DNA from: a virus
Reading direction: 5' to 3' (one strand)
Virus record (IMG/VR): IMGVR_UViG_3300045988_088815
Location: 32,001 to 96,000 of that record
DNA length: 64,000 nt
Shown: piece after piece, positions 1-64,000 of the stretch
Position numbering within the stretch: the first letter of the stretch is position 1
How the letters are laid out: each line of letters begins with the position of its first letter
The notes under the pieces: model-generated
Told to the model about the DNA's origin: nothing
The model's input: the letters and a program-made list of their open reading frames with translations, nothing else
Database searches by the model: none
Position numbers and translations under genes: made by a program

Positions 1-2
1 GT

Positions 3-1325
3 TTGGACGATAACGATGTTGATTCTGTCGTAAACATGATGGAACAACATGATTTCGATGTGGATAATGCCATTTCGGAATATAATCCACAAACCCATAA
101 GGTGATGAGCCGTGAAGATAAATGGGTAAAGGGAGAAAAGCCATACAGGACGGAGAAGTTGGCAAGAACAAGACAAAGATACATCAATGAGGTAGAATTG
201 TTCTTCTTGTTAGGCAATCCGGTTATGTGGAAGAAGACTGAAGGTGACGATGAAGCCTTTGAACTATATAAAAAATACTTGAAGGATATATACTTCAATA
301 CCAAGCTACGTCAATGTAAACGACTTGCCGGAGCAGAAACCGAAAGCGGTTTTGTTTTTAATTTCTCGCAAAAAAACGGAAAAATGCATGTTGATGTGTA
401 TGTTGCAGCTCGCTCAAAGGGACATAAGATGAGAGAGTTGTTTGACCAGTACGGAAACATGCTTGCTTTTGCTGTAGGCTATTCCTTAAAGCGAGAATCA
501 AAGACTATCGAATGTTGGGATATATTGACATCCGTTTTTAACTATCATTGTGAACGTGGTGGCTTTGGGTGGAAAGTGTATAAGTATCCTAATCCGACAG
601 GAAAAATTAATGGCATTTATTTTCGTCAGCCAAAGGCATGGGAAGGAGCAGAACCGAGAATGGAACGTGAAGAAATGCTTGATTCCAAGATTGGAGATGC
701 TAACAACTACTTTGCTGACCCTATTGCCGCTGCTACTGCTGACGTGATACAATCAATCCCTAAGCGGAACAAGCCAGGTAAACTCATACAACTTACAGGC
801 AAGAACTCTAGGTTTGAATATATCAACCCGCCTCAAAATTCCGAAATCCGCAAGGCAGAGAAAGAAGACTTGGCTCAGTCTATCTTGTTTGATACGTTTA
901 CACCGGATATGTCACCGGAACTGATGAAAGCTATGAGCACGCTTACTAGTGTCGGCATAAAACGAGCGTTGGTATTGGGCTACATCAAGCGAGCGAACCG
1001 AATGGAAATCTATGAAGAACTTGTCGGTAGATTATCGCATGTGATTATAGCCGTAATGAAGGAACTATATCCTGAGATGAGAAGCAAGTTGGATAAGTTG
1101 GAGGTCGAATTCGATTTTGCCGAACCTTTCGAGGATGACAAAAAGGATAAGTGGAAAGTAATAGCGGAACTATATAATCAAGGCGTACTTTCTTTAGAGA
1201 CTGCTGTACAAATGCTGGCTTTAACTGACGCTCCTGCTGAAGAAATTGAAAAGATACGCAAGGATGCAGAAGATAAAGTAGCGTTAGCTGCAAAGGTAAA
1301 GGGAAACGAAAACACAACTTCATAA
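3..1325 (+). CDS. phage portal protein, N-terminus cut by window edge
   Basis: ORF open at window start (440 aa). The overall pattern and acidic C-terminal tail (AEEIEKIRKDAEDK) recall SPP1 gp6-type portals; recognised by eye only. Confidence 0.55.
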   Translation: MDDNDVDSVVNMMEQHDFDVDNAISEYNPQTHKVMSREDKWVKGEKPYRTEKLARTRQRYINEVELFFLLGNPVMWKKTEGDDEAFELYKKYLKDIYFNTKLRQCKRLAGAETESGFVFNFSQKNGKMHVDVYVAARSKGHKMRELFDQYGNMLAFAVGYSLKRESKTIECWDILTSVFNYHCERGGFGWKVYKYPNPTGKINGIYFRQPKAWEGAEPRMEREEMLDSKIGDANNYFADPIAAATADVIQSIPKRNKPGKLIQLTGKNSRFEYINPPQNSEIRKAEKEDLAQSILFDTFTPDMSPELMKAMSTLTSVGIKRALVLGYIKRANRMEIYEELVGRLSHVIIAVMKELYPEMRSKLDKLEVEFDFAEPFEDDKKDKWKVIAELYNQGVLSLETAVQMLALTDAPAEEIEKIRKDAEDKVALAAKVKGNENTTS

Positions 1326-1346
1326 TTTTAAATGCTTATTGTTTTT

Positions 1347-1381
1347 GGGCGCATTTCCTTTTAGGATTTGCGCCCTTTTTG
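1347..1381 (+). terminator. intrinsic terminator after portal gene
   Basis: GGGCGCA / TGCGCCC stem followed by a T-run. Confidence 0.7.
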
Positions 1382-1442
1382 CACTTAAATTTTAAGTGAA
1401 AGCATTGTGATAATAATATAATATTATTCCTCATTTTGTTTT

Positions 1443-1450
1443 TAACTTTG
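1443..1450 (+). promoter_or_regulatory. -7 promoter box TAACTTTG
   Basis: Matches Bacteroidota TAnnTTTG. It lies only 5 nt before ATG 1456, so the mRNA would be nearly leaderless. Confidence 0.35.
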
Positions 1451-1455
1451 TTGGC

Positions 1456-1941
1456 ATGAACACGAATGAACTTATCATAAACGGAAAAGATGCTTGGAAT
1501 ACCTATCGGGTCAAGATGGGGTATGGCTTTTTGGATGCGTTGGAAGCTGACGCAGACAATAAAAGTTATATAACCAATGAAGTAAGGACTGAGCACGGAA
1601 CTAGGGTTGTTCCTATCCGTCCCAAAAAGGCAGAAAGAAGCATTACCTTGGAGTTCGTTATAGTCGGTAAAGACCATAACGATTACAATAATAGGGTAAA
1701 AGCCTTTGATGCACTTATGGATAATGGTTTTGTTACGATACAAGTTCCTCGATCAAAGGATGATGTCTATCGTTTGTTTTGTGCGAGGAAGTCTCCTACC
1801 TATTCAAGAGGAAAAGGAGGGGTTATAGGCAAGAAGAGTTTGAAGTTCATAGAATATAATCCAACGAACAGGGGAGCCTTGACTGATGCGGATATTGATA
1901 TGTTCACGTTGAAAGAATTTGAAGATATAGAACAGTTATGA
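1456..1941 (+). CDS. tail-tip module protein, possibly distal tail protein (Dit-like)
   Basis: 161-aa ORF whose stop overlaps (ATGA) the start of the giant fibre gene; the call is positional. Confidence 0.5.
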   Translation: MNTNELIINGKDAWNTYRVKMGYGFLDALEADADNKSYITNEVRTEHGTRVVPIRPKKAERSITLEFVIVGKDHNDYNNRVKAFDALMDNGFVTIQVPRSKDDVYRLFCARKSPTYSRGKGGVIGKKSLKFIEYNPTNRGALTDADIDMFTLKEFEDIEQL

Positions 1942-4900
1942 AAACTTACAAGAATATTGATATAAAGTATTACGATAATGACGGAAACATACATGTAAGA
2001 TGTTCTGTTCCCGTAACACAGGATGCATTGGTTCACTATGAATTAATGCAGTCTCACTATTGTAAGCTTTCCTTTAAGCTTTATAAGCCTACATATTTCT
2101 TGCTTGGTGATTTTATAGATACACCATATGGACGATTTGAGCTAATAGATTTAACTAAGGCCAAAGATAATGATACTATTGGATATTCCTATGAAATCCA
2201 ATTTGATGCATATTATCGTAAGTTCAAGAACAAAATATTGAAGTATCGCCCGAATACAGGTTCACAAGAAGCGACTTTCTCTCTTACTTCAAAAATAAGT
2301 ACCCATGTAGAGGTGATTATGAAAAGTCTAGCTTATTATGCGAAGTTAGACAAGTCTTATCTTTACGACCCTAAATTTGAAGGCGAAGGAACGGACTATA
2401 CTTATGTTATTGATGCGAGCGTAGATGCAAATGCTGCAAAGCTTATAACCTACTCAAACACAAGTGTGTTGGATGCTATTGCAAATATTGCTCAGACGTT
2501 TGAATGTGAATGGTGGTTTGAAGGCAATATTCTACATTTTGGTACTTGCGAGAATACAAATGCGATTGTTGATTTCAGACTAAACGACAACATCGTTTCT
2601 ATGTCAAGTTCACAAAGCCAGTCCACTTATGCAAACAGGGTATATGCTTTTGGAGCTGCAAGGAACTTGCCTAGTGGATATAAGAATGATGCCGATGCGG
2701 ACATAACAAAAGATGGTGTCGTAGAAAAACGTCTTATGCTTCCTACTTCAGCAGAATGCTCTGACAAAAACAAGCAATTGTTAGCAGAGAATGGCTTTGA
2801 GCTGAAAAACGGATATATACAAGTCGGTGGACTCCATGAAGACCAGTACGTAGAGGGAGTAACAACAAATGATGATATTTATCCAAGAAATCTTATCAAA
2901 ACGTCTAATGTGACATCATACGAAAAAGATGTAGAGGATGAAAGTACACCCGAAGAGGGTGATTACATCAAACGGACTTTCTATCGTGTAAATTCGCTTA
3001 CTATTGTCAATGATGATGGCGAAAAAACAGGTGATATGGCTTTCCGAAAGGCGTATATTCTTAGTGGCAAGAACTTACATATAGTATTCCAAAGCGGTTC
3101 TCTTAATGGTATGGACTTCGAATGTGAGTTTAATCCAGATGGAGTTTCTGAAATACTTAAGGACGATGATGGTAATCCGATATTGAAAGATGGAAAAGAA
3201 CAGATAAATCCTAAGTCGCAGGTATTTGAGATTGTTGCTAATGAGGATTATGGTCGTTTTTTGCCGGACACAACTTTGCATCCAAAGGACGGAGATACTT
3301 TTGTTCTCTATAATTGGGATTCTACCAAATTGGGCGATGCTTTGGTATCTGCTGCTTCCAATGAGTTGCTGACGGATTCTATTAAGAATTTGAAGAAGTC
3401 AATAATAGACCCTACGACATATACATGTACCGCTGAGGCTAATTATTCATTCAATCAAGGTCGTGGCAACTTGCATGGGGTAGGAGACAGGGTTAACCTT
3501 TACAATAAAGGTTATGATGACAGTTATAGGTCTTCAAGAGTTATTGGATATGAATTCAGCCTTGATATTCCTTTTGATGGTGCGAAGTATTATGTTGGAG
3601 AAAAGCCTTCGTATTCCCGCCTCAATGCAATGGAGTCAAAGATAGAGGAACTTGTCTATAATGGACAGAGTTATCTTAATGGTAATGGCGGAAGCGGAAG
3701 GTCGATTTACATCATTAAGAGTTATGATAGCATAACTCCTACGGATTATAATGTATTTTCAGCAAAAGCTGTTGATGAACAAAGATTAAACAAGACAAAG
3801 GACGACACCGTAAAGGGCACAATCACTTGGGAAAAGGTGCAGAAGTTCTTTAGTGGGTTGCATGTCGGTAACTCCAACAATGAGAACGGAGGCTCGTGGA
3901 CTCCCGATGCAGAAGGTCGTTCGCACCTCATCACAGATTACTTGGAGGTAAGAATGAAGGCTATCTTCGAGGAGCTGGTCATCAATAAAACATCCACCAT
4001 TGGCGGTAAGGAGATAATCTCTCCTGCTGGTGGCGTGGTGGCTCATAAGGTAGAAGAGGTTACTGTGACATATAATAATGTGTCACAGAAGGCTTATCGT
4101 TGCTATTTCTTAGCAGAGCAGGAAGGCGATGCCGTGGATAATGATTTCGCTATTGGCGACCAAGTGCGCTCGGAATCATTCAACGTCCGAAAGGGCACTT
4201 ATCACAAGGATGGCAATCACTTCTATTGGCGATTGGTAATCGGTCGTGATGAAGACCCTGTAGAGCTGGAAGGAAAGAAATATCATTATATCGACCTCTC
4301 TGATACCGATTGCGCTACGGCAAGCGACGTACCTGCTAAAGGTGATGTGCTCAATCAGTGCGGTAATAGAACCGATGTAGAACGTCAGAACTGCCTTATC
4401 TTCTCGGCGGTAGATACCTATTCGCCATCCATCAGCCTCTATCACGGCATCAACAGCTATTCCTTTGCCAATAGGGAGTACGTGGAATATGGTGTGAATA
4501 AGCAGAATAATAAGGCATTCTTCAACGTCTATGGTGATATGTATGTAGGTGATAGACCTACAAAGGAGAATGGCTATGAGGGCAGCTCTTATATCAGATA
4601 TGATAGCAGCACTAAGCAATTGTCTGTTAAGGGTAAGATTTCCGCTAAATCCACTGTGGATGGCAAGGAATTGTCTCAGTATTTCAATAAGATTGCCGAA
4701 TTGCAGAATCAGGTGGATGGTGCTATCGAAACGTGGTTCTATGATGGTGTGCCTACCTTGGAGAATGCCCCAGCCATCAGTTGGAAGACCGATAAGGATA
4801 AAGAAATCCATCTTGGCGACCTTTACTACGACAACAAGACGGGCAAGGCATACCGCTTTGCCAAGGATAGCAACACCTATAAGTGGACTATCATTACAGA

Positions 4901-7900
4901 TACCGACATCGCCAAAGCCCTTTCCGATGCAAGAATGGCACAGGAGACCGCAAACGGGAAAATGAAGGTGTTTAGCGTTCAGCCTACGACACCTTATCAG
5001 GTTGGCGATATATGGGTTAATGCCACTTATCCTTCTGACGGCACTACCTACAAGAATGAGGTATTGCGCTGTCAGACCAACAAGGCAGCAGGTTCTCAGT
5101 TCGCCATCGGTGATTGGATTAAAGCATCTAAATACACCGATGATACCGTTGCCAACGCAGCCAAAAAGGCAGCAGAAGATGCTCAGAAGGCGGCACTGAC
5201 CGCACAGACGGACATTAAGAACCTCGGAAAGACGGTCACTGATAATAAGAAGGAATTCGATAATTATGTTACCGATGGCTACCTAGAGCCTTCCGAGATT
5301 GCGGCAATGGCGCAGGATTCTAAGCGACTTGAGGATGATTTTGCGGCTGCACAGAAGTCGTATAATGAGGTGAAGGATGCAGAGGTACTGAAGGACACCA
5401 AGGAACTCACTGACCTCAACACCGCTTTTGCTACCCTCACGAGTGCCAAAACGGAACTCATCAAGTTTCTTTCAGATATATCTAAAAGATACAATGAGAC
5501 TGATACCGACGGCAAGGCTGCTATCGTCTCAGCCGTGGGAACGAAGTTCACCAACTTCCAAAGCGCATATTCTGCCTTCTATGACAAGCTGGGTTTGGCA
5601 AACGCATATATCACTAGGAAGATATATGGTGACTTGAAGCAGAATATCACAGACCTCGCAGGTTACAAGTATCTCAAGGATGCGCTCGGTCAGACTACAG
5701 ATATTGACGGTGGTCTTGTAATGACAACGCTCCTTGCGCTGAGAGACGGAGACGGAAACGTTCAGAGCGGTATCAACGGAGCAATAGACCCAAATAGAGG
5801 AAAGAAGAGTATCGCAACATGGTGGGGCGGTCAGATGGTGGATAAGGACTATAATAGCGGAAATCTTACCCCTGCAACCTCCCTCATCCGCTTCGATGGC
5901 TCTGGCTATCTTGCCAATGGTGCTATCTGGTGGGATGTGAGCGGAAAGGTTCACGCAGACCCGACATCGTTTATCATCAGCGAAAAGAATCTTGGCGCAT
6001 ACCTCATCTTCTTCGAGCCGACTTGGAAGGCAGGAAGTGCAGGAACGAGCGTTGCCGACCTTGTGTCTTTGAAGCCAAACGCACCATTCTCTAAACTTGG
6101 TGTATCGGGCGATGCTACCTTCGAGGGCGCAATCTCCTTCCATGGCATTAAGCTCACGTATGATTCCACAAACAAGGCTATCAAGATTGATGGTAATCTC
6201 TATGCCACAGGCGGTATCACGGCATACGGAGCAGGAGCATCTACCACGGGCGGTGGTGGCGGCTTAAACGGCAGTGTGAAGAGTTATTCAAGTGCCTTGA
6301 AGCTTACATCAGAATCGCTGTCTGAGATAGCTTCTGCCTACTCCATCAAGGCTCTTGATTCTCGTATCTCTAGCCTAGAAGGAGGCTCGGCTATGAACGT
6401 TAGCGTTAGCGGTAGTGGAAACGCAGTGACAGCCATCAGTAAGAGCGGAACGACTATCATCGTGACAAAGGGAACAACGTTTTTGACTTCGCATCAGAGC
6501 CTTGCGAGCTACCTTACTAGGACTGACGCTGCCAGCTTGTATCAGCCAAAGGGAAATTACCTTACCGCACACCAATCGCTCGATGGTTATGTAAATGCAA
6601 TAACAACAAGTGGAAGCGGTAATGCTATCACGTCTGTATCTAAAAGCGGAAAGGGTATTACATTTACTAAAGGTGCTACATTTTTAACTTCTCACCAAAG
6701 TCTTGCTAACTATTATACCAAAAGTAGTGTAGATTCACTTCTTAGTGGTAAGTCGGCAACTAGTCATACACATAGTGTTAAGATTAACGGTGTTACTAAA
6801 ACTATTGCAGCTACTGGTGGAACTGCTGTAGATTTAGGAACTTATCTTACTTCTCATCAAAGTTTAGCAAATTATGTTACTATTAATGATAGTAGACTTA
6901 GTGATAGTCGTTATCCTAAATTTGCTAATAATACTTGGTATTTAGTAGGAGATGACGCTTATATTGGAGACCACAATATTGGTGGTACGTTTTGTATTAA
7001 ATCTGCCAATAATGTCAATGTAAGTGGTATAGCAATATATAATAGTGACGAAACTAAAGTTGCTAAACTATGGTTTGATAATACAAACATAAACCTTGAT
7101 AAACAACTTGTTATGAATAACAAGCGTATTTGGATTCAAGGTGTCGGTACTGCTGGAGGTAATAATAATAGACTTACTCTTGTAGCAGGTATGCCTAGCG
7201 GATTAGCATATAATACTTCATGCCGTGGAACAATTCTTTATTCTAACGGTATAGCATTTGCTGACCCATATAATGGTAATTCAAATAATGATAGTGGATG
7301 GATTAGACATTTAGAAACTTCTGCTAATAGTGGAACTTTAGAAATAGCGGTAGGTGATGATGCTTCAAATGAGCAAATTCATTTTAGATGGTATAATACA
7401 AATTCTAGTGCAGAAACTATAGCACACGATATAACTGTTCCTAGAGCTACAGGTACTTTAGCTTTAACTAGTCAAATACCTACTACTCTTCCTGCAAATG
7501 GAGGTAATGCTGATAAATTAGACGGTTATCATGCTAATGGACTTCTTACTGCTCTATCTAATTCTGATAAGGGAATTAGTATAACAGTTGGTGGAACTAC
7601 CAAAAGTATTTCAAATATTAGTGTTAATTATGCTAGTAGTGCTGGCAATGCTGATACTGTTGATGGTTATCAAGTTAATGGCGGTAATGTTGCACCCTAT
7701 GGACATATACCTAGTATAGAAAACGATGGAGTAATGGAAGTAGGTAAATATATTGACTTTCATAATGATAATAGCGGTAAACATGATTTTTCTACTAGAT
7801 TACAAACTACTGGTAATTATGGAAATTCAGTTTATTTGCCATCGCATAATGGTACATTAGCGTTAATTTCTGATAATGTAGCTTCTGCAACCAAACTTGC

Positions 7901-8861
7901 AACAGCAAGAACTATTTGGGGTCAAAGTTTTGATGGTACTGGTAATGTTAATGGAACTATATATATAAACAATAGTGATTCTGAAAACGGAGCTATAATA
8001 TTAAATAATAATGTAAATGCTAATGCTCGTATATCAGCTATAAAAGACCAAGTAGTATTTAATACTGGTGCTGCTATTCGTTTTGGAGCAGTCGACTGGG
8101 AGTATAGTGATTGGGCTGGTCTTAAATATGATACTGTTGCTAATGCTATATATTTAGGTATAGCCGATGGAACTGTATTTAATTATTATTCTAATAAAAG
8201 AAGTAATGGTACACTTAAATTTCCAGGTATTACAACCATAACTCCTGATAGTGGAGCTAGAATTGGAGGTAGTGGTGGTGATTTATATTTAGGTAATGCT
8301 AATAATAGTAATTGGGTGAAAGTTCAAGATATATGTAGTCATAATGGTTCTAATTATTGGTATATATATCAAAGCGGTAATGCTCATTTTAGTAACATTA
8401 ATGTTGCTGGTACTACTACTATCGGTGGTAATACTACTATCGGTGGTAATTGTCTTGCTAAAGGTGGAGTTACAGCTTATCAATCTTCTGACATCCGCTT
8501 GAAGCAGGATTTGCGGAAGCTGGACTACTTGGGTATCATCAAGGCGATGGGTGGCACTTATGGCTTTGCTTGGAAGAAGGACAATACAAGGTCTATCGGT
8601 TGGATTGCCCAACACGTCTTGTGCAACCCTCACTTAAAGGACATCGTGGAGACGGACGAGAAGGGCTACTACAAGATAAACTACTGGTCTCCGAAGCTGA
8701 TTGCAACGGCATTTGGTGCTATCGAGCAGGTGGGCGATGAGGTCAGCAGGTTGAAGGCTCGGGTGGTCTTCCTCGAATCAGAGGTTCAGCGATTGAGTGG
8801 AGATAAGAAAGACTGCAACAAGAAGAGATTAGATAACAAGAATATTAATTCATTAAATTAG
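1938..8861 (+). CDS. giant tail fibre / receptor-binding protein (2307 aa) with C-terminal intramolecular chaperone (peptidase S74-like) domain
   Basis: Fibre repeats GNADKLDGYHANG and GNADTVDGYQVNG, plus KLATARTIWGQSFDGTGNVNG and a SHTHS His motif. The C-terminus SDIRLKQD...YGFAWKKD...IGWIAQ plus a coiled coil is typical of self-cleaving chaperone domains. Confidence 0.85.
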   Translation: MKTYKNIDIKYYDNDGNIHVRCSVPVTQDALVHYELMQSHYCKLSFKLYKPTYFLLGDFIDTPYGRFELIDLTKAKDNDTIGYSYEIQFDAYYRKFKNKILKYRPNTGSQEATFSLTSKISTHVEVIMKSLAYYAKLDKSYLYDPKFEGEGTDYTYVIDASVDANAAKLITYSNTSVLDAIANIAQTFECEWWFEGNILHFGTCENTNAIVDFRLNDNIVSMSSSQSQSTYANRVYAFGAARNLPSGYKNDADADITKDGVVEKRLMLPTSAECSDKNKQLLAENGFELKNGYIQVGGLHEDQYVEGVTTNDDIYPRNLIKTSNVTSYEKDVEDESTPEEGDYIKRTFYRVNSLTIVNDDGEKTGDMAFRKAYILSGKNLHIVFQSGSLNGMDFECEFNPDGVSEILKDDDGNPILKDGKEQINPKSQVFEIVANEDYGRFLPDTTLHPKDGDTFVLYNWDSTKLGDALVSAASNELLTDSIKNLKKSIIDPTTYTCTAEANYSFNQGRGNLHGVGDRVNLYNKGYDDSYRSSRVIGYEFSLDIPFDGAKYYVGEKPSYSRLNAMESKIEELVYNGQSYLNGNGGSGRSIYIIKSYDSITPTDYNVFSAKAVDEQRLNKTKDDTVKGTITWEKVQKFFSGLHVGNSNNENGGSWTPDAEGRSHLITDYLEVRMKAIFEELVINKTSTIGGKEIISPAGGVVAHKVEEVTVTYNNVSQKAYRCYFLAEQEGDAVDNDFAIGDQVRSESFNVRKGTYHKDGNHFYWRLVIGRDEDPVELEGKKYHYIDLSDTDCATASDVPAKGDVLNQCGNRTDVERQNCLIFSAVDTYSPSISLYHGINSYSFANREYVEYGVNKQNNKAFFNVYGDMYVGDRPTKENGYEGSSYIRYDSSTKQLSVKGKISAKSTVDGKELSQYFNKIAELQNQVDGAIETWFYDGVPTLENAPAISWKTDKDKEIHLGDLYYDNKTGKAYRFAKDSNTYKWTIITDTDIAKALSDARMAQETANGKMKVFSVQPTTPYQVGDIWVNATYPSDGTTYKNEVLRCQTNKAAGSQFAIGDWIKASKYTDDTVANAAKKAAEDAQKAALTAQTDIKNLGKTVTDNKKEFDNYVTDGYLEPSEIAAMAQDSKRLEDDFAAAQKSYNEVKDAEVLKDTKELTDLNTAFATLTSAKTELIKFLSDISKRYNETDTDGKAAIVSAVGTKFTNFQSAYSAFYDKLGLANAYITRKIYGDLKQNITDLAGYKYLKDALGQTTDIDGGLVMTTLLALRDGDGNVQSGINGAIDPNRGKKSIATWWGGQMVDKDYNSGNLTPATSLIRFDGSGYLANGAIWWDVSGKVHADPTSFIISEKNLGAYLIFFEPTWKAGSAGTSVADLVSLKPNAPFSKLGVSGDATFEGAISFHGIKLTYDSTNKAIKIDGNLYATGGITAYGAGASTTGGGGGLNGSVKSYSSALKLTSESLSEIASAYSIKALDSRISSLEGGSAMNVSVSGSGNAVTAISKSGTTIIVTKGTTFLTSHQSLASYLTRTDAASLYQPKGNYLTAHQSLDGYVNAITTSGSGNAITSVSKSGKGITFTKGATFLTSHQSLANYYTKSSVDSLLSGKSATSHTHSVKINGVTKTIAATGGTAVDLGTYLTSHQSLANYVTINDSRLSDSRYPKFANNTWYLVGDDAYIGDHNIGGTFCIKSANNVNVSGIAIYNSDETKVAKLWFDNTNINLDKQLVMNNKRIWIQGVGTAGGNNNRLTLVAGMPSGLAYNTSCRGTILYSNGIAFADPYNGNSNNDSGWIRHLETSANSGTLEIAVGDDASNEQIHFRWYNTNSSAETIAHDITVPRATGTLALTSQIPTTLPANGGNADKLDGYHANGLLTALSNSDKGISITVGGTTKSISNISVNYASSAGNADTVDGYQVNGGNVAPYGHIPSIENDGVMEVGKYIDFHNDNSGKHDFSTRLQTTGNYGNSVYLPSHNGTLALISDNVASATKLATARTIWGQSFDGTGNVNGTIYINNSDSENGAIILNNNVNANARISAIKDQVVFNTGAAIRFGAVDWEYSDWAGLKYDTVANAIYLGIADGTVFNYYSNKRSNGTLKFPGITTITPDSGARIGGSGGDLYLGNANNSNWVKVQDICSHNGSNYWYIYQSGNAHFSNINVAGTTTIGGNTTIGGNCLAKGGVTAYQSSDIRLKQDLRKLDYLGIIKAMGGTYGFAWKKDNTRSIGWIAQHVLCNPHLKDIVETDEKGYYKINYWSPKLIATAFGAIEQVGDEVSRLKARVVFLESEVQRLSGDKKDCNKKRLDNKNINSLN
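6408..6880 (+). repeat. in-frame protein repeats (GSGNAxTxxSKSG...TKGxTFLTSHQSLAxY; four HQSL units) inside the fibre gene
   Basis: TFLTSHQSLASYLT, YLTAHQSLDGYV, TFLTSHQSLANYYT and TYLTSHQSLANYVT read from the translation. Confidence 0.8.
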
Positions 8862-8869
8862 ATTAGAAA

Positions 8870-9175
8870 ATGGAGAATTTAAAGATTAACAAGAAGAGTG
8901 AACAGACAACTGCCACTTATACCAAGGGCGGCTATCGAGTAGAAATCACCTACAATGTTGACAAGACGGGTGGCAACATTGAGAGCATCAATATGAGTAT
9001 CTATGGTGATCCAAATGGTAATTATCTCGGCAATGCGAACGCCAGCTCCAACGGCAGCGAGCTGACCTACAACATCAGCGGTGTTCCGCAGAGCAAGCTC
9101 AGTGAGGTATCAGCATTGATTAAGGAGGTTAATTCCGCTATCGCCGCTAATATGGCAAGCGAGGCAGCAGAGTAA
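8870..9175 (+). CDS. hypothetical protein downstream of fibre gene
   Basis: 101-aa ORF, native (GC-richer) codon usage, 8 nt after the fibre stop. Confidence 0.6.
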   Translation: MENLKINKKSEQTTATYTKGGYRVEITYNVDKTGGNIESINMSIYGDPNGNYLGNANASSNGSELTYNISGVPQSKLSEVSALIKEVNSAIAANMASEAAE

Positions 9176-9369
9176 GTATCGTGAGTATTAACGCAGGGTG
9201 GCTCTTATAGAGCTGCCTTGCCTAGTGTTTTAAGTTCTAAAGATTAAGCGTATGGAACGATTTATGTTATGACTTGCGAAAGTGTTCAATGTAACAGTAG
9301 AGCGAGTTGTTACTAAAGAAATTGTAACAGAATAAGGAACTGAAGTTGAATATAAAAAAAATAAAGATT

Positions 9370-10665
9370 ATGTCTTACAATAGTGATAGTGGAATTATTA
9401 GTGCTCCTGTTAGCATTGATGATGTTAAACAAGCTCTTGGAGAGAGTAGCAATGACCTTGCTACTCTTTGTAAGAGTGAAAATATAAATATATGGAGTAA
9501 GTATAAACCTATTAGTTGTAAAGGTGAATTTAAAGAATATCCTATTAGAGAAGACTCTGATGAAATAGTAACATCTTCATATAATAAATATATTTGTGTT
9601 GTTCGTTGTGGTATGAATATACCTATGGATACTTATAAGAACTTACGTTATAATTATGGTGGAGAAGGTTTTGCTATTGAAGCATGTAAAGAACTTTATA
9701 TCGATAATGTATATGGAGTTAGAGGTATTGATAAAGATGCAAGTACTAATTCGCATACTGTATATGCTTCAGGAAAACATTTTCCAAAAGGTGGTGCTAA
9801 TTCTCCTTATAGATTAGGTGATTTTAGAAACTATAATAGCAAAGCAATAAGTAATATGTTCCAATCTTCTATTCCTACATTATTTAATGTTGAAGTTTAT
9901 TATTCTTCAACTCCTAAATTTAATTGTGTTCTATATAAGAATACAAATGTGGATGATAATACAAATGTTACTATGGAAGATATAATTACCGATTTGTATT
10001 TAGCTTGGTCTTTTTGGATTCAAATTTGTTATGATTCACCATATAATAATACTGATAAGATTTATAAAAATTATTATGTTGGTAATTGCGAAAAACCAAC
10101 AGATTTTATATATGCAAGTAGAGAAATAACTTTTGATGTAGGTAATGATAAAGATGTTACTATTGTACCTTTTTTAGCATATACTCGTAATGCAACTTTA
10201 TATGATAATACAAAAATAATTTTTATATCTCCTCCGGGTGCTATTAGTTTTAAATATTATCCTAGACAAATTAATATGGAAAGTATTAAAAGTGGTTCTA
10301 GTGGTTTTGTTGATTTCTCATCGTTGAGAGAATTAGTTGGTGCTACTTGTATTTGTAAAGCTAAAATATATAAACTTCCTGATGCTACATTTACAGTTAG
10401 TGATGGTACATTTAGAAGTGTTTGTAAGTATGGTAATAATAAGACAACATACGGAAGAGGTTATGTATCTAATAGCTCTGGTCAAGATACAGGCTCTGTA
10501 ACTATTCCCGAAGGTGATAGAACAGATTATATTGAAGTATATATAAGATTTGATAATGTTTATGAAGGAGGGTATTATGGACAAATGTGTCAATTATCTT
10601 TTGAAATTAATATAGATGGTGGATGGAAACAAGTTCCTCCAGGAGGTAGTTATATTATGTATTAA
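9370..10665 (+). CDS. hypothetical AT-rich protein, possible second receptor-binding or fibre-accessory protein
   Basis: 431-aa ORF from the first ATG (the track start 9346 is TTG). Codon usage is strongly A/T-ending, like fibre segment 6590-8490. Confidence 0.6.
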   Translation: MSYNSDSGIISAPVSIDDVKQALGESSNDLATLCKSENINIWSKYKPISCKGEFKEYPIREDSDEIVTSSYNKYICVVRCGMNIPMDTYKNLRYNYGGEGFAIEACKELYIDNVYGVRGIDKDASTNSHTVYASGKHFPKGGANSPYRLGDFRNYNSKAISNMFQSSIPTLFNVEVYYSSTPKFNCVLYKNTNVDDNTNVTMEDIITDLYLAWSFWIQICYDSPYNNTDKIYKNYYVGNCEKPTDFIYASREITFDVGNDKDVTIVPFLAYTRNATLYDNTKIIFISPPGAISFKYYPRQINMESIKSGSSGFVDFSSLRELVGATCICKAKIYKLPDATFTVSDGTFRSVCKYGNNKTTYGRGYVSNSSGQDTGSVTIPEGDRTDYIEVYIRFDNVYEGGYYGQMCQLSFEINIDGGWKQVPPGGSYIMY

Positions 10666-10831
10666 AACGTAGATGTTCTTAATATAATAAATGTGCTAGA
10701 AATGTATTTGTGGTTTACGTTCTCACCGAGAAAGCAGACACGTTGCGACCTAGTGATTATCCAACATGGGGAAGTTAATTTTAAATTCGTAAATTTTGCT
10801 CCTCCTGCATTGCTATTCGGAATTATTTTCT

Positions 10832-10839
10832 TAACTTTG
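10832..10839 (+). promoter_or_regulatory. -7 promoter box TAACTTTG
   Basis: TAnnTTTG match upstream of 10917. Confidence 0.4.
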
Positions 10840-10916
10840 CACTGTTAACAGGAAAGGTATTCTGCTATGGCAATCTGGCGAAGAATATTGTATAACATAA
10901 AAATAAAGAAACAATT

Positions 10917-11381
10917 ATGAAAAAGATTAAGACAATCGAGGCTGTTGCAGCCTACAGAACATTGAAGGCATTGAAGACATCATCAATGAGTGATGATGCC
11001 GCTATGCGAGTTTGGAAGAATATGAAGGCTCTGCGCCACGTAGCCGATACCTACGACAAGGATGTGGAGGAAGCACAGGAGAGCTTGAAGGACGATAAGT
11101 TTGAGGAGATGCAGCTCAAGCTTCAGGAGTGCCAGCAGTTGGAGCAGAAGCACGCCAATGAGGGCTACGAATACACCAAGGACGATTCAGCCAAGTTCGC
11201 TGAGGTCAATGAGTACTTCTTCAATCAGAAGCAGAAGACAGAGAAGTATTTCAAGGAACTTGCCGACAAGGAGGTAGAGGTAGCCATCGAGGAAGTTGAA
11301 GAGAAAGAGATTTTCAAGGCTGCTAAGGATTGCGGCTTGAAGTTCGCTGATATGGAGAGCCTTGAGGTTGTGATAGGATAA
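10917..11381 (+). CDS. acidic coiled-coil protein
   Basis: 154-aa ORF, E/D/K rich, followed by a strong terminator. Confidence 0.6.
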   Translation: MKKIKTIEAVAAYRTLKALKTSSMSDDAAMRVWKNMKALRHVADTYDKDVEEAQESLKDDKFEEMQLKLQECQQLEQKHANEGYEYTKDDSAKFAEVNEYFFNQKQKTEKYFKELADKEVEVAIEEVEEKEIFKAAKDCGLKFADMESLEVVIG

Positions 11382-11387
11382 ACACTG

Positions 11388-11431
11388 ATAGCGTTAGAAT
11401 TTGGTAAGGAAACCGTTCTAACGCTATTTTT
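11388..11431 (+). terminator. intrinsic terminator
   Basis: 12-bp stem ATAGCGTTAGAA / TTCTAACGCTAT followed by TTTT. Confidence 0.8.
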
Positions 11432-11599
11432 GCAGCCGTCTACTTTCAGATTGTTACTTTAGCAAAGTTTAACTTTAAATTTTTGCTCAAAATAAATATT
11501 TTTGTGCAGTATTGTTTATTTTTGCAGCACTTTCCTTATTATTAAGAATGAGGAACTAAGAATAAATAATAAACAAAAAAAACAAAAGGAGAAGAATTT

Positions 11600-12151
11600 A
11601 TGACTAAAGAGGAAGAAGATGAAGTCCATCGGTTAGTTCAATCAGTCGGTGTTGTACAGTTGTCAAGAGTAATGTTTAAGGACATGGACGTTAGCGAAAT
11701 GATAAACGTCATTATCCTTGCAGGTAGAGGCTACAGCGTAAAGCTACTCACTTGGTTTAAGTATTATTGTGAAGTGATGCCTCTGTTTATCATGCTTTTT
11801 CATATTGCATGCATGGTAACATTTGCGTCTCATGAAAAAGAAATGTGCGTATGGTTTAAGGAGAATTGGGTATCGGCAGCATTTATCTATTTCTCAGTTT
11901 ACATCCATCCGCTTGTGCTTATACTTGCTAGCAGATTCTTTTGGCTCTGCTACAGATGGCGTATTCCGATGATAATCTACCTATTTGGGATAAATGCTAT
12001 CCATATTGTATACTGGAATGTTTTTACCACCAACGAAATGGTGGAATCTAATGTTGTAATACTTGTAATGACCATTATATTTTATGTATATGGTTTTGCC
12101 GATAAGTATTACTCAGGCAAGGGCTGTCAAAGTTTAATCTCTAGATTATAA
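11600..12151 (+). CDS. integral membrane protein
   Basis: Several hydrophobic helices (MPLFIMLFHIACMVTFA, AAFIYFSVYIHPLVLILA, MIIYLFGINAIHIVYW, VVILVMTIIFYVYGF). Confidence 0.6.
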   Translation: MTKEEEDEVHRLVQSVGVVQLSRVMFKDMDVSEMINVIILAGRGYSVKLLTWFKYYCEVMPLFIMLFHIACMVTFASHEKEMCVWFKENWVSAAFIYFSVYIHPLVLILASRFFWLCYRWRIPMIIYLFGINAIHIVYWNVFTTNEMVESNVVILVMTIIFYVYGFADKYYSGKGCQSLISRL

Positions 12152-12155
12152 TGAT

Positions 12156-12497
12156 ATGGGAAAGTTATTTGGTTATCACACCTTGGGAGTGTTATTAAAA
12201 TCGTTGTCTGACTCTTGCTTTCGAGCAGACGAGCAAGAGAAGAGAGGGGAGAAGGTAACTGCTTGCGGAATGAGCAGCGATGAGATAGAAGACCTTTGTG
12301 AGAACTATCTGCCGTATGCTCTCAACCCTATGTTGAGCACCGAGGAGGTCAAGGAGAAGCTTCACGTTTCTGATGCAACATTGAATAGAATGGTTGCTAG
12401 AGGTGACATTCCGAACGGAGAATGCAAAAAGCGAGGGCACACCCGATATTTTAAGAAGTGGGATATACTGCACTTCATTAAGAGTAAGAGAAAATAA
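12156..12497 (+). CDS. excisionase/MerR-type helix-turn-helix protein
   Basis: C-terminal LHVSDATLNRMVARGDIP...YFKKWDILHFI resembles HTH_17/Xis-like DNA-binding domains. Confidence 0.5.
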   Translation: MGKLFGYHTLGVLLKSLSDSCFRADEQEKRGEKVTACGMSSDEIEDLCENYLPYALNPMLSTEEVKEKLHVSDATLNRMVARGDIPNGECKKRGHTRYFKKWDILHFIKSKRK

Positions 12498-12532
12498 TAG
12501 TTGAACATGTAAGTATTCCTTACAAGTTGAGT

Positions 12533-12562
12533 AAGAGAGGTAAGTGGTTACCTCTCTTTTTT
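12533..12562 (+). terminator. intrinsic terminator
   Basis: AAGAGAGGTAA-GTGG-TTACCTCTCTT followed by TTTT. Confidence 0.8.
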
Positions 12563-12576
12563 GTTTCAGTTTGCGT

Positions 12577-12624
12577 GAGTGACTGTTGCAAAAATTGCAA
12601 CAGTCACTCTGACTTCCTTTTTTT
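12577..12624 (+). terminator. second hairpin (15-bp perfect palindrome) plus T-run between convergent genes
   Basis: GAGTGACTGTTGCAA-AAA-TTGCAACAGTCACTC, then TTTTTTTT at 12617-12624. Confidence 0.6.
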
Positions 12625-12629
12625 TGTTT

Positions 12630-13139
12630 TTACATTTTCAAAAAGTCTTCTATATCTATGTACTCAATACCGAAATTCTCCGCACATTGTTTGTCGGAGT
12701 CCGAGAAGTCACCTTCTTTTCCGCTAGCATCACCTATCATTATCAGCTCACTTTTCTTCCAAGAAGAATACGACTCAAGCATTCCTGTATTTGGCTTTCT
12801 CATTTCTATCTCTGCATGCGATGGGCAATACATAGAGTTGACGAAGATATTTCGTCCGGTATGATTGCGAAGATATTTTTGCATAAAGCTTTCAATAGCC
12901 TTAATCTTGCCGATAAAATCCTGTTCGTCAACAAATTGAGGGATGCCTCCTTGGTTTGAGACTATTTCAACATAGTAAAGAGTAGGGAATGCATCTACAA
13001 TCTTATCCAAAACCTCTTTACGGATTTTGAAATCTGTTACATCTGTAGGAAAGGTGTTTCCTGATATAGTTGTAATAATCGTGTCGTCTAAATCAATGAA
13101 TAATACTTTTTTCTTGATTAAATATCCTTTTTCTGTCAT
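12630..13139 (-). CDS. HAD-superfamily phosphatase, polynucleotide 3'-phosphatase / GmhB-like
   Basis: DxDxT motif (FIDLDDTII), SNQGG, RKPNTGML and a GDxxxD-like IGDASGKEGD motif. Confidence 0.7.
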   Translation of the reverse strand: MTEKGYLIKKKVLFIDLDDTIITTISGNTFPTDVTDFKIRKEVLDKIVDAFPTLYYVEIVSNQGGIPQFVDEQDFIGKIKAIESFMQKYLRNHTGRNIFVNSMYCPSHAEIEMRKPNTGMLESYSSWKKSELIMIGDASGKEGDFSDSDKQCAENFGIEYIDIEDFLKM

Positions 13140-13205
13140 AATTTTGCTTTTTTTCTATATTGATATATTAATATCTTTATCTACGAAAATTAAGTTTGTA
13201 AAACA

Positions 13206-13251
13206 CAGTTGTTTCGGTGTGTCTCACCATTTTTATTACAATGCAAAGATA
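13206..13251 (-). promoter_or_regulatory. promoter (-7 TATCTTTG) plus conserved leader motif, copy G
   Basis: The minus strand reads TATCTTTGCATTGTAATAAAAATGGTGAGACACACCGAAACAACTG. Confidence 0.6.
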
Positions 13252-13299
13252 CGACAAAAAAGATGGCTTTGCAAATAAATTAATGCAAATTTTAAAACG

Positions 13300-13644
13300 T
13301 TATCTGTTTTTAATGAAATCATTAACAATTCTCTCTATGGTGTCTTGCTTGATAGCTATAGGGGCATCACCTTGATATTCTATCACTTGGTTGCCGCATT
13401 CCTTCCAAAATAGGTTACTATTGATGCGTTCGCCATCTACCAAGATCCAATCCGGATGATGTTCAAACGAATGCATATTAGTTAGCGGAACGAGAATGAA
13501 TAATTTATTCTCCATCTTGTTTACGAGTACCGACAAGTCATTATCATCAAATGTAATGATAACTCGATTTTCATTCTCAGATAGAACGTTAAAATCCTCA
13601 TTAAAACGTTCATAAAGGTAATTTTTGATTTTCGAACAACTCAT
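13300..13644 (-). CDS. hypothetical protein, paralog of 47632-47928
   Basis: 114-aa ORF. ILVPLTNMHSFE...ILVDGERINSNLFWKE matches LLIPLTRNHKFE...IIVDGKRFDSDIFFRK. Confidence 0.6.
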   Translation of the reverse strand: MSCSKIKNYLYERFNEDFNVLSENENRVIITFDDNDLSVLVNKMENKLFILVPLTNMHSFEHHPDWILVDGERINSNLFWKECGNQVIEYQGDAPIAIKQDTIERIVNDFIKNR

Positions 13645-13720
13645 ATTCTTGTAATTTTATAGGAGGGCAGATGGAAAAATCCAAGGTCTGCCCACCAAGT
13701 TAAACTTATAAGGAAATCTT

Positions 13721-14089
13721 CTATAATATCGACTGACAGAGCCATCCCATAAGATAGCATGGTTCTTCGCCTTGCATATCTATTCCCAGATGGTTGCATA
13801 TATGTGCTACTACATGAAACATTTCATGTGTGAGACTATTTATATACTCACCTTCAGAAGTAGATTTGCAAATGAGCACAACACTTGTTTTCTTTGAAAC
13901 ATTTGTGTATGTCAATCCTTTGTTTGAAGAATCGGTTGAAATGTGGTCGTATGCATCCAATAATGGTTGCCCCTTACAATCAATGGAACTTAGTAAGTCC
14001 ATAGCTTCGTCAACATCTTCTTGATTAGCTACATGACATACAATCACATTCCAATCGTATTTCTCCAAGTAAATTTCTTGTTTAATCAT
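13721..14089 (-). CDS. small HExxH protein, putative Zn-metallopeptidase
   Basis: LTHEMFHVVAH motif; stop/start overlap with the next gene. Confidence 0.45.
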   Translation of the reverse strand: MIKQEIYLEKYDWNVIVCHVANQEDVDEAMDLLSSIDCKGQPLLDAYDHISTDSSNKGLTYTNVSKKTSVVLICKSTSEGEYINSLTHEMFHVVAHICNHLGIDMQGEEPCYLMGWLCQSIL

Positions 14090-14514
14090 AATACATCATC
14101 CCATGGAATGCCGATACCATTATGGTTGCAATCGGCATAAAATCTATTGAAAATAAATCCGTCCGCTTGGTCTGGGTCATCCACCATATCCTTAATGAAT
14201 TGAGCCAAAGCAGCTTCGTCCTTTAAAGAGGACTTAAAGAAATCGGCTCTAGCCATGTTTGCGACATAGACGAAATCGTAATTGTCGGCATTCTCCAACT
14301 TTACGTTATTGACTTTAAGAAGTTCCTCGACTGTATCTTTTTCTGTCGGTTCAACTTTTTCGAGCTTACCAGTCGTTGCGTTTGTCTTGCGCATTAAGGT
14401 AATAGCCCAATCGCACATCTTTTTATTGAAGTGCCAGCCATTGTAGCGAAGGTATGCAATCATCCCTTCAGGCTTCATATCGTATGCGTCAAGTGGTATT
14501 TTGTATCTTCCCAT
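14086..14514 (-). CDS. hypothetical protein
   Basis: 142-aa ORF in the packed minus-strand block. Confidence 0.55.
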   Translation of the reverse strand: MGRYKIPLDAYDMKPEGMIAYLRYNGWHFNKKMCDWAITLMRKTNATTGKLEKVEPTEKDTVEELLKVNNVKLENADNYDFVYVANMARADFFKSSLKDEAALAQFIKDMVDDPDQADGFIFNRFYADCNHNGIGIPWDDVL

Positions 14515-14566
14515 AATAAAAGCTTTTAAAGGAGGTGGAGATTTCTCCCCACCTCAAAGTGTAATA

Positions 14567-14803
14567 CTAATAGCGATAACCGCCACCTCTGCGACCACCA
14601 TGTCTTTCACCATAGCGGTCATCATCGTCATCCCAATTGTCTCGGTAATCCGGCATTGGGTTTCTGTGACCCATTCGTCCATACTTGTCATCCCCCATTT
14701 CATCAATGCAGTGCATGAGTTTACCACCATACTTAAGCATCTTCTCTACAAGTTCTGACATTTCATTTACCTTGTTTTCGGTAATTTCTATCATGTATCC
14801 CAT
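14567..14803 (-). CDS. hypothetical protein with D-rich / RGG-like tail
   Basis: 78-aa ORF ending DDDDDRYGERHGGRRGGGYRY. Confidence 0.5.
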   Translation of the reverse strand: MGYMIEITENKVNEMSELVEKMLKYGGKLMHCIDEMGDDKYGRMGHRNPMPDYRDNWDDDDDRYGERHGGRRGGGYRY

Positions 14804-14809
14804 AATGAT

Positions 14810-15328
14810 TTACTTTTTTGTATTAACTTTTTCCAAAGCCACTGACAACATAGACTTAATATCGGTCAAAGTTCCCTTCATTCCGCTAACCTCGCTTTTG
14901 AGGTTATTGATGTCTTCTTCCTGTTGTCTGTCTTTGGCTATTTGTGGATTCAATACGGCACGCATCTTTGCGCACTCTTCCATAACCTTTTTGTGGTATG
15001 GCTCGCTTTCCACAATCTCCTTAGAATGCCGATACATAGCCTCAACTTCCGCATCCATAGCTTCACGGCTTTCAGAAACCACGAGGTTTTCCGAATTTGC
15101 AATTTGCATATTGGATGGGAGTTGTTTGAACTCCATTTGTTCATTAGGCAATTTTACGACAACATCAACGGTAGTCTCCATTGGTTGTGGGTTGAATTGC
15201 CCAGGAGTATATGTTGGGAACTTAGGTTGTGGGTTACTGACCGATACAACCTGTCCGATTTTAAGACTTGGGTTTTCACCCTTGTCAAGCACATAGAATA
15301 TGCTGTTAGGTCGAAGTCCTTGAAACAT
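14810..15328 (-). CDS. hypothetical protein
   Basis: 172-aa ORF in the packed minus-strand block. Confidence 0.55.
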   Translation of the reverse strand: MFQGLRPNSIFYVLDKGENPSLKIGQVVSVSNPQPKFPTYTPGQFNPQPMETTVDVVVKLPNEQMEFKQLPSNMQIANSENLVVSESREAMDAEVEAMYRHSKEIVESEPYHKKVMEECAKMRAVLNPQIAKDRQQEEDINNLKSEVSGMKGTLTDIKSMLSVALEKVNTKK

Positions 15329-15347
15329 AGCTTTGTAATGTTAATTG

Positions 15348-15692
15348 TTAAACAATACCCGTCATTAGCTGAAGGGTGTTAGTATCTCGCTCGAACCAAA
15401 ACTGATAAACTCCAGTTCCTGCAATGTCGGCTACCGTCAAAGGATTGCCGTTGAACTTAGTTACAGCTTGGGTTACGCCATTGGTCTCGAAAAGGATTGG
15501 CAGCGTATTTGTCGTACCAGTCGGAATAGCTTGATATAGGTTCACAAAGATAGTTCCCCTATAGTTAGCATTCACGAAGGCGTGGTTTCTGAACGAGAAA
15601 ACGACATTTTCGGTGTTCACCACCACGCCTGTAGATGCGATAGCTGCCGAGCCGTTACGATTAACCCATGCAAAAGGTCTCATCCATAACAT
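15348..15692 (-). CDS. hypothetical beta-rich protein
   Basis: 114-aa ORF in the packed minus-strand block. Confidence 0.55.
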   Translation of the reverse strand: MLWMRPFAWVNRNGSAAIASTGVVVNTENVVFSFRNHAFVNANYRGTIFVNLYQAIPTGTTNTLPILFETNGVTQAVTKFNGNPLTVADIAGTGVYQFWFERDTNTLQLMTGIV

Positions 15693-15710
15693 AGCAGCCT
15701 CCTTTCCTAA

Positions 15711-16697
15711 TTAACCCCAAAAGCTTGCATTGTTGACACCATTCAGACCATATAAGCCTGTTTGCCAAGCAACGCAATTTGGAACAGCAGTAAATGGACT
15801 GTAGCTGGTTGTAACAGTTGATGGAAGCTTACACTTGATACCATCTACCTCTTTTTGCAAGCCAGCCAACATAGCGTTGACAGGTGCCATAGCTTGACCT
15901 ACAATCTGCGAAGTCATGGCAGAAGACTTATAAGTTCCATTCTCTTCACGAAGATGGTCTATCTTGTCCTGCATATCTCTGAGTTCTGCTTGGCGTTGGC
16001 CATTAACTACGGTCTGAGTACTATCTTTAATAGCATTCAAAATGTCGCATGTCTGACCTTTAGTTTCGAAAGCAACATTAGAAAAACCTCGTTCCTGACT
16101 TACGGCTACATTGTTGATGGCATTCTGCAAAGTGCCAGTCTGCTGACACATAGCCAACTTGACGTTTCCGTCCATAGCCGTAATATTGTTATTTACACGG
16201 CAGCAGCAGTCAGCGAGTTGTGATGCAATCTGCATGTTACCTTGCTGAAGAGCGTTGATGGTTTGCATTCCGCTCATACCTACTTGGTTGCCCACGTTCT
16301 GGACTTGGGTTGTCAAGGCAGAGATTGCTTGTTGAATCTGTCCTTCAGTACAATTGAGCTGAGTAGCGAGATTACTGAGTGCATTACGATTGCCACCGAT
16401 AGCATCCATAAGCAAGGAACGACCATAGTCATTGTTGATTTCATTGGCAAGACCTGCGCCATTGCCACGGCCACCAAAGCCGAAACCATTACCGCCCCAA
16501 CCACAGAAGCAAAGGATAAAGAGCAGCCAAATGAACCAAGAACCATCGCCATTGCCGAATCCGTTATTACCCTTCATCGCAAGAAGAACGTTTGGGTCAA
16601 CGCCTCTCTGTTGGAGCAAAGGAGCTATCAAGCTCATCATTCCTCCATTGTTACCTGAACCCTCTGGATTAAAAACATAAGTTTTTGATGTCTCCAT
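15711..16697 (-). CDS. Gly/Gln/Asn-rich membrane-anchored protein
   Basis: 328 aa. A TM helix (WFIWLLFILCFCGW) is flanked by GNGFGNGDG and GGNGFGFGGRGNGAG; the Q/N-rich region contains ADCCCRV. Confidence 0.6.
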   Translation of the reverse strand: METSKTYVFNPEGSGNNGGMMSLIAPLLQQRGVDPNVLLAMKGNNGFGNGDGSWFIWLLFILCFCGWGGNGFGFGGRGNGAGLANEINNDYGRSLLMDAIGGNRNALSNLATQLNCTEGQIQQAISALTTQVQNVGNQVGMSGMQTINALQQGNMQIASQLADCCCRVNNNITAMDGNVKLAMCQQTGTLQNAINNVAVSQERGFSNVAFETKGQTCDILNAIKDSTQTVVNGQRQAELRDMQDKIDHLREENGTYKSSAMTSQIVGQAMAPVNAMLAGLQKEVDGIKCKLPSTVTTSYSPFTAVPNCVAWQTGLYGLNGVNNASFWG

Positions 16698-16756
16698 AAG
16701 AATAATCTTTTTGTGTTAAACCTTAATTAAACTAACTCTATGTAACGTTACGGCTG

Positions 16757-16764
16757 CAAAGTTA
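16757..16764 (-). promoter_or_regulatory. -7 promoter box TAACTTTG for the 16697-13300 operon
   Basis: CAAAGTTA on the + strand, 60 nt upstream of the minus-strand start at 16697. Confidence 0.45.
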
Positions 16765-16927
16765 CGAATAATAAGGATAAGATAAAATAACTCTATCAAA
16801 CTTTCTTTTAATCACTAATAATCAAGTAGTTAAGGTGATAGGAGGTAATGTCATACTTCCGGATGCATGGAAATCAAAGGCTTGTTTGCAAATTCCGTTT
16901 GCAGAAAACGAAAAATGCAAACGGAAA

Positions 16928-17545
16928 TTAAGCACGCACAAACTTGAAACCAAATTTTTCAGTATAGTATTCCTCTTTAGGGTGTCTTTTTGTCTCGGAG
17001 TCATAGCAGAGAATAAACGGCTCACCCTTAGAGTAGAAATAGTTATAAGACTTTCGCAAATACATCTTTGCATTCAAAGCCTTTGGGGAGAGCTTTCTTA
17101 TTCTTAACCTAGTTTCTTGAGTCTTACCCGACAACACTCTAAGTTCATCCATTTTATATTGCATATGCAGCTTTCTTCCTTTACTAGCATACTTTTCTTT
17201 ATTCCAATAGCTTCTCAAAGACCTGTTACGCTCTTTACGAATCCTATTTATCGTTTCTACATCGTGTTTCAAGCCAAGCTTACTGACTTGTCCTAATATT
17301 GTAGACTGAGGAATATTCGTTACTTCTGAGATTTCTCTCGCTGTCATCGTTTGGTACATGTCGGAGATTTTGCGGATAGTCTCATTATTCAATTTATTGT
17401 CTATTTTCGTACCACCTAAAATAGTGATATACTTGTATAATGTATGTAAGGTTACACCAGCAGCCTTGGCTACTTCCTTTCGTGGGTAGTCATTGATGTG
17501 GACTTTGATATAGTCCATCTGTTCTTGTGTTAATCTTCTTGGCAT
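16928..17545 (-). CDS. dual helix-turn-helix DNA-binding protein (tandem paralog 1)
   Basis: Two HTH-like segments (EVAKAAGVTLHTLYKYI, REISEVTNIPQSTILGQVSKLGL). The C-terminus GEPFILCYD...KFGFKF is shared with the neighbour. Confidence 0.6.
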   Translation of the reverse strand: MPRRLTQEQMDYIKVHINDYPRKEVAKAAGVTLHTLYKYITILGGTKIDNKLNNETIRKISDMYQTMTAREISEVTNIPQSTILGQVSKLGLKHDVETINRIRKERNRSLRSYWNKEKYASKGRKLHMQYKMDELRVLSGKTQETRLRIRKLSPKALNAKMYLRKSYNYFYSKGEPFILCYDSETKRHPKEEYYTEKFGFKFVRA

Positions 17546-18171
17546 TCTTCGTCCTCCTCAAAAGAAAATCCGTATTTGTTCTTGTAGAATTCTTCATCCA
17601 TTCTGCGAGTATTCCGGTCATAACCTAAGATGTATGGTTCACCTTCAAACGCAAAATACCCATACTTATTTATAAGATGGTACTTGGCATGATATGATTT
17701 TATCGGCATTTCTGAAAATTTGAATTTCGTCTGCTGCGGAATACAGGATATAACTCGGAATTTCTCCATCTGCATAGTTCTTTGCCAGCTTTTCACCCTT
17801 TTGCCAATAGTTGCTTTATCATATGCTTTTTTTAAGTTAGCCAAACTATTCTTTTTAAGTCTTTCGATAGTTTCTTCAGAATGAGTAAGCTTTAGCCTTT
17901 TAGCTGCCTTGCCTACCGTAGACGGATGGCAGCCTACAATTACTGCAATCTCTCTGACCGAATGGTCAGGATATAGTTTCGTGATTTGTTCATCACGTTT
18001 CTTGTCGGGTTGCGGAACAGGTCTTTTATGTTCGATTTTACAATTGCAATCATGTAGAATCTTATACAAGAATTTCACGCTGACACCCATTCTTTGTGCC
18101 AACTTGTATCTTGGTCGTTCATTTATGTGCGCCTTAATAAAGTTTATTGTGTCTTGTTCTATAACTTTCAT
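17530..18171 (-). CDS. dual helix-turn-helix DNA-binding protein (tandem paralog 2)
   Basis: KLAQRMGVSVKFLYKIL and REIAVIVGCHPSTVGKAAKRLKL, with C-terminus GEPYILGYD...KYGFSF. Confidence 0.6.
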   Translation of the reverse strand: MKVIEQDTINFIKAHINERPRYKLAQRMGVSVKFLYKILHDCNCKIEHKRPVPQPDKKRDEQITKLYPDHSVREIAVIVGCHPSTVGKAAKRLKLTHSEETIERLKKNSLANLKKAYDKATIGKRVKSWQRTMQMEKFRVISCIPQQTKFKFSEMPIKSYHAKYHLINKYGYFAFEGEPYILGYDRNTRRMDEEFYKNKYGFSFEEDEECQED

Positions 18172-18178
18172 TTTTATT

Positions 18179-18218
18179 CAGTTTTTGTGGTGTGTCTCAC
18201 CTGTTTTTTGCAAAGATA
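18179..18218 (-). promoter_or_regulatory. promoter (-7 TATCTTTG) plus conserved leader motif, copy F
   Basis: The minus strand reads TATCTTTGCAAAAAACAGGTGAGACACACCACAAAAACTG. Confidence 0.6.
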
Positions 18219-18341
18219 ATGAGATTTTATTGGCAGAGCAAATATTTTAATGTGTTATAACTTAGTTTAAGGAAAAATTTAATTATTTGCACAAAAATTA
18301 ATTGTGTAGTTTTCTGACTCGGCTATTTTCACATTATTATA

Positions 18342-18359
18342 TATAAATAGCTATCTTTG
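18342..18359 (+). promoter_or_regulatory. TATAAATA box abutting -7 box TATCTTTG upstream of the lysis cassette
   Basis: TATAAATAGCTATCTTTG read directly. Confidence 0.45.
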
Positions 18360-18378
18360 CAACAAAAAACATAAGGAA

Positions 18379-18807
18379 ATGACAGCGGAAACTATTCAAT
18401 TAATACAGACGGGAATTAATCTTCTTTGCGCATCGGGAGTTATCTCCACGTTGCTGTACTATAATAGTAGAAAACGAAAGGAGGCGGCACTCGCATCACA
18501 GGAAGAGAATAAGACTATTTCATCATATGCCGATGAGTGGAAGGCTCTCTATGAACGTTCCAACGAGTCGGTCGTTAATCTTAACAGTAAAATAGATGAA
18601 TTGTATGAGGAAATCAATCAGTATCGTATTACCATACGCAATCTTAGGGATGAGAAGAACGATTTGAAGCTTGCCTTGCATGAGGCACAATGGAACAGAT
18701 GCATCAAGGATGGATGCCAACTTAGAACCCCACCAAGAAAGCGAGAATCCTTAGAAACGTTGGTTGAAAAGGAAGAAAATGAGATATATCGTGACAGGGA
18801 GGATTAA
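18379..18807 (+). CDS. lysis-cassette membrane protein (N-terminal TM plus coiled coil)
   Basis: The TM helix GINLLCASGVISTLLYY is followed by a charged helical region; first gene of the holin-endolysin block. Confidence 0.55.
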   Translation: MTAETIQLIQTGINLLCASGVISTLLYYNSRKRKEAALASQEENKTISSYADEWKALYERSNESVVNLNSKIDELYEEINQYRITIRNLRDEKNDLKLALHEAQWNRCIKDGCQLRTPPRKRESLETLVEKEENEIYRDRED

Positions 18808-18810
18808 AAT

Positions 18811-19080
18811 ATGGTTAAGTATCTGAAATTACTCATACAAGTTAATAGCGGACATTCAAGCAAGGCATTCTTCTTAGTGTCCGTTACTCTGATAGGTCTC
18901 TTGATGCTCCTGGTTGTCTGCTTTATCTTAGTGTGGGAAGTGGTAACTTATGGGACGATCAAGACCGATTTGATGGGGTTAAGTGCATTTGTTGGTAGTG
19001 TAGCTAGTTTGTTCGTCACGGCTGGCATTACCAAGACGATAGGGGAACGTGGCGAACATCAAAACATAAACGACAAATAG
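18811..19080 (+). CDS. holin candidate (two TM helices)
   Basis: AFFLVSVTLIGLLMLLVVCFILVW and LSAFVGSVASLFVTAGI; immediately upstream of the endolysin. Confidence 0.6.
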   Translation: MVKYLKLLIQVNSGHSSKAFFLVSVTLIGLLMLLVVCFILVWEVVTYGTIKTDLMGLSAFVGSVASLFVTAGITKTIGERGEHQNINDK

Positions 19081-19083
19081 ACT

Positions 19084-19632
19084 ATGGCAGACTCAAGTAT
19101 TTTACAACCATTCATCCTCTCATTCGAGGGTGGATATTCTAACAAAAAGAGTGATAGGGGAGGCGCAACGATGAAAGGCGTGACTCTAGAGACGTTCCGT
19201 AAAGTTTATGGTGCTAGTAAGACTGCATCGGACTTGAAGAAGATAACTGATGAACAATGGCATCACATATTCAAGAAATATTATTGGGATGCTTGCAAGG
19301 CTGACCAAATCAACAACCAGTCTGTGGCTAATCTCTTGGTTGACTTTGCTTATAATAGTGGAGTAAGCAGAGCCGTACAAAAGATTCAAACTATCGTAGG
19401 AACAAAAGCTGATGGCATCATGGGCAATATGACCTTAGCTGCTATCAATTCATACAAACAAGGTCAATGGGCGTTGTTCGATAAGCTGAAGGTGTCACGA
19501 ATTGCCTTTCTCAATGCGATTGTGAACAATGACCCAAAGCAAAGTGTGAACCTGCATGGATGGCTTCGCAGGGTTGGAAATATACAATATGGAAAGCTCG
19601 TATGTAATACCGGAAAGATAATCACTTGGTAA
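19084..19632 (+). CDS. endolysin, glycoside hydrolase family 108 with PG_binding_3-like C-terminus
   Basis: FEGGYSNKKSDRGGATMKGVT matches the GH108 EGGYxNxxxDxGGxTxxG signature; ADGIMGNMTLAAINS matches the peptidoglycan-binding repeat. Confidence 0.85.
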   Translation: MADSSILQPFILSFEGGYSNKKSDRGGATMKGVTLETFRKVYGASKTASDLKKITDEQWHHIFKKYYWDACKADQINNQSVANLLVDFAYNSGVSRAVQKIQTIVGTKADGIMGNMTLAAINSYKQGQWALFDKLKVSRIAFLNAIVNNDPKQSVNLHGWLRRVGNIQYGKLVCNTGKIITW

Positions 19633-19765
19633 TCTTACGAGACACAGGCTCAACTAAGGCATTAGTAAGACCATCATTCTTAATTGGGTGGTGGTTTTTT
19701 CTTCACTTTTGAAATTTTGAAAAAGAAAGAGTGGGCGAAGAAATCGTTCCTTTTGGTTTTATTTG

Positions 19766-19773
19766 TACCTTTG
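19766..19773 (+). promoter_or_regulatory. -7 promoter box TACCTTTG
   Basis: TAnnTTTG match 20 nt upstream of ATG 19794 (AAAGGAGG lies between). Confidence 0.45.
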
Positions 19774-19793
19774 CACTCAAAAAGGAGGTTGAT

Positions 19794-20387
19794 ATGGAGC
19801 TTAGATTTGACTGGTGGCGTTGGCTCGTTACCATATTGGTAGGTTTCTTCATCATGCTGATGATGTACGGATGCCGGACAACAAGATATGTAGAAGTGGA
19901 AAAGGTGGTGCGAGACACTACTACTTACGCCCATTGGGACTCAATTATCAACGAAAGGGTCAAGCTTATTCGGGACAACTTGCTATCTTATCATTGGGAG
20001 CAGACCGAAAAACAGGTTAAGGATTCCACATACATCAAGGATGATGTCAAGACAAGGGTAGATGAGAGTGGTAAGGTGCTAGGTAAGGATTCTACTCATA
20101 TAGAGATTAGATACAGGGACAGCAAGGAACTATCCAAGGTTCGTGATAGCCTTATTCATTATAAGGAGATAGCAGAGCGAGCGAGTATATATAAGGCTCA
20201 GAGGGATAGCCTAAACAGAGAATTGAGTATTGCCCAGACCAAAAAGGAATATATTGAGAAAGACTTGGAGGGATGGGATTTGTTCTATTGGAAATTCGGT
20301 ATGATTTCCTTTTGGGTCGTTTCCTTGATGCTGGTTACAATGATTTTCTTTCTCACGGTAAAATATAAGAAACAGTTATTTTATTAG
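19794..20387 (+). CDS. unimolecular spanin candidate
   Basis: An N-terminal signal-like helix ends MLMMYGC (lipobox-like Cys). The middle is charged and the C-terminal TM is FGMISFWVVSLMLVTMIFFLTV. Start moved to the ATG downstream of the promoter box. Confidence 0.45.
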   Translation: MELRFDWWRWLVTILVGFFIMLMMYGCRTTRYVEVEKVVRDTTTYAHWDSIINERVKLIRDNLLSYHWEQTEKQVKDSTYIKDDVKTRVDESGKVLGKDSTHIEIRYRDSKELSKVRDSLIHYKEIAERASIYKAQRDSLNRELSIAQTKKEYIEKDLEGWDLFYWKFGMISFWVVSLMLVTMIFFLTVKYKKQLFY

Positions 20388-20439
20388 GTTGGTTTTTAGT
20401 TATTAAGGTTTTAGATTGGTTTAAGGTAACAACTTATGG

Positions 20440-20474
20440 AGCAGCTGCCAGTGATGGTGGTTGCTCTTTTTTTT
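20440..20474 (+). terminator. intrinsic terminator after lysis cassette
   Basis: AGCAGCTGCCA-GTGA-TGGTGGTTGCT (with G-T pairs) followed by TTTTTTTT. Confidence 0.7.
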
Positions 20475-20630
20475 GTCTTGAAAATGCCTTAGAGTGTAAA
20501 ATGTTAAAATTGCAAGCGGCTTAATGTATTTGTAGTTTTGTATACGTAACTAAAATTGTGTTATGTGTTAAAAATGCGCAATTAGAGTAGAATAATACAT
20601 TAAAGCTCTTGCAGTTTGAAAATAAATTAG

Positions 20631-20638
20631 TATCTTTG
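20631..20638 (+). promoter_or_regulatory. -7 promoter box TATCTTTG
   Basis: Exact TAnnTTTG match. Confidence 0.5.
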
Positions 20639-20644
20639 CAGCGT

Positions 20645-20764
20645 GCTTTGTTGGTGCTGACACGCTTACAAGAATCAATAAGATTTTCCGTGGCGAAAGC
20701 CATACCACGATAATCCTTACCTAGATTTCGGTGTCAGACGAATGAAGGGTAAGGATTTCTTTTT
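20645..20764 (+). ncRNA. structured leader or small RNA ending in an intrinsic terminator (possible attenuator)
   Basis: AGCGTG/CACGCT stem, TGGC-GAAA-GCCA tetraloop hairpin, then a 10-bp stem AATCCTTACC/GGTAAGGATT plus TCTTTTT. No ORF; no further -7 box before ATG 20872. Confidence 0.4.
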
Positions 20765-20871
20765 AGAATCCTTGTTTTGAGTCGAAACATTCTTAGATTG
20801 CTCTAGGTTAGCAATGGGCAATAATTGTTGGAGTAGGCGAAACACAGATAAGGTAAACAAATAAGGAATTT

Positions 20872-21702
20872 ATGGGAAAGCATTATTTACACATACGTAT
20901 GGACTTGGTAAAGAAGTATACCTATGGTGCGTCATCGCAAGAAGTGAAAGCGCACAAGGAGACTCTTTGCTTTGCCATTTGGTGTAAGATGCAACGCAGA
21001 AATTCTGTAATATTTAACTTAACCATCAAGGATGTAAAGAAAAAACTCGGTGTAGGCTATCCAAAGGCAAGAAAATTGCTAAAGGATGTCAAGGAGGATG
21101 GACTCTTTACAGAACTTGGTAACGGGCGATTTATCGTGAATACGTTCCGTGATAAAGAAAAGAAGCCCAATAAAAAGGGCGGTCGCTTTCAAGGGGCTTA
21201 CGTTTGTCGTATTCCTATTAATAAGGACTATAAGCTAAAGGAGTTATATTCTATAGTCAACAATATTTTGTACACATCGGTTATTAGTGGTGCTCGTCAA
21301 GACTGTTTTAACGTTGGCAACAATGATTGTGCTTGGCATCAACTAACTACTAACTCGTTTGCAAAGGTTGTGAATATGGGTCATGGCTCTATATGCCGAA
21401 TCAAGAAGAATCTTATCTGCGAAGGTAAGATTAAGTCCACGTATGCGGAAATGCACATGGCAGATGATAGAAACGAGGGAGAGATGGAACGAACATTGCA
21501 AAGGTTTGGTCGTAGGAACTTTACGTTTAACGTAGGTAACCTGCACTATTTAATTATACCTTGCTCTTACTCTTTTGGAGACCGAGAGACTTCTATTGCT
21601 ATCAAGCACAGAATCTATGGTTATAAATTGAAGGGACATCGAATGCAAATAAAGGAAAATGGCACAATAGGAAATCTACCTGATGACTTCTATGGTGGGT
21701 AA
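20872..21702 (+). CDS. basic protein, possible winged-helix DNA-binding / replication-module protein
   Basis: 276-aa ORF, first gene after the structured leader; function guessed from composition only. Confidence 0.5.
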   Translation: MGKHYLHIRMDLVKKYTYGASSQEVKAHKETLCFAIWCKMQRRNSVIFNLTIKDVKKKLGVGYPKARKLLKDVKEDGLFTELGNGRFIVNTFRDKEKKPNKKGGRFQGAYVCRIPINKDYKLKELYSIVNNILYTSVISGARQDCFNVGNNDCAWHQLTTNSFAKVVNMGHGSICRIKKNLICEGKIKSTYAEMHMADDRNEGEMERTLQRFGRRNFTFNVGNLHYLIIPCSYSFGDRETSIAIKHRIYGYKLKGHRMQIKENGTIGNLPDDFYGG

Positions 21703-21814
21703 GTTCTATTTTGGACATTTTCATATTAGTAGTTAGTTGGAATAAGTATAGGAGTCTTTAAGAGGCTAACGTGTTCCTTGATATATTACGTGTTATTATT
21801 ATATATACGAGATT

Positions 21815-23005
21815 ATGAAGAAGATAGAAGAAAAGTACTTGGAATCAGAACATCAAGTTAGAGCTTATGATGTTTATCTGAGTTCATATCGTGTGAAAGG
21901 TGCAAATCGAGTGTTGGCTTATAGTCGATTGTATGATGGTGACAAATTCATTCGTGACAACTTCCTGGTCAACGAGCAACAAGCCGACAAAATAGAGGCT
22001 ATGTTTGACTTGGTTAATAGAATATTGGAAACTTGTAAGGATATAGACTTGTTTACGATTCGTGTTTCAAACAAAACTTTTGCGAATTTAGTGAAGAATG
22101 CTGACTTTGCGGAAGAGTCTAATCGCTACTTTGGCAATATATCTAGATTTAAACGTCTGCTTGGCAAGAGGGAGGTGATAATTGTTATTCCCAATTGGTG
22201 TACCGCAAACAAAAAAGATTATGCTATTGACGAAATGGCAAAGGATTTGTATGCGAAGATACCATCTTCCCGAGTCTTTTCGGGTTTCTGTATAAAGAAA
22301 AATTGGATAGAAAAGGGCTTTATCGAAGATTTGTGGGACTTGTTATGGAAAAACGAATGGAGACAGAAAGATGGAAACTATTGTGATGATTGGCGAACAT
22401 TGGCAGGTGCTTACAACTCCGTTTTGCGAACAGGCAAGAATGCAAAGTATGGAAAGGTTCAACCTAAGAAAGAAGAAACTGTTGTGGAAAGAAAAAGGCT
22501 TCTTCCAAACTATATTTGCTATACAGATGGCAGCTGCGATAACTATTCCACCCATAAGGCAGGTGGTTCTGCGTATATTGTTGTGAATACATCTACAGGT
22601 GAACTTGAAAAGGTCAAGACACACCATTGCTTGCATACTACCAATAATAGAATGGAGATGTTAGCGATAATATCAGCCGTTAATTATTGCCCGAAAGGTT
22701 CTGTCATAGAGGTTCGAAGTGATTCCAAGTACGCATTAAAGATGTTCCGATATACAGATTGGGAAATAGGCGCAGATATAAAGAACACAGATTTAATCAA
22801 GTTGTATCGTAAGTGTGCAAAGGATAAGCTTGTTATTTTGACTTGGGTAAAGGGACATAATGGCGATGATTTGAACGAGCAAGCGGATTGCTTGGCTTTT
22901 GGTGCATATGAGAAAGCATTAAAAGAGAATGGCTTACCAATGGCTCCTGAGAAGTATCGTGCTATGAGACGAGGCAAGCAGACGGTGTTTGAAACAGATA
23001 ATTAA
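21815..23005 (+). CDS. RNase H domain protein with unknown 230-aa N-terminal extension
   Basis: The C-terminal YTDGSC...NNRMEMLAI...VRSDSKY...GHNGDDLNEQADCLA gives the DEDD RNase HI pattern. Confidence 0.75.
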   Translation: MKKIEEKYLESEHQVRAYDVYLSSYRVKGANRVLAYSRLYDGDKFIRDNFLVNEQQADKIEAMFDLVNRILETCKDIDLFTIRVSNKTFANLVKNADFAEESNRYFGNISRFKRLLGKREVIIVIPNWCTANKKDYAIDEMAKDLYAKIPSSRVFSGFCIKKNWIEKGFIEDLWDLLWKNEWRQKDGNYCDDWRTLAGAYNSVLRTGKNAKYGKVQPKKEETVVERKRLLPNYICYTDGSCDNYSTHKAGGSAYIVVNTSTGELEKVKTHHCLHTTNNRMEMLAIISAVNYCPKGSVIEVRSDSKYALKMFRYTDWEIGADIKNTDLIKLYRKCAKDKLVILTWVKGHNGDDLNEQADCLAFGAYEKALKENGLPMAPEKYRAMRRGKQTVFETDN

Positions 23006-23023
23006 AGATAAATTTGATTTATT

Positions 23024-23374
23024 ATGAAAGAGTTAAGTTTTGATAAGCTATACGTAAAGTTTAGCAATTTATATTGTGAGTATCGTAGTAGAAAGCAATT
23101 CTTGAAGTGGTTGAAATCCTCAAAGAATCTTTCTGAAGAGTTGTTTGAAGTAACGCCAAGTGAAGGTGGTTCGTTTGACGTTGTGTTGTCTTTTGAAGAG
23201 ATAAAGGATGTATTCCCGATTATGGAGAATTCATTGCCTAAGTACGAAAACGATATAAAGCAAGTTCTTTTGGCTATAAAGGAAATGGGACAGCTTGAAG
23301 TTGCAAAGATATGGCATGAGGATGATTGGGGTGATGGCTTTGTAGAGGATTTTTGTAAAACCCATGATATTTAA
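23024..23374 (+). CDS. hypothetical protein
   Basis: 116-aa ORF abutting the methyltransferase gene. Confidence 0.55.
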   Translation: MKELSFDKLYVKFSNLYCEYRSRKQFLKWLKSSKNLSEELFEVTPSEGGSFDVVLSFEEIKDVFPIMENSLPKYENDIKQVLLAIKEMGQLEVAKIWHEDDWGDGFVEDFCKTHDI

Positions 23375-24423
23375 TGAAGATACGGACGTTTGAACTTTGT
23401 GCCGGATATGACTCTCAACTGATGGCTTTGGAGCGGTTGAAGAAGAAATATTCTGATTTCGATTACGAGTGCATCGGATGGTCTGAGATAGAGCCAAATG
23501 CAATAGCTTTGCATAATGCTTGCTTTCCTAGTCTATCCGGCAAGAACTTTGGTGACATGACCAAGATAGATTGGAGCAAGGTAGCCGATTTTGACTTGCT
23601 GACATATTCAACACCTTGCCAGTCTGTTTCGCAAGCCGGAAAGCAGAAAGGAATAGAGGAGGGAAGCAATACACGTTCCTCTATCCTTTGGTTCACAAGA
23701 AACGCCATTATTACCAAGAGGCCGAAATACCTCTTGATGGAGAATGTAGAGGCTTTGGTTCAAACAAAGTTCATAGGGTTCTTTAACAAGTGGCGCAAGG
23801 AGTTAGAATCATATGGATATATCAACTTCGCTAAGGTGGTAAATGCAGCCGACTGCGGTGTTCCTCAGAACAGAAAGCGTGTATTTATGCTCTCTATACG
23901 AAACGATGGTGATAAGATAGATTATCATTTTCCGAGAAAGACAAAACTAGAGAAACACTTGGTTGATGTCTTGGAGGAAAATGTGGATGAGAAGTACTTT
24001 TTTAGTGATGACTTGCTATGTAAAGAGAAATTTGTATCGAATGAATGGAAAGAACCTATGAGTGCAGCTATAAGAACTCGTTCTGAGGGGAAGTGGATAA
24101 AAGGCGAAAAGCATAGTTCAAAGGTCGAACTTGGAAAGAACATAGCCAATACCATTACATCTGCGAGCAAGGACTCCTTGGTTGTGCTTGGAGAGACAAG
24201 GTTGCGCATTAGGCGTTTGACTCCGAGAGAACTCTTCCGCTTAATGAACGTTGACGAAGAATACATAGACAAGATGCTTGAAAGTGGAGTGTCGAAGTCA
24301 AGTCTTCAAAAGGCTGCTGGAAATTCGATTGTCGTAGCTTGCATGGAGAGGATATTCAAGGAACTTTGGTTTTCTGAGAGTAATGTTAAGGTCGCTGATG
24401 ATGGTCAGCTATGCTTATTTTAA
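23374..24423 (+). CDS. dcm: DNA (cytosine-5)-methyltransferase
   Basis: Motifs ELCAGYDS (I), TPCQSVSQAG (IV), MENV (VI), QNRKRVF (VIII) and GNSIVV (X). Confidence 0.9.
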   Translation: MKIRTFELCAGYDSQLMALERLKKKYSDFDYECIGWSEIEPNAIALHNACFPSLSGKNFGDMTKIDWSKVADFDLLTYSTPCQSVSQAGKQKGIEEGSNTRSSILWFTRNAIITKRPKYLLMENVEALVQTKFIGFFNKWRKELESYGYINFAKVVNAADCGVPQNRKRVFMLSIRNDGDKIDYHFPRKTKLEKHLVDVLEENVDEKYFFSDDLLCKEKFVSNEWKEPMSAAIRTRSEGKWIKGEKHSSKVELGKNIANTITSASKDSLVVLGETRLRIRRLTPRELFRLMNVDEEYIDKMLESGVSKSSLQKAAGNSIVVACMERIFKELWFSESNVKVADDGQLCLF

Positions 24424-24668
24424 ATATTGACGATATGATGTTTTTAAATATTAACGAGAAAAAGGAGAAAGCAAATGCTATCTCATACAAGATAGATGAG
24501 TACATCTGGGGACGAAAGGATTTTGTTACCGATTGCCCCTATGGTGAGAAAGGCAGATACACCAATGCAATTAATAAAGTTGGTGATTTGGGGTGTAATA
24601 CTTGTGAATGGCAGGTAAGACATGACCCAAGTACGCAAGTTGTGATGTGCTCCCATCCAAAGGTGTAG
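24411..24668 (+). CDS. small Cys-containing protein
   Basis: 85-aa ORF overlapping the previous stop by 13 nt. Confidence 0.5.
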   Translation: MLILNIDDMMFLNINEKKEKANAISYKIDEYIWGRKDFVTDCPYGEKGRYTNAINKVGDLGCNTCEWQVRHDPSTQVVMCSHPKV

Positions 24669-24705
24669 AAGAGCGAGATTAATAAACTTTTTAAGGATAT
24701 GTGAT

Positions 24706-25104
24706 ATGGATAAGGAGAAATTAAAGAATGATTACGAGAATGCTTGCAATGCTTACTTGAAGGCATTCTGTGAGAAGCATGAATTTTACGGATTAGATAA
24801 TCCGGAGACATTTTGGATAGGTGACCAAGTTGGAGGAATAGCTAATTGTGGCGATTTGACTTTCGATATGGCTACTATTGTAACAGATATTGAAAAGGAA
24901 GCTCCCGAAGAAGAGTTGTTGAAGTGGTACGATTATACTATTGAAGCTAGAGAGTTCAATTTGCCTGTTCCAAACTTCGACCATTGGCTTATGGGGTGTC
25001 CTATAACACCAAGTAAATGGTTCGAGATTATGCGAGCAAAGCGCAAGGAATTTGAGGACTTGTTGAAACAAGAAAATGAAAGGTTGAAAAATGGAAAGAA
25101 GTAA
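24706..25104 (+). CDS. hypothetical protein
   Basis: 132-aa ORF in the packed + strand block. Confidence 0.55.
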   Translation: MDKEKLKNDYENACNAYLKAFCEKHEFYGLDNPETFWIGDQVGGIANCGDLTFDMATIVTDIEKEAPEEELLKWYDYTIEAREFNLPVPNFDHWLMGCPITPSKWFEIMRAKRKEFEDLLKQENERLKNGKK

Positions 25105-25369
25105 TCTTTTTAATCATTTGTTGAGGATATTTGATGAAGGTCTCAGTATGAAGACTACCGAACTTGAATATGGTACACTTGAAGTTACTGTAGAGAATCG
25201 AAGCCAAGACAAGAAAATCACATTCTTAGCAAAGGGTATGGAGGATGCCAATCAGAAAGCAGCGGAATGGCAGGTTGGACAAATGCTCTTGAATTGCGAT
25301 GATTTCGAGGAGATTGTTATGTTCTTGGCTCAAAGAAAGAAACTTAAAAAGGAAATGTCAAATGGATAA
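25091..25369 (+). CDS. hypothetical protein
   Basis: 92-aa ORF overlapping its neighbours. Confidence 0.5.
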   Translation: MERSNLFNHLLRIFDEGLSMKTTELEYGTLEVTVENRSQDKKITFLAKGMEDANQKAAEWQVGQMLLNCDDFEEIVMFLAQRKKLKKEMSNG

Positions 25370-25535
25370 GAATTTTAGAAGTTGTTTTTGTTGCGTCCAT
25401 TTCTTGGTAATACAAAATACAAGTATAGGAAATATTTTGAAATGCAAGAAAGGTAGCACTACGAAAGTACAAGGGAAGCGAGTGACAGAAATCGCTGCAA
25501 GATGCAAAAATTACAAAGCGTTAGGCACACGTTAA
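25362..25535 (+). CDS. small Cys-rich protein
   Basis: 57-aa ORF from an internal ATG overlapping the previous stop (SCFCCVHF...CKKG...CKNY). Confidence 0.4.
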   Translation: MDKNFRSCFCCVHFLVIQNTSIGNILKCKKGSTTKVQGKRVTEIAARCKNYKALGTR

Positions 25536-25664
25536 AGAACATAGTAAGATAAAATTAAGGATAAAGGTAATTGGCCGCATGAGTATTTGAGAAAGAGAAA
25601 AATGTAAAAAGTTTAAAATAAATGGTAGAAACTATATTAAACAATTAAAATACATTAATAATAT

Positions 25665-25775
25665 AAAGAAACACATTAAAACGCTTGCATGTTTCGAATA
25701 TTCTTTGTATCTTTGCATTGCAATTAAGAAATAAAGGTTATTAATTTGAAAAGGTGAGACACACCATAAAAACTG
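25665..25775 (+). promoter_or_regulatory. promoter/leader cassette copy A (upstream element, -7 TATCTTTG at 25708, leader GGTGAGACACACC at 25753)
   Basis: About 110 bp homologous to 31964-32074 and 59611-59723. Confidence 0.7.
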
Positions 25776-25778
25776 GGA

Positions 25779-26090
25779 ATGATGACAAAAAAGGAAATAA
25801 TAAAACAATGGTTGGATGAGCCGAAAGTGAGATATTGTAATAATTCTAATTTCACTTTGGGTTATGGTGATGGCTGGGATTGGGTTAAAGATGTTCTACG
25901 ACCAGCTATCACGAAGAACGCTATGTTTCTCAGATTCTTGGAGTATGGTTTCCGTGAGATAGAAGAGTTTTTGAAATCAAAAACCGGAAAACCGAGCGAA
26001 GAGGATTGTTCCTTGTATTCTGTTGGATATAAGGATGGTGTCAATGATGCCATGATTGCAATTAAGAATAGATTTGAAAATTTAAAATAG
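25779..26090 (+). CDS. hypothetical protein
   Basis: 103-aa ORF starting 3 nt after the leader motif. Confidence 0.6.
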   Translation: MMTKKEIIKQWLDEPKVRYCNNSNFTLGYGDGWDWVKDVLRPAITKNAMFLRFLEYGFREIEEFLKSKTGKPSEEDCSLYSVGYKDGVNDAMIAIKNRFENLK

Positions 26091-26098
26091 GAGGTTAA

Positions 26099-26389
26099 AT
26101 GGATTTAGGAAAGGCGATTAAGACAATGAGGGTAAGCAAGGGCTTGACCCAACGACAACTTGGTAAGGCTATCGGTTGTAGTGAGACAAATATGTTGTTT
26201 ATGGAGACCGGAAGAACGTTTCCACGTAAGAGTAAGATTGATGCAATATGCAAGGTATTGGAGATTCCGATGTCTTATTTGTTGATGTTCTCTATTACAC
26301 CGGATGATATTCCGGAAGATAAGCAGAGTTTGTATACAAGCATCGTTGAGCCGATGCGTAACGAATTTATTAGGGAGTTGTTGCGATGA
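26099..26389 (+). CDS. XRE-family helix-turn-helix regulator
   Basis: IKTMRVSKGLTQRQLGKAIGCSETNMLFMETGRTFP is a classic HTH_3 pattern. Confidence 0.8.
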   Translation: MDLGKAIKTMRVSKGLTQRQLGKAIGCSETNMLFMETGRTFPRKSKIDAICKVLEIPMSYLLMFSITPDDIPEDKQSLYTSIVEPMRNEFIRELLR

Positions 26390-26598
26390 AGAGATGCTAT
26401 TATTTTGTGGCTAAGTATGTCAAGAATGGCATAACACGTACATGTACAGGTACACAAGAGACGATTGATGGCTATTTTGATTTCGTCAGTGCTGGAAATT
26501 TTATAGCACAGAAACATAATGTTGATTCAAAAGACGTAATTGTAACTTTTTGGTCTGAGATTAATTCAGTAATGTTAGATAAATATAAAAAGCATTAG
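26386..26598 (+). CDS. hypothetical protein
   Basis: 70-aa ORF, ATGA overlap with the upstream gene. Confidence 0.5.
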   Translation: MKRCYYFVAKYVKNGITRTCTGTQETIDGYFDFVSAGNFIAQKHNVDSKDVIVTFWSEINSVMLDKYKKH

Positions 26599-26610
26599 AA
26601 AGCATAAAAA

Positions 26611-26799
26611 ATGGTTGAATTCGAGTATGAAGGCAGTATCATTTGGAAAAATTACGATTTCCATTTTATGCCTTGTGTAGGTGATAAAGTCGTGATTAAC
26701 AATCTTACATACAAGATTAAGTCTCGTGTGTTCAAGTGCCAAGGAAAGACAGTTAAAGTTGTTTTAAAAAAGGTTGATAATGAAAATACGAATAGTTAA
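26611..26799 (+). CDS. hypothetical protein
   Basis: 62-aa ORF in the packed block. Confidence 0.45.
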   Translation: MVEFEYEGSIIWKNYDFHFMPCVGDKVVINNLTYKIKSRVFKCQGKTVKVVLKKVDNENTNS

Positions 26800-27121
26800 A
26801 TATGTTTGTGCCGATGGAGTAGAAAGAGGTATCTTGGAGTACCGTAACCATTGGTGGGAGAAGTGGGAGCCATTGCATCAGGACGGAAAGCTGGCTTATG
26901 TTTCATATATGGGAACGAAACCATATAAGTCATTGCAGGAAGAGTGCTTTGATGTACTTGGATTGAATGAAGAACAGATAAAGGTGCGTGAACAGATGTC
27001 CCGTTATATCTTGGATGCAGAAGAGGTATATGTTGGTGCTAGAATAGGCAACGAATATTATATCGGCTATGATGTTGATAATGATGAGAGTCTTGAAACG
27101 CTTAGAAATTTGGAGGAATAG
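26780..27121 (+). CDS. hypothetical protein
   Basis: 113-aa ORF from the first ATG. Confidence 0.55.
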   Translation: MKIRIVKYVCADGVERGILEYRNHWWEKWEPLHQDGKLAYVSYMGTKPYKSLQEECFDVLGLNEEQIKVREQMSRYILDAEEVYVGARIGNEYYIGYDVDNDESLETLRNLEE

Positions 27122-27123
27122 TT

Positions 27124-27420
27124 ATGATCGGAAAGATTTTTTCGGTTAATACCGATATTGTATATCGTAGAGAGGAGAGTTTGAATCTCTTCGAAGGCAA
27201 GAAAAAACTTGATAAGGTGGTGTCTGGTCGGGTATTCAAGGAACAAATCAAGTTGCTTGGTTTTACCATCAGGACAAAGTATTTTTATCAGATTTGCTGT
27301 CCACAAGTCAATATGAATGATACCCATGAGGTTATTGTATTGAATAAGGTCGAGGATTTGGTAAGGACAGAGTGCTATAACAAGGTTGTTGAATATTCTA
27401 ATAGAAAACATCATGCCTAG
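27124..27420 (+). CDS. hypothetical protein
   Basis: 98-aa ORF in the packed block. Confidence 0.5.
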   Translation: MIGKIFSVNTDIVYRREESLNLFEGKKKLDKVVSGRVFKEQIKLLGFTIRTKYFYQICCPQVNMNDTHEVIVLNKVEDLVRTECYNKVVEYSNRKHHA

Positions 27421-28237
27421 TGTTAATTGTTTCAGAAGAGTCTTGTTGAACGTAGGTGGCAAGAAGATAATTGTCAGTGTGCCGCATGGAATGACCGAAA
27501 CCGAAGTAAACAAGGTTATGATTGTTACTAGAGGTTATCTTCAGCAATATGTCTATGTTGAAATGGTGTTGGCAGAGTGCTTCATGCAGAAAATCGAAAA
27601 GAGTATTCTGAAGAAGAAATGCGTTAGGTTTGAAGTGAAGAAGAAGTGGGTGGACTGCAAGAAGAACCTTCGCAAGGCGATTAAGTATTATGACGCTTAT
27701 GTTCCTAATGCAGATTTCAATAACGAATTCGCAATGACGTTCTATGACAAGATTAGTGAAGACTTGTACAAGTTGCGAGATAAGCTTGCGGTGAGGTTAC
27801 AGAACTTAGGGATTGGTGAAAAATCGGGAGTTTATGCGAATGCAATCATCCTGTACAATCTGACCAACCTTTGTTTGGGAACTTACGAGAATATCATCCG
27901 TAAGCTGTATGAAGATTTGCATGTTAACTTAATGCAAGCGTTCAAGGATTTTGCTCCTATCTTGGCCTTTGAAAATTCTTATGACTTCATGGCATTGGTG
28001 ATGAATAAGGATTTCAAGAGACTTGCTGACCATTTGATGACTAAAGAGATTCTTTCTTATTTCGATAAGGTGAGAAACGGTGTCTTCAACGAACAGACTT
28101 TGAATGCAGCCGCTGTAAATGCGACAGAAGACTTGAAAGACGATGAGAAGGATTTGCAGAAAACTTATATCGGAATTAGTGACTTTATGAAGAGTGACTA
28201 TCCTTTGGAGAGTGTGACATCTAAGAAAGCAAGCTAA
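27413..28237 (+). CDS. hypothetical protein
   Basis: 274-aa ORF from the ATG overlapping the previous stop; the start is uncertain. Confidence 0.55.
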   Translation: MPSVNCFRRVLLNVGGKKIIVSVPHGMTETEVNKVMIVTRGYLQQYVYVEMVLAECFMQKIEKSILKKKCVRFEVKKKWVDCKKNLRKAIKYYDAYVPNADFNNEFAMTFYDKISEDLYKLRDKLAVRLQNLGIGEKSGVYANAIILYNLTNLCLGTYENIIRKLYEDLHVNLMQAFKDFAPILAFENSYDFMALVMNKDFKRLADHLMTKEILSYFDKVRNGVFNEQTLNAAAVNATEDLKDDEKDLQKTYIGISDFMKSDYPLESVTSKKAS

Positions 28238-28494
28238 TGAAAATCGAACCAAGTGAGTTCTTGCCTATAGGTAATGAATTTCAGAAAATCTTCGGAATAA
28301 GCTTTGGAAAATTCATTGATATGCGGTTTCTTTTAGCGAGAAAAGAGTTAGTCTTCAATCTACTGAAGTTCACAGATTGGCTTGAAGAGTGCTATCCGGA
28401 TGAGTGTTCCATTGATGGAGTGAGCTATAATGCTGTTGTCGAGCGAAAGTTTGGTAAGCGAGGTGTTAAAATGATTAAGAAGTTGATAGGATGA
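28237..28494 (+). CDS. hypothetical protein
   Basis: 85-aa ORF, overlaps on both sides. Confidence 0.5.
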   Translation: MKIEPSEFLPIGNEFQKIFGISFGKFIDMRFLLARKELVFNLLKFTDWLEECYPDECSIDGVSYNAVVERKFGKRGVKMIKKLIG

Positions 28495-29216
28495 AGTACA
28501 TGGGTAGTAAGGCTAGAATCGTGCATGAAATATTGCCGATTATGCTGGACAAGGAACATGATACGTTTGTAGATGCTTTCTGTGGTGGTTGTAGCGTTAT
28601 TGAGAACGTTCCGGATACGTATCGCAGGATTGCCAACGATAAGAATAGGTATCTTATCGAAATGTGGAAGTATCTTCTGAATGATGGGTTTGTCTTCAAC
28701 CATATTAGTAAGACGTTGTATAACTTTGCAAGAGACTGCTATCACGGAAAGAATAATTTCTTCACAGAAGCAGGTGTCGGACTAATTGACTTTATGGCGA
28801 GCTTTAATGGCCGATTCTTTGATGGTGGCTATAGCGGACATAATGTTGTCGGCAAGAACGGAAAGGCAAGAGATTACATAAGGGAGCAGATAGAAAACAC
28901 AATGCGTGATGTGCCTCTTCTCAAAGGTGTTGAGTTCTATAGCGGCAGTTATGATGAACTTGTGATACCGGATAGGAGTATAGTGTATTGCGATTTGCCT
29001 TACAAAGCTACAAAAAAGTATGATGTATCAAAGAATTTCGATTACGAAAGATTCTATATATGGTGCATGGAAATGGCTAGGAGAGGTCATAAGGTATTTA
29101 TCAGCGAATACCAGATGCCCCAAGAGTTCAGATGTGTTTGGGAAAAGGAAGTAACCAATTCCCTTAACCCGAATATTACAAAGAGACCTATTGAAAGGTT
29201 GTTTACTATTGATTAG
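28491..29216 (+). CDS. dam: DNA N6-adenine methyltransferase (Dam/D12 class)
   Basis: MKYMGSKARI, FVDAFCGGCSV (SAM motif) and the DPPY-type motif CDLPY. Confidence 0.85.
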   Translation: MKYMGSKARIVHEILPIMLDKEHDTFVDAFCGGCSVIENVPDTYRRIANDKNRYLIEMWKYLLNDGFVFNHISKTLYNFARDCYHGKNNFFTEAGVGLIDFMASFNGRFFDGGYSGHNVVGKNGKARDYIREQIENTMRDVPLLKGVEFYSGSYDELVIPDRSIVYCDLPYKATKKYDVSKNFDYERFYIWCMEMARRGHKVFISEYQMPQEFRCVWEKEVTNSLNPNITKRPIERLFTID

Positions 29217-29225
29217 AATGAAGAA

Positions 29226-29384
29226 ATGAAAGGAACTTATTGCTTGGAGGATACGCTTTACAATACAAAGCGTTACTTCACTATGGAGAATGGAGTGGTG
29301 TCAGGAACAGAACTTGCACAAGAAGACTTTAACGTGTTCCTTGATCTTGCAAGTCGGCTTGGTTATAATGTAGTGAAATTATGA
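29226..29384 (+). CDS. small hypothetical protein (52 aa, below ORF-track cut-off)
   Basis: Hand translation MKGTYCLEDTLYNT...GYNVVKL; ATGA overlap with the next ORF. Confidence 0.4.
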   Translation: MKGTYCLEDTLYNTKRYFTMENGVVSGTELAQEDFNVFLDLASRLGYNVVKL

Positions 29385-29542
29385 CTAGGCGAGTACACAA
29401 GGATTGTCCGTTCACGGCAGAAGAATTGGATGAGTTCAGAGCAGCTTTGTATAATGTGAATACATCTTTTCACTGCTGTAATGCAGCTCCGGTAGACTGG
29501 GCGGCAGGATGGCAGCGGAATGATATAAGAAAGACGAGGTAG
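29381..29542 (+). CDS. small hypothetical protein (53 aa, below ORF-track cut-off)
   Basis: Hand translation MTRRVHKDCPFTAEELDEF...; preferred over the antisense 68-aa track ORF. Confidence 0.4.
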   Translation: MTRRVHKDCPFTAEELDEFRAALYNVNTSFHCCNAAPVDWAAGWQRNDIRKTR

Positions 29543-29564
29543 GATTTCCATAATCGACCAAATA

Positions 29565-29750
29565 CCCACGTGTCAAAGCCGTGTGATGCCCAGCGTGGGG
29601 GCGGGATTGTAAACTTAGGAGTCACACGGCTTTATTTTGAAGTTTCATAACTACAAATAGCCTATCGCTAATGGTTGTTCCCTTGGGCAGGGAGATAGTT
29701 AATACCGCATCGTAAGATGTGAACACTTAAAATTTGCCGACAACCATTGG
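29565..29750 (+). other. structured non-coding region upstream of tnpB (possible element left end, terminator or ncRNA)
   Basis: 12-bp stem AAAGCCGTGTGA / TCACACGGCTTT, long-range stem AATGGTTGT / ACAACCATT, and inner hairpins TCCCT-TGGGC-AGGGA and CATC-GTAA-GATG. Confidence 0.4.
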
Positions 29751-29814
29751 CACTTTAATTATAAAACAGGTGAAAGTTCTTGCCGATTTCCTTGCATATA
29801 TGAAAGAAATTTCG

Positions 29815-29859
29815 TATCTTTGCAAGTGAATTTCGGTGAGACACACCTTTCAAAAACTG
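29815..29859 (+). promoter_or_regulatory. promoter (-7 TATCTTTG) plus conserved leader motif, copy D, driving tnpB
   Basis: TATCTTTGCAAGTGAATTTCGGTGAGACACACCTTTCAAAAACTG. Confidence 0.65.
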
Positions 29860-29875
29860 GTTAAAATTTAAGAAT

Positions 29876-31012
29876 ATGATTTCATACAAGTACAAGCTAT
29901 ATCGGACGAAGAAGACGAAGCATTTGGATAAGATGCTCCGTGAGGCTTGCTATGTTTGGAATCACGCTCTTGCCTTGCAGAAGAGATATTATAAGCTGTA
30001 TCACAAGTACATTCCAAGATTTACTATGTATAAGCATTTCTCTAAGTGTTATAAACCAACATTGCTTAATTGTCAAACAGTTAGGGAGGTGTTGGATAGA
30101 TTGGATATATCTTACAAGCGTTTCTTCAAGCATGATGCGAAGCGTCCACCAAAATTTAAGAAAGCAATAGAATTTGGTTCATTTGCCTTTCAACAAAATG
30201 GCTATTCCCTTAGTGGAAACGAGTTTGTGATAAACAAGATAAAGAAGTCATTTAAGTTCTCTCTGAGCCGTCCCTACGATGGTAAGGTCAAGAGGGTGTC
30301 GGTCAAGCGAAACAAGTTGGGCGAGTACTTTATCGTCCTTTGCTTAGACAAGCAAGCCGAGTCTTACGGAAAGTCACATGATGGTGCATCCGTGGGCATC
30401 GACTTTGGATTGAAGAAGTACATGACTTTGAGCGATGGGCGTGAGATTGATAATCCTCAGTTCCTTAAAACTGACTTGTTGGAGCTTAGACGCAGGTCTC
30501 GCAACCTCTCGAAGTGCAAGAAGGGCAGCAATAACCGCAAGCGCAAGAAGCTGGAGTTGGAGCGATTGTATCAAAACATCGTGAACAAGCGTTCCGATTT
30601 CCAGTGGAAGATGGCGCATGAGTTGTGCAAGCGTTATGACTTGATTTGCTTGGAGGATTTGAACTTGGAGGGAATGAAGCGTAATTGGGGACGCAAGATG
30701 TCTGACTTGGCTCATGGCGATTTCGTTGTGAAGTTGGAACACGTTGCGAAAAAATATGGCGTTCAGGTTCATAAGATTGACCGATTCTTCCCTTCGAGCC
30801 GCCTTTGTACTTGTGGTTATAAGAATGATAAGCTGTCATTGAGTGATAGGGTTTGGACTTGTCCTATTTGTGGTGCAGTTCATCCTAGAGACCTCTTTGC
30901 AGCTGAGAATATACTTCGGCAGGGCATTGCCGAATTGGGTAGTGGTAGTAAGCCGTCCGAGCAATCGCAAGGGTGCAGCCACGTTAGTCACCCAACAATT
31001 CCTTGCAAGTAG
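29876..31012 (+). CDS. tnpB: TnpB (OrfB) RNA-guided nuclease
   Basis: RuvC motifs GIDFGLK, CLEDLNL and HPRDLFAAENI, plus the zinc finger CTCGY...CPICG; typical YKYKLY N-terminus. Confidence 0.9.
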   Translation: MISYKYKLYRTKKTKHLDKMLREACYVWNHALALQKRYYKLYHKYIPRFTMYKHFSKCYKPTLLNCQTVREVLDRLDISYKRFFKHDAKRPPKFKKAIEFGSFAFQQNGYSLSGNEFVINKIKKSFKFSLSRPYDGKVKRVSVKRNKLGEYFIVLCLDKQAESYGKSHDGASVGIDFGLKKYMTLSDGREIDNPQFLKTDLLELRRRSRNLSKCKKGSNNRKRKKLELERLYQNIVNKRSDFQWKMAHELCKRYDLICLEDLNLEGMKRNWGRKMSDLAHGDFVVKLEHVAKKYGVQVHKIDRFFPSSRLCTCGYKNDKLSLSDRVWTCPICGAVHPRDLFAAENILRQGIAELGSGSKPSEQSQGCSHVSHPTIPCK

Positions 31013-31085
31013 CGAGGGAGTATGTCATCAAACCAGGTCACTGGGGAGGTGTTGACACCAACAAGGGTTTAAATCCCTTGTCATC
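30890..31085 (+). ncRNA. candidate omega (right-end) RNA of TnpB
   Basis: By analogy with known TnpB loci, the scaffold overlaps the tnpB 3' end. Hairpins GGTGT-TG-ACACC (31048) and ACAAGGG-TTTAAAT-CCCTTGT (31061-31081). The extent is guessed. Confidence 0.35.
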
Positions 31086-31108
31086 CACTAATTTTAAAAG
31101 GTTAAATT

Positions 31109-31336
31109 ATGAATGAGTATTGTGAGAATTTGATTTCAAATGGAGTTCCTAGCTGGATAGTAGAGGAGGCTTATAAATTTACAATTGAGCCTTTGAAATC
31201 AACAGAAGGCTTGGTAGGAATTGATAAGGAAAATAGTGAGCTATATAGAAATGTCATTATCGCAGCCTACATTGAGGGTGCTAGTGCTACATTGGTAAAA
31301 GTGCAAAGATATTATGGCGGTGAGGAACATAGTTAG
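31109..31336 (+). CDS. hypothetical protein
   Basis: 75-aa ORF in the packed block. Confidence 0.5.
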   Translation: MNEYCENLISNGVPSWIVEEAYKFTIEPLKSTEGLVGIDKENSELYRNVIIAAYIEGASATLVKVQRYYGGEEHS

Positions 31337-31553
31337 ACAATGGAACGAGGCAACAGAAGGATATTCGTACCGCTTTAAAGGTGGAGATATTTTCCTCCGG
31401 TTGGTTAAGGCTGAAGGCAGTTATGAATTGCGTAACCCTATAGGTTATGGTGTTCAAGTAGTCAAATGCAAAGACTTGGATGAAGCAGATACAAAAGCCA
31501 AGGAAGTGCTAGAAGCGTTTTTTGAAGACAAAGTAAACATAAAAGTTATTTGA
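31314..31553 (+). CDS. hypothetical protein
   Basis: 79-aa ORF in the packed block. Confidence 0.5.
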   Translation: MAVRNIVRQWNEATEGYSYRFKGGDIFLRLVKAEGSYELRNPIGYGVQVVKCKDLDEADTKAKEVLEAFFEDKVNIKVI

Positions 31554-31555
31554 TT

Positions 31556-31825
31556 ATGGACTTAGAAATGTTGATTGATAAGATAGACTTTAGTCAAGGT
31601 GCAAGGCAGATAGCCAAGCAAGCCTTGGAGTTGGGAATGAAATATCAAAAGGAAGGTGCTTGGCATTCGGTTGAAGAATTGCCGGAGTACAACAGACGCA
31701 TTGTCGGTCTGACTAAGGTTCGTAAGCGTTTCAAGCATCTGAATTTCTTAGGCGAGGAATGGTGGAATAGGTTCACGAAATCAAACGCCATCTATAAATG
31801 GGCTTATGTGGATGATTTGATATGA
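31556..31825 (+). CDS. hypothetical protein
   Basis: 89-aa ORF from the first ATG. Confidence 0.5.
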   Translation: MDLEMLIDKIDFSQGARQIAKQALELGMKYQKEGAWHSVEELPEYNRRIVGLTKVRKRFKHLNFLGEEWWNRFTKSNAIYKWAYVDDLI

Positions 31826-31870
31826 TAGTAATCGTAGAAATCCATAATGCTATTTTGTTTTAAAGGTTTG

Positions 31871-31911
31871 CCCCATCACTATATAATAATGTAGTGGTGG
31901 GGATTTTTTTG
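31871..31911 (+). terminator. intrinsic terminator
   Basis: CCCCATCACTA / GTAGTGGTGGGG stem followed by ATTTTTTT. Confidence 0.8.
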
Positions 31912-31963
31912 TGTTAACGTCAGTAAATTATCGGTGTTATATGTTATGATATATTAAAGAACA

Positions 31964-32074
31964 AAAGAAACACATTAAAAAGTTTGCATATTTCGGATAT
32001 TCTTTGTATCTTTGCATTGTAATTAAGAAACAAGGTTACTAATTTAAAAAAGGTGAGACACACCACAAAAACTG
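31964..32074 (+). promoter_or_regulatory. promoter/leader cassette copy B (-7 at 32007, leader motif at 32052)
   Basis: The 64-nt core differs from copy C at a single position. Confidence 0.7.
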
Positions 32075-32084
32075 TAAGAAGAAA

Positions 32085-32345
32085 GTGGAAAAGAATAATG
32101 TTTATGTAGAGGTGTTGACAAAGATTGCCAGCCTCATGGGTAGAACAAAGGAGTCTATCCAGATGTCGTCTTCAAATACTCATACGAGTATTACGATGTT
32201 TGCCGAAAATAATAGCAAGATTATTGGAAATTGGTATTTTGATGCTTCCGATAGCAAGGAGTTGGTGGATGCTACCTTCAATGGTCTGAAGGCTTTGGTT
32301 GAGTCTCTTGAGCACAATAAGAGCAATGACGGACAAGCAGCGTAA
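32085..32345 (+). CDS. hypothetical protein (GTG start in track; start uncertain)
   Basis: 86-aa ORF directly after the leader motif. Confidence 0.5.
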   Translation: MEKNNVYVEVLTKIASLMGRTKESIQMSSSNTHTSITMFAENNSKIIGNWYFDASDSKELVDATFNGLKALVESLEHNKSNDGQAA

Positions 32346-32574
32346 GTACATAGAAAGTCTTATCAAGAAAGTGTTTCGTAATGCAGATTCGCAGAGCGAA
32401 ATACTTTCCAGATTGGATAGGGTTAAGATTTCAAGCCATCAAGCTTCAGTAATGATACATGCATTGAAGTTAGAGTGCAACATCGGTCGTTCCGTTCCGG
32501 CATATATGTTAATGGCAAACAATCTAAATCCAAAAATGGATGAGTTCTTTAGTATATTAGGGTACGATGAATGA
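32326..32574 (+). CDS. hypothetical protein
   Basis: 82-aa ORF from an internal ATG. Confidence 0.5.
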   Translation: MTDKQRKYIESLIKKVFRNADSQSEILSRLDRVKISSHQASVMIHALKLECNIGRSVPAYMLMANNLNPKMDEFFSILGYDE

Positions 32575-32603
32575 CGTATTCTTCAAGAAGAAAAGAAGTT
32601 GAT

Positions 32604-32879
32604 ATGAAAAAGGTAATTATGATAATAGCCGTTGCCGCCATTTTGGTAGGTTGTAAAGGTAAGGGTACAAGAGTCCAAATCTCGGATTCTGTTGACAAAT
32701 TCAAGGTCGAGAAATTGTTTGTTGTAGATAGTATAACAGTGTACAGGTTTTATGACCAAGGAAATGCTATCTATTTCACTAACCGGAAAGGTAGGGTAGA
32801 TGCGACCCATTCCGAGTACAATCCGGTTACTCATACATACAATGACGAGGTTAACGAAACTTTATGTGAAGGAGATTGA
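32604..32879 (+). CDS. lipoprotein
   Basis: MKKVIMIIAVAAILVGCKG is a signal peptide plus lipobox. Confidence 0.6.
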   Translation: MKKVIMIIAVAAILVGCKGKGTRVQISDSVDKFKVEKLFVVDSITVYRFYDQGNAIYFTNRKGRVDATHSEYNPVTHTYNDEVNETLCEGD

Positions 32880-32881
32880 AA

Positions 32882-33094
32882 ATGAATAAACGAAAATGCA
32901 AGAAGTTATTCTACAAGGAGAGTGCTAAATGGCTTTTGAAAAGAGGTTGGACTGACGGTTATATAAGTCCTAATACTATAAAATATGTAGTAAGAAAGTT
33001 AGAAAAACTCACAAAGTTAAAACTTTTATACTACTTACATAATAAAGTTGAAGAAGATTGCTTTGTGATAAGGAAGGAGGTGAACAATGACTAA
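32882..33094 (+). CDS. hypothetical protein
   Basis: 70-aa basic ORF. Confidence 0.45.
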   Translation: MNKRKCKKLFYKESAKWLLKRGWTDGYISPNTIKYVVRKLEKLTKLKLLYYLHNKVEEDCFVIRKEVNND

Positions 33095-33293
33095 ATGGTA
33101 CCCTGCAAAAGAAGCTCCAAACTACGAAGAATGGATTCTTACAGAATGGTATGATGGAGACGATGGATGTATTAAGTACGATGCTGATTATCTTTACTGT
33201 CTTGTTTATTGGAAAGATTATGTAAAGAGAAACAACATCACAAAGTGGTGCTATATTGATGATTTACTGCCAAAGAAAGGAGATGAGCAATGA
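33087..33293 (+). CDS. hypothetical protein
   Basis: 68-aa ORF. Confidence 0.45.
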   Translation: MTKWYPAKEAPNYEEWILTEWYDGDDGCIKYDADYLYCLVYWKDYVKRNNITKWCYIDDLLPKKGDEQ

Positions 33294-33451
33294 AAACATT
33301 TATCTTTGATGTTATGCTCAACGGAAGATTTGTCTGCACGTTAAAGTATAAATATTGTGCGCTCTTCCCGATAGATTTTGAAGATTTAGAAAAGTTCGTC
33401 CTCCAAAAGAGACCTACTTTGAAAGGTTATGATTTTAGAATTATGTTTTAA
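33290..33451 (+). CDS. small hypothetical protein (53 aa)
   Basis: Hand translation MKTFIFDVMLNGRF...; ATGA overlap. Confidence 0.4.
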   Translation: MKTFIFDVMLNGRFVCTLKYKYCALFPIDFEDLEKFVLQKRPTLKGYDFRIMF

Positions 33452-33463
33452 GGAGTAAAGCGT

Positions 33464-33613
33464 ATGTATTTTGAATATAGAATAGTCAAAATTGAGAAAG
33501 GTTTGTTTTTCATCGAGTATAAGACCGCTCCTTATGGAGTTTGGCATGAAGTAGATAAAAAGTTCAAAACTAAGCCAAAGGCAGAAGCTTGGGCTAGAAA
33601 GAACTTAGTTTAA
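33464..33613 (+). CDS. small hypothetical protein (49 aa)
   Basis: Hand translation MYFEYRIVKIEKG...; preceded by the GTAAAGCGTATG junction. Confidence 0.4.
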   Translation: MYFEYRIVKIEKGLFFIEYKTAPYGVWHEVDKKFKTKPKAEAWARKNLV

Positions 33614-33626
33614 TGAAGTAAAGCGT

Positions 33627-33860
33627 ATGAATGGATTGTTATCAATGATTGGTATGCAAACTGAATTGGAATACCAAATGGGTGATGATTTTCCTTTCGG
33701 TGTTCCACGTATCAGATTTAATGTTCCAAATGGCAACATTCCATCCGATAAGCAGAAGTGCCAGCCAAAGGCGCAGCATGAGTTCACCATCAAAGGTATT
33801 AAGATTATGGCAGCTTCAAAGAAAGATGCTATTAAGAAGTTTAATCATCGTAAAAAGTAA
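33627..33860 (+). CDS. hypothetical protein
   Basis: 77-aa ORF preceded by the GTAAAGCGTATG junction. Confidence 0.5.
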   Translation: MNGLLSMIGMQTELEYQMGDDFPFGVPRIRFNVPNGNIPSDKQKCQPKAQHEFTIKGIKIMAASKKDAIKKFNHRKK

Positions 33861-33865
33861 AGCGT

Positions 33866-34408
33866 ATGTTGTACGAAGCAAAACAGGGAAGTAAGGCTTA
33901 TGAATACATTAAGAGTATTCTCGATGCTGAATTTGAAGAGCATCAATCATACATGAAACGAGTAGAAGAAGCCGTTGGCTTCGAGTTTGAGAAGTATCAA
34001 GGTTATCAGCCTAACCGCAGTCTGCTGCGAGAATATGAAATAACCGCCATCTGGATACCATCCGAGCGTTTCGCCACGCTAGATAAAAAAGTATGGAGAA
34101 AGGTAGATAGCAAAATGCTAGAGGATGGCTATTATGTAGCCGTAGCGCCTAACAAGCGATATAAGCAGGGCAAGGCTGTCGCCGCCGTACTTGCATCCTA
34201 CAAGGCTATCACCAACCATTTCAAGATATTGAATGAGTTGGGCATAGGGGATTCTCAAAGTGGTTCTATCTCCATCACTCAGCTTCTCCGTCACAAAGAC
34301 CGCATTTTCGCCTTCTTCGATGATGGCATCCGAGCAGAGAAATGTAACTCCGATTTCAAGGAAATCACGATAGGTGAATATGAGGATCTTATTAATAGCA
34401 AAGATTAA
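33866..34408 (+). CDS. hypothetical protein
   Basis: 180-aa ORF preceded by the GTAAAGCGTATG junction. Confidence 0.6.
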   Translation: MLYEAKQGSKAYEYIKSILDAEFEEHQSYMKRVEEAVGFEFEKYQGYQPNRSLLREYEITAIWIPSERFATLDKKVWRKVDSKMLEDGYYVAVAPNKRYKQGKAVAAVLASYKAITNHFKILNELGIGDSQSGSISITQLLRHKDRIFAFFDDGIRAEKCNSDFKEITIGEYEDLINSKD

Positions 34409-34413
34409 AGCGT

Positions 34414-34803
34414 ATGGCACAGAAATATATTGAAGATGACTTTGTGATGACAAGAACAGAGCCAAACAACTTTACACCAAATGGTGTTGTTTGTAAGTTT
34501 GTTGACTATGAAACAATAGACAAAGTGTTATTAAGAGCGATTAATGGCATTGATGGATTTATTGTAGAAAAAGGTCAGTTTGTTCCTATTCCTCTTACCC
34601 CATCCATTCTAGAGAAGAATGGATGGGAACATAAGGACGATATATATTTCAAGGAATTTCCACACCGAAAGCTTGTAATCATGGATGAGAATGCATATAT
34701 AATCAATGAATGTTGTTCGATGTTTCTTTGTCCAGCCAAGTTTGTTCCACAACTCCAGCACCTTCTCTTCGGTCTTGGTCTTAATCACAAAATGGAGGTG
34801 TAG
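34414..34803 (+). CDS. hypothetical protein
   Basis: 129-aa ORF preceded by the TTAAAGCGTATG junction. Confidence 0.6.
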   Translation: MAQKYIEDDFVMTRTEPNNFTPNGVVCKFVDYETIDKVLLRAINGIDGFIVEKGQFVPIPLTPSILEKNGWEHKDDIYFKEFPHRKLVIMDENAYIINECCSMFLCPAKFVPQLQHLLFGLGLNHKMEV

Positions 34804-34805
34804 GT

Positions 34806-34946
34806 ATGGATGCAATGTTTCAAGTTTGTAAATATTGCAAGCATGCAAAACCAACTGAAACAGATTTACTTTATTGTGAGATTTGGAAACGGAAGGTATG
34901 TGAGCATGAAAGTTGTGACGGAGATTCTGAAAACTATTTTGAATAA
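34806..34946 (+). CDS. small zinc-ribbon-like protein (46 aa)
   Basis: Hand translation with CKYC...C...CEHESC. Confidence 0.4.
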   Translation: MDAMFQVCKYCKHAKPTETDLLYCEIWKRKVCEHESCDGDSENYFE

Positions 34947-34981
34947 GTTTATAACGCCTTCAGACATAAATAAATAGTAAT

Positions 34982-35113
34982 ATGAATGCAACAGAAGCAA
35001 AGAAGACGCTATTTGAGATTAGAAAAAATCTTATTGACGATAAGCAGAAGCATGCTATTTGGTTAGCAATCAAAGCTATTGATTATTGTATAAGATTGAG
35101 GAAAGGATATTAA
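34982..35113 (+). CDS. small hypothetical protein (43 aa)
   Basis: Hand translation MNATEAKKTLFEIRKN... Confidence 0.35.
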   Translation: MNATEAKKTLFEIRKNLIDDKQKHAIWLAIKAIDYCIRLRKGY

Positions 35114-35124
35114 CAGATAGTAAT

Positions 35125-35277
35125 ATGAAAGCAAGTGAGTTGATAGAGCATTTAAAATCTTACATTGACATCACGGGTGGAGATTGTGAAGTACTTGTAT
35201 TTGATAAAGCAGATATTTCTTGTGATATTAAGAATACTTCTACAGATGGTGATTATATATTTCTACACATCATCTGA
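35125..35277 (+). CDS. small hypothetical protein (50 aa)
   Basis: Internal ATG of the 63-aa track ORF. Confidence 0.4.
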   Translation: MKASELIEHLKSYIDITGGDCEVLVFDKADISCDIKNTSTDGDYIFLHII

Positions 35278-35306
35278 TAAATACACAACGAAGACACCAG
35301 AGTAAA

Positions 35307-35343
35307 TAACTATCCCTTATGGGATATAAATATAAGTAATATG
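35307..35343 (+). repeat. intergenic unit U1 (hairpin, GGGATATAAATA, start codon)
   Basis: TAACTATCCCTTATGGGATATAAATATAAGTAATATG; homologous to U2 and U3. Confidence 0.6.
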
Positions 35344-35520
35344 GTAGTATTGTTAACGATTTTAGGAACTATCTTTCTGATAGTTAGTGCAATATTTTGG
35401 TCAGAAACGCCAAAGTTGAGAACAGTAAGTATTGTAATTGCGACAGTGGCAGCAATACTTATGACCTTATGTTATGTAGGCTCTGTGCTTGCACAATATA
35501 TGATAGAATTTACGAAATAA
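35341..35520 (+). CDS. small two-TM membrane protein (59 aa)
   Basis: Hand translation MVVLLTILGTIFLIVSAIFW...IVIATVAAILMTLCYVGSVL. Confidence 0.45.
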   Translation: MVVLLTILGTIFLIVSAIFWSETPKLRTVSIVIATVAAILMTLCYVGSVLAQYMIEFTK

Positions 35521-35521
35521 T

Positions 35522-35563
35522 TAACTAACCATCCTGCAAGGGATATAAATAGAAGAGAATATG
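35522..35563 (+). repeat. intergenic unit U2 (hairpin, GGGATATAAATA, AGAAGAGAATATG)
   Basis: TAACTAACCATCCTGCAAGGGATATAAATAGAAGAGAATATG. Confidence 0.6.
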
Positions 35564-36343
35564 AAGGAATTAAGAAAGAAAACATTTAAGAATGGTGTCG
35601 TGTATTGCCTTCAATTAGAAGATGGTTTCCTTGTTGAAACGACAGATACATTCTTGCCTTATTACACCAAAGATGCAATAGGCAGACATCAGAATAAGCT
35701 CGACAACAATGAGCTTGGCGACCGCACGGAACGTTGGATGATAGGAGTATCTACAATGAGTGGGTGTCCAGTAAGATGCAAGTTCTGTGCTACAGGCAAC
35801 ATGAAACGTTATCGCAATCTTACGGCAGAAGAAATTGTTGAACAGGTTGAATTTGCCATCAACAAGGCAGGTGCTGACCCAAGCAAAGCAAAAGAGTTTA
35901 AGATTAACTATACTCGTATGGGCGAGCCATTCCTCAATATTGATGCAGTCAAGGATGCTATCCGCATTATTACTGAGAAATACCCAAATACTCATCATTA
36001 CGTATCAACGATTGGCATTAAGGGAAGCGATTTCTCTTTCATTAAGGGAAATATTACGTTACAGATTAGCTTACATTCATTTGATGATGACAAGCGTAAT
36101 TGGTTGATTCCTTACAAGAACAAGATGACTATTCAAGAGTTAGGTCAGATTCGCACAGAAAGCAATCTGAAGACTACAATCAATCTTACACTTGTTGACA
36201 CTTCCGATTTTGATGCAGAAAAGCTGAAAAAATGGTTTGATAAGGAGCATTTCTTCGTGAAGTTGTCTCCTATTAATGTGAATAACATATCAGAGAAAAA
36301 TCACCTCGGCAATGGTGTTGTAGAAGGAATTAATTTAGTATGA
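35561..36343 (+). CDS. RlmN/Cfr-family radical-SAM methylsynthase core, C-terminally truncated and lacking the resolving Cys
   Basis: VET..., GVSTMSGCPVRCKFCATG (CX3CX2C in the RlmN context), RNLTAEEIVEQV, RMGEPFLN, STIG, LQISLH and KLSPIN align by eye with E. coli RlmN residues ~100-320. Confidence 0.8.
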   Translation: MKELRKKTFKNGVVYCLQLEDGFLVETTDTFLPYYTKDAIGRHQNKLDNNELGDRTERWMIGVSTMSGCPVRCKFCATGNMKRYRNLTAEEIVEQVEFAINKAGADPSKAKEFKINYTRMGEPFLNIDAVKDAIRIITEKYPNTHHYVSTIGIKGSDFSFIKGNITLQISLHSFDDDKRNWLIPYKNKMTIQELGQIRTESNLKTTINLTLVDTSDFDAEKLKKWFDKEHFFVKLSPINVNNISEKNHLGNGVVEGINLV

Positions 36344-37107
36344 AAAAGGGTATTTTCAGATATAGAATTATCACAAATCTGAATTGCAACATGAACGAAA
36401 GTACAGGAGTAAACGGAAATTGTTACTTCTGCTACCAAAAGTTTAAGTCACCATTGCGACTGGATTGTGATAAGATGGAGGAAACTTTGAAGAAGGTTGG
36501 TGTTCTGAAAAGAGCAACTATCATGGGAGGCGAAAGCTTGCTCAATCCAGATTTGGTAAAGATTGTAAAGATAGTCAGCAACTATACATCTGATGGTATC
36601 TGTCTTGTTACAAATGGAATACTGCTTAATGAGGACATCATCGTTGCATTGAAAGATGCCGGATTAACTGAGGTTGCTATCAGCGTGTCTTCTATCGAAC
36701 AGTACGAAAGACGTAGAGATATGGCACTTCTGTGTAAGGAGATTATTCCAAACACAAGAATAAACATTCCTAAGTGCAAGGAAAGTTTGAATCCACAACT
36801 ACTGAAAACAATACTATCAGATGGTTTCTATAGCATTGTATGCGAAGATTTACAGGCAAGGTATGGTGAGATAAGACTCCCAGATGGTTCTGTAAAGGTT
36901 GGTGATGACGGATATGGATTCTATGATTACAAGTGGAATGGACATACATTTGGAGTATTTGGCAATTATGGGAAGTACAACAGAAGCGATATTATCATAA
37001 CTCCTCTTGGAAATTTCTGTGATTGGGAAAAGTATTGCAAGGCCGTTAAGAACAATGAGCTTGTAAGAAGAAATAATCATATTGATGATGACAAAATTGT
37101 GCATTGA
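36340..37107 (+). CDS. second radical-SAM enzyme (MoaA/SPASM-like core) with spaced cluster motif CX11CX2C
   Basis: ITNLNCNMNESTGVNGNCYFC, IMGGESLLNP and LVTNGILL; ATGA overlap with the upstream gene. Confidence 0.65.
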   Translation: MKKGIFRYRIITNLNCNMNESTGVNGNCYFCYQKFKSPLRLDCDKMEETLKKVGVLKRATIMGGESLLNPDLVKIVKIVSNYTSDGICLVTNGILLNEDIIVALKDAGLTEVAISVSSIEQYERRRDMALLCKEIIPNTRINIPKCKESLNPQLLKTILSDGFYSIVCEDLQARYGEIRLPDGSVKVGDDGYGFYDYKWNGHTFGVFGNYGKYNRSDIIITPLGNFCDWEKYCKAVKNNELVRRNNHIDDDKIVH

Positions 37108-37528
37108 TTTCGGAAGTGGCTATAATCCAAAGGCTGGATATAAAACTTGCGATATAACAACCTTTCCACAATTGGATTTTCAGTATGATGGGAAAGATGA
37201 GATTGTCGGTCTTAGAGAAAAATCAGTAGATGTATTTTATCTAAGAAACGTTGTTCATCATATCCCAGATTTACAGAGAACTTTTATAACCTTGAAGAAG
37301 TATCTGAAGGTAGGTGGGAAGCTAGTTATCATTGATTGCAATAAAGGTCATTATAAGACAAATGTATTTCTTGACAATTTATGGTATAGATTTGTTGGCA
37401 ATAACAACGAAATCTTTATCAGTAAACAGTATAGAGATTACATTAACGTTTTGATAAAGTTAGGTTTTAAGCAATTATATTATAAATCATTTAAAGAAAA
37501 GGAGATTACTAAGTATGAATGCAATTAA
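37082..37528 (+). CDS. class I SAM-dependent methyltransferase
   Basis: CIDFGSGYNP (motif I) and VDVFYLRNVVHHIPD (Methyltransf_11-like). Confidence 0.7.
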   Translation: MMMTKLCIDFGSGYNPKAGYKTCDITTFPQLDFQYDGKDEIVGLREKSVDVFYLRNVVHHIPDLQRTFITLKKYLKVGGKLVIIDCNKGHYKTNVFLDNLWYRFVGNNNEIFISKQYRDYINVLIKLGFKQLYYKSFKEKEITKYECN

Positions 37529-37634
37529 GAATCAATTGGAAAAGATGGGCTACGATTATGCAGTAGCAATCGCAACAAAGGCTGAAATTGAGAATGGAGC
37601 TGCTTGTGGTCAGCTCGCTATTATTTGTGAGTAA
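37515..37634 (+). CDS. 39-aa peptide equal to the detached RlmN/Cfr C-terminal segment with the catalytic Cys (AACGQLA)
   Basis: Hand translation MNAIKNQLEKMGYDYAVAIATKAEIENGAACGQLAIICE. Compare E. coli RlmN [31 protein letters not shown]. Confidence 0.65.
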   Translation: MNAIKNQLEKMGYDYAVAIATKAEIENGAACGQLAIICE

Positions 37635-37635
37635 G

Positions 37636-37689
37636 TAATTAACCACCCTCTCCTTGGCAACAGGGAGAGGGTAAAAAGAAGAGAATATG
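37636..37689 (+). repeat. intergenic unit U3 (hairpin, GGGTAAAA, AGAAGAGAATATG)
   Basis: TAATTAACCACCCTCTCC...GGAGAGGGTAAAAAGAAGAGAATATG; the ends match U2. Confidence 0.6.
37646..37671 (+). terminator. hairpin closing the radical-SAM operon
   Basis: 8-bp stem CCCTCTCC / GGAGAGGG. It is followed by an A-rich rather than T-rich tract, so terminator activity is uncertain. Confidence 0.45.
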
Positions 37690-37983
37690 GACTTAGTAAT
37701 TACAATATTAGGTTGGATTGCATTAGGTGTTATATCTGCTTATCTGTTAGCAATAGTAGGTAAAATAATCTTTGATGCTGCAACCGCTGATTATAAGTTA
37801 TACAAGCATGTAAGATTGTGTCGCAAGAGATTGCTAAGACAGCGATATGAAGATTATGCTTGGCTATTATTCCAGTTAGAGAAAGATACGAAAGTTTTCA
37901 ATCTTACTCATAATACAAGAGATTGGACTTTTGAAGATTGGAGAGAATTTTATCTTAAAAAAGCTAAGGAGGATAAGCTATGA
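37687..37983 (+). CDS. membrane protein (N-terminal TM)
   Basis: ITILGWIALGVISAYLLAIVG. Confidence 0.55.
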   Translation: MDLVITILGWIALGVISAYLLAIVGKIIFDAATADYKLYKHVRLCRKRLLRQRYEDYAWLLFQLEKDTKVFNLTHNTRDWTFEDWREFYLKKAKEDKL

Positions 37984-38114
37984 CTATAACAATACCAATG
38001 TGGCTACTATATGTCGTAGGAGGCATTGTAGCAATCGTATTATTATTTTGTTCGTATGTTGGAATAATTTTTCTGTGGGGTTTTTATGACCCTTTTAAAA
38101 AATTTAGAAAATGA
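37980..38114 (+). CDS. small membrane protein (44 aa)
   Basis: Hand translation MTITIPMWLLYVVGGIVAIVLLFCSYVGIIFLWGF. Confidence 0.4.
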   Translation: MTITIPMWLLYVVGGIVAIVLLFCSYVGIIFLWGFYDPFKKFRK

Positions 38115-38254
38115 ACAAAGATAAAGCAATAGTTCACATTAATAATGTTTCCAAGATGATTGGCTCAAAAAGAATAAAATTAAGTGAAGGCACTACAATT
38201 TATATTCAAAACGAGTTAGTCTTGGCACTTAAAGAGTTGGAGATTAAAGTTTGA
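38111..38254 (+). CDS. small hypothetical protein (47 aa)
   Basis: Hand translation; ATGA overlaps on both sides. Confidence 0.35.
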   Translation: MNKDKAIVHINNVSKMIGSKRIKLSEGTTIYIQNELVLALKELEIKV

Positions 38255-38538
38255 TGAAGAAAATTTATATGATTATAAGAATTTTAACTTGTAAGAAAGT
38301 TATTCTTATCTCAGAGTTAAGTAAAAATTCCTATAAAGTATCCTTTGGTGGTTTATATGAGATTGAAGCAACTAGGGTTCTTAGAAATATTATTTTAACA
38401 AGGAATAGTATGGATAAAGAATTTATAAAAGGTCAGCTTAAAAGTGCTTTGTTTTGGCTCAATACGTCAAATACAAAGAAGAACATCTTGCATGCTAAAG
38501 ATAGTATAAATATGGCAATTAAAGAGTTGGAGGACTAA
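38254..38538 (+). CDS. hypothetical protein
   Basis: 94-aa ORF from the first ATG. Confidence 0.5.
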   Translation: MKKIYMIIRILTCKKVILISELSKNSYKVSFGGLYEIEATRVLRNIILTRNSMDKEFIKGQLKSALFWLNTSNTKKNILHAKDSINMAIKELED

Positions 38539-38539
38539 T

Positions 38540-38743
38540 ATGACAAAGCAAGAAGCAATGGCTTTCGCTATCAGCGTAGGAAAGCCGATAAGGCACAACT
38601 CATTCTCAAAAGGTGAGTTTGTTCGATATGAAGGAAAGGAGTTAGTTGATGAAGAAGGAACTATCCTTCCTCAACAAGAGTTTTGGGCTATCCGTTCAGG
38701 TGGCTCTTGGGAGAATGGATGGGAAGAATATAATGATAATTGA
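38540..38743 (+). CDS. hypothetical protein
   Basis: 67-aa ORF. Confidence 0.5.
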   Translation: MTKQEAMAFAISVGKPIRHNSFSKGEFVRYEGKELVDEEGTILPQQEFWAIRSGGSWENGWEEYNDN

Positions 38744-38745
38744 TT

Positions 38746-38916
38746 ATGACAAGAGAAGAATTACAAAATAAACATGGCGATGCTATCTGTGAGTATTGTA
38801 ACAAGAACATTATCTCAGAATATAACATCGGCATAGGTTGGCTTTGCGAAGGTCAGTATTGTGAGGAAGCACAAGATGGCTACGCAGCAGAAAATAACAT
38901 AGAGTTGGAGGATTGA
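38746..38916 (+). CDS. small Cys-rich protein (56 aa)
   Basis: Hand translation with CEYC...CEGQYC. Confidence 0.4.
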   Translation: MTREELQNKHGDAICEYCNKNIISEYNIGIGWLCEGQYCEEAQDGYAAENNIELED

Positions 38917-38918
38917 TT

Positions 38919-39260
38919 ATGATACAAAAACAGACATGGAAGGATGAAATCAGAATTTTAATAACTGATGAAGAAAATCATGGCTCTGTTCAAATATCCA
39001 TTCCATTATATGTTAGTGATATTTTCGGCAAGGCTGATGCTCTAATATACGCTCTTTGGGTTGATGTTGTTTATAGAAGAAATGGTGTTGCACAACGCCT
39101 GTTACAACTCGCAGAACAACAGGCTAAGTTAAATGGGGTGAAGACAATCGGATTGGAATTTGATAAAGATGAATCTGATAGATTTGTTCTAGATTGGTAT
39201 CTCCGTAGTGGTTATAAATCATTTGATAAGAAAAGTAATTTATTAATTAAAAAAATATAG
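38919..39260 (+). CDS. GNAT-family N-acetyltransferase
   Basis: LWVDVVYRRNGVAQRLLQLAEQQAK matches the acetyl-CoA binding R-x-x-G-x-A motif. Confidence 0.65.
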   Translation: MIQKQTWKDEIRILITDEENHGSVQISIPLYVSDIFGKADALIYALWVDVVYRRNGVAQRLLQLAEQQAKLNGVKTIGLEFDKDESDRFVLDWYLRSGYKSFDKKSNLLIKKI

Positions 39261-39268
39261 TATTAGTT

Positions 39269-39490
39269 ATGTCATGGTTAGCAGTAGATAAAGGTGGCTG
39301 TGAACATATTTTTGCAGAAAAACCTTGCAGAAATGAAAGTAATACATTATGGATTTGCTCTGTCTTATATTTATATGGGCAGAGGTACGCAAATACCGGT
39401 TGCTGTTACCTTCCTAAAGGAAGCATTAAGAAGCTCATCGGAAAAGAATTGTCTTGGAAAGATGAGCCTGTCGAACTTAAAGAAGATTGA
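39269..39490 (+). CDS. hypothetical protein
   Basis: 73-aa ORF; preferred over the overlapping frame 39294-39683. Confidence 0.5.
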   Translation: MSWLAVDKGGCEHIFAEKPCRNESNTLWICSVLYLYGQRYANTGCCYLPKGSIKKLIGKELSWKDEPVELKED

Positions 39491-39491
39491 T

Positions 39492-39683
39492 ATGGAAGAA
39501 TTATTAAAGGCATTATTGGATGTATATATTCCTGTATTAAATGCTAATTGCAAGAAAACGTTTGCATTCTTAGATGAATACGTTCCTCCACCTACAAGGA
39601 AGGAAAGACGTAAACGTGAAAGAGAACTTAAAAAGAAGTTTCCTCTCGATTTGACAAAGTTTATAGAATCACATAGAACTTAA
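39492..39683 (+). CDS. hypothetical basic protein
   Basis: 63-aa ORF from an internal ATG of the track ORF 39294-39683. Confidence 0.45.
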   Translation: MEELLKALLDVYIPVLNANCKKTFAFLDEYVPPPTRKERRKRERELKKKFPLDLTKFIESHRT

Positions 39684-39695
39684 AGAAGAATAGTT

Positions 39696-39953
39696 ATGGA
39701 AACATATAGAATAGTAGATATGTATCGTAAAAGCAAGGCTGTTAAAGGCATACATTACGATTCTCAGGATAATCCAATCCTTGCTTATCGTGTAGATAAG
39801 AGACATTCATTGTTATTTGGACTTATCCATTATTGGGACTATGGCGCATATAACCTTTGCCCAGACTATTTGTTTTCTTCGATAGATAAAGCAGAAGAAG
39901 CTATATTGAAGGTTGATAAAAGTAGAAGAGTAACAATTATTTTATATAAGTAG
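39696..39953 (+). CDS. hypothetical protein
   Basis: 85-aa ORF. Confidence 0.5.
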   Translation: METYRIVDMYRKSKAVKGIHYDSQDNPILAYRVDKRHSLLFGLIHYWDYGAYNLCPDYLFSSIDKAEEAILKVDKSRRVTIILYK

Positions 39954-39956
39954 CTT

Positions 39957-40352
39957 ATGAAAATTAAAGATATTAAGTTCAAGGCTAAACGTCTTGACGG
40001 AAAAGGATGGGTTTGCGGATATTTCTACGAAGAGAATGGTAATACATACATCATTGAGAATCGTCAGAAAGAAAGCAAGTTAAACAGAAATCCCACTTAT
40101 CAGGTTGACCCTTCTACCGTCTGCCAGTTCACAGGGTTGAAAGATAGTGAGGGAAAGGAGATTTGGGAAGGTGATATTCTTCGGGATGTATATTTTGGTC
40201 ATTTTAAGCACTTTGTTATTTTTGCTAACGGCACATTCTTGGCACAAAAGGAAGGTCAATATATAGGTATTCCTCTTAACAAATGTGTAGATAATTTTGG
40301 CAATGTAACTTGCGCAAAAGTTGTCGGCAACAAATTCGATAAAAAGAAGTAG
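39957..40352 (+). CDS. YopX-family protein
   Basis: KFKAKRLDGKGWVCGYFY...VCQFTGLKDSEGKEIWEGDIL is the typical YopX pattern. Confidence 0.6.
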   Translation: MKIKDIKFKAKRLDGKGWVCGYFYEENGNTYIIENRQKESKLNRNPTYQVDPSTVCQFTGLKDSEGKEIWEGDILRDVYFGHFKHFVIFANGTFLAQKEGQYIGIPLNKCVDNFGNVTCAKVVGNKFDKKK

Positions 40353-40355
40353 CGT

Positions 40356-40736
40356 ATGAATATAGGAATTTTATATCTTTGTATGAGTTTTATCTACATC
40401 CTGCTTATTTGCTTGGATGGAGAAGATGTAAAACCGAAATGGAAACAATGGCTAGCTGACAAACTAGGCATCAAGCCAAAGATAGAGGTTAGATACATAA
40501 AGCCACAAGTCGTTAAGCTTCATTCAAGAGTTACAATGTCGAATTTTGAAATGCAATACTATTGCCGTGACAAATCTGGCATGGAGCAATTGAAGAGAAG
40601 AGCAATAGAAAGTGTGTACGATGAAATTCTTAAGGGAATGAAGGCAAACGAATTGGTTTCCATTTCGCAATATAATGACATTTATAGTAATAACACTATT
40701 TATGAGGGGACATGTGAAATTTATAAAAACAAGTAG
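40356..40736 (+). CDS. hypothetical protein with N-terminal TM
   Basis: 126-aa ORF. Confidence 0.5.
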   Translation: MNIGILYLCMSFIYILLICLDGEDVKPKWKQWLADKLGIKPKIEVRYIKPQVVKLHSRVTMSNFEMQYYCRDKSGMEQLKRRAIESVYDEILKGMKANELVSISQYNDIYSNNTIYEGTCEIYKNK

Positions 40737-40739
40737 TAT

Positions 40740-41063
40740 ATGAAGATAAGACAAGCTAAGAAAATCTTGAATATGATGGCGAAAGGAACGGACACACGTT
40801 ACTTCGATTCAAAATATACATTCAAGAAAGAGAGTAGATTCATTCCTAGATTAAAGAATCTCTATCAGAAAGCAACTATCAGATGGAATAAGGTAAATAT
40901 GCCGAGTGCCAACGTTAGTTTGTTTCGTTCAATTTTGAGAACTTCAAAGGAATGCAGTCGTTGTAAACATTTCAATGGTATGCTTGCAGGAAGATGTACT
41001 AAACTACATAAGTATGTTGAAAGCAGCGATTGGTGTCATGGAACGTTTTTTCATAGAAAGTGA
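40740..41063 (+). CDS. hypothetical basic protein (MKIRQAKKI paralog 1)
   Basis: 107-aa ORF. Confidence 0.5.
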   Translation: MKIRQAKKILNMMAKGTDTRYFDSKYTFKKESRFIPRLKNLYQKATIRWNKVNMPSANVSLFRSILRTSKECSRCKHFNGMLAGRCTKLHKYVESSDWCHGTFFHRK

Positions 41064-41070
41064 GGTTGAT

Positions 41071-41340
41071 ATGAAAATAAGACAAGCTAAGAAGATAATG
41101 AAGCAAGTCTATAAGACTAGATATTGGGCATATAGGCAAGGCTATTATTGTGGCAAGAAGGATGCAGGAAAGCTAGCTGGAGACCATCGTTTGTTAAAGG
41201 CTATGCGTCTTACAAAGAAGTGGAAAAGCCGCAAGATACGAAACGAAGCGAATAAAATGTTGAAGAAAAATCCGTTAAAACCGAGGGATCTTCAACGTAG
41301 TGCTTTAAGATTAATGAGATATGGATGTAGCAAAGCTTAA
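41071..41340 (+). CDS. hypothetical basic protein (MKIRQAKKI paralog 2)
   Basis: Internal ATG of the track ORF 40975-41340; same N-terminus as the upstream gene. Confidence 0.5.
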   Translation: MKIRQAKKIMKQVYKTRYWAYRQGYYCGKKDAGKLAGDHRLLKAMRLTKKWKSRKIRNEANKMLKKNPLKPRDLQRSALRLMRYGCSKA

Positions 41341-41656
41341 TCAGGAAATTTTAGGCGTAGATTTGGAATACAAAAACGTCTATATTGATGCGGAGAACAC
41401 AAGAATGATACGTGCCAAATTACCTGATGGGTATTGCGATTTGGTTCGCACAGATGTGTGGAATGGTCGTGTGAATCATCCGGAAGAGCATGATATTGTA
41501 AAATATACGGCAATCTCTTGGTATAGAGAAGAATTTGTCGGTGGAGTTGATTTAGGTCGCAACTATATGCATGCTAAATATAAGTTCTTCGAGTTGGTTG
41601 TGAATAAAAAATATATTTTGGAAATGAAACATAAGAAAAATGAAAATGCTAGATAA
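41321..41656 (+). CDS. hypothetical protein
   Basis: 111-aa ORF. Confidence 0.5.
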   Translation: MDVAKLNQEILGVDLEYKNVYIDAENTRMIRAKLPDGYCDLVRTDVWNGRVNHPEEHDIVKYTAISWYREEFVGGVDLGRNYMHAKYKFFELVVNKKYILEMKHKKNENAR

Positions 41657-42068
41657 TAAGTTAATCATAGATATTCCTAAAGGAATGGAAGTGGATATTG
41701 AAAAAAGTGACTTGAAAGCGGGCATTATAGCATTCAAGAAGAGACCCTTCAGCTATGAGGATGTTATATCTACTTTAATAGACCGTGGTCTTAGTCCTGT
41801 CGTTGCTAATGTTACTAATAGTAATGTAGAGAAAATTGTTGCATTGGATAAGTTAATGGATATAGCTAAATGTTATAATGGAGATTGGAAACCGGATTGG
41901 AATTCTAAAGAATGCAAGCATAATATCATGCGAACCAGCGAATACGGTATTACTTCTAGTAGTGTTTATAACGAAGGTGCTATTTACTTCAAGAACAAAG
42001 AAGATGCCCAAGCCGTTATTGATAATCCGAATTTCAGAAGCATTCTTGATGCAATCTATAAGGACTAA
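41640..42068 (+). CDS. hypothetical protein
   Basis: 142-aa ORF. Confidence 0.55.
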   Translation: MKMLDNKLIIDIPKGMEVDIEKSDLKAGIIAFKKRPFSYEDVISTLIDRGLSPVVANVTNSNVEKIVALDKLMDIAKCYNGDWKPDWNSKECKHNIMRTSEYGITSSSVYNEGAIYFKNKEDAQAVIDNPNFRSILDAIYKD

Positions 42069-42073
42069 GGCTT

Positions 42074-42313
42074 ATGAAGGAAATGTTCTTTAAAAGTGTA
42101 AAGTTCCGTGAAGTTCAGCATTTGGCATTCTCGGATGAATATATAACTGCATACGTATCGGTGAACCATGTTCCTAAGATACACCTAAGTGTAAATACAC
42201 CTCGTGATGAATATGGGTTTGCGAAAGGTAAATCAAAGCGTTACTTTAGAGTGGGGTTTGGAAAATGGCTCACCGAACGAGTGTTTGTTAAGAAATATTT
42301 TAGTGAAGAATAA
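42074..42313 (+). CDS. hypothetical protein
   Basis: 79-aa ORF. Confidence 0.5.
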   Translation: MKEMFFKSVKFREVQHLAFSDEYITAYVSVNHVPKIHLSVNTPRDEYGFAKGKSKRYFRVGFGKWLTERVFVKKYFSEE

Positions 42314-43324
42314 ATGAATATAAAAAAGTCAGATATGGGAAATAAGATTAATGTAGCGGAAATCCTAAAGGATAAGCCGCAAGGAACTAAGTTGTACGAC
42401 TTATTACGCAATATAGACGTAGAGTTAGATAAAGTCAACACAACAGACGTTGGTACTTATATAGAATGTACATCAACTAATGAAGTAGGCAGTACTCTTT
42501 TGTTTGATTATTCAAAACTAGGTACAGAAAAATGCTGGCTTGCAGGCTTACGGATTCTCCTTCCTTCTAAGAATATGCGTGACTGGGGCAAATTCGCATG
42601 GAAGAAGGGCGATGTGCTTATCAATAGTTGTGGATTTCAGTGCATTTTCAAAGAATGGGCATCTGATGATTATACAAAGTTCAACGGATGCTATTCTAAT
42701 AGTAGGGATGGTTACGAAGACGTATCAAATGCAGAAACAGCTAAGTTTGTCAAGTTAGATAACAATATTGCCTATGGATATGTCAGAGAGATTGAAAGAA
42801 AATTAGGTGGCATACTAAACCTTGAAACTTTGGATATTGAGAAGGCTCAGCCAGAGTACAAGGATGGTGATATACTATGTGTAATTGAAAGTTCTAACAA
42901 TTATCACTATATACTTATATACGAAGGTCAAGATGATGAACATATTTATCGCTATGTAACAATGCTTGAGAATAATTCTTTAATTATAGAAAAGGGTTCT
43001 TATTTTACAAAACCAAAAGACTATTCTATGCGCTATGCCACAGAAGAAGAGAAGCAGCAGCTCTTTGACGCTCTCTCAAAGAAAGACAAGGCTTGGGATG
43101 CTGAGAAGAAAATGATTGTTGATTTGAAGAAAAAAGTCGAGCTTAAACCTTTTGATAAGGTTGTAGTAAGATGTAGCGAAGCAGATAGATGGTCTATAGA
43201 TTTCTTTAGTTATAAAGCACCTAACGGATATATATGTACAGGAGACGCTTGGTTTGGATATTGTCTTCCTTACAATGAGGAGACTGCAAAGTTAATAGGT
43301 ACAACTAAAAATATGGAGGTTTAA
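42314..43324 (+). CDS. hypothetical protein
   Basis: 336-aa ORF. Confidence 0.6.
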   Translation: MNIKKSDMGNKINVAEILKDKPQGTKLYDLLRNIDVELDKVNTTDVGTYIECTSTNEVGSTLLFDYSKLGTEKCWLAGLRILLPSKNMRDWGKFAWKKGDVLINSCGFQCIFKEWASDDYTKFNGCYSNSRDGYEDVSNAETAKFVKLDNNIAYGYVREIERKLGGILNLETLDIEKAQPEYKDGDILCVIESSNNYHYILIYEGQDDEHIYRYVTMLENNSLIIEKGSYFTKPKDYSMRYATEEEKQQLFDALSKKDKAWDAEKKMIVDLKKKVELKPFDKVVVRCSEADRWSIDFFSYKAPNGYICTGDAWFGYCLPYNEETAKLIGTTKNMEV

Positions 43325-43327
43325 GAT

Positions 43328-43474
43328 ATGGACGAAGCTTTTAAGAAGGAACTTATAGAGCATTGTAAAAGGCAAATGCAACGCTTTGAGAGAATGGGAA
43401 GAACAGATTCTTTCGCATATAAAGAACATGCTGTTTTACTTAGTTTTCTTGAACGTCCATATTTACCTTTTTAA
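43328..43474 (+). CDS. small hypothetical protein (48 aa)
   Basis: Hand translation MDEAFKKELIEHCKRQ... Confidence 0.35.
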   Translation: MDEAFKKELIEHCKRQMQRFERMGRTDSFAYKEHAVLLSFLERPYLPF

Positions 43475-43487
43475 TATAGTAATAGTT

Positions 43488-43886
43488 ATGATAGACATAA
43501 AGAAAAAAATCCAAGCCGCCAGAGATTACGCAAGAAAAAGCTATCGTGTAATCAGAAAGGTTAGCAAAAACGGCTTTATGGTTCAAAGAGATAAAAATGC
43601 CGATAAGCATTTCTTGGATGGCATTGATTGGGCAGAGAAAGAGATATTCAAAGATTTGATTCATAATGCTAACGAAGTTCCTCAAATTGGCAGAGGAAGG
43701 ATTCTTGCATACTCAAGAGACTGCGGTTATAGAAATCTTTACAACCTATACGATATGATGTACAAGACTGATTGCGGCACATATCAAGAAATGTGGGAAT
43801 TAGAAGTTAAAGCTTACTATTTGGATGGTTGGATATACGCAGATGAATTGTTTGACTTAATTATCAAAGGAGGTGATAGCAAATGA
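43488..43886 (+). CDS. hypothetical protein
   Basis: 132-aa ORF from an internal ATG (MIDIKKKIQ). Confidence 0.5.
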   Translation: MIDIKKKIQAARDYARKSYRVIRKVSKNGFMVQRDKNADKHFLDGIDWAEKEIFKDLIHNANEVPQIGRGRILAYSRDCGYRNLYNLYDMMYKTDCGTYQEMWELEVKAYYLDGWIYADELFDLIIKGGDSK

Positions 43887-44056
43887 CCGATGCAGAATTT
43901 AATAAGTTTGTGCTTATGCTAGAGAATGAAGCGTTTCGGTTTTCGAGAAGCCAAAACGAATTTAAGGAACATCGAGTAGTGATAGAACAGTCTTTCAAGA
44001 TAGGAGGGATGTTCATCCTTCGAGAGTTGGAAAAGTATTTTAATCAAAAGAAGTAA
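43883..44056 (+). CDS. small hypothetical protein (57 aa)
   Basis: Hand translation; ATGA overlap. Confidence 0.4.
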   Translation: MTDAEFNKFVLMLENEAFRFSRSQNEFKEHRVVIEQSFKIGGMFILRELEKYFNQKK

Positions 44057-44060
44057 GCGT

Positions 44061-44198
44061 ATGATATTATATGAGAATCAATGTTTTGAGCTTTTAAAAG
44101 CTTTGTGTTATAGTGTCCCACAGAATCCAAATGTCGGTAGGTTTGAGATTGCAAACGTGATACTTGACACATTACAAAAAATAAAAGATGCGGATTAA
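44061..44198 (+). CDS. small hypothetical protein (45 aa)
   Basis: Hand translation; preceded by the GTAAGCGTATG junction. Confidence 0.35.
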   Translation: MILYENQCFELLKALCYSVPQNPNVGRFEIANVILDTLQKIKDAD

Positions 44199-44225
44199 CA
44201 GCTTTCGGGCACAAATTTAAAGATA

Positions 44226-44402
44226 ATGACAAAGGAAGAAATATTGGAAAAGGCATCTGATTTTGAGGATGAAGATGAGTTTGTGAAGTGTGATAGATTG
44301 CCGTTCACTGAAGAATTGTGGCTTTTACATCAGCTAGTGCATATCGGCTTGTCTTGCACCTATACAGGTCGTGGCTATATAATTGAGAAACTTAAAGATT
44401 AG
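44226..44402 (+). CDS. small hypothetical protein (58 aa)
   Basis: Hand translation MTKEEILEKASDFEDEDE... Confidence 0.4.
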   Translation: MTKEEILEKASDFEDEDEFVKCDRLPFTEELWLLHQLVHIGLSCTYTGRGYIIEKLKD

Positions 44403-44406
44403 TAAA

Positions 44407-45183
44407 ATGGAAGCGAATGATTATTTGAAGGCTATGCAAGCTATGGACGAATTGGATAGACTTGTAACTAGTGTTTATCCGGATAAGTTCAAGTTGGTCT
44501 GCAAGAAGCATGGAATAGATGAATGCGAGGCGATGAACATGTATTCGTACTTGCAAAAGATGCATAAAGGTCAGTCTTGGTTAGTTAGATACAAGCCATT
44601 GGAATATCTAGAGCGTGTGTTAACACTAGCCAAAGAAGCTTATGCGTCTTACATGAACAACGGCTTGATTCTAAGTATGGTCAATTTTGGTGATAAGTAT
44701 ACAAGAATACTTGTAATATTTGAGAAAGATGGCGTAAGAAGCCAACAAGAATTTGACCTTAGAGAGCAAAGAACATATGTTGATATAGCGGACTTTATTG
44801 GAAATGGTTACTCCATCGTATCTGTTATCCGTCAGTCTGACAATGTTGATAGCGAAAAGTTTGTTGGAGAAAAGGATGAACGAAGTCATAGTATTCCTAT
44901 TTACGATGGTGATGTAATGCTTTGTTACGTGAATAAACCGGAATTTTGGAGTTCAGATTGGCGTAATAGCGGACTTTATATTTGTGAGAGCGGCTCATAT
45001 CATAGATTGCTATACACCCCGAATAAGGGGTACGTAAGACATGGAGAGCCTGATGTAGATGAAGACTTCACACTTGATATTGGGGAAGAATCCTTCAGTA
45101 GTTATGTTATGACTTTAACCCAGTCTTGGTATAAGTTGGGTAATGTTCATGCAGGTATAGGCTTTTTGAAGGAGAAAGAATAG
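44407..45183 (+). CDS. hypothetical protein
   Basis: 258-aa ORF from the first ATG. Confidence 0.6.
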   Translation: MEANDYLKAMQAMDELDRLVTSVYPDKFKLVCKKHGIDECEAMNMYSYLQKMHKGQSWLVRYKPLEYLERVLTLAKEAYASYMNNGLILSMVNFGDKYTRILVIFEKDGVRSQQEFDLREQRTYVDIADFIGNGYSIVSVIRQSDNVDSEKFVGEKDERSHSIPIYDGDVMLCYVNKPEFWSSDWRNSGLYICESGSYHRLLYTPNKGYVRHGEPDVDEDFTLDIGEESFSSYVMTLTQSWYKLGNVHAGIGFLKEKE

Positions 45184-45190
45184 AAGTGTT

Positions 45191-45220
45191 AAAGGAGAGG
45201 AATATCATTTCCCCTCCTTT
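45191..45220. terminator. hairpin between convergent genes
   Basis: AAAGGAGAGG / CCCCTCCTTT stem (one mismatch). Confidence 0.5.
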
Positions 45221-45400
45221 GCCTTAATCTCCAGCTCGATAGGCTTGCCGCAATGGGGGCAGATGATAGCCGGAGATTGCGGAACGGATGGCTGCTCTGG
45301 TTGTAGTTCCTTTGGTGTCTCCTTGTAGAATAGCCTCCAATAGGCACATCTAATATTTCGGCAATACGTACCAATGCTTCAAACGATGGGTTCGCTTTAT
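45205..45400 (-). pseudogene. decayed XRE-type repressor gene (N-terminus missing, internal frameshift)
   Basis: The minus strand reads NKANPSFEALVRIAEILDVPIGG, then after a +1 shift YKETPKELQPEQPSVPQSPAIICPHCGKPIELEIKAKEGK-stop. There is no start codon and no first HTH helices. Confidence 0.55.
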
Positions 45401-45472
45401 TAAAAGTCCTAAAATCAAGTATAAGTATTGTTATTATTTAAGCAAATCTTTTGTTATCTAAAGAATTTTTCT

Positions 45473-45510
45473 TATCTTTGCATACATAAAGTGAGTCACA
45501 CAAAAAACTG
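45473..45510 (+). promoter_or_regulatory. promoter (-7 TATCTTTG) plus variant leader motif, copy E
   Basis: TATCTTTGCATACATAAAGTGAGTCACACAAAAAACTG. Confidence 0.55.
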
Positions 45511-45517
45511 AAAAATT

Positions 45518-46234
45518 ATGGAAATTGACAAAAACAAAGTGTATTATTCAAAGGAAGGCTTTGCCTTTCATGTAGTGAAGTATAATGCAAAAAGTAATTA
45601 TTGTGTATGCTTTGCTTACGAGCAAGGGTTTATGCAAAGTATTCTGATAACCGAGTTAGATAATTTCCCATCTTTTAAGCTGTATGGAAAAGCTTATTTC
45701 GATGTAAATGTGATAGAAGAATATGATAAGAAAAGAAAGTCTTTGGCATTTAGAACATGGAGTAGTATATTACACCGAGTTGGGGAATTTAGTTATAAAA
45801 ATGTTGATGTTTGTAAGGAATGGTTATTATTCTCACGTTTTGAGATTTTTCATAATAAATGGTATAAAAAAGGATTTGTGATAGATAAAGATTTACTATC
45901 TGGAGAGGATAAGATTTATTCTCCTAATACTTGCACTTACATGCCGGGTTATTTAAACAATTCTATTAGTTCAGAATTTAATAACCATCTTTATTCTTTT
46001 AGTTACTCGAAAGGTCAATATAGTTTTGTTATAGCGGAAGTAAAGACAAGAGTTTGGGCAAAGACTTTAAAGGACATAATTCATAAGTTTGCTGTATACA
46101 GGTGTATGCGTGTGCGGACTTATTATAATACTTGTTGTAAAGACTTACGTCCAGAGGCAAGGGAAAAAATTAATAAGGTGTATCAAGTGGAATATTTGGA
46201 GAGGCACATAAAGGAACACTTAAAGGAGGATTAA
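45518..46234 (+). CDS. free-standing homing-endonuclease-like protein
   Basis: AFRTWSSILHRV...YKNVDVCKEWLLFSRFEIFHNKW...IDKDLL...YSPNTCTYM resembles the W-x-x-M-x-x-R / VCxEW / DKD...YSPxNC pattern of phage HNH-associated proteins; by eye only. Confidence 0.5.
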   Translation: MEIDKNKVYYSKEGFAFHVVKYNAKSNYCVCFAYEQGFMQSILITELDNFPSFKLYGKAYFDVNVIEEYDKKRKSLAFRTWSSILHRVGEFSYKNVDVCKEWLLFSRFEIFHNKWYKKGFVIDKDLLSGEDKIYSPNTCTYMPGYLNNSISSEFNNHLYSFSYSKGQYSFVIAEVKTRVWAKTLKDIIHKFAVYRCMRVRTYYNTCCKDLRPEAREKINKVYQVEYLERHIKEHLKED

Positions 46235-46300
46235 TCCTCCTTAAGTTGATTCCCATATTAATAGGTCTACCCCAAAGAAGACAAGCTAACTTGGTTGGCA

Positions 46301-46624
46301 CTATTTCATATTTGAAGAAGTTTCCAGCTTATCAACAATAGAACGAAGTTCTTGCAAGGAAGACGCTACAAATGTATCTCCATTTTCTGAGCGGACAAAT
46401 GCACAGAAGTTAAACCTAGGTGAACACTCGTAGTAGATGTCTTCTGGGTCAACAAACAATTGCCAAGTTGGAACACCAAGAAGTTGTGCCATTTCTTCCA
46501 ACCTCGCTTTTGTAGGGTTGCCATTGATAATGTTAGGGATACTTTGCTTGGTTATCCCTAACATCTTAGCAAAAGTAGTCTTTGTGATGCCTTTTTGCTT
46601 TAATATTTCTTCTAGTCTATACAT
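46301..46624 (-). CDS. XRE-family repressor-like HTH protein
   Basis: LEEILKQKGITKTTFAKMLGITKQSIPNIINGNPTKARLEEMAQLLGVP. Confidence 0.8.
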   Translation of the reverse strand: MYRLEEILKQKGITKTTFAKMLGITKQSIPNIINGNPTKARLEEMAQLLGVPTWQLFVDPEDIYYECSPRFNFCAFVRSENGDTFVASSLQELRSIVDKLETSSNMK

Positions 46625-46665
46625 ATTATATATATATTAAATGATTGTACGAACTTATTCGTTTG

Positions 46666-46673
46666 CAAAGGTA
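46666..46673 (-). promoter_or_regulatory. -7 box TACCTTTG for the repressor gene
   Basis: CAAAGGTA on the + strand, 42 nt upstream of the minus-strand start. Confidence 0.45.
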
Positions 46674-46811
46674 CGATTAAATTACGAAAGTAAGAAGAAA
46701 ATATTACTAATAAATGTGAATAAACATGATGGTTTGAATATATTCGTACTAACGAAGGTTAAATATAAGAAGATTTTCATACTTTCTCTTGGTAATATGA
46801 GAAGATATTCG

Positions 46812-46819
46812 TACCTTTG
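46812..46819 (+). promoter_or_regulatory. -7 box TACCTTTG for the rightward operon
   Basis: TACCTTTGCAATGTCTT; 14 nt shared with the hicA promoter. Confidence 0.45.
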
Positions 46820-46908
46820 CAATGTCTTTAAGAGATAAAGGCTTTAAAGTTTAACTATTAATTGCTGTTATGCAGCCGAGTCGGCACTCGTAAAACGGTA
46901 TAGTGATT

Positions 46909-47238
46909 ATGGCTACTACATTAAGAAATACATTGAGTGAGGTAATGAAGCTTGCTTGGCAGTTCATCAAGAAGAACGGCTATACAATGAGCGAGGCTTT
47001 AAAGGTTGCTTGGATGAACATCAAGCTGAAGGGTCAGATGAAGAAGCGCATCGTGAAGTTCTACTTTCAGAAGGTTGATGGCAGCTTGCGTGAGGCATTC
47101 GGCACATTGAGCGAGAAGGTTATCCCAGCTACACAGGGTGCAGGTCGCAAGATGAATGACACTTGTCAAGTGTACTTCGATACCGAGAAAGAAGAATGGC
47201 GTTGCTTCAAGAAGGCAAACCTTATGAGAGTTGCATAA
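46909..47238 (+). CDS. DUF2693-like protein
   Basis: RIVKFYFQKVDGSLREAFGTL...QVYFDTEKEEWRCFKKANL resembles the family common on Bacteroidales mobile elements; by eye. Confidence 0.5.
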   Translation: MATTLRNTLSEVMKLAWQFIKKNGYTMSEALKVAWMNIKLKGQMKKRIVKFYFQKVDGSLREAFGTLSEKVIPATQGAGRKMNDTCQVYFDTEKEEWRCFKKANLMRVA

Positions 47239-47270
47239 CAGATTTCTAACGATTTAAAAAGAAACTAGAT

Positions 47271-47570
47271 ATGAGCGCAAAGATTATCGTGATGCAAGGC
47301 AACATGGTTGCAACCATCGAAGAGACGAACAAGGACGCATTTCTCAAGCGTGGAGAGTATAAAGAGACCGAGCTAGACAAACGCAAGCGTGAGGTTGATT
47401 TCTTGATTACAAGCATCGCAAACCGCTACGAAGTGACATTCAATCACAAGGTAGAGCTGAAAGAAAGCCGAAGCATCAAGAAAAGCGAGTATTTCGATAA
47501 CATCTACTACGTTACCGAGAACGCATTGAACAAGCTGAAAAAGCAATACTCATACGAGTGTGACTTGTAA
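47271..47570 (+). CDS. hypothetical protein
   Basis: 99-aa ORF. Confidence 0.55.
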   Translation: MSAKIIVMQGNMVATIEETNKDAFLKRGEYKETELDKRKREVDFLITSIANRYEVTFNHKVELKESRSIKKSEYFDNIYYVTENALNKLKKQYSYECDL

Positions 47571-47631
47571 TAGATTTCGTGAGGCACACGCTAAACTGCA
47601 CCGGACTTTGAACATTAAATATTTAAGAGAT

Positions 47632-47928
47632 ATGGATAAGAATTTGAAGGATGCTCTTTATGTTGAGCATAATGGCAGGATTGGTGTTTTAAGCTCAGAT
47701 GAGAATAAGGTGGTATCGCAGGTTATCGGCACGGATTTGACGCTTGTGTACGACAAGAAAGAGGGTAATACGTACCTTTTGATACCACTAACCCGAAACC
47801 ATAAGTTCGAATGCAAAAGTAGCCACATTATCGTGGATGGCAAGCGGTTCGATTCTGACATCTTTTTCCGCAAGGATGCTTGCCAATGGATTGAGATTGA
47901 CAAAGAAACGTTATCTAAGGTAGCGTAA
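47632..47928 (+). CDS. hypothetical protein, paralog of 13300-13644
   Basis: 98-aa ORF from an internal ATG; shared LIPLT..H.FE...VDG.R..S..F motif. Confidence 0.55.
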   Translation: MDKNLKDALYVEHNGRIGVLSSDENKVVSQVIGTDLTLVYDKKEGNTYLLIPLTRNHKFECKSSHIIVDGKRFDSDIFFRKDACQWIEIDKETLSKVA

Positions 47929-47948
47929 GAAATAATGATGTTTAAGCT

Positions 47949-48206
47949 ATGAAAGTATATGTAGTAATTTCTTCATACCAACATGGATTGGGTGAAGCAG
48001 TGGAGGTTGATGCAGAAGTCTTCTCTACCATAGATAAGGCAAGAAAAGCGATAAGACACAAAGGGATGAACACTTTGGAGAATTACAAGCGAGTTTTGAA
48101 TTGCGATGATTATCTATACAATATCTCAGATTCTTTCTTTCATATCTCAGACAGCGAAGGAGAGACGTGGGATAATTTCGATGTTGTAGAACGAGAAGTA
48201 AAGTAA
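47949..48206 (+). CDS. hypothetical protein
   Basis: 85-aa ORF. Confidence 0.5.
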   Translation: MKVYVVISSYQHGLGEAVEVDAEVFSTIDKARKAIRHKGMNTLENYKRVLNCDDYLYNISDSFFHISDSEGETWDNFDVVEREVK

Positions 48207-48213
48207 TAAGACT

Positions 48214-48459
48214 ATGGATATTAAGATTATCAAAGACATCTTAGATGATGCAAAGGAGTGCGGTTGCATTGCTGGTATTTCACTCTCTAATGGGCAGTTA
48301 ACTCATGCAAACTTTAGCAAATCAAAGTTATTTGATTTTACTGCCGATGTTCTTTATAACAAAAAAAAGCATTTGATAACTATACTTGCTGAGAACGGAA
48401 ACAGAGATTACATTGATAGTGACACTATCATACGTATCTTTATTAGAGAAGGTGTTTAA
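48214..48459 (+). CDS. hypothetical protein
   Basis: 81-aa ORF. Confidence 0.5.
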   Translation: MDIKIIKDILDDAKECGCIAGISLSNGQLTHANFSKSKLFDFTADVLYNKKKHLITILAENGNRDYIDSDTIIRIFIREGV

Positions 48460-48478
48460 CAATTAATTATAGGAGAAT

Positions 48479-48727
48479 ATGGATGCAGGTCATGTGAATG
48501 TGATATTAGGCGAAGCCGAGGACAAAGGTCTTAGAGGAAATATCAACTTGGTAGGTGGAGCAAAAATAAGTTTTGACTTCAATGGTATTGGTATTGAAAC
48601 ATCTTTCAATTGCAATACAAAGAACAGAACACTTATGATTGGAAGTGGAAGTACAGTAGTGTTTACACGTAAATATATTGATTGTAGCTCTATCCAGTAT
48701 ATTGAAGTGTTTGAACGTACAAAATAA
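48479..48727 (+). CDS. hypothetical protein
   Basis: 82-aa ORF; upstream AATTATAGGAGA is shared with the next gene. Confidence 0.5.
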   Translation: MDAGHVNVILGEAEDKGLRGNINLVGGAKISFDFNGIGIETSFNCNTKNRTLMIGSGSTVVFTRKYIDCSSIQYIEVFERTK

Positions 48728-48744
48728 TTATAGGAGATAAGAAT

Positions 48745-49029
48745 ATGGATATATTAGATTATTATGAGGTTATAACTTCAAAGATTTTCAAGTTGGAAAG
48801 CATGAACGAGGGGCTTGTATTGATAGCACCGGAGCAGGAGGTAGATGGAGTCCGTTCCTTGATGGTGGGATTATATGTTCCTGAGCATGAACGATACAAG
48901 ATGTACACTTTCCGTTCCTCTATGAATGAGGGTGAACTAAGTGACAAGTACAAGGCAATGGTCTGCACGATGGATGTTCTTAAACCGGATTGGGATAGAA
49001 TAAGAAAGAAAAGACGGAAGAGGTTCTAA
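48745..49029 (+). CDS. hypothetical protein
   Basis: 94-aa ORF. Confidence 0.5.
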   Translation: MDILDYYEVITSKIFKLESMNEGLVLIAPEQEVDGVRSLMVGLYVPEHERYKMYTFRSSMNEGELSDKYKAMVCTMDVLKPDWDRIRKKRRKRF

Positions 49030-49194
49030 CCTCTTACCGCCTTAAGTACAGAAGAAACATACTTGATGGTTATTTATCTGAATACATCAAGCAAAAGTGT
49101 GTTGAAATATCAGAGAATGCAAATTATTTCAAGATTATTTTTAGAAAAGATGAAAATAAATTAGAGTTTTCTTGCATTTCTCGAAGGTTTTTAT

Positions 49195-49202
49195 TACCTT
49201 TG
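49195..49202 (+). promoter_or_regulatory. -7 promoter box TACCTTTG
   Basis: TAnnTTTG match with CTTGCAT about 20 nt upstream. Confidence 0.45.
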
Positions 49203-49230
49203 CGAATGTAAACAACAAAACAATGAGCTT

Positions 49231-49635
49231 ATGAAAGTATTATCTATTCGCCAGCCGTATGCTTGGTTAATCGCTATCGGCTGCAAGACCATTGAAAACA
49301 GAACCTGGAATAGAAAGTTCCGTGGTCGTTTCCTTATTCATGCAAGCCAAGCCAAACCCGAAAAACTTGACGGATGGCAGGAGAGCGCAATGAAGAAATA
49401 TTGCCAAGAGCATGGTATTGTTATTCCAGACTTCAAAGACTTACCAACGTCAGCCATTATCGGCAGTGTAGAATTGGATGATATTCAATTTCATGAGGCT
49501 TATCCGGATGCGTTTGCTGAAGATTTCCAATATCATTGGTTCTTGAAGAATGCTAAATTGTTCGATGAGCCGATTAGAAACGTCAAAGGCAAGTTATTCC
49601 TCTGGGATTATGAGTACAATGAAGCCGAAAAGTAA
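49231..49635 (+). CDS. ASCH-domain protein
   Basis: MKVLSIRQPYAWLIAIGCKTIENRTW...RGRFLIHAS. Confidence 0.7.
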   Translation: MKVLSIRQPYAWLIAIGCKTIENRTWNRKFRGRFLIHASQAKPEKLDGWQESAMKKYCQEHGIVIPDFKDLPTSAIIGSVELDDIQFHEAYPDAFAEDFQYHWFLKNAKLFDEPIRNVKGKLFLWDYEYNEAEK

Positions 49636-49750
49636 AATAACAATACTTATGTAATAAAAATACAAGTCGTTGGAAATTAGCGCAAAAGTGCTTGTGGGTC
49701 TAAGAGGTAAATAAGGAAATAATATAAACATATTGTAAAATATTGAAGTT

Positions 49751-50467
49751 ATGAAGAAGAAATTGATTATTGCCATCATCGCAGCTATCGTTGTGCTAGG
49801 TGGCGGCATTGGTGGCTATGTGTATCATTCTAACCAAGTTAAGGCAGAAAAAATGGCTAATTACAAGAAGGCGTTGTCTGATTATCGCTTCAATAGCAAC
49901 AGATTAATATATTCTTTGGATTTCGTAGTAACGGATTTTATAATCAATTGGAACTCGGCTATAACGAATAAAAAGGCTATGAACACAAAGAACGAAATCG
50001 TTCCTTGCTCCGATTTCGAGGATGCCGTTTCTTTTCGATATGCCTTCTATGATAAGTATGGCGCATATAAGATTTTAGATAGCGTATATGTCTCATTAGG
50101 AAAACATTTGGAAAAGATGCGTGTAAATGCTAATGAAGAACAGCAAAAAATCGTAGAAACCTGTAGTAATGAATACAGGGAGTTGAATAATGCTATTGTT
50201 CTTGTGAAAAAGCCTTATGGCGCATTGGTGCAATATTCTAAACAGAAAGGAGACTTATTCTTTAAACTTTATGCTTTTGATAGCGAATTGGCTAAAGTTT
50301 CTCCATTGGAAGAAGATAAGGGCGATGAGAGAACAAAAGCAATGAATATGGAATTATACGGAACGCATTTGTTTGTTACGGCAGACTTTGACAAAGAACC
50401 GCAAAAGGCAAAAAAGCAAAGTTATACGTTTAGTAACATCACTACAAATTGGATTTATTTAAAATGA
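49751..50467 (+). CDS. membrane-anchored or secreted protein
   Basis: N-terminal KKKLIIAIIAAIVVLGGGIGGYV. Confidence 0.55.
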   Translation: MKKKLIIAIIAAIVVLGGGIGGYVYHSNQVKAEKMANYKKALSDYRFNSNRLIYSLDFVVTDFIINWNSAITNKKAMNTKNEIVPCSDFEDAVSFRYAFYDKYGAYKILDSVYVSLGKHLEKMRVNANEEQQKIVETCSNEYRELNNAIVLVKKPYGALVQYSKQKGDLFFKLYAFDSELAKVSPLEEDKGDERTKAMNMELYGTHLFVTADFDKEPQKAKKQSYTFSNITTNWIYLK

Positions 50468-50520
50468 TGGTTCTATTTTAATATAGCGTAATCTTTAAAA
50501 TAGGTTTCTAAAAGAAAATA

Positions 50521-50585
50521 AAGTTCAAAAGAACAAAGAAATACACTAAATAGTTTGCGTGTTTCAGAAATTATGCTTACCTTTG
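50521..50585 (+). promoter_or_regulatory. promoter of the cassette family (upstream element plus -7 TACCTTTG at 50578) driving a non-coding transcript
   Basis: AAAGAAATACACTAAATAGTTTGCGTGTTTCAGAAAT parallels the upstream halves of cassettes A-C. Confidence 0.55.
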
Positions 50586-50700
50586 CAAACGAAATCAGAA
50601 ATGGTTTTGTAGCTTCAATATTGCATTCTCTACATTAGCGATATTGGTAGCTACGTTTATACATAAGGCAATAGCTTTATAAGCTAGAAGTCATTAAATG

Positions 50701-50800
50701 AAGTGCAGTGTACAACAGAAAAGTGGTGTGAAGTGTAGTGGAGTGCGGTGAAGTCTAGTGTAGTAGGGTAAAGTGCAGTATGGTATAGTACAGTATAGTG
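50701..50800 (+). repeat. 20 phased pentamers, 17 fitting N-R-G-T-N (C-poor)
   Basis: aagtg cagtg tacaa cagaa aagtg gtgtg aagtg tagtg gagtg cggtg aagtc tagtg tagta gggta aagtg cagta tggta tagta cagta tagtg. Confidence 0.8.
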
Positions 50801-50827
50801 AGCCATCCTTCGGGGTGGCTCTTTTTT
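50800..50827 (+). terminator. intrinsic terminator
   Basis: GAGCCATCC-TTCG-GGGTGGCTC followed by TTTTTT. Confidence 0.85.
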
Positions 50828-50890
50828 GTTAACTGTGGTTAATATAACAAAAATGTTACCATGAAATTTGGCTATATAACAAAAAAGTTA

Positions 50891-50898
50891 TATCTTTG
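50891..50898 (+). promoter_or_regulatory. -7 promoter box TATCTTTG for hicAB
   Basis: Exact TAnnTTTG match 33 nt before ATG 50932. Confidence 0.5.
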
Positions 50899-50931
50899 CA
50901 ATGTCTTAAGGACAAAAGAGTTCTTGTAACA

Positions 50932-51114
50932 ATGAAGAAAAGCGAATTGATTAAGAGACTGAGAGAAGCGGGATGCTTCCTGTCTCGACAAGGTTCGGGA
51001 CATGAAAAATGGACTAATCCTAAAACGGGAAAGTCTCAATTCGTGCCAAGACACGCTAGAGAGGTCGCCACAGGCACCGCTCATAGTATTCTAAGAGAAT
51101 TGGTTGGGGAGTAA
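50932..51114 (+). CDS. hicA: HicA mRNA-interferase toxin
   Basis: MKKSELIKRLREAGCFLSRQGSGHEKWTNPKTGKSQFVPRH is the canonical HicA pattern. Confidence 0.85.
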   Translation: MKKSELIKRLREAGCFLSRQGSGHEKWTNPKTGKSQFVPRHAREVATGTAHSILRELVGE

Positions 51115-51183
51115 TCCCCACCTTTCTCTCTTCATTGCTTAAAGGACTCTTTTTTTTTGTTAAGAAGATAAACGAATATATAT

Positions 51184-51582
51184 ATGAAGAAGATTAAAGT
51201 TATTGTAGAACAAGCCAAGGATGGGTCTTTTTGGTGTCATACCGAAGATGGAATAGGTAAGGTTGGCTTAAACTCTTGTGGAGAAACTGTTGCCGCTGCG
51301 AAGCAAGATTTAATGGATTGTTTGGCGTTGGCAAAAGTGGATGCAAAAGAGAATGGAGAAGTGTTTCCTGACGTTGAATTTGAATACAAGTATGACTTGC
51401 AATCTTTCTTTAATTATTTCTCTTTCCTCAATGTGTCAGAGATTGCAAAACGAGCAGGTGTCAATCCTTCATTGATGCGTCAATATAGTAAAGGCATAAA
51501 GCAAGCTGGCGAGAAAACTTATGAACGTTTGGCGCATTGTATGAATGAAATAAAAAAAGATTTGGTAGCCGCTACCTTTTAG
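51184..51582 (+). CDS. hicB: HicB-family antitoxin with C-terminal HTH
   Basis: The N-terminus IVEQAKDGSFWCHTED...GETVAAAKQDLMDCL is HicB-like; C-terminal VSEIAKRAGVNPSLMRQYSKG. Confidence 0.7.
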   Translation: MKKIKVIVEQAKDGSFWCHTEDGIGKVGLNSCGETVAAAKQDLMDCLALAKVDAKENGEVFPDVEFEYKYDLQSFFNYFSFLNVSEIAKRAGVNPSLMRQYSKGIKQAGEKTYERLAHCMNEIKKDLVAATF

Positions 51583-51620
51583 GCGTGTGGCTTCATTGTT
51601 GCAATAGATAAAGAACTCAG

Positions 51621-51654
51621 AGCCTTCTGCATGTGAATGTGGAAGGCTTTTTTG
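51621..51654 (+). terminator. intrinsic terminator after hicB
   Basis: AGCCTTC / GAAGGCT stem followed by TTTTTT. Confidence 0.7.
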
Positions 51655-51760
51655 TGTCTAGACCTTATTTTCTGCACTTAAATCTTTAGTGAAATAGCAC
51701 ACCTTTATTCTTTCGTTATTCCTTTGATTATTAGCTAATTTTGCCAATAAAACATAAAAT

Positions 51761-54700
51761 ATGGCAGAATTAAGATTCGATGTCAAAGCGAATTTCGAGG
51801 AGGTTACGAAACTTCGTTCCGAGTGTGAAAAGTTGAGGGCTGAGTTATTGAAGACCAATAAGTCTACCGACCCAGCTATTGTTGCGGATTTGACGGAAAA
51901 ATATGCGGATGCTAGCAATCGCTTAAAGGACTTGACACAAGCTGCTTCAAGAGCCGCTTACGTGATGTCTTCCGAGTTTAATAAGAAGATGCAAGCAGCC
52001 GCAAGGGAAGTTTATAGCTATGAACTTCAAATGCAAGCTACCAAAGACCGAATAGAGAAAATCCAACAGCAAATCACGAACAAGAGATTAACTCTTGGAG
52101 TTACAACGGATAAGTCATCCATAGATTCTTTACAGAAGAATATTGACTATTTAAAAGGCTCTTTGGCAGGTCAAACAGCTCAGTTGAAGAACTTAGAAGG
52201 GGGTGCTGTCGGTGCTCGTCAGACCTTGGAGAATATGCGGAATGAGTATGTTTTGTATGCAGGTTCAGCAAATCCGGCAAAAGAGGCAACAAATATGTTG
52301 ACCGATAGCATGAGCCAAATGATAGAACGTATGAAGTCAGCTCCGACTGCTGGAGAAGGAATGACTAGTTTGTTCCAAAGAGTTACTGGCGATGCTCACA
52401 TGCTTTCGGCAACATTACTTGGTGGCTTAGGATTTGAACAACTGGCAGGTAGTATCTTTAATACTCGTTCCCAATTCCAGCAACTTGAAATATCTTTCAA
52501 TACCATGCTTGGTAGTGCGGATAAGTCTAAGCAATTGATGGACGAACTTATCCAAACGGCAGCTCATACACCTTTCGATATGTCCAGCATTACGGGTGGC
52601 GCAAAACAACTTTTGGCATACGGAACGGAAGCGAAAGATGTTAACAAAACCCTTGTCCAGCTTGGTGACATTGCTTCGGGCTTGAACATTCCGCTTGGAG
52701 AACTTGTTTATCTTTATGGAACGACCGTTTCGCAAGGAAGAATGTTCACAATGGATTTGCGTCAGTTCATGGGTAGAGGTGTCCCATTAGCAGAAGAATT
52801 GGGTAAAATCTTACACCAAAACACAACGGAGGTTCAAGAGTCTGTTTCCAAGGGTAAAGTGACATCAGACATCTTCAAGGAAGCTATCGCCAACATGACG
52901 CAAGCAGGTGGACGCTTCGGAGGCTTGATGGAGCAACAATCAAAGACATTGGAGGGTCAGTGGAGTAACATTGGCGATTCCATCCAGCAAGCGTTCAACG
53001 AAATCGGCAAAAAATCCGAGGGCGTGTTCTCTAGTGGATTGTCAATTATTTCTGCTATGGTAGAGAATTGGCAAGAGGTAATAAAAGTTATTGGTGTAGC
53101 TACAATAGCTGTTGGTTCTTATCGTGCATCGTTAATGGCGGCTGCTTCTATTCGCAAAGCTGAGGAAGCGCAACAAGCCGATGATATGATGAAGGGAATT
53201 GATGCAGAAATCAAGCGTTTGCAAGACCTAGAGAACTCAAACTACAAGTCGCTGGGTAAGGACAAAAAGCAAGAGCGAGTAAGCAAACAACAAGACTTGG
53301 CAAGTATTGTTGGAGATACTGCTGTGTCCGATGACTTTGTAAAGGCAAGGTTAGATGCAGCCGAGCAAGAGGGCGTTATTTCGGCACAAATGCGTTCCCA
53401 ACTAGAGACGAAACGTGAACTTTTACAGGCTCAGCAACAAGCAACAGCACAAAGCCAGATAGAACTTGATGAAGAAAAAAGAAAGACCGAGGAACTTCGT
53501 CAACAAAAAATAGAGTCTCTTAAAGATGATTTGAAGACTACTACGGAGAAAATATCAAATCTTGATGATAGGGATGTAGAGTTGGCTAGACAATATACAT
53601 CAGCTTTGAATGATTTACAAGATGCCCAAGATGCCTTTGCTGAGGCTCAAAAATTGGTTGAGGAAACTGCTGGTGGCGCAAACTTGGCTTTTGATGCAGA
53701 GGGTAATGCCGTGAATGCGCTAGAAGCAAAAGAACGTTTGGAAACGGCAACAAAACAAGTGAATGCTGCTCAAACAAAGATTTCGACCATTGAAAGCGAA
53801 CGTAAGACGATTGCTCAAACAAAGGAGAATTTAAGTAAGCAACAGGCTACGATACAAAATAATATTAACACTGTTTCTCAAGCTTCCAATACCACTGCAA
53901 AGAAAGCTGGGATATTGGCGACAACAACAGCCACTATCAAAAATGCGCTTTATGCAGCAGGTACAAAATATACGACTACGGTAGTTAATCTTTTTTCTAG
54001 TGCGGTAAGAAGTAGTGGAAATGCCTTGAAGAGTTTATGGGCGGCAATGGCTGCTAATCCGATAGGTGCATTGATAACACTGGGAACAACTTTGTATTCC
54101 GTATTTTCTATGTTTGGAGACGAGACTGAAGAAATTTCGGCAGATACAACACATTTTGGGGAAACAACAAGTTTGACCAGTAAAAAGGTTGAGACATTGA
54201 TGAATGTGTTGAGAAATACGAATGAAAGTACTGATGCACATAAAAAAGCAAAAGATGAACTTATTGGGGTATATGAACAATATGGAATAAAATGCGACAA
54301 TGAAAAGGATAATTTGGAAACGTTGAAAAATAAGCATGACGCTTTTATTGCTTCTTTACAATTAGAAAATGCTGAACGAGAAAAAGCTAACGCTTTGATG
54401 TCTATATCTTCTCAATATGAGGAAGCAAGGAAAAACCTAGATAAGGATTTTTCTGATTCACTAGGTGGTAGTTGGCTTGATTTCGGACAACATATTGATA
54501 AAGAAGACATATCAGCTGTACAGATGATGTTTAATTCACTTGTTTCTGATGATGCGTTGACTAAGATAGACTCTTTAAGGCAGAAAATGGATTCCGCAAA
54601 GAAAGGAACATTGGAATATGCTAATGCCGCACAAGAATACGATGCTGCTCTTCGCAACCTGTTAGTTCCTTTTGAGGAATGGGGTAAGAAGATGGGGTAC

Positions 54701-57700
54701 AATAGTTTCGTGATGGCAAGTTTGCGAAGTTCGATATTAAAGCATATAGATAGTATAAACTCTTTGAATGAAAGTTACAAAAAGGCAGAGGACGCAATAT
54801 ATAAAGGAAGCACAGCGACTGTTGATTGGAATAACTCCCAAGCAAAGGCTCGTTGGATAGTAAACAAGAACAAGCAATCAATCCAAGAATTGGTAGAGCA
54901 AACTGATAATCTTATCAATTTATGGAATAAAGAATATGGGTTGAATTTAAAAATTCATTATGATGATTCGGAAATTCCAAATTGGATGAAATCTATGACA
55001 ACGAAGGAGTTGCGAAATTTAATTTCAAGGAGAGAGGCGGATATTTTACAACAGGAAAATCACGAAAAGAAAACTGGGCATAAGTTGGTAACACGTTCAG
55101 GAGGTAAGTTTAGGTCAAGAACGGAAAACCAAACGGATGTCGCAATGGCGAAATCTATAATTCAATCACGTATACCAAAGAGTAGTACAACAACAAAATC
55201 AAATACAGCCCATACTACTCCAAAGAAAACAGGTACAACGGATGACCCACAAGCAAGAGCGTATGAACGCAAGAAGGCTGAGGAGGACTATTCCAAGTCT
55301 ATTTCATCCTATTCGGAGAAAGCTATCCAAGATATGACCAAGAATCGCATCAATGCGATGAATGAGGGTTATAGCAAGGAATTGGCTCAGATTACCGAGA
55401 ATGCCGACAAGGAGAAAAAAGCGGTAGAAGATGGTATAGACAAATTGGTTGAGGCTAGGAAAAAGCGTGACCAAGCTGTTTGGGTTAATTCCGGCAAGGG
55501 TCGTAAGGCTAATATGTGGAAACAGAGCAAAACCAATGAAGAGTACAAGAATGAGGTTTTGAATGAAACCATGAAGGATAGCAAGGGTAATCCGGTTAAG
55601 GTCAATGGTATGAATATGACCATAGGCATGAGTGTTGCTAATCAGATGAATGCAATTCGCGATAAGGCGGTAAAGCAGAATGAGGATGTGCTTGCTAAAG
55701 AAGCGCAAAGCATGTACGATTATCTGAAGACTTATGGCACATTCCAGGAGCAGAAGTTAGCTATTGCTGCCGATTATGCTAAGAGGATTAGCGAGGTTGA
55801 AAACTCTACGGATTCGGACTCAAGCAAGCAATGGAAGATAAAGTCTTTGAAAGAAGAGCAGAAGAAAGAGACGGATTCGGTTGAGGCTAGTGCTATTATG
55901 CAGAAGATAGACTGGTATCAAGTCTTCGGAAATGTTGGTGGCATTATGAAAGATGCGCTTGTTCCTTTATTGGCAGATCTGGATAAGTTCGTAGGTACGG
56001 ATAAGTTCCAAAATTTGGGTGCAGACCAGCAGAAGAGTATCGTTGATGCTATGCAGAATATCCGTAATTCGATTGGCAATACAAGTGATTTAGGTTGGAA
56101 AGACCTTGCAAGGGATGTTGTTGCTTATCAGGATGCTCTGAAGAATGCGAAAATTGCACAAGAGGAATACACGAAAACGGAAACTTTGCTTATACCTCGT
56201 ATTAAGGTTTTGCAAGAACAGATTGAGAGTGCGAAAAAGTCGGGCAATGTTGCAGAGCAAACAAGGCTACAAGAAGAATTGAATAAAGTTCAAGGTCAGT
56301 TAGCGGAGTCCGGAAAGAAGATTGTTACGGCTAACACAAAAGTTCGTACTAGTGGTCAGAAGTTGGCTCAAACGACACAGAATGTGACACAACCGATTTC
56401 CGCTATCCATGAGTTCCTTTCTACTTCTGGACTATCCGATTTGGCATCTCTTTGGGATAGTTTTGACCAACTTAAAGGTGGAATTGACGGATTGAAAGCT
56501 TTAAAGGAGGCTAAAAATGCGGCTGACGGACTGAAGGATATGGGTAAGGAAGCCGCAGATGCAGCCGCAGCCGCTGGCAAGAAAGCTGGCGATGCGCTAA
56601 GTGAAGGATTGTCAAAAGCCGGACTTATAGGCCAAATTGTTGCTGCCATTTTGAAGATACTTGATGTTTTGAAGGATGGTATCGGAACATTGATTAGCAG
56701 CTTGATTGATACAGTTCTGAATGCGGTCAATGGTATATTGAAGAACATTCTAAGTGGTGAGTTTATCACACAGATAGGAGGGTCTTTGGTAAGCGGTATC
56801 GGTAATATTCTCAATACAATCTCGTTTGGTGGCTTCAATAGTTTGTTTGGAGTAGGTGGAAACGCAAAAGAAGTAAACCGGACTATAGACAAATTGACGG
56901 CTAGGAATGAAATCTTGACGGATGCAATAGACAGATTACGTGACTCTATAGACAAGACTAGTGGTATCAAAGCCGTAGAAGACTCAGAAAAAGCTGAAAA
57001 ACTTCAAAAGGAAAAAGAGCAAAACCTAAAGGACATCATGGTGGCACAAATGGGTTATCATGGCTCTCATGGAAGTTTTAACCGTTATTTCCGAGGATTT
57101 TCGCAAGAGCAAATCAATAAGGTGTCTGAAGCGATAGGTAGACAATGGAATGGAAACCTAAGCGACATACGGTCTGCTGATGAAGCTAATGCGTTGTTGC
57201 AAAATCCTGATATTGTTAACAAGATTCAGAACACTGGTAAGGGAAATTATGGAGGAAGAGTCCTCGAAAAGTTGAAAGATTATGCGGCTGAGGCAGGAAC
57301 ATTAGAGGATATTGCTGATGACCTAGCAGAAAGCTTGACGCAAATATCTTTTGATAGTTTGAAGAGCGAGTTCATAGATACTTTGATGGATATGAATTCC
57401 TCTGCTCAGGACTTCTCTGATAATTTCTCCAAGATGCTTATGCAAGCCGTTCTGAAAGCTAAGGTAGATGATTTGTTGGGTAATGATATGCAAGCATTCT
57501 ATGATGAGTGGACGGAGCGAGCTAAGGCAAATGGTGGCAAATTGTCTCAGACGGATATTAATGAATTGAAGGGAAGGTACGATGAAATGGTTCAAGAAGG
57601 ACTGAAGATTAGAGATGAAGTAGCCGAAATAACTGGTTACAAGCAATCTTACGAGCAGTCTGCGTCTTCCGGTTCTTTTGAATCCATGAGCCAAGATACA

Positions 57701-58024
57701 GGAGAAGAGTTGAATGGTCGTTTTACAGCGGTGCAGATCGCCACAGAGGGAACGTATGAGGAAGCAAAGCTCATAAATACCAAGTTGGATGCTATTGCGG
57801 CTCGTGATGGTGGCGCAGAGGGTAGCTTACTAACAGCTAGCGTGAATACTATTATGGGTAATGTAGGCAATATTTGGTTAGCCGTTGATGAGGGAAGAAC
57901 TATTCTTGCCCAAAGTCTGATGTACTTGCAGTCGATTGATGAGCGACAAGAGCGATGGCATAAGCCTATGTTGCAAGCATTCAATGATATACACGAATTG
58001 AAAGATAAAATGAGTAGATTGTAA
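51761..58024 (+). CDS. tail tape measure protein (2087 aa)
   Basis: The TP901-type core FNTMLGSADKSKQLMDELIQTAAHTPF...AKQLLAYG...LGDIASGL...GRGVPLAEELGKIL, with long coiled coils and three hydrophobic/Gly-rich segments. Confidence 0.85.
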   Translation: MAELRFDVKANFEEVTKLRSECEKLRAELLKTNKSTDPAIVADLTEKYADASNRLKDLTQAASRAAYVMSSEFNKKMQAAAREVYSYELQMQATKDRIEKIQQQITNKRLTLGVTTDKSSIDSLQKNIDYLKGSLAGQTAQLKNLEGGAVGARQTLENMRNEYVLYAGSANPAKEATNMLTDSMSQMIERMKSAPTAGEGMTSLFQRVTGDAHMLSATLLGGLGFEQLAGSIFNTRSQFQQLEISFNTMLGSADKSKQLMDELIQTAAHTPFDMSSITGGAKQLLAYGTEAKDVNKTLVQLGDIASGLNIPLGELVYLYGTTVSQGRMFTMDLRQFMGRGVPLAEELGKILHQNTTEVQESVSKGKVTSDIFKEAIANMTQAGGRFGGLMEQQSKTLEGQWSNIGDSIQQAFNEIGKKSEGVFSSGLSIISAMVENWQEVIKVIGVATIAVGSYRASLMAAASIRKAEEAQQADDMMKGIDAEIKRLQDLENSNYKSLGKDKKQERVSKQQDLASIVGDTAVSDDFVKARLDAAEQEGVISAQMRSQLETKRELLQAQQQATAQSQIELDEEKRKTEELRQQKIESLKDDLKTTTEKISNLDDRDVELARQYTSALNDLQDAQDAFAEAQKLVEETAGGANLAFDAEGNAVNALEAKERLETATKQVNAAQTKISTIESERKTIAQTKENLSKQQATIQNNINTVSQASNTTAKKAGILATTTATIKNALYAAGTKYTTTVVNLFSSAVRSSGNALKSLWAAMAANPIGALITLGTTLYSVFSMFGDETEEISADTTHFGETTSLTSKKVETLMNVLRNTNESTDAHKKAKDELIGVYEQYGIKCDNEKDNLETLKNKHDAFIASLQLENAEREKANALMSISSQYEEARKNLDKDFSDSLGGSWLDFGQHIDKEDISAVQMMFNSLVSDDALTKIDSLRQKMDSAKKGTLEYANAAQEYDAALRNLLVPFEEWGKKMGYNSFVMASLRSSILKHIDSINSLNESYKKAEDAIYKGSTATVDWNNSQAKARWIVNKNKQSIQELVEQTDNLINLWNKEYGLNLKIHYDDSEIPNWMKSMTTKELRNLISRREADILQQENHEKKTGHKLVTRSGGKFRSRTENQTDVAMAKSIIQSRIPKSSTTTKSNTAHTTPKKTGTTDDPQARAYERKKAEEDYSKSISSYSEKAIQDMTKNRINAMNEGYSKELAQITENADKEKKAVEDGIDKLVEARKKRDQAVWVNSGKGRKANMWKQSKTNEEYKNEVLNETMKDSKGNPVKVNGMNMTIGMSVANQMNAIRDKAVKQNEDVLAKEAQSMYDYLKTYGTFQEQKLAIAADYAKRISEVENSTDSDSSKQWKIKSLKEEQKKETDSVEASAIMQKIDWYQVFGNVGGIMKDALVPLLADLDKFVGTDKFQNLGADQQKSIVDAMQNIRNSIGNTSDLGWKDLARDVVAYQDALKNAKIAQEEYTKTETLLIPRIKVLQEQIESAKKSGNVAEQTRLQEELNKVQGQLAESGKKIVTANTKVRTSGQKLAQTTQNVTQPISAIHEFLSTSGLSDLASLWDSFDQLKGGIDGLKALKEAKNAADGLKDMGKEAADAAAAAGKKAGDALSEGLSKAGLIGQIVAAILKILDVLKDGIGTLISSLIDTVLNAVNGILKNILSGEFITQIGGSLVSGIGNILNTISFGGFNSLFGVGGNAKEVNRTIDKLTARNEILTDAIDRLRDSIDKTSGIKAVEDSEKAEKLQKEKEQNLKDIMVAQMGYHGSHGSFNRYFRGFSQEQINKVSEAIGRQWNGNLSDIRSADEANALLQNPDIVNKIQNTGKGNYGGRVLEKLKDYAAEAGTLEDIADDLAESLTQISFDSLKSEFIDTLMDMNSSAQDFSDNFSKMLMQAVLKAKVDDLLGNDMQAFYDEWTERAKANGGKLSQTDINELKGRYDEMVQEGLKIRDEVAEITGYKQSYEQSASSGSFESMSQDTGEELNGRFTAVQIATEGTYEEAKLINTKLDAIAARDGGAEGSLLTASVNTIMGNVGNIWLAVDEGRTILAQSLMYLQSIDERQERWHKPMLQAFNDIHELKDKMSRL

Positions 58025-58048
58025 ACTTAATATGTGCCATGTTAAAGT

Positions 58049-58085
58049 AAGAGGGGAATGCGTGATGCACTCTCCTCTTTTTTTT
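58049..58085 (+). terminator. intrinsic terminator after tape measure gene
   Basis: AAGAGGGGA / TCTCCTCTT stem followed by TTTTTTT. Confidence 0.7.
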
Positions 58086-58168
58086 ATGGAGAAAGTTTTT
58101 GTTTTTCACAATATAGATAAGTGTTGTTAAACTGAGTGCTAATTTTTGGTAGAGTGGAATATAATAGT

Positions 58169-58176
58169 TATCTTTG
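58169..58176 (+). promoter_or_regulatory. -7 promoter box TATCTTTG
   Basis: TAnnTTTG match 26 nt before ATG 58203. Confidence 0.45.
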
Positions 58177-58202
58177 TAGTCGATTTCAAAACTTATAAGG
58201 AC

Positions 58203-59099
58203 ATGAAGATATTAGAACCAAAATATGAAATCCTATCCCAAGGAGAGGGTATGGATGGAGTTTACAAGCAGATAGAGCTGTGTGGTCGCACATGTTATGC
58301 GTCAAGTATGAAGATAGACAAAGACAGCGCAAAGCCTTTCGTTGAGCGTATGGTAAGCAGCAATCATCTTGCCATGTGTGAGCATGGAACGATTTACCTC
58401 CATGTAGCCTATGAAGAAGGATTTTTTGTACCGGAGTCTTTATTGGTCAAGCACTATCGTGAGAACAAATATTCAAAGGTGATGCAGATTGGCAGTGACT
58501 ACTATATCACAACCAACTACAGAGTGATAGTTGAAAATAACTGGTTTGAGGATTTGGACTATATTTGCGAGCCTACGGAATGGCATGAGAAGCGAATAAC
58601 AGTCCGCTTTACTACTCAGATTGCGGTAAGTAGAGAGGCTAACAGACATCGTGTAGATTCCGTAGCGGAACAAAGCACTAGATATTGCAACTATAGTAAA
58701 GATAAGTTCGGAGGCGAGATTGCTATCAACAAACCAAAGTGGGTTAGCGATGATGATGCGGTTAATCCATTGTCTTTTGATGGTGGAACATTTGTTGACC
58801 TATCAAAGAACATCGGTAGTTATGAACATTGGAGTCCGGTAGAAAAATGGTGGTTTGCTAATAGAGTATGCGAAATGATGTATTTGTCTTTGGTCAAGGA
58901 TGATGGTCTTAAGCCACAGGATGCGAGAACAATACTTCCTCTTGATACCAACACGGAGTTGATTCATACCGCATTTGTGAGCGATTGGAAGCATTTCTTC
59001 GAGCTGAGAAGCCTTGGTACGACCGGAAAGCCTCATCCAGATATTGAGGTCTTGGCAACACCATTGATGAATGAGTTCAAGGAACGAGGTTTGATTTAA
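58203..59099 (+). CDS. thyX: flavin-dependent thymidylate synthase ThyX
   Basis: ThyX signature RHRVDSVAEQSTRY (RHRxxSxxxxSxRY); start moved to the ATG after the promoter box. Confidence 0.85.
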   Translation: MKILEPKYEILSQGEGMDGVYKQIELCGRTCYASSMKIDKDSAKPFVERMVSSNHLAMCEHGTIYLHVAYEEGFFVPESLLVKHYRENKYSKVMQIGSDYYITTNYRVIVENNWFEDLDYICEPTEWHEKRITVRFTTQIAVSREANRHRVDSVAEQSTRYCNYSKDKFGGEIAINKPKWVSDDDAVNPLSFDGGTFVDLSKNIGSYEHWSPVEKWWFANRVCEMMYLSLVKDDGLKPQDARTILPLDTNTELIHTAFVSDWKHFFELRSLGTTGKPHPDIEVLATPLMNEFKERGLI

Positions 59100-59105
59100 A
59101 CGTTT

Positions 59106-59576
59106 ATGAAGAAGAAAGCCAAGCAAATAGCCAAGGTGATGAGCAATGATTCTTTGGAGGTTGTTGCTCATATGATTGCTGATGAGGCAAAAGGTGTGCG
59201 CTACGAGGTGTATGCCGATGGTTCTAGTAAGAAAGAAAAGTGTGGTTGTGGCTGGCTTGTGCTTCATAAGGGAGTTATTATCAAAAGTGGGAAATATACT
59301 TTTATCACAGCTAAAGTGAACGATTCGGTGAGAGCCGAAATAAGGGCGGTTATTCATGCATTGGGTGATTGCCCTATTTCATGTTCTGTTGATGTATATG
59401 TGGATTGCCAAGTAGCTATAGAGAGAATACAGGCATGCAAGTTAGGAGATTTGCAACCTATATATAATAAGGTAGCGAAAGACAAGACGATAAGATACCA
59501 TTGGGTAAAGGCTCATAGAGGTAATATGTATAACGAAATGGTGGATTCTTTGGCTTTTTCCGCTACAGAAAGTTAA
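59106..59576 (+). CDS. rnhA: ribonuclease HI
   Basis: YADGSS, VRAEIRAVIHAL, VYVDCQ and WVKAHRGNMYNEMVDSLA give the DEDD pattern. Confidence 0.8.
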   Translation: MKKKAKQIAKVMSNDSLEVVAHMIADEAKGVRYEVYADGSSKKEKCGCGWLVLHKGVIIKSGKYTFITAKVNDSVRAEIRAVIHALGDCPISCSVDVYVDCQVAIERIQACKLGDLQPIYNKVAKDKTIRYHWVKAHRGNMYNEMVDSLAFSATES

Positions 59577-59610
59577 TTTTGAGTCTAAGCGTATAATAAG
59601 CGTTAAAAGA

Positions 59611-59723
59611 TAAAAGAAATACATTAAATAATTTGCACATTTCAAATATTCTTTGTATCTTTGCATTGTAATTAAGAAACAAGGTTACTAATTTTAAAAA
59701 GGTGAGACACACCTTAAAAACTG
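59611..59723 (+). promoter_or_regulatory. promoter/leader cassette copy C (-7 at 59656, leader motif at 59701)
   Basis: Near-identical to copy B across the -7 box, spacer and GGTGAGACACACC. Confidence 0.7.
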
Positions 59724-59732
59724 TGATTCGTT

Positions 59733-59954
59733 ATGAATACTAGATTGAGTAAGAAAGAAACAATGGTTTATGGCAATATCGAAGTGATGGCTGATGTAAT
59801 TGGGGGTAACAAGTACTTTACATTTGCTGAGTTGTATGATTTCGATTTGGATAATACCAAGGATGAGTTGAAAGAAATCTTAAACTCTTTGACAGAGAAA
59901 GGCTACTTGAAGAGTTTTCACGATTTCTACGAAACTTATCGAGTTTTAAAGTAA
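59733..59954 (+). CDS. hypothetical protein
   Basis: 73-aa ORF 10 nt after the leader motif. Confidence 0.55.
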   Translation: MNTRLSKKETMVYGNIEVMADVIGGNKYFTFAELYDFDLDNTKDELKEILNSLTEKGYLKSFHDFYETYRVLK

Positions 59955-60000
59955 GAACGATAAAGGGGATATAAATCCCCTTACAATATAAATTTAGAGC

Positions 60001-60020
60001 GTGAGACACACGTAAAACTG
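60001..60020 (+). promoter_or_regulatory. partial leader motif, copy H
   Basis: GTGAGACACACGTAAAACTG, preceded by the hairpin AAGGGGAT-ATAA-ATCCCCTT (59963-59982). Confidence 0.4.
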
Positions 60021-60119
60021 TATTGAAACAATGAAAAAGGTATTCACAATTGAGAATGCATTAGCATTTTTGTTTGCTCTTGAAATAGTATCATTAATAT
60101 TTTTTCTAGGATAGGGCTT

Positions 60120-60338
60120 ATGCAGATTAAGTTTGGTAAGATAAAGTTTACTGCGGCTAAGTCCGAAAAAGGATGCCGCTTTGATGCTTGCTACAAAGGG
60201 GAGCATGTGGCTTTTGAGAGTGAAGACATGTCTTTGTATGATGATGTTTTTTCTGATAATAACAGAAGAGCAAAGGCTGCAAAGAGGGTGGTTTACGAGA
60301 ACATTAAACACAAGTATTATGAGACCCATAGAGATTAG
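60120..60338 (+). CDS. hypothetical protein
   Basis: 72-aa ORF. Confidence 0.5.
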   Translation: MQIKFGKIKFTAAKSEKGCRFDACYKGEHVAFESEDMSLYDDVFSDNNRRAKAAKRVVYENIKHKYYETHRD

Positions 60339-60789
60339 CGATTTCAACGCTGCCGATGAATTTGTAGTTGAGGCAATGATGCAAGATGGCAAATTCAAGG
60401 TTATCGGCAAGGTTATTATTGATAATAATCTTCTGAATGATGATGATTTGGAAACCATCTGGGATTATGCCAACTGGGAGACGAATGGCTATGAAAAGAT
60501 GGTTGTCTCTAATGGAGTGTACAAAGGCTTGAAAGCGTTTAGTGATGGTCGAATGTTCTATGTAATTACGGATGATGAGGTCGGAGTGGTAAACGACAAT
60601 ATCATGGTACGTAAGCATTATGATGTCAACAATGGCTATTATATAAAGTCATCAAGGTTACACAAGGAGCAATCCAAGGATTTGTGGTGCTTTGGCAGCT
60701 GCGAGACCATAACTAACGAATATAAGTCAAACATTTTACATGAAGTACTTTGTGGCAAAGATGAACCATATAAAGCCTACCTTCCTTGA
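60319..60789 (+). CDS. hypothetical protein
   Basis: 156-aa ORF from an internal ATG (MRPIEISDF). Confidence 0.5.
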   Translation: MRPIEISDFNAADEFVVEAMMQDGKFKVIGKVIIDNNLLNDDDLETIWDYANWETNGYEKMVVSNGVYKGLKAFSDGRMFYVITDDEVGVVNDNIMVRKHYDVNNGYYIKSSRLHKEQSKDLWCFGSCETITNEYKSNILHEVLCGKDEPYKAYLP

Positions 60790-61003
60790 AGGCGGTGAAG
60801 TCTGGCATGATATTGATAAGTTCCCGATGCTAGACCATACTATTTTAGTTGAGTTGCAGGTAAAAGGCTCTGACGGATTGATTTACCGGACGCAAGATGT
60901 ATGTGTTGAACGTGCAGATAGATTTGAGCCTACGATGTCTTTTGTCCCTAAGCGTTGGGCGTATGCAATAGATTTAGCTCAATGCAAGAAAGTGGAAGGA
61001 TAA
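60761..61003 (+). CDS. hypothetical protein
   Basis: 80-aa ORF from an internal ATG. Confidence 0.45.
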   Translation: MNHIKPTFLEGGEVWHDIDKFPMLDHTILVELQVKGSDGLIYRTQDVCVERADRFEPTMSFVPKRWAYAIDLAQCKKVEG

Positions 61004-61030
61004 AATAAAATACAAATTAAAAATAAGCAT

Positions 61031-61381
61031 ATGGAAGAATCGAGAGGTGTTTACACATTACCAGTCTTGTATAATGAGCAAAGTGGTACAAACGAAGGTG
61101 TATGTGTAAGAAAAGAACTTGGAGTAGTTGTTGCAATCGACAATGAAGATGAGTTTAAAGGTGTTTTTTCAAAGGATGGTGAGGTTGATGTATTCAAGCA
61201 GTTACTATCACAAGAAGTGTATCGTTACTATACAGAGCACAACGCATTCCCTACTGGGCCTTTGGTTTCTTACAAGATGGATGGCGACATCATCTTTGAT
61301 TACGTTGAAGTAACTATTGGAAAAATGTATGGCGGTTATGTTTATGTTGTTCATTACAACTTTGCAAGCACCGCATCATGA
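61031..61381 (+). CDS. hypothetical protein
   Basis: 116-aa ORF. Confidence 0.55.
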   Translation: MEESRGVYTLPVLYNEQSGTNEGVCVRKELGVVVAIDNEDEFKGVFSKDGEVDVFKQLLSQEVYRYYTEHNAFPTGPLVSYKMDGDIIFDYVEVTIGKMYGGYVYVVHYNFASTAS

Positions 61382-61396
61382 TAAACAAGATTGATT

Positions 61397-61531
61397 ATGA
61401 CAGTAGTAAGAGATAGAATTAAAATTGCAGCTCAGATTGAAGTCTTGGAGGACATTGCTATTGACTATAGGGGAAAGACTATAGATAACATCATCCAACA
61501 GCTAGAAGCGAGGTTGACTGCGTTGAAGTAA
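61397..61531 (+). CDS. small hypothetical protein (44 aa)
   Basis: Hand translation MTVVRDRIKIAAQIEVLED... Confidence 0.35.
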   Translation: MTVVRDRIKIAAQIEVLEDIAIDYRGKTIDNIIQQLEARLTALK

Positions 61532-61555
61532 GTTCAAGTTTGAAGTTAAAAGTCA

Positions 61556-61912
61556 ATGAGTGGTGGACGTTTTGATTATGCTCAGTATCGGATTGCTGAC
61601 ATATATACAAAGATAGAAGATTATGTTGATGGTCATCCATTGGATGAGGAAGACGAAAGATGCTTTCTCGAAGACCGATGGCTAGAGGAGGAAGAAGACA
61701 AGTATGTTAGAAAGCATCATCATACGATGCCTAACAGATATGGCTTATCTAAAGAGACTATCAAGGAATTCAAGAAGGGTATTGAGCTTCTGAAGAAGGC
61801 TCAGGTTTATGCCCAAAGAATAGACTGGCTTCTTTCCGGTGATGATGGAGAAGATAATTTCCATCTACGTTTGAAAGAGGATTTGGCAAATTTAAAAAGT
61901 AAGAAAGGATAG
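61556..61912 (+). CDS. hypothetical acidic protein
   Basis: 118-aa ORF. Confidence 0.55.
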   Translation: MSGGRFDYAQYRIADIYTKIEDYVDGHPLDEEDERCFLEDRWLEEEEDKYVRKHHHTMPNRYGLSKETIKEFKKGIELLKKAQVYAQRIDWLLSGDDGEDNFHLRLKEDLANLKSKKG

Positions 61913-61915
61913 ATT

Positions 61916-62413
61916 ATGAGTTGGAATTATCGCTTAGATACACCTATGATGCAATTAGCTGAAGAGGTGAACAAGAAATATGATACTGATGCAGGTAAGA
62001 TGCTTCTTTGCACTTATCTCTTCATGGTATCAAGTGAAGAGATCAAGGACAAACAAGCTTTCTTTGATTGGGTAGAAGAGCTGAATAAGTCCTGTAAGTG
62101 CGATGCGGTAAGGGAGTACGTGAAAATCAACGGCAAAGCCGATTGGCTGCATGGTGGATTCAGTAAGCCGATTTACCGACACTATAAGGGCAATTTCTAT
62201 GAGTACCTTGGTGAGGTTACTGATAGCGAGACTTCTGAAGCTAAGGTTGCGTATCAAGCAGTGTGCGGACAGCATGAAGTTTGGGTGCGACCAAAGGAAA
62301 TGTTCTTTGGTAATGTTGAGGTAGATGGTAAGCCAGTTCCTCGATTTGAGAAGGTAGATTTAAAAGACTTAGAGAAACAAGCCGAGAAGAGCAATGGACA
62401 GAGAAAAGATTAA
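61916..62413 (+). CDS. protein with C-terminal DUF1653-like domain
   Basis: IYRHYKGNFYEYLGEVTDSETSEAKVAYQAV...VWVRPKEMFFGNVEVDGKPVPRFEKV. Confidence 0.6.
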   Translation: MSWNYRLDTPMMQLAEEVNKKYDTDAGKMLLCTYLFMVSSEEIKDKQAFFDWVEELNKSCKCDAVREYVKINGKADWLHGGFSKPIYRHYKGNFYEYLGEVTDSETSEAKVAYQAVCGQHEVWVRPKEMFFGNVEVDGKPVPRFEKVDLKDLEKQAEKSNGQRKD

Positions 62414-62543
62414 GAGCTTGTTAGGTCAAGCAATCTTGCGAGTGAATGAAGTCGTACCGGATTTCGAAGACTTGGACAAGGTTCTTCCTTTGCTTAGACA
62501 GGCAATTGATGAATTAGATAAGTCTGATTCGGGTTCAGTTTAA
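62394..62543 (+). CDS. small hypothetical protein (49 aa)
   Basis: Hand translation MDREKIKSLLGQAILRV... Confidence 0.35.
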   Translation: MDREKIKSLLGQAILRVNEVVPDFEDLDKVLPLLRQAIDELDKSDSGSV

Positions 62544-62555
62544 AAAGGGTGGAAA

Positions 62556-63089
62556 ATGGCAAATAAGCAGACGATAAAACCAAAGGTAGTTCCCTTTGAG
62601 ATAGCCAAACTTCTGAAGGAGGTTGGTTACGATGAGAAGATAGCAGAATTTTGGGCTTATGCTAGTCCTTGGACAGCAAAGGGTGGCATTCGTAAGGGTG
62701 GAAAATATAATGAGCATTACGGCAGTTATATTGCTTACTCCAATTCCGAGTGGGAGAAATCCAATATTGAGTTTTCTGCTGCCTTAAAGTTGAATAGTAA
62801 GCATCCGGCAATATCCGCTCCAAGCTATGATATGGTGCTTGATTGGCTTTTAGAGCATTTCGGTTACTATATTTGTGTTGCAAACATTTCGAAAGATAAG
62901 TTCTGTTGGCAAACTACATCATGGTGTGTAGAGGAAGGCTTGTGTCATACGGATGGTAAGGAATATTCCAGTAGATACGATGCAATGGATGCCGCATTCA
63001 AGAGTATCTTAAAGGCTCGCATAGATAATAAAGAAAACGAGGAAATCAAAAGACTTTTGGAGGAAATACAAGATGGAAAGACTTTATGA
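62556..63089 (+). CDS. hypothetical protein
   Basis: 177-aa ORF. Confidence 0.55.
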   Translation: MANKQTIKPKVVPFEIAKLLKEVGYDEKIAEFWAYASPWTAKGGIRKGGKYNEHYGSYIAYSNSEWEKSNIEFSAALKLNSKHPAISAPSYDMVLDWLLEHFGYYICVANISKDKFCWQTTSWCVEEGLCHTDGKEYSSRYDAMDAAFKSILKARIDNKENEEIKRLLEEIQDGKTL

Positions 63090-63408
63090 TACTTTTGTAC
63101 ACGCAATAATGGTGAAGTTAGAAGCTCGTTTATATGTTGAACTCGAATGTGTTTATAAGGATATAACAAACAAGATTGTTGAGAAGAAAGGTAAACTCAC
63201 CAACGAAGACGTAATTGAGTTTCAGAAAAAACTACAAGAAGTGTACGACACGAATGCTGCTATTCGTGAAAAGGTTACTGGCATTAAAGATTCAAAGAAA
63301 TGTATCTTAACTAAAGAAGCATGTGAAGAGTTAATAAAGCGATTTAGCGTGATTTATATAAAAGAAGATGAACAAGCAAAGAATGATAGAGTGGATAGCC
63401 ACTTGTGA
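63073..63408 (+). CDS. hypothetical protein
   Basis: 111-aa ORF. Confidence 0.5.
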   Translation: MERLYDTFVHAIMVKLEARLYVELECVYKDITNKIVEKKGKLTNEDVIEFQKKLQEVYDTNAAIREKVTGIKDSKKCILTKEACEELIKRFSVIYIKEDEQAKNDRVDSHL

Positions 63409-63745
63409 TACTGGTATCTCTTCAATGACTATGTGGAGTGCATTGATGGGGGTAAAAAGAAAGAAAGATTTGGATATTCCTAAAGACAATAGTGACTTCC
63501 GTAGATGCTATGACATGGTAGAATACGGACACGTAACCTTGGATGAGCTACAGGTTGTAAAGAAGCAATATCCTTGGTTTGCTCCTGTTGTTGACAATTG
63601 GAAGGAATTGTCTCTTTTGTTTGAAGAAGAGTTGGACAAACGTTTGTATATACGAATCCGTCAGCTTTGCAAAGAGTCATATGCTATCCGATATGAGGTA
63701 AAGGGAGGACTTTATTATGAAAGGGGTTTTTGGTATAATGTTTAA
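63368..63745 (+). CDS. hypothetical protein
   Basis: 125-aa ORF. Confidence 0.5.
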   Translation: MNKQRMIEWIATCDTGISSMTMWSALMGVKRKKDLDIPKDNSDFRRCYDMVEYGHVTLDELQVVKKQYPWFAPVVDNWKELSLLFEEELDKRLYIRIRQLCKESYAIRYEVKGGLYYERGFWYNV

Positions 63746-63765
63746 TTATTAAAAAAATAGAAAGA

Positions 63766-64000
63766 ATGAATAAAGACAAATTAAAGGTCAGCTTTGAGAT
63801 TGACCGCTACAAGGTAATTGGTATGCTTTCACGTAATTGTGAGAATGCTGAAGAGTACAACGAGATTATGGATATTCTTGAAGGAAAGAATGAGTTTGTG
63901 CGTGATGCGAATGGTAACGAGGAACTTGCAAGCCGCATTTGCAATTATGCTTTGGACTCTATCTTGGTAGAGAATCCAGATTTGGCTCTCCGTAAGCGTT
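63766..64000 (+). CDS. hypothetical protein, 3' end beyond window
   Basis: ATG at 63766 (MNKDKLKVSFEIDRYK...) stays open to the window end. Confidence 0.45.
   Translation, partial: MNKDKLKVSFEIDRYKVIGMLSRNCENAEEYNEIMDILEGKNEFVRDANGNEELASRICNYALDSILVENPDLALRKR

Follow-up and report, generated by a model that had tools for sequence, protein, structure and literature searches.

What is the function of a short sequence that recurs, almost letter for letter, between the promoters and the start codons of a gut phage? The question is raised by a 64-kb stretch of viral DNA (the window, a term used here for the whole stretch that was analysed), in which the 13-mer GGTGAGACACACC has six exact occurrences distributed over both strands (13216-13228 and 18189-18201 on the minus strand; 25753-25765, 29835-29847, 32052-32064 and 59701-59713 on the plus strand). 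A seventh copy, CGTGAGACACACG at 60000-60012, carries paired changes at both ends (CGTG...CACG).

The window derives from an uncultured tailed phage of the human gut and is 96-98% identical to the faecal contigs MT835610 and MT836190. Near-identical pieces were found in contigs binned with Segatella copri, which suggests a Segatella/Prevotella host. The genes of the window include those for an SPP1-type portal, a 2087-aa tape-measure protein, a 2307-aa tail protein and a GH108 lysin, as well as DNA methyltransferases, ThyX, TnpB, an HNH endonuclease, a PNK3P phosphatase, an ASCH protein and several HTH proteins; neither an RNA polymerase nor a tRNA was found in the window.

Copies of the motif in the window

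Allowing up to two mismatches, the 13-mer gives 7 matches in the window against 0.6 expected, a number reached by none of 100 shuffles; a 23-nt form that includes the downstream tail gives five matches against 0.0 expected, and a generalised scan (stem of at least 3 bp, AGACA, AACTG) gives 7 against 0.14. A covariance model, R1, built from an alignment (A1) of 70 non-identical units, recovers nine copies with E values between 2.7e-7 and 4.1e-4, the next match having an E value of 1.2. The copies and the features that surround them are listed below.

25753-25775, plus strand: copy 1, hairpin GGTG-AGACA-CACC (25753-25765), AT, AAAAACTG; start codon at 25779; R1 36.0 bits, E 1.3e-6
32052-32074, plus strand: copy 2, hairpin, AC, AAAAACTG; GTG start at 32085, 10 nt past CTG; R1 38.8 bits
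59701-59723, plus strand: copy 3, ATG at 59733, 9 nt past CTG, of a 73-aa gene; R1 match
59999-60022, plus strand: copy 4, CGTG-AGACA-CACG (60000-60012) with the compensatory change G1C/C13G, then T and AAAACTG; R1 match
29835-29859, plus strand: copy 5, upstream of tnpB (ATG 29876), linker TTTC; R1 match
45489-45512, plus strand: copy 6, GTG-AGTCA-CAC, AAAAAACTG; ATG at 45518 of an HNH endonuclease-like gene; R1 28.9 bits, E 6.5e-5
47577-47600, plus strand: copy 7, CGTG-AGGCA-CACG (47578-47590), CT, AAACTG; ATG at 47632; R1 25.6 bits, E 4.1e-4
18177-18202, minus strand: copy 8, hairpin 18189-18201; ATG at 18171 of an HTH protein; R1 match
13204-13229, minus strand: copy 9, hairpin 13216-13228, tail AACAACTG; R1 match
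29815-29822, plus strand: -7 box TATCTTTG, 12 nt upstream of the hairpin of copy 5
45473-45480 (plus strand), 18211-18218 and 13244-13251 (minus strand): equivalent -7 boxes
25667-25775, plus strand: promoter-leader-motif cassette of about 110 nt, with -33 TTTG, -7 TATCTTTG at 25708-25715, a 37-nt leader and the motif
31966-32074 and 59615-59723: further copies of this cassette, by similarity to 25667-25775
46909-47238: stand-alone, Sm-like WYL_2 protein (former DUF2693), E 5e-24

All nine copies are intergenic, in a window of which intergenic DNA makes up only 12% (P about 5e-9), rather than being equally frequent in coding regions, and all nine are oriented in the same way as the downstream ORF. 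The variant GTGAGTCACAC at 45491 is a real copy with the loop AGTCA, which also occurs in loci L015 and L026; the loop AGGCA of the copy at 47578, which starts 8 nt past the stop codon at 47568-47570, recurs in other phages. The initial annotation had described a conserved leader motif in eight copies, and all of these, the 45491 variant included, proved to be genuine and correctly placed with regard to coordinates, -7 boxes and start codons; a ninth at 47578-47598, with the loop AGGCA, had been missed.

Ten intergenic copies of the -7 box TATCTTTGCA occur in the window, the consensus TAnnTTTG being what we take to be the -7 box of Bacteroides promoters, and the motif follows seven of the ten at a variable distance of 9-37 nt. 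The mutual similarity of the three 110-nt cassettes stops exactly at the CTG. The copy at 60000, which is located 45 nt past the stop of gene 59733-59954 and has no -7 box, precedes a 27-aa hydrophobic ORF that begins at 60031, 10 nt past the CTG. The distance of the motif is constrained to the start codon, not to the promoter; as had been proposed at the outset, it is not part of the core promoter, and its place is in the transcribed leader.

A hairpin with a fixed loop and covarying arms

The unit consists of a 4-bp hairpin with the pentaloop A-G-N-C-A, a linker of 1-7 nt and a single-stranded A-run that closes with CUG. Public viral contigs were scanned for GTGAGACACAC-N(1-8)-AAACTG, which yielded at least 110 loci, many of them with neighbouring units outside the search pattern that keep the loop and the tail and have arms that are different yet complementary. 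The arm pairs found include GGTG/CACC, CGTG/CACG, GTGC/GCAC, GGGG/CCCC, AGGG/CCCT, GAG/CTC and CGG/CCG. In the alignment of 70 units, which had been picked for having a stem, all four base pairs covary: paired cells amount to 95% (66.6% in shuffles), cells changed on both sides to 58 (14.8 in shuffles), and the covariation score is 0.594 against 0.113, with none of 500 shuffles as high and slid controls at or below 0.175.

Because of this selection, a second scan was carried out with the stem left free, only the loop, the tail and the spacing to the start codon being fixed. Stem length in the 60 new loci is bimodal, 0-2 bp or 4-6 bp (31/60); the class of 0-2 bp consists of chance matches within genes, and the arms GTGG/CCAC and AAGG/CCTT were added to the repertory. 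Since a fifth pair outward is random, the stem is 4 bp long. The loop was AGACA in 99 cases, AGGCA in 12 and AGTCA in 3. Seven G-U pairs against a single A-C pair give a weak hint in favour of the sense strand. The hairpin is weak (about -4.4 to -4.9 kcal/mol) and the remaining leader is no more structured than shuffled sequence (z-scores about -1.3 to +1.2). An upstream mini-ORF (GTG-AGA-CAC-ACN-TAA) was considered and discarded as a general explanation, being present in some units only, and no complement of loop or tail that could belong to an antisense or sRNA partner was found elsewhere in the window.

Judged by sequence, a fixed asymmetric loop between freely covarying 4-bp arms marks a hairpin of single-stranded nucleic acid and not an operator for a protein that binds duplex DNA. 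This signature, together with the place of the motif downstream of promoters and its strict sense orientation, points to RNA as the level of action. The initial annotation had drawn the GGTG...CACC stem with its AGACA loop and had suggested a function either at the RNA level or as an operator for an HTH protein; the stem and the former option are in agreement with the covarying arms and the fixed loop, the latter is not.

The guanidine-II (mini-ykkC) and preQ1-I riboswitches likewise place a very small hairpin, with a stem that covaries and a loop that is fixed, just upstream of the ribosome-binding site, and preQ1-I also has an A-rich 3' tail. However, the loop of the motif has 5 nt compared with at least 9 nt in preQ1-I, and an H-type pseudoknot like that of preQ1-I, whose 3' tail pairs with nucleotides of the loop, cannot form because the AGNCA loop has, by inspection, no complementarity to the AAAACUG tail. 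Guanidine-II is built from two hairpins with ACGR tetraloops, whereas the motif has the loop AGNCA and its Bacteroidota copies are single, with no loop-loop dimer possible. Riboswitches also differ from the motif in that the genes downstream of the latter are mutually unrelated, and no Rfam family matched: Rfam 15 gave no match at the gathering score over the whole window, and at E<=10 the regions 59600-60100 and 46250-47700 returned unrelated noise, with nothing at the motif.

Register with the start codon and distribution among mobile elements

The spacing to the start codon was evaluated after loci had been collapsed to distinct downstream peptides, which gave 103 gene families, 69 of them without a Shine-Dalgarno (SD) sequence, gene starts being those of our own ORF calls. 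Among the 69 SD-less families, 42 have a CTG-to-start distance of 8-10 nt and 49 have one of 7-11 nt; in 45 of them the hairpin lies 17-20 nt from the start. In Bacteroidota elements, about 9 nt separate the end of the CUG from the start codon and about 19 nt separate the end of the hairpin from it, and the unit occupies positions -32 to -10. Orthologues of the gene behind the copy at 32052 start with ATG or GTG at unchanged spacing. Two window copies are far from a start codon: the one at 13216 on the minus strand, whose next ORF (the PNK3P phosphatase) begins at 13139, 66 nt downstream, and the one at 47578, whose start codon comes 33 nt past the CTG.

Single small genes may be flanked by two copies, as at 59701 and 60000 in the window and at 3760 and 4023 in locus L115, where the second copy occupies an intercistronic gap of 43 nt. 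Since the cassettes end at the CTG, copies flank single genes and the copy at 47578 follows a stop codon, the arrangement speaks for a motif that works per cistron, at the translation initiation region, and not per operon.

The genes of the window show an adenine peak at -14 to -11. At the modal spacing of 9 nt the A-run of the motif spans -17 to -13 and so overlaps this determinant (A-13, A-14). The same peak has been described in Flavobacterium johnsoniae, where A-12 and A-13 stimulate translation and this region of the mRNA is near ribosomal protein S1 (Baez et al., 2019; PMC6847099). The Bacteroidia determinant (PMC6847099), which stimulates SD-independent initiation, is a plain A-rich tract, whereas the motif adds a conserved CUG and a hairpin with an invariant loop, and is present also in SD-using Bacillota.

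The unit was found in at least 200 phage or integrated-element loci from Bacteroidota and Ignavibacteria, and mobile elements of two phyla reuse it ahead of over 100 gene families that are unrelated to each other, counts that overstate independent events as the loci were retrieved with patterns that fix part of the motif (loop, tail) and many of them are related. When one genome per species was scanned for GGTGAGACACACC-N(1-6)-AAAACTG, 49 loci were obtained, compared with about 6 by chance according to a rough estimate. One group of them, in Bacteroidota and their relatives, belongs to Prevotella/Segatella/Hoylesella, Chitinophagaceae, Rikenellaceae and Ignavibacteria, and the other, within Bacillota, to Lachnospiraceae, Eubacteriales, Erysipelotrichaceae, Faecalibacterium and Ruminococcus. 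All 49 look like prophages or other mobile-element contexts, with terminases, ArdC-like proteins, Mob proteins and SNF2/PAPS-reductase/ParB modules as neighbours; among these loci, scanned with the GGTG/CACC version of the arms, no core host gene carries the motif. Some of the contexts hold genes that should be the first to be expressed when the element enters the cell, among them ArdC-like cassettes and others that stand behind strong promoters of the host type. The motif had been taken at first for a phage-specific element, a view with which its distribution is not compatible: in Bacteroidota and Ignavibacteria it is carried by many phages and integrated elements that are unrelated to each other, and it occurs in tandem in Bacillota phages.

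In the latter the units form head-to-tail arrays of 2-4 with a period of 24-28 nt. Upstream of the array there are an intrinsic terminator and a further hairpin, GCC-CGAA-GGC, that goes with AAAACUA. At the other end, the final CUG of the array directly adjoins the SD, AAAGGAG or GGAGG, of the scaffold gene (PF06810, previously named Phage_GP20); no sigma-70-like promoter was found between the terminator and this SD. The units of one array differ in their arms and adjoin without spacers, each CUG being 2-7 nt ahead of the next hairpin. Over 41 loci of this type (342 kb), 82 of 82 model matches fall within one array per locus. The protein downstream of the array in locus L004 matches PF06810 with E 5.7e-7 and 30.1 bits, under the 35-bit cut-off. 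Seven Bacillota loci searched against Rfam at the gathering score gave one tRNA only, and the array region L004:6700-7000 gave no match at E<=10.

All-against-all clustering of the ORFs of 160 loci revealed no protein family common to the Bacteroidota-type and the Bacillota-type loci and hence no shared protein partner near the motif. A small ORF upstream of the Bacillota arrays, considered as a partner, has neither a homologue in the window nor a relative in the PDB. The motif was found in no cultured phage: BLAST of motif and arrays against GenBank phages returned uncultured faecal contigs only, against plasmids chance matches only, and against 5,426 E. coli genomes no match. Literature searches with the literal motif sequence gave only primer noise, and the papers on RbpB, an RRM protein of Bacteroides, and on phage bS21 report no matching motif.

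Explanations of the unit and their relation to known elements

A role in translation or stability, already suggested in the initial annotation, is the best reading of these data, and the effect is probably exerted on translation initiation of the next cistron. The explanation that we prefer, with a probability of about 0.4, is that the motif is a cis-acting RNA module that constitutes the 5' portion of the next gene's translation initiation region and serves as an enhancer or landing pad at the level of the host ribosome. It is preferred because unrelated elements with the unit have no common protein, because the unit precedes genes needed before any element-encoded protein exists, because it is combined with the strongest promoters as well as with the scaffold gene, and because its A-run sits on a known determinant of Bacteroidia. 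Loop and tail would be read by a conserved trans-acting factor at the mRNA exit/platform side of the 30S subunit, for which the host initiation machinery itself (the S1/platform region) is our preferred candidate, and the hairpin would keep the landing pad single-stranded irrespective of the sequence upstream. The module may then be a portable signal for high-level initiation, which mobile elements join to strong promoters and to the proteins they need most.

Several observations argue against such an enhancer. All 49 genome matches, obtained with GGTG/CACC arms, look like mobile-element contexts although host genes might be expected to use it too, the Bacillota arrays adjoin an SD that is already strong, where an enhancer seems unnecessary, and 2-4 abutting units are more in keeping with proteins that bind cooperatively or with several sites of cleavage. 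The combination of an invariant loop and a variable linker is typical of the site of a specific RNA-binding protein, and the window copies at 13216 (minus strand) and 47578 are far from a start codon. A broader formulation, which we regard as possible rather than probable, is that of a mobile-element-specific, cross-phylum translation signal (a small, structured 'viral initiation handle') that would be read by the 30S subunit directly and independently of SD pairing, or by a widely distributed RNA-binding factor. In both Bacteroidota and Bacillota, phages and integrative elements would attach it to the genes that have to be expressed first or most strongly.

The main rival, which we find rather doubtful, is that the unit is a translational operator, on which an RNA-binding protein encoded by the element or by the host would occupy loop and tail and block or activate the entry of the 30S subunit, the arrays allowing cooperative binding. 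The model resembles T4 RegA acting on early mRNAs and CsrA acting on leaders with several hairpin-loop sites, and the T4 RegA sites, the MS2 coat-protein hairpin and the CsrA sites are, like the motif, of small size and fall inside the ribosome footprint on many mRNAs; in CsrA-regulated leaders the last of the sites is at the SD, as in the Bacillota arrays. The bipartite signature (invariant loop, linker of variable length, single-stranded tract) and the abutting units with a period of 24-28 nt directly at the SD are in favour of an operator. The loop AGNCA differs, however, from the GGA or ANYA of known operators, and no RegA, coat-protein or CsrA homologue was identified.

A testable phage-encoded candidate for the binding protein is WYL_2 (46909-47238), which has paralogues in related phages and in whose operon one copy of the motif lies 340 nt downstream; proteins of the WYL superfamily share an Sm-like fold, and a prediction exists that they bind nucleotides or nucleic acids (PMC4012209). 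Against this candidate, WYL_2 was not found in any Bacillota-type locus, and the small ORF upstream of the arrays, absent from the window, is unrelated to it (hhalign probability 5.6%). Against the operator model in general, the two types of loci lack a common protein family and early-entry genes need to be expressed before an element-encoded protein exists.

Structured leaders ahead of GP20 scaffold genes, which are recurrent but unexplained (PMC10690425), also count in favour of an operator. They comprise GP20-a (RF02991), GP20-b (RF03003) and six csRNAs, all candidates without an assigned function (Fremin et al., 2023; PMC10690425). The Bacillota arrays, not the window copies, share their place, since in gut Bacillota phages they precede a PF06810 (Phage_scaffold) gene by at most 25 nt, yet the models RF02991 and RF03003 do not match the arrays even at E<=10. 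One of the csRNAs, for instance the Lachnoclostridium-associated one, may be the same as the Bacillota array; the reports on these leaders draw no link to single copies before unrelated genes of Bacteroidota elements.

Unlikely, to a greater degree, is a site of mRNA processing or stability, at which a host endoribonuclease of both phyla (e.g., RNase Y) would cut at or near ...ACUG, freeing the downstream cistron with a short ribosome-protected leader, and the hairpin or the preceding terminator would protect the upstream fragment. RNase Y prefers to cut after G near a stem-loop, and in the arrays each CUG is placed ahead of the next hairpin at the short distance noted above. Such a site would also fit the intercistronic copies right after stop codons or terminator-like hairpins, and the arrays between an intrinsic terminator and the SD of highly expressed scaffold/capsid genes with no sigma-70-like promoter between them. 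An invariant loop is, however, unexpected for sites of the RNase Y or RNase E type, the single Bacteroidota units have no hairpin downstream, and the hairpin is at no fixed distance from the predicted 5' end, as a 5'-terminal stabiliser would be.

An antitermination site of the nut type, with a boxB-like hairpin and a single-stranded box loaded onto RNA polymerase past early promoters or at the head of a structural operon, is in our opinion very improbable. Both lambda nut and the motif have a short hairpin with a fixed pentaloop beside a conserved single-stranded box in a leader past strong or early promoters, the order promoter, motif, small gene, terminator-like hairpin and motif at 59656-60022 recalls lambda pR-cro-nutR, and the arrays head the scaffold-capsid-tail operon. 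The order within the motif is nevertheless the reverse of that in lambda, its loop is not GNRA-like, and it is positioned on start codons and occurs several times per transcript. A fixed distance of 8-10 nt to the start codon has no rationale in antitermination, a single transcript would have no need of two copies within 262-300 nt, and the Bacillota array comes after a terminator, not before it. By inspection, the boxA consensus (CGCUCUUA / UGCUCUUUAACAA) is absent beside the nine copies and the 70 aligned units, whose flanks hold A-runs and CUG and no CUCUUU. Scans of the window ORFs (Pfam for about 100 of them, PHROGs for 10 of these) detected no N-, Q- or NusG-like protein, although the arginine-rich N proteins, which bind the GNRA-like pentaloop of boxB, are short and divergent enough to escape such scans.

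Two further proposals we hold to be scarcely credible. The first is an anti-defence RNA decoy in abundant leaders, which might imitate a type III antitoxin, for instance, or a CRISPR repeat. Defence systems are exchanged between the host groups concerned (Prevotella, Lachnospiraceae), the occurrence of the motif is restricted to mobile elements and its hairpin and A-rich units occur in tandem, all of which would suit a decoy; but CRISPR repeats, RNA anti-CRISPRs and type III antitoxins consist of near-identical repeats with spacers or a toxin gene, whereas the array units differ in their arms, have no spacers and are followed by a scaffold gene and not by a toxin gene, and the fixed distance to the start codon is left unexplained.

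The second is action at the DNA level, as an operator for a phage repressor or as a single-stranded hairpin site for a transposase, a relaxase or an N4-like RNA polymerase. The location of the motif just past promoters would leave room for a roadblock repressor, one HTH gene itself carries the motif, and tnpB is present; the dual-HTH proteins at 16928-18171 had been named as candidate regulators in the initial annotation. HTH operators, however, have conserved dyad half-sites and a tolerant centre, the opposite of variable, covarying arms around an invariant asymmetric centre, the HTH family was seen in only 6 closely related loci, the Bacteroidota-type and Bacillota-type loci have no protein family in common, 4 bp cannot extrude from duplex DNA, and the start-codon spacing finds no explanation. 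An N4-like hairpin promoter was rejected: the 2307-aa and 2087-aa ORFs of the window are a tail protein and a tape-measure protein, not an RNA polymerase, and the loci retrieved from small Bacillota contigs of siphophage type (16-44 kb) show no RNA polymerase gene.

The unit resembles translational operators and enhancers in its placement and the GP20 leader motifs in its context; what is unusual about it is the reuse across phyla, the coexistence of single and array forms and the fixed register with the start codon. The way in which the SD-less ribosomes of Bacteroidota choose and rank start sites, and phage translation in these hosts, are only partly understood, and a module of 25 nt that is easily mutated and precedes more than 100 unrelated gene families in two phyla provides a direct experimental handle. 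The motif may explain at least one of the structured leaders found ahead of phage scaffold (GP20) genes. If translation is indeed boosted or gated by the module, expression tools for Bacteroides and Segatella would gain a compact part, and the module would be a marker of early or high-expression cassettes in the annotation of uncultured gut phages.

Genes behind copies of the motif

A promoter with its leader recurs in the window as a cassette of about 110 nt, and the hairpin motif also accompanies the promoters of genes for nucleic acid enzymes and precedes a very short ORF:

25667-25775, 31966-32074 and 59615-59723: the three copies of the promoter and leader cassette
29815-31012: tnpB of the IS200/IS605 type (phrog_506), with its own consensus promoter and motif
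12630-13139, minus strand: PNK3P-type polynucleotide 3'-phosphatase (E 3.5e-21), with a motif-bearing promoter upstream
60031-60114: 27-aa hydrophobic ORF (MKKVFTIENALAFLFALEIVSLIFFLG), 10 nt past the motif copy at 60000

In the cassettes a conserved leader of 37 nt (..GTAATTAAGAAACAAGGTTACTAATT..) separates the -7 box from the hairpin; it carries an AT-rich imperfect palindrome, which could be a separate DNA operator. The consensus promoter and motif ahead of tnpB are kept in 12 other loci, and no tnpA was seen. The phosphatase may contribute to the repair of RNA or DNA ends. The 27-aa ORF is kept in many related phages.

The WYL_2 protein and motif neighbors in other loci

A possible nucleic acid binder is encoded 340 nt upstream of another motif copy, next to a divergent HTH gene:

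46909-47238: stand-alone WYL_2 protein (former DUF2693; E 5e-24) of the Sm-like SH3-barrel fold
46301-46624, minus strand: XRE-type HTH gene, divergent from the WYL_2 gene

Related phage loci carry one or two WYL_2 paralogues.

Among the Bacillota loci, L004 (6615-6791) and 14 others encode a conserved ORF of 55-90 aa (MKIRVIHDFYDKENDL..ERG.YLV) that invariably lies directly upstream of a terminator and the array of head-to-tail motif units, and for which no relative was found in Pfam or PDB. A different conserved cassette occupies positions 2647-4467 of the motif-bearing locus L115 and occurs as well in L123, L133, L151 and L159, its sources being Rikenellaceae, Ignavibacteria and lake Bacteroidota MAGs. 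It runs from an ArdC-like gene through a terminator, the motif, a gene for a 72-aa Zn-ribbon-like protein and a second motif to a gene for a 137-aa protein.

Further loci of the window

Just ahead of the tape-measure gene, at 50891-51582, a consensus promoter that lacks the motif stands before a small HicA-like ORF (MKKSELIKRLREAGCFLSRQGSG...) and its presumed partner:

51184-51582: 132-aa ORF, taken for HicB

Neither ORF has a family match, both names being given from sequence and position alone, and the two may form a toxin-antitoxin pair. Elsewhere, at 20631-20871, a stretch of about 240 nt that holds no ORF lies between a perfect TATCTTTGCA promoter and the gene at 20872. It has a folding energy of -63 kcal/mol (z = -2.3) and no match in Rfam, and may represent a structured leader or an ncRNA. 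At 35561-37107 two radical-SAM proteins are encoded side by side, with a methyltransferase-like ORF after them; the three may constitute a nucleotide or DNA modification module.

Follow-up and report, generated by a model that had tools for sequence, protein, structure and literature searches.

A candidate two-chain radical-SAM enzyme of phages, with an RlmN/Cfr-like core and a separately encoded cysteine microprotein

Genes and features of the locus

The window examined in this study is a 64,000-nt stretch of the IMG/VR record IMGVR_UViG_3300045988_088815 (positions 32,001-96,000). Four ORFs on the + strand, designated ORF1 through ORF4, were found exactly where an earlier note on this DNA had placed them. 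ORF1 (35561-36343, +) encodes a 260-aa protein that represents the catalytic core of a class-A-like (RlmN/Cfr-like) radical-SAM enzyme. The codons for its Cys69, Cys73 and Cys76 residues, which make up the CxxxCxxC [4Fe-4S]/SAM cluster motif, can be read directly from the sequence at 35765-35788 (+). A HMMER alignment places the Gly62 codon (35744-35746, +) at the position of the resolving cysteine (C118) of RlmN. ORF2 (36340-37107, +; 255 aa) encodes a second radical-SAM enzyme, and ORF3 (37082-37528, +; ~146-148 aa) encodes a minimal class I SAM-dependent methyltransferase. Both of these earlier assignments are borne out by profile matches, to Pfam PF04055 for ORF2 and to Methyltransf_11 and phrog_5399 for ORF3. 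The last gene, ORF4 (37515-37634, +), lies 1.17 kb from ORF1 and encodes a 39-aa microprotein with homology to the C-terminus of RlmN/Cfr. Its only conserved cysteine, Cys31, is encoded at 37605-37607.

Adjacent genes in the unit overlap, as had been proposed. The ATGA overlap of ORF1 with ORF2 and the 14-nt overlap of ORF3 with ORF4 are present as described, and the 26-nt overlap claimed for ORF2 and ORF3 is better given as 20-26 nt, depending on the start of ORF3. Because homologues of ORF3 start around 'M(L)xIDFGSG', the ATG codons at 37085 or 37088 are probably used rather than the listed TTG at 37082.

Directly 3' of the ORF4 stop codon is a 12-bp GC-rich hairpin (37645-37672, +) that stands out by its folding energy (dG -23.1 kcal/mol, z=-5.25). 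The existence of this structure was correctly noted before. The stem has no downstream U-tract and a terminator scan made no call there; it possibly marks the end of the transcription unit, as had been suggested. Strong but mutually unrelated hairpins also occur 3' of ORF4 in many, though not all, diverged loci.

The RlmN/Cfr-like core and its detached C-terminus

RlmN is a dual-specificity C2-methylase that acts on A2503 of 23S rRNA and A37 of tRNA (TIGR00048; PDB 3RFA, 5HR7, 6FZ6), and Cfr is a C8-methylase that acts on A2503 of 23S rRNA (NF000424, TIGR04432; PDB 9P0P). To our knowledge, no other class-A radical-SAM methylases have been characterised, and the ping-pong mechanism of this pair, which employs two cysteines, is a textbook case. 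A methyl-carrier cysteine (C355 in RlmN, C338 in Cfr) resides in a flexible C-terminal loop, and a resolving cysteine that precedes the cluster motif (C118 in RlmN, C105 in Cfr) is essential for activity and turnover (PMC9692996).

ORF1 had been read as an RlmN/Cfr-type core from a series of motif blocks, all of which are present. Profile searches agree with this reading: ORF1 matches TIGR00048 (RlmN) with E=2e-22, Cfr models at 1e-15, PF04055 at 1e-11 and the RlmN structure 6fz6 in the PDB with E=6.6e-15. The alignments begin at position 95-108 of the RlmN/Cfr models, and the one to TIGR00048 covers profile positions 102-299 of 355, in keeping with the earlier observation that ORF1 ends about 40 positions before the family C-terminus. 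Homologues of ORF1 form 2219 clusters, nearly all of which are 260-262 aa in length and end in ...EGxNLV, and Cys69, Cys73 and Cys76 are invariant in both of our family alignments (A1 and A2).

The missing C-terminus had been proposed to be encoded by 37515-37634, and a comparison of the 260-aa protein alone with the 260+39 aa concatenation supports this proposal. Both versions match RlmN/Cfr, and when ORF4 is appended, every RlmN/Cfr alignment reaches the end of the profile with a gain of 7.4-8.7 bits (for TIGR00048, from 79.6 to 87.2 bits). The PDB alignment likewise runs through 'aacgql' of RlmN 6fz6. As a control for chance, the window was translated in six frames, and all 1024 ORFs of 30 aa or longer were screened with a profile built from the C-termini of 29 unsplit relatives. 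Only ORF4 matched significantly (E=3.6e-8, 28.3 bits; the runner-up had E=0.77). Neither ORF4 alone nor the ORF4-family profile alone matched RlmN in PDB, Pfam, NCBIfam or PHROGs, and the family profile retrieved no RlmN from the PDB even at E<=10. These searches come up blank because the sequence is too short, and the homology is detectable only in the context of the core or through intermediate relatives.

Several additional features of ORF4 are consistent with its derivation from an enzyme segment. Cys31 is embedded in an invariant A-C-G-Q motif (AACGQL) and aligns with the methyl-carrier Cys355 of RlmN, and the C-G-Q residues are invariant across split and unsplit relatives. The whole 39 aa are conserved, from the helix and strand to the Cys loop, and they line up in register with the C-terminal structure of RlmN. 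Judging from sequence, ORF4 is a homologue of the RlmN/Cfr C-terminal helix-strand-loop that bears the methyl-carrier cysteine. The 39-codon ORF is also conserved as coding sequence, as the earlier note had presumed, with homologues in 2595 protein clusters. It is under strong purifying selection (pN/pS = 0.118), and for many invariant residues all four synonymous codons are in use.

An alignment-based AF2 model of ORF1 and ORF4 as one fused chain has a pLDDT of 92.4 and is poor only at the artificial junction, whereas a single-sequence run gave a pLDDT of 38. In this fused-chain model, ORF4 packs on the core with a pLDDT of 77-92. A Foldseek search with the model identified RlmN 6fz6 as the nearest structure (E=2.8e-15, TM 0.72), along with 3rfa (TM 0.71) and Cfr 9p0p (TM 0.58). 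The top nine PDB matches are all RlmN/Cfr, and the next fold family has a TM <0.5.

RlmN is therefore the best match of ORF1+ORF4 in both sequence and fold. Shared with ORF1 are the radical-SAM barrel with beta-extensions and the CxxxCxxC, MGEP, STxG and SLH motifs, and shared with ORF4 is the C-terminal helix-strand-loop with its A-A-C-G-Q-L motif. With Cfr, the phage proteins have in common the class-A radical-SAM methylase fold and the C-terminal carrier cysteine, and the alignment of ORF1+ORF4 with the Cfr profiles extends to their final residue. In terms of class A membership, the cluster motif, the carrier cysteine and the fold are present, whereas the resolving cysteine, the single chain with an N-terminal domain and a score at the curated level are absent.

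These differences bear on whether the phage system might be a genuine RlmN/Cfr orthologue. Methylation of A2503 in host 23S rRNA or of A37 in tRNA could then alter translation or confer PhLOPSA-type antibiotic resistance. Beyond the profile and structure matches, this possibility gains some appeal from JGI pipelines, which automatically name some members 'adenine C2-methylase RlmN', and from the placement of certain modules beside tRNA genes (L069 and L136) or 5 kb from RtcB (L131). Furthermore, an unsplit phage RlmN-like gene lies within the tRNA cluster of Stenotrophomonas phage ANB28. However, the resolving cysteine is replaced by glycine ('erwmiGvstmsgc' in ORF1 aligned by HMMER with 'dratlCvssqvgc' in E. 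coli RlmN 3rf9). Glycine occupies this position in 16 of the 17 split-family rows of alignment A2, with alanine in the remaining one (P0205), and the alignments contain no conserved non-cluster cysteine elsewhere in ORF1 or besides Cys31 in ORF4. C118 is also missing in the closest unsplit relatives. Moreover, the N-terminal helical domain of RlmN is absent, and the model shows only a beta-hairpin at the N-terminus. The scores of 80-87 bits for RlmN and 57-66 bits for Cfr models fall far below the curated cut-offs (290 for TIGR00048, 468-550 for the Cfr models and 290-633 overall), and no tRNA genes were found in the window. Given the Gly62 substitution, the lack of the N-terminal domain and the low scores, the ORF1/ORF4 system is, as far as sequence can tell, not a bona fide RlmN/Cfr, and we consider orthology quite improbable. 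For the same reasons, the relevance to rRNA targeting and antibiotic resistance that had been suggested on the basis of the Cfr relationship is unsupported.

Distribution and age of the split

The two-piece design occurs in thousands of phage sequences. A separate micro-ORF is present in 74 of 80 IMG/VR loci, including every locus with readable downstream sequence; of the remaining six, four are deletion variants, one stops short of the ORF4 position and one is unresolved. Among split-family GTDB loci, with core identity as low as ~40%, the micro-ORF is present in 44 of 47. The ORF1/ORF4 pair is also established in the cultured phages tikkala, MTATph1 and Arno18, whose hosts are Bacteroides, Moorella and Pectobacterium, respectively. 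Of these, tikkala is a Kehishuvirus that grows on B. cellulosilyticus, and Yersinia phage P778 is a further cultured carrier. Overall, phages that carry the module infect Bacteroidota, Firmicutes and Proteobacteria, and the Bacteroidota carriers include one cultured crAss-like phage and another phage detected in the assembly of a Segatella copri isolate. A nucleotide search of GenBank phages retrieved no annotated relative of the module.

The earlier note had pictured two genes inserted into a third. This gene-in-gene picture is misleading, because ORF1 and ORF4 are directly adjacent in many relatives; in 29 of the 74 IMG/VR loci, the micro-ORF begins only 2-59 nt after ORF1. The adjacent two-gene form is commoner than the four-gene form, as is evident from the 2219 ORF1 clusters compared with 98 ORF2 clusters. 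Gene order also varies in other ways. The micro gene is upstream of the core in two loci (L166 and L179), and natural fusions place the microprotein at the N-terminus of the core (P0125, found in two samples, and P0148). The split is ancient, conserved and ancestral, and was not caused by the inserted genes.

The search of relatives for unsplit or differently split versions, which had been proposed as a check, yielded unsplit proteins in addition to the adjacent pairs and N-terminal fusions. These unsplit phage and metagenomic RlmN-like proteins (COG0820-type) are single polypeptides with cores of ~280-340 aa that likewise have no N-terminal domain. Examples are a radical-SAM protein of Pseudomonas phage 201phi2-1, the 'RlmN' of Stenotrophomonas phage ANB28, P0181/P0203 and P0213. 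Those with available sequence retain the C-terminal CGQ cysteine, as does ORF4. P0181 and P0203 also have no C118 and share an N-terminal insertion with the split family, whereas a group with the signature 'ICCS...GGGCGQLW' keeps C118.

A pseudogene or a faulty assembly as the origin of the split, with ORF4 as a chance small ORF, is hardly credible. A few related genomes do carry a deletion that runs from the tail of ORF1 through ORF4, which might be taken to favour decay. Against this stand more than 115 independent loci and the cultured phage genomes, in which the split persists with variable spacing and reading frames, as well as the strong purifying selection on ORF4 and its E-value of 3.6e-8 against all window ORFs. 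A sequencing artefact is similarly ruled out by the recurrence of the split in 74 loci from IMG/VR, 44 from GTDB and the genomes of three cultured phages. Because natural deletion variants exist, such as the L036 and L070 types, the ORF1/ORF4 module is dispensable. Fusion of ORF1 and ORF4 by frameshifting or read-through was considered and is excluded by the varying frames and spacing and by the 1.17-kb gap in the present locus.

Accessory genes and proposed function

Two further SAM enzymes occupy the space between the core and the microprotein in the present locus. ORF2 matches PF04055 (3e-13), MoaA (2e-13) and viperin (2e-10), and in a defence-system library only partial viperin-like matches were found (pVip, 3e-13). 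The pVip and MoaA matches cover the N-terminal 100-120 residues and score 40-50 bits against cut-offs of 180-325. Membership of ORF2 in either family was rejected, as there is no full-length match that includes the C-terminal nucleotide-binding part. Its cluster motif is Cx11CxxC (CxxxCxxC or Cx5CxxC in homologues), and its C-terminal half is cysteine-rich, with conserved cysteines. ORF3 matches Methyltransf_11 (2.9e-6) and phrog_5399 (7.5e-27), has IDFGSG as motif I, and is always paired with ORF2 in the loci examined.

Perhaps this pair of genes is an unrelated selfish or moron cassette with no role in the ORF1/ORF4 reaction. Most ORF1/ORF4 pairs do without it, its presence is patchy even among close ORF1 clades (present in L043 and L049, absent in L039-L048), other genes use the same slot in L076 and Arno18, and the GC content of ORF3 is lower (0.30 vs 0.38). 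However, the cassette resides between the core and the microprotein, in the same order and with overlapping ORFs, in 61 loci whose ORF2 identity ranges from 39% to 100%. The order ORF1-ORF2-ORF3-ORF4 is kept at ORF2 identities of 39-64%, and even distant homologues (L133, L135 and L136; 39-54% identity) occupy this position. The sole exception seen is L076, where the cassette is 1.2 kb downstream of the micro gene. In addition, every ORF2 homologue whose surroundings were read adjoins an ORF1/ORF4 pair, and no integrase, HNH or transposase gene is carried. The four-gene form is a conserved operon variant, and a moron origin is possible but rather doubtful. We instead infer that ORF2-ORF3 is an optional, syntenically conserved tailoring cassette within the same overlapping operon.

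Another possibility is that ORF4 is a substrate, akin to the precursor or carrier peptide of a RiPP pathway. The freed C-terminal tail would be modified at its cysteine or at other residues by ORF1 and, where the four-gene form is present, also by ORF2 and ORF3, and the modified peptide would be the product. As in the PqqE/PqqA and SuiB/SuiA systems, one or two radical-SAM genes lie beside a tiny conserved ORF whose product contains a key cysteine, here at the end of the operon, and an additional tailoring enzyme, a methyltransferase, is encoded in the same unit. Many SPASM/twitch peptide maturases are among the weaker matches of ORF2, and the RNA-binding N-terminal domain is absent. Furthermore, L076 and L078 encode, between core and microprotein, a 116-aa protein whose tail is rich in Cys, Gly and Ser, together with its own radical-SAM gene, and in L188 an unsplit relative adjoins a B12-radical-SAM gene and GNAT genes in an arrangement that resembles a biosynthetic cluster. 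Unlike these RiPP peptides, however, ORF4 shares homology with a structural segment of the family to which the enzyme itself belongs, is predicted with high confidence to fill in the missing part of the fold, and also exists in fusions with the core. It aligns with an enzyme segment over its full 39 aa and displays no leader/core pattern. The second enzyme is missing in most genomes, and no protease or transporter was seen. A RiPP-like role for ORF4 seems unlikely. Profile searches detected no RRE, SPASM domain, protease or transporter for ORF1.

We favour the interpretation that ORF1 and ORF4 together constitute a two-chain class-A-like radical-SAM methyl(ene) transferase, to which we assign a probability of roughly 60%. 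ORF1 would supply the [4Fe-4S]/SAM barrel, and ORF4 would dock where the C-terminus of RlmN normally resides. There it would extend the sheet by a helix and a beta-strand and position its Cys31 loop over the active site. By homology, one SAM would S-methylate Cys31, and a second SAM would be cleaved to yield a 5'-deoxyadenosyl radical that takes a hydrogen atom from the S-methyl group. The resulting thiomethylene radical would then add to an sp2 carbon of the substrate. Because an equivalent of the resolving Cys118 is absent, release of the adduct would need another base or route, or else the microprotein might be consumed. By analogy with the family, the likeliest substrate would be a purine in the RNA or DNA of infected cells. 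Nevertheless, canonical RlmN turnover and RNA recognition cannot simply be assumed, because C118 is replaced by Gly and the RNA-binding N-terminal domain is absent.

If consumption does occur, then ORF4 could be a co-substrate rather than a fixed subunit, which would amount to a 'sacrificial cysteine microprotein' chemistry derived from that of RlmN. Because the family has no resolving cysteine, it is conceivable that the thiomethylene radical on Cys31 yields a stable Cys-S-CH2 bridge, creating a peptide-nucleobase or peptide-metabolite adduct that the variable second radical-SAM and methyltransferase cassettes might process. Alternatively, one ORF4 might be spent per turnover and be replaced by a fresh copy. 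We regard this co-substrate scheme as improbable.

No account of a split or phage-borne RlmN-like system turned up in a full-text literature search. The phage family departs from the RlmN/Cfr pattern in placing the carrier cysteine on a free 39-residue microprotein and in dropping both the resolving cysteine and the RNA-binding domain, and so provides a naturally divided system in which class-A radical-SAM chemistry can be studied. Since cultured carriers exist, the product can be sought directly, and identification of the substrate could uncover a new modification, of nucleic acid or of something else, in phage-host conflict. More generally, the family illustrates that a conserved micro-ORF can encode a catalytic part split off from its enzyme.

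Neighbouring genes were also considered as a guide to the substrate, and this approach was abandoned. tRNA genes, RtcB, SPFH/TerC membrane proteins and DNA methylases each appear in some genomes, and none is consistent; tRNA genes adjoin the module in just a few loci, and no nucleic-acid-related neighbour was found consistently across loci. What does recur is the company of other radical-SAM proteins, namely ORF2, a 288-aa gene product of the L076 type, a 239-aa gene product in L140, the C-terminal domain of P0148 and the B12-radical-SAM protein encoded beside the unsplit relative in L188. The idea that the second radical-SAM partners constitute one family was tested and rejected. Their recurrence also fits a peptide or small-molecule pathway.

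A radical-SAM core with a separately encoded C-terminus

Four ORFs had been claimed in the earlier note, and all are present, on the plus strand, at the positions it gave. ORF1 (35561-36343, 260 aa), the radical-SAM core, shares an ATGA overlap with ORF2 (36340-37107, 255 aa), which is followed by ORF3 (37082-37528; homologues suggest ATG 37085 or 37088 as the real start) and by ORF4 (37515-37634, MNAIKNQLEKMGYDYAVAIATKAEIENGAACGQLAIICE), a 39-aa microprotein that overlaps ORF3 by 14 nt. The hairpin proposed to close the unit does exist 3′ of ORF4 (37645-37672, plus strand; 12 bp, GC-rich, dG -23.1 kcal/mol, z -5.25), but it has no U-tract and was not called in a terminator scan.

Radical_SAM is the only Pfam match of ORF1. 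The proposed kinship with RlmN and Cfr is borne out by profile searches, in which the top NCBIfam model is RlmN TIGR00048 (E=2e-22, 79.6 bits, profile positions 102-299 of 355) and other RlmN and Cfr models match at about 1e-15, though all of these scores fall far under the curated cut-offs (290-633 bits). By sequence, the closest solved structures are RlmN 6fz6 (6.6e-15), E. coli RlmN, and Cfr 9p0p. The helical domain that occupies the N-terminal ~100 positions of the RlmN profile has no counterpart in ORF1.

Appending ORF4 to ORF1 raises the RlmN/Cfr scores by 7.4-8.7 bits, carries the alignment to position 342 of 355 (TIGR00048) or 337 of 338 (CfrAB), and lets the 6fz6 alignment run through '...aacgql'. 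Neither ORF4 alone nor the ORF4-family profile alone reaches RlmN in the PDB, both being too short. As a control, an HMM was built from nothing but the C-terminal ~45 columns of 29 unsplit relatives and was run against all stop-to-stop ORFs of at least 30 aa in the six frames of the window (n=1024). ORF4 was the sole significant match (E=3.6e-8, 28.3 bits; second best E=0.77). Together with the extended alignments, this result upholds the claim that ORF4 is the missing RlmN/Cfr C-terminus.

When modeled as one chain from a 66-row alignment, ORF1+ORF4 is predicted with a pLDDT of 92.4 and a pTM of 0.92, and is weak only at the artificial junction (residues 251-260). The ORF4 part (pLDDT 77-92) folds in the order helix, strand, short helix, Cys loop. 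Foldseek ranks RlmN (6fz6, TM 0.72; 3rfa, TM 0.71) and Cfr (TM 0.58) first, with the next fold family at TM <0.5, and the best matches among viral models are uncharacterised COG0820-type phage proteins.

Departures from RlmN and Cfr

Two conserved cysteines define the class A radical-SAM methylases: C355 is the methyl carrier, and C118, which resolves the enzyme-RNA crosslink, is essential (PMC9692996). The RlmN C118 position is Gly62 in ORF1, and among the split-family rows of our protein alignment it is Gly in 16 of 17 and Ala in the other (P0205). The alignments reveal no further conserved non-cluster cysteine in ORF1 or ORF4. Arg119, directly ahead of the MGEP motif, and Lys234 are among the residues found specifically in the split family, and one could speculate that these provide a substitute base. 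Because C118 is lost, the N-terminal domain is missing, and the scores are sub-threshold, neither RlmN nor Cfr is an appropriate label for the family, and the relevance to antibiotic resistance suggested in the earlier note finds no support on the same grounds.

The best-supported reading is that ORF1 and ORF4 form a two-chain class-A-like radical-SAM methyl(ene) transferase, in which ORF4 would supply the carrier cysteine in trans and the chemistry would proceed by analogy with RlmN. For the putative substrate, our default guess is a purine of RNA or DNA, with a peptide or a small molecule as alternatives. Having no resolving cysteine and a carrier cysteine that can detach, the pair could also use odder chemistry, in which a methylene bridge stays in place or the microprotein is sacrificed. 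We found no description of a split or phage RlmN-like two-piece system in full-text literature searches, and such a system would be of considerable interest for radical-SAM enzymology and phage biology.

Conservation and rearrangement of the split

The split is conserved and old. ORF1 homologues form 2219 clusters at 90% identity, nearly all 260-262 aa long and ending ...EGxNLV; in the few that are longer, the N-terminus has been over-extended. A micro-ORF is found in 74 of the 80 IMG/VR loci with an ORF1 relative (69-100% identity). Four of the six exceptions are deletion variants (L001, L036, L070, L073), one locus (L067) stops ahead of the ORF4 position, and in the last (L060) the match covers ORF1 residues 1-229 only. 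Of 47 split-family loci on GTDB contigs, 44 have a separate micro gene; core identity among them falls to ~40%, and their bins include ones classified as Bacteroidota, Firmicutes, Proteobacteria, CPR, and archaea. In two of these loci (L166, L179) the micro gene is placed upstream, ahead of the core. The pair also occurs, annotated as hypothetical proteins, in cultured phages: Kehishuvirus 'tikkala', a crAss-like phage of Bacteroides cellulosilyticus (gap 2 nt), Moorella phage MTATph1, and Pectobacterium phage Arno18 (92-aa ORF between). The split recurs in related phage genomes, where the earlier note had proposed to look for unsplit or differently split versions.

The 39-codon ORF is also conserved as coding. 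Its pooled pN/pS of 0.118 (37 distinct DNA versions) indicates strong purifying selection, and its invariant G, V, A, A, T, A, and G residues each use all four synonymous codons. A microprotein profile search returned 2595 clusters, the 120 listed being 39-89 aa (mostly 39-49 aa), and JGI pipelines have auto-named some of them 'adenine C2-methylase RlmN'.

Unsplit and differently arranged versions exist as well. The unsplit sister clusters P0181 and P0203 end '...EEIRHQAACGQALE', and there are further unsplit groups. Natural fusions tie the two pieces together: an ORF4-like segment is joined to the core N-terminus in P0125 (49% identity, two samples), and the 695-aa protein P0148 runs from an ORF4-like segment (hhalign E=2.4e-5) through the core to a second radical-SAM domain. 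Another RlmN-like group, 'KIGVSLxSGC…' (~260-280 aa; P0176, P0199, P0201, P0207, P0209, P0214, P0217, P0222, P0232, P0234, P0238), also has Gly at the C118 position. Its members lack the cysteine loop altogether, stopping right past the C-terminal strand ('…GFxYAxR'); perhaps the group is split at another point or makes no use of a carrier cysteine. The 601-aa ORF1 homologue P0122 is interrupted, precisely at its third cluster cysteine, by a ~340-aa insertion (…CAF|C-LLPES…VLVHN|C-ATAK…), which is an intein in the active-site motif, given the LAGLIDADG-like block inside.

Two further SAM enzymes do lie between the pieces, as had been noticed. ORF2 is a radical-SAM protein from a small family (98 clusters). 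MoaA and viperin match it only in part, over the N-terminal half, and the cluster motif of ORF2 reads Cx11CxxC in the window and CxxxCxxC or Cx5CxxC in homologues. ORF3 is a minimal class I methyltransferase. The window's four-gene layout occurs in 43 IMG/VR loci, and in 29 others core and microprotein genes are adjacent (gap 2-59 nt, frames differing). The order core-ORF2-ORF3-microprotein is shared by three distant ORF2 homologues (39-54% identity, contig look-up) and by all cassette-bearing related loci but L076, where the ORF2-ORF3 pair follows the micro gene at a distance of 1.2 kb. Because this order is kept across homologues, the operon is a conserved variant rather than a random insertion, and the patchiness of the cassette within close ORF1 clades implies frequent gain, loss, or recombination.

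A third layout (L076, L078) places a different gene pair between core and microprotein (L076 5783-7000, L078 5883-7100). The pair, seen also in L165 and L166, comprises a gene for a 116-aa protein whose C-terminus carries a Cys/Gly/Ser-rich repeat (…GGCGSS…RGCGD…GSCGN…GRC) and one for its own 288-aa radical-SAM enzyme; it looks RiPP-like and is phage-encoded. Besides this L076-type radical-SAM gene, others recur next to the module: a 239-aa gene after P0125, the C-terminal domain of P0148, and a 179-aa gene in L131; a B12-radical-SAM gene adjoins the unsplit relative in L188. On comparison, these partners are not one family.

Candidate host and genomic surroundings

The window derives from an uncultured Bacteroidota phage, whose portal is a distant relative of Bacteroides phage Versailles and Porphyromonas phage portals. 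An isolate assembly of Segatella copri strain HF1825 (L142, contig NZ_JANDWX010000006.1, 135.6 kb) encodes module proteins 97-100% identical to those of the window (ORF1 97%, ORF2 99%, ORF3 97%, ORF4 100%), which suggests S. copri (Segatella/Prevotella) as the host. In the close relatives L001, L036, L070, and L073, clean deletions (relative to window 36141-40875) take out a stretch that reaches from the ORF1 tail, or from within ORF2, past ORF4; therefore, the module is dispensable in natural populations.

The module is part of an accessory region and follows plus-strand genes for a C5-cytosine (Dcm-type) DNA methylase (23374-24423; PF00145, 1e-59) and a Dam-like N6-adenine methylase (28491-29216; PF02086, 6e-17), both a few kb upstream, and a TnpB/IS605 OrfB-type protein (29876-31012; OrfB_IS605, Cas12f1-like TNB, and HTH domains). 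An RNase H-domain protein (21815-23005) and two giant plus-strand ORFs of 2307 and 2087 aa (1938-8861 and 51761-58024, respectively) are also encoded. Across the phages compared, none of the neighbouring genes accompanies the module consistently.

The 64-kb window has no tRNA genes. In L069, ARAGORN calls a tRNA (5929-6009; 8-nt anticodon loop, 'catc') 9 nt past the micro-ORF stop, and a tRNA-Met lies 450 nt upstream of the core; in L136, a tRNA-Ile(tat) (6455-6529) lies ~100 nt past the microprotein gene. These tRNAs may hint, weakly, at a connection with tRNA biology or may merely mark a tRNA-rich accessory region. Membrane-associated genes (SPFH/band-7 with a small TM protein; TerC) adjoin the module in several cultured phages, namely Kehishuvirus 'tikkala' (L081 1955-3501) and Pectobacterium and Yersinia phages (L082 4540-5460, L138 4286-5200), and small TM proteins flank it in the window (35341-35520 and 37687-38114).

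What the first reader, a model, noticed from the sequence alone, without database searches (positions are those of the whole stretch)
35744..35788. The RlmN-like core lacks the resolving cysteine upstream of the Fe-S motif
In RlmN/Cfr a conserved Cys lies seven residues before the first cluster cysteine (E. coli C118 in C-V-S-S-Q-V-G-C125). It resolves the covalent enzyme-methylene-RNA intermediate, and substituting it is known to trap a protein-RNA crosslink. Here the equivalent position is Gly (I-G-V-S-T-M-S-G-C-P-V-R-C-K-F-C), with no cysteine nearby. The methyl-carrier Cys sits on a separate 39-aa peptide. Two hypotheses follow. Another residue or partner, such as the second radical-SAM enzyme, may perform resolution. 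Alternatively, the small peptide may end up covalently attached to its nucleic-acid target, which would be peptide tagging or suicide chemistry. Both are speculation from motif inspection.
Basis: inference. Interest (0 to 1): 0.75.

Follow-up and report, generated by a model that had tools for sequence, protein, structure and literature searches.

The report
Split phage RlmN-like enzyme, no resolving cysteine
A phage carries a radical-SAM enzyme related to the RNA methylases RlmN and Cfr that is split into a 260-residue core and a separately encoded 39-residue peptide holding the catalytic cysteine; the whole family, found in thousands of phages, has an invariant glycine where RlmN has its second essential cysteine, so it cannot work exactly like RlmN.

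Summary
HMMER and MAFFT alignments place Gly62 of the 260-aa protein (window 35561-36343) in the column of E. coli RlmN Cys118. The only conserved cysteines in the core are the three cluster ligands.

The 39-aa ORF (37515-37634) is a genuine homologue of the RlmN C-terminal module: helix, strand and the AACGQL loop that carries Cys355. It is under purifying selection. It lies downstream of the core in nearly all related phage loci.

This is a family trait, not a defect. Gly is present in 118 of 118 close homologues and in all diverged ones, including cultured phages of Bacteroides, Moorella and Pectobacterium. Fused sister clades also lack Cys118 but keep the Cys loop. All Cys118-less clades share a remodelled active site (M176 to T/A, G177 to an invariant Arg).

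The second radical-SAM enzyme and the methyltransferase form an ancient but optional insert, with 98 protein clusters against about 2,200 for the core. They therefore cannot be the general resolving partner.

Best reading: a two-component class-A-like radical-SAM methyl(ene) transferase that resolves its intermediate without a cysteine. The target is unknown. Covalent peptide tagging is not excluded (about 0.2). I found no prior description.

The parts
35561..36343 (+). ORF1: 260-aa RlmN/Cfr-like radical-SAM core. It lacks the N-terminal RNA-binding domain and the C-terminal Cys-loop module.
   Evidence: PF04055 E 1e-11. TIGR00048 RlmN E 2e-22, 79.6 bits against a cutoff of 290, profile positions 102-299 of 355. 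PDB RlmN 6fz6 E 6.6e-15. 2,219 homologue clusters, mostly about 260 aa.
35744..35746 (+). Gly62 codon, in the column of E. coli RlmN Cys118 (the resolving or general-base cysteine).
   Evidence: for the alignment. Invariant in 118 of 118 close and 30 of 30 diverse homologues, and in cultured Bacteroides, Moorella and Pectobacterium phages.
35765..35788 (+). CPVRCKFC: the Cys69/Cys73/Cys76 [4Fe-4S]/SAM cluster motif.
   Evidence: Invariant.
35912..35917 (+). Thr118-Arg119, in the columns of E. coli RlmN Met176-Gly177. The change to T/A-R is shared by all Cys118-less clades, and the Arg is invariant.
   Evidence: Column comparison on alignment A5. E. coli numbering checked. The role of M176 is taken from PMC9692996.
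36340..37107 (+). ORF2: 255-aa second radical-SAM protein, MoaA/viperin-like over its N-terminal half, with an unusual C-x11-C-x2-C motif. Optional accessory gene.
   Evidence: PF04055 E 3e-13. MoaA and viperin models score far below their cutoffs. pVip E 3e-13. 98 clusters. Found in the core-ORF2-MTase-peptide order even at 39-43% identity.
37082..37528 (+). ORF3: about 147-aa minimal class I SAM methyltransferase (probable ATG start at 37085). Optional accessory gene that always travels with ORF2.
   Evidence: phrog_5399 E 7.5e-27. Methyltransf_11 E 2.9e-6. Synteny.
37499..37504 (+). AAGGAG Shine-Dalgarno sequence 10 nt upstream of the peptide ATG, indicating independent translation of the peptide.
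   Evidence: Sequence read directly.
37515..37634 (+). ORF4: 39-aa peptide MNAIKNQLEKMGYDYAVAIATKAEIENGAACGQLAIICE. It is the detached RlmN C-terminal module (helix, beta-strand, Cys loop).
   Evidence: Aligns to RlmN '[24 protein letters not shown]'. Present downstream of the core in nearly all loci. At least 2,423 free-standing clusters of 39-73 aa. 5,995 synonymous against 886 nonsynonymous codon differences. The AF2 model places it with pLDDT 74-88 in an RlmN-like fold.
37605..37607 (+). Cys31 codon of the peptide, in the column of RlmN Cys355 (the methyl-carrier cysteine).
   Evidence: Invariant in 35 distinct nucleotide versions, with both TGT and TGC used.
37646..37671 (+). Hairpin CCCTCTCC-loop-GGAGAGGG just after the peptide stop codon. 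It is part of an intergenic element that resembles the one upstream of ORF1 (35520-35560). Possible operon boundary.
   Evidence: Sequence read directly. Not called by the terminator scan. Weak evidence.

Best explanation
The locus encodes a two-component, class-A-like radical-SAM enzyme.

**Components**
- The 260-aa core binds the [4Fe-4S] cluster and SAM.
- The separately translated 39-aa peptide docks as the missing last beta-strand. It delivers, in trans, the flexible loop with the single conserved cysteine (Cys31, equivalent to RlmN Cys355).

**Inferred mechanism, by analogy with RlmN and Cfr**
1. One SAM S-methylates the peptide cysteine.
2. A second SAM is cleaved to 5'-deoxyadenosyl radical.
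3. That radical abstracts H from the S-methyl group.
4. The resulting thiomethylene radical adds to an sp2 carbon of the substrate, most plausibly a purine base in RNA, DNA or a nucleotide.

**How it differs from RlmN**
The adduct cannot be resolved by a Cys118-type thiol. That position is an invariant Gly. The neighbouring active-site pair M176-G177 is rebuilt to Thr-Arg. Fused relatives that also lack Cys118 share this signature.

I therefore think the family uses a non-cysteine route (another base, water, or a differently activated substrate) and turns over as a methyl or methylene transferase.

**Accessory genes and status**
The ORF2 radical-SAM protein and the ORF3 methyltransferase inserted between core and peptide are an ancient, optional accessory pair. 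They probably elaborate the same product.

- Shown: homology, fold, split architecture, synteny, selection, family-wide Gly.
- Inferred: every chemical step and the nature of the target.
For: - **Column assignment and RlmN/Cfr affinity:**. The concatenated core+peptide AF2 model has pLDDT 91.6. Its best PDB matches are RlmN 6fz6 (TMq 0.74), E. coli RlmN (0.71) and Cfr (0.58).
- **Peptide is the RlmN C-terminal module and an obligate partner:**. A natural permuted fusion (peptide, linker, core), seen on two contigs, shows they act as one unit.
- **Gly is invariant while the protein is strongly conserved** across phages of Bacteroidota, Firmicutes and Proteobacteria. This indicates a functional design, not decay.
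- **Fused relatives also lack Cys118.** T-type (P0181, P0203) and I-type proteins keep the xxCGQ loop without Cys118. The I-type has at least 595 hits in bacterial and archaeal genomes and sits in a conserved three-gene operon. Housekeeping-like cellular enzymes are unlikely to be single-use.
- **Correlated remodelling.** M176 to T/A and G177 to invariant Arg occur in all Cys118-less clades.
- **ORF2 and ORF3 are optional but ancient**.
Against: - In E. coli RlmN and in Cfr, the Cys118/Cys105 thiol is indispensable, and its removal traps the protein-RNA crosslink (PMC9692996). No alternative base has been identified here.
- I could not inspect model coordinates, so I do not know what occupies the Cys118 site or where Arg119 points.
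- The substrate is unknown. The N-terminal RNA-binding domain of RlmN is missing.
- No tRNA genes are consistently nearby.
- No biochemical data exist for any Cys118-less relative that I could find.
Confidence: 0.45

Rival explanations
1. Peptide tagging or sacrificial carrier. Without a resolving residue the reaction stops at the thioether stage. The 39-aa peptide then ends up covalently joined through a methylene bridge to a base of host or phage RNA or DNA. Splitting the Cys loop from the core lets the core be reused while one peptide is consumed per event. The adduct itself would be the biological output, for example blocking a tRNA or rRNA, or marking or protecting nucleic acid.
For: - C118A RlmN is trapped as a covalent RlmN-tRNA complex (PMC9692996; PDB 5hr6/5hr7).
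- The core has an invariant Gly there and no other conserved Cys.
- The peptide is separately translated from a strong Shine-Dalgarno sequence.
- The peptide is more conserved than the core.
- Within this clade the split and the Gly coincide.
Against: - Loss of Cys118 is not tied to the split. Fused T-type and I-type relatives lack it too, and the I-type is a widespread cellular operon gene.
- The natural peptide-core fusion P0125 keeps Gly.
- There is one peptide gene per locus, with no tandem copies.
- The active site is remodelled (T118, R119) rather than simply missing a residue.
Confidence: 0.2
2. The RlmN-like scaffold has been recruited to chemistry that is not methyl transfer. The peptide cysteine would serve as a hydrogen-atom donor or acceptor or as a redox partner, as in radical-SAM epimerases or spore photoproduct lyase. 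The 5'-deoxyadenosyl radical would act directly on the substrate, so a resolving cysteine is never needed.
For: - RlmN-like clades exist that lack both cysteines (G2-type). The fold is therefore used for other reactions.
- The M176/G177 site is remodelled.
- Spore photoproduct lyase appears among the weaker structural matches.
Against: The AACGQL loop is conserved almost letter for letter with RlmN and Cfr, including the Gly-Gln that follow the Cys. The simplest explanation for that is retention of the methyl-Cys mechanism.
Confidence: 0.15
3. The peptide is the substrate, not a subunit. This would be a RiPP-like cassette in which two radical-SAM enzymes and a methyltransferase modify the small Cys-containing peptide (for example S-methylation or thioether formation), and the modified peptide is the active product.
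For: - The four-gene layout (rSAM, rSAM, MTase, small peptide) superficially resembles a RiPP cluster.
- In L080 yet another radical-SAM gene lies directly upstream of the peptide, with YydG as its weak best hit.
- The region after CGQL is variable, whereas the N-terminal part is conserved.
Against: - The whole peptide, not just a recognition motif, is homologous to the structural C-terminal module of RlmN, and it is modelled as part of the barrel.
- Most loci contain only the core and the peptide.
- There are no SPASM or RRE domains, and no protease or exporter.
- The CGQL core is invariant.
Confidence: 0.1
4. The second radical-SAM enzyme (ORF2) or the methyltransferase supplies the missing resolving function.
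For: ORF2 and ORF3 sit between the core and the peptide. They keep this position down to 39-43% identity.
Against: - They are absent within 5 kb of the core in most lineages, including cultured Bacteroides, Moorella and Pectobacterium phages.
- There are 98 ORF2 clusters against 2,219 core clusters.
- Gly62 is invariant whether or not they are present.
Confidence: 0.05

Closest known systems
RlmN (dual-specificity 23S rRNA A2503 / tRNA A37 C2-methylase; class A radical-SAM methylase; PDB 3RFA, 5HR7, 6FZ6)
   Same: - Best sequence and structure match.
- CX3CX2C cluster motif and conserved E105 equivalent (E26).
- The MGEP, SLH and R179 motifs.
- The C-terminal helix-strand-'AACGQL' Cys loop is present and almost identical in sequence.
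   Different: - Cys118 is replaced by an invariant Gly.
- M176-G177 is replaced by Thr-Arg.
- The N-terminal HhH-like RNA-binding domain (about 85 residues) is absent.
- There is a 24-residue insert before the Cys118 strand.
- The Cys355 module is encoded as a separate 39-aa gene.
- The score of 79.6 bits is far below the 290-bit equivalog cutoff.
- It is phage-borne.
Cfr (23S rRNA A2503 C8-methylase, antibiotic resistance; PDB 9P0P) and the transposon-borne RlmN-like MrmA of C. difficile (PMC11983580)
   Same: - Same class A fold and Cys-loop motif.
- Carried on mobile elements.
- Cfr models hit at E about 1e-15, and TMq is 0.58.
   Different: - Cfr keeps both cysteines (C105 and C338) in one chain (PMC9692996).
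- Scores here are about 55 bits against cutoffs of 468-550.
- Nothing here points to a resistance function.
C118A/S RlmN (and C105A Cfr) trapped covalent enzyme-RNA intermediates
   Same: The core naturally has the genotype (no thiol at this position) that, in the laboratory, freezes the methylene-bridged protein-RNA adduct.
   Different: Here the substitution is ancient, invariant, and accompanied by other active-site changes. The cysteine that would be trapped is on a 39-aa peptide, not on the enzyme.
Uncharacterised fused Cys118-less RlmN-like clades found here (T-type, e.g. P0181 and P0203; I-type, alignment A3)
   Same: - Thr, Ile, Val or Met in the Cys118 column.
- The same [T/A]-R-M-G-E-P signature.
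- A retained xxCGQ loop.
- No N-terminal domain.
- The T-type shares the 'FLP' insert.
   Different: - They are single polypeptides.
- The I-type is chromosomal in many bacterial and archaeal phyla. It sits downstream of an isochorismatase-like hydrolase and a thioredoxin-reductase-like flavoprotein.
- None has a known function, as far as I could find.
Sacrificial or stoichiometric cysteine proteins such as Ada/MGMT (from my own knowledge; not tested here)
   Same: This is a conceptual analogue for the tagging rival only: a cysteine consumed once per reaction.
   Different: There is no homology, and the chemistry is different.

Membership tests
Class A radical-SAM methylases (RlmN/Cfr) | Radical-SAM core with a CX3CX2C [4Fe-4S] motif, and best similarity to RlmN/Cfr | tested here: met
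   C69/C73/C76. PF04055 E 1e-11. RlmN and Cfr are the top NCBIfam, PDB and Foldseek hits.
Class A radical-SAM methylases (RlmN/Cfr) | Score above the curated equivalog cutoffs (TIGR00048 at 290 bits; Cfr models at 468-550 bits) | tested here: not met
   79.6 bits for RlmN and about 54-57 bits for Cfr.
Class A radical-SAM methylases (RlmN/Cfr) | Resolving or general-base cysteine seven residues before the first cluster Cys (RlmN C118, Cfr C105) | tested here: not met
   Gly62 occupies that column. It is invariant in the family.
Class A radical-SAM methylases (RlmN/Cfr) | Methyl-carrier cysteine on a C-terminal loop (RlmN C355, Cfr C338) of the same polypeptide | tested here: not met
   Absent from the 260-aa chain. 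It is supplied by the separate 39-aa ORF4 (Cys31), which is homologous to that loop. The feature is therefore met only in trans.
Class A radical-SAM methylases (RlmN/Cfr) | N-terminal helical (HhH-like) RNA-binding domain | tested here: not met
   The match starts at RlmN profile position 102 of 355. The E. coli residues before about 85 have no counterpart.
Class A radical-SAM methylases (RlmN/Cfr) | Conserved Met176, reported to stabilise the Cys355 thiyl radical | tested here: not met
   Thr118 is in that column, followed by an invariant Arg119. The role of M176 is taken from PMC9692996.
Class A radical-SAM methylases (RlmN/Cfr) | Methylation of C2 or C8 of adenosine in rRNA A2503 or tRNA A37 | not testable with these tools
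   Needs biochemistry or nucleoside mass spectrometry.
RiPP cassette (precursor peptide plus radical-SAM maturase) | Maturase with a SPASM, twitch or RRE domain; a leader and core peptide; an associated protease or exporter | tested here: not met
   No SPASM or RRE Pfam or NCBIfam hits above noise for ORF1 or ORF2. No protease or transporter lies next to the pair in the loci examined. The peptide is homologous to an enzyme structural element.
Viperin / MoaA (for ORF2 only) | Full-length match above the family cutoff | tested here: not met
   40-50 bits against cutoffs of 180-325, and only the N-terminal 120 residues align.
Known anti-phage defence proteins (PADLOC) | Match to a defence-system model | tested here: not met
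   No hit for the core. ORF2 gives only weak hits to the pVip models.

The most novel reading that the evidence does not exclude
The phage makes a 39-aa 'warhead' peptide. A reusable radical-SAM core S-methylates it, activates it and covalently welds it through a methylene bridge onto a specific base of host or phage RNA or DNA. This would be enzymatic peptide-nucleic-acid conjugation used in infection, for example to disable a tRNA or the ribosome, or to mark or protect nucleic acid.
Probability: 0.18. Interest if true: 0.92.

Novelty: new variant of a known kind. Interest (0 to 1): 0.66.

Why it matters
- **Enzymology.** Class A radical-SAM methylases are defined by two cysteines in one chain. 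Here a large, strongly conserved phage family puts one cysteine on a separate 39-aa gene product and does without the other. It has about 2,200 core and 2,400 peptide clusters at 90% identity and occurs in phages of Bacteroidota, Firmicutes and Proteobacteria. Either a cysteine-independent way of resolving the methylene-bridged intermediate exists, which would revise the accepted class A mechanism. Or the phage deliberately makes a peptide-nucleic-acid adduct, which would be a new kind of macromolecular modification.
- **Annotation.** It gives a function-oriented annotation to two 'hypothetical protein' genes common in gut phages, including crAss-like phages.
- **Related families.** It flags a related, widespread cellular family with the same missing cysteine.
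- **Testability.** Cultured phages carrying the pair exist (Kehishuvirus 'tikkala', Moorella phage MTATph1, Pectobacterium phage Arno18), so the question can be tested directly.

Tried and rejected
1. **A conserved compensating cysteine.** Rejected. Core Cys16 is present in 17 of 30 sequences, and peptide Cys38 is variable.
2. **Recent gene disruption or pseudogene.** Rejected. The 260-aa length and the separate peptide are conserved across thousands of sequences, and the peptide is under purifying selection. In the adjacent arrangement the two ORFs are in different frames, so stop-codon read-through cannot join them.
3. **ORF2/ORF3 as a recent mobile insertion.** Rejected. The same order is kept at 39-64% identity. 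Rejected also as a general resolver, because the pair is optional.
4. **Link to tRNA genes.** One lineage (L001/L073) has tRNAs flanking the pair. There are none in the window or in 19 of the 22 further loci scanned. Not supported as a general link.
5. **Single-sequence AF2 model of core plus peptide.** Uninformative at pLDDT 38. It was replaced by an MSA-based model.
6. **G2-type relatives (Gly in the column, no Cys loop) checked for a separate CGQ peptide.** None within 3 kb.
7. **Viral-contig scans with single T-type and G2-type proteins.** Nothing found.
8. **Promoter and terminator scan of the operon.** Nothing above the shuffled background that helps.
9. **Literature searches** for phage RlmN-like proteins, split enzymes or Cys118-less enzymes. 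No description found. One search was badly worded and returned only peroxiredoxin papers.
10. **Megablast of the 3-kb region against GenBank phages.** Only two 55-nt matches. The protein-mode search was the informative one.
Full report
**1. What is at the coordinates**

Window 35741-35788 translates to IGVSTMSGCPVRCKFC. This lies within a 260-aa ORF at 35561-36343. The ORF is the first gene of a tightly packed, same-strand operon:

| Gene | Coordinates | Product |
|---|---|---|
| ORF1 | 35561-36343 | RlmN-like radical-SAM core, 260 aa |
| ORF2 | 36340-37107 | second radical-SAM protein, 255 aa |
| ORF3 | 37082-37528 | minimal class I SAM methyltransferase, about 147 aa |
| ORF4 | 37515-37634 | 39-aa peptide MNAIKNQLEKMGYDYAVAIATKAEIENGAACGQLAIICE |

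- ORF4 has its own AAGGAG ribosome-binding site 10 nt upstream of its ATG.
- The window belongs to a tailed phage. It encodes a portal protein and a 2,087-aa tape-measure protein.
- Near-identical contigs of roughly 35-130 kb, and one of 222 kb, are in IMG/VR.

**2. Family assignment of ORF1**

- Pfam gives only the generic radical-SAM domain.
- NCBIfam ranks RlmN first (TIGR00048, E 2e-22) and then several Cfr and RlmN models. The score is 79.6 bits against a 290-bit cutoff. The match covers only profile positions 102-299 of 355.
- So ORF1 is RlmN-like, but it lacks both the N-terminal domain and the C-terminal module.
- PDB sequence search finds RlmN (6fz6, E 6.6e-15; E. coli RlmN entries) and Cfr.

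**3. The column assignment**

- HMMER aligns 'ERWMIGVSTMSGCPVRCKFCATG' with 'DRTTVCVSCQVGCAVGCSFCATG' of 6fz6.
- It also aligns it with '[23 protein letters not shown]' of the E. coli C118A mutants.
- A MAFFT alignment gives the same register. It includes six split-family members, fused relatives, canonical-length RlmN/Cfr-like proteins and E. coli RlmN. Window Gly62 sits in the Cys118 column.
Its length (384) and the positions of C118, C125, C129, C132, M176 and C355 agree with the literature numbering.

**4. The peptide is the detached C-terminal module of RlmN**

- In the same alignment, ORF4 (appended to ORF1) aligns with E. coli '...[27 protein letters not shown]...'. The match covers the helix, the G-[YF] turn, the beta-strand and the Cys355 loop.
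- The back-translated AACGQL pattern occurs once in the 64-kb window and in none of 100 shuffles.
- An AF2 model of ORF1+ORF4 built on a 57-row alignment is confident: mean pLDDT 91.6 and pTM 0.91. The peptide part scores 74-88 and forms helix, strand and loop.
- The model's best PDB matches are RlmN 6fz6 (TMq 0.74), E. coli RlmN (0.71) and Cfr (0.58). The alignments span essentially the whole chain.
- A single-sequence model was useless, with pLDDT 38.

**5. The split is conserved, and the peptide is a real gene**

- ORF1 has 2,219 homologue clusters. The top 120 are nearly all 260-262 aa; the longer ones carry N-terminal extensions or upstream fusions, not a C-terminal module.
- In 84 related loci the peptide ORF lies downstream of the core in nearly all cases. 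It is either immediately adjacent (about 10-60 nt) or follows a 1.1-1.3-kb insert.
- Exceptions are contig ends or deletion derivatives such as L040.
- A profile of the peptide finds at least 2,423 clusters. All of the top 120 are free-standing proteins of 39-73 aa.
- Among 35 distinct nucleotide versions of the peptide's central 23 codons there are 5,995 synonymous against 886 nonsynonymous pairwise codon differences. The Cys is invariant and uses both TGT and TGC.
- The peptide's second Cys (Cys38 here) is not conserved.
- P0125 is a natural permuted fusion (peptide, then linker, then core) that still has Gly in the Cys118 column. It occurs on two independent contigs. So the two parts work as one unit.

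**6. The missing cysteine is a family trait**

- Gly is at the -7 position in 118 of 118 close homologues.
- It is invariant in a 30-sequence sample reaching 38-46% identity. Only the three cluster cysteines are conserved in the core.
- Cultured phages carry the same pair with Gly:
  - Kehishuvirus 'tikkala' (crAss-like, host Bacteroides cellulosilyticus, 71% identity).
  - Moorella phage MTATph1 (43%).
  - Pectobacterium phage Arno18 (38%), where a 92-aa ORF lies between core and peptide.

**7. The wider superfamily**

Among 150 representatives at the 50%-identity level:

| Type | Residue in Cys118 column | Cys loop | Architecture |
|---|---|---|---|
| C-type | Cys | fused xxCGQL C-terminus (24 proteins) | one piece |
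| G-type (this family) | Gly | on a separate peptide | split |
| T-type (P0181, P0203) | Thr | 'AACGQ' retained | one piece; shares this family's 'FLP' insert |
| I-type | Ile, Val, Met or Asn | 'GSNCGQ' retained | one piece |
| G2-type | Gly | none | ends after the strand |

- Where a C-type sequence lacked the motif, those I inspected were truncated or diverged at the C-terminus, or carried a variant motif.
- The I-type is cellular and widespread, with at least 595 hits in species-representative genomes of many bacterial and archaeal phyla.
- The I-type sits in a conserved operon: isochorismatase-like hydrolase, then thioredoxin-reductase-like flavoprotein, then the RlmN-like gene.
- The G2-type has no CGQ peptide within 3 kb.
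- None of these clades reaches any curated family cutoff.
- All Cys118-less, Cys-loop-bearing clades share an active-site signature that the Cys-containing proteins lack. E. coli M176 becomes Thr or Ala (window Thr118). G177 becomes an invariant Arg (window Arg119). There are also conserved Lys204 and Lys234.
- According to the review PMC9692996, C355 carries the methyl group. C118 is indispensable as the base that triggers resolution of the protein-RNA crosslink. M176 is thought to stabilise the resulting thiyl radical.
- So this is a coordinated rebuild of exactly the residues that handle the late steps. It is not a single lesion.

**8. The two genes in between**

- ORF2 resembles MoaA and viperin only over its N-terminal 120 residues, far below cutoffs. 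It has an unusual C-x11-C-x2-C spacing here and C-x5-C-x2-C in L080.
- ORF3 is a minimal SAM methyltransferase (phrog_5399).
- They are absent from most core+peptide loci. ORF2 has only 98 clusters.
- The most divergent ORF2 homologues (39-43% identity) still lie in the order core, ORF2, MTase, peptide.
- In L080 the pair lies 1.2 kb downstream, and a different radical-SAM gene sits between the core and the peptide.
- They are thus an old, optional accessory module. They cannot be the general solution to the missing cysteine.

**9. Interpretation**

Firmly supported:
- A widespread phage two-gene system encodes a split RlmN/Cfr-type enzyme.
- Its Cys355-type loop is delivered in trans.
- Its Cys118 position is an invariant Gly.

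Inferred:
- The near-identity of the AACGQL loop suggests that S-methyl-cysteine and thiomethylene-radical chemistry is retained.
- I favour (0.45) a catalytic methyl or methylene transfer with a non-cysteine resolution step. The reasons are that loss of Cys118 is shared with fused relatives, one clade of which is housekeeping-like and cellular, and that it comes with a conserved replacement signature.
It is the most exciting alternative.
- Non-methylating chemistry (0.15) and peptide-as-substrate (0.1) are also open.
- The target is unknown. The RNA-binding N-terminal domain is missing, and tRNA genes flank the pair in only one lineage.
- The module is dispensable, as natural deletions show. 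It sits among early or accessory genes. In one phage it lies next to NUDIX and NAMPT NAD-salvage genes. This fits a host-takeover or counter-defence role, but that is speculation.

**10. Novelty**

- I found no paper describing a phage RlmN-like split enzyme or a Cys118-less class A relative. The searched library is incomplete.
- GenBank annotates the two genes as hypothetical proteins in the three cultured phages whose records I examined.
- I rate it a new variant of a known kind. It has the class A radical-SAM methylase fold and Cys loop. It fails three defining features of the family: both cysteines in one chain, Cys118, and the N-terminal domain.

Noticed in passing
Loci L085-L164 (genome contigs); alignment A3: A one-piece RlmN-like family has Ile, Val or Met in the Cys118 column and a retained 'GSNCGQ' loop. 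It is widespread in bacterial and archaeal genomes (at least 595 hits). It sits in a conserved operon after an isochorismatase-like hydrolase (52 of 80 loci) and a thioredoxin-reductase-like flavoprotein (61 of 80 loci). P0239 has the hydrolase fused. It appears to be uncharacterised.
   Followed up: partly
L001 3476-3549 and 4929-5009 (also L073): In a temperate relative (cI-like repressor, ERF, NinB, NinG) the core+peptide pair is flanked by two tRNA genes. One is tRNA-Met(CAT). The other, directly after the peptide gene, is an odd tRNA for which ARAGORN reports a 4-base anticodon 'catc'. This is not seen in the window or in most other loci.
   Followed up: partly
L230 44-991 and L231 140-1087 (protein P0125): A natural circularly permuted fusion: the Cys-loop peptide is fused to the N-terminus of the core, which still has Gly in the Cys118 column. 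Another 239-aa radical-SAM gene follows it.
   Followed up: partly
window 36340-37107 (ORF2) and L080 8448-9191: The second radical-SAM protein has a non-canonical cluster motif. The spacing is C-x11-C-x2-C in the window and C-x5-C-x2-C in L080, instead of CX3CX2C.
   Followed up: no
window 35520-35560 and 37632-37688: Similar intergenic elements bracket the four-gene operon. Each has TAATTAAC..ACCA.CCT...GGGA..TAAA.AGAAGAGAATATG. The downstream copy forms a CCCTCTCC/GGAGAGGG hairpin. They may be module boundaries or regulatory sites.
   Followed up: no
L040 5001-5922; L005 5780-6268: Natural deletion variants of the module in otherwise near-identical phages. In L040 the core is truncated at about codon 250 and joined to a window-38740-like ORF. 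In L005 ORF2 matches only over its first 163 residues and no methyltransferase or peptide was detected. The system is dispensable.
   Followed up: partly
L226 1731-4194: In one distant four-gene representative the operon lies directly downstream of NUDIX and NAMPT/NAPRTase genes (phage NAD salvage). A CYTH-domain gene is nearby.
   Followed up: no
L165-L178; alignment A6: A 'G2-type' RlmN-like family also has Gly in the Cys118 column. It ends right after the C-terminal strand ('GF.YA.R') and has no CGQ-loop peptide within 3 kb. It therefore lacks both class A cysteines.
   Followed up: partly
window 29876-31012, 23374-24423, 58146-59099: Other genes in the window: a transposase (phrog_506, E 2.5e-88), a DNA methyltransferase (phrog_116) and a thymidylate-synthase-like gene. 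Two giant ORFs are also present: 1938-8861 (2,307 aa) and 51761-58024 (a 2,087-aa tape-measure protein).
   Followed up: no
protein P0004 (438 aa; relatives of the window phage): In some relatives an HNH_3 homing-endonuclease-like ORF lies immediately upstream of the core and is called in frame with it.
   Followed up: no
L080 5783-7000: Between core and peptide this phage has a 116-aa low-complexity ORF and a different 288-aa canonical radical-SAM gene (weak best hit YydG epimerase). The ORF2+MTase pair lies 1.2 kb further downstream.
   Followed up: partly
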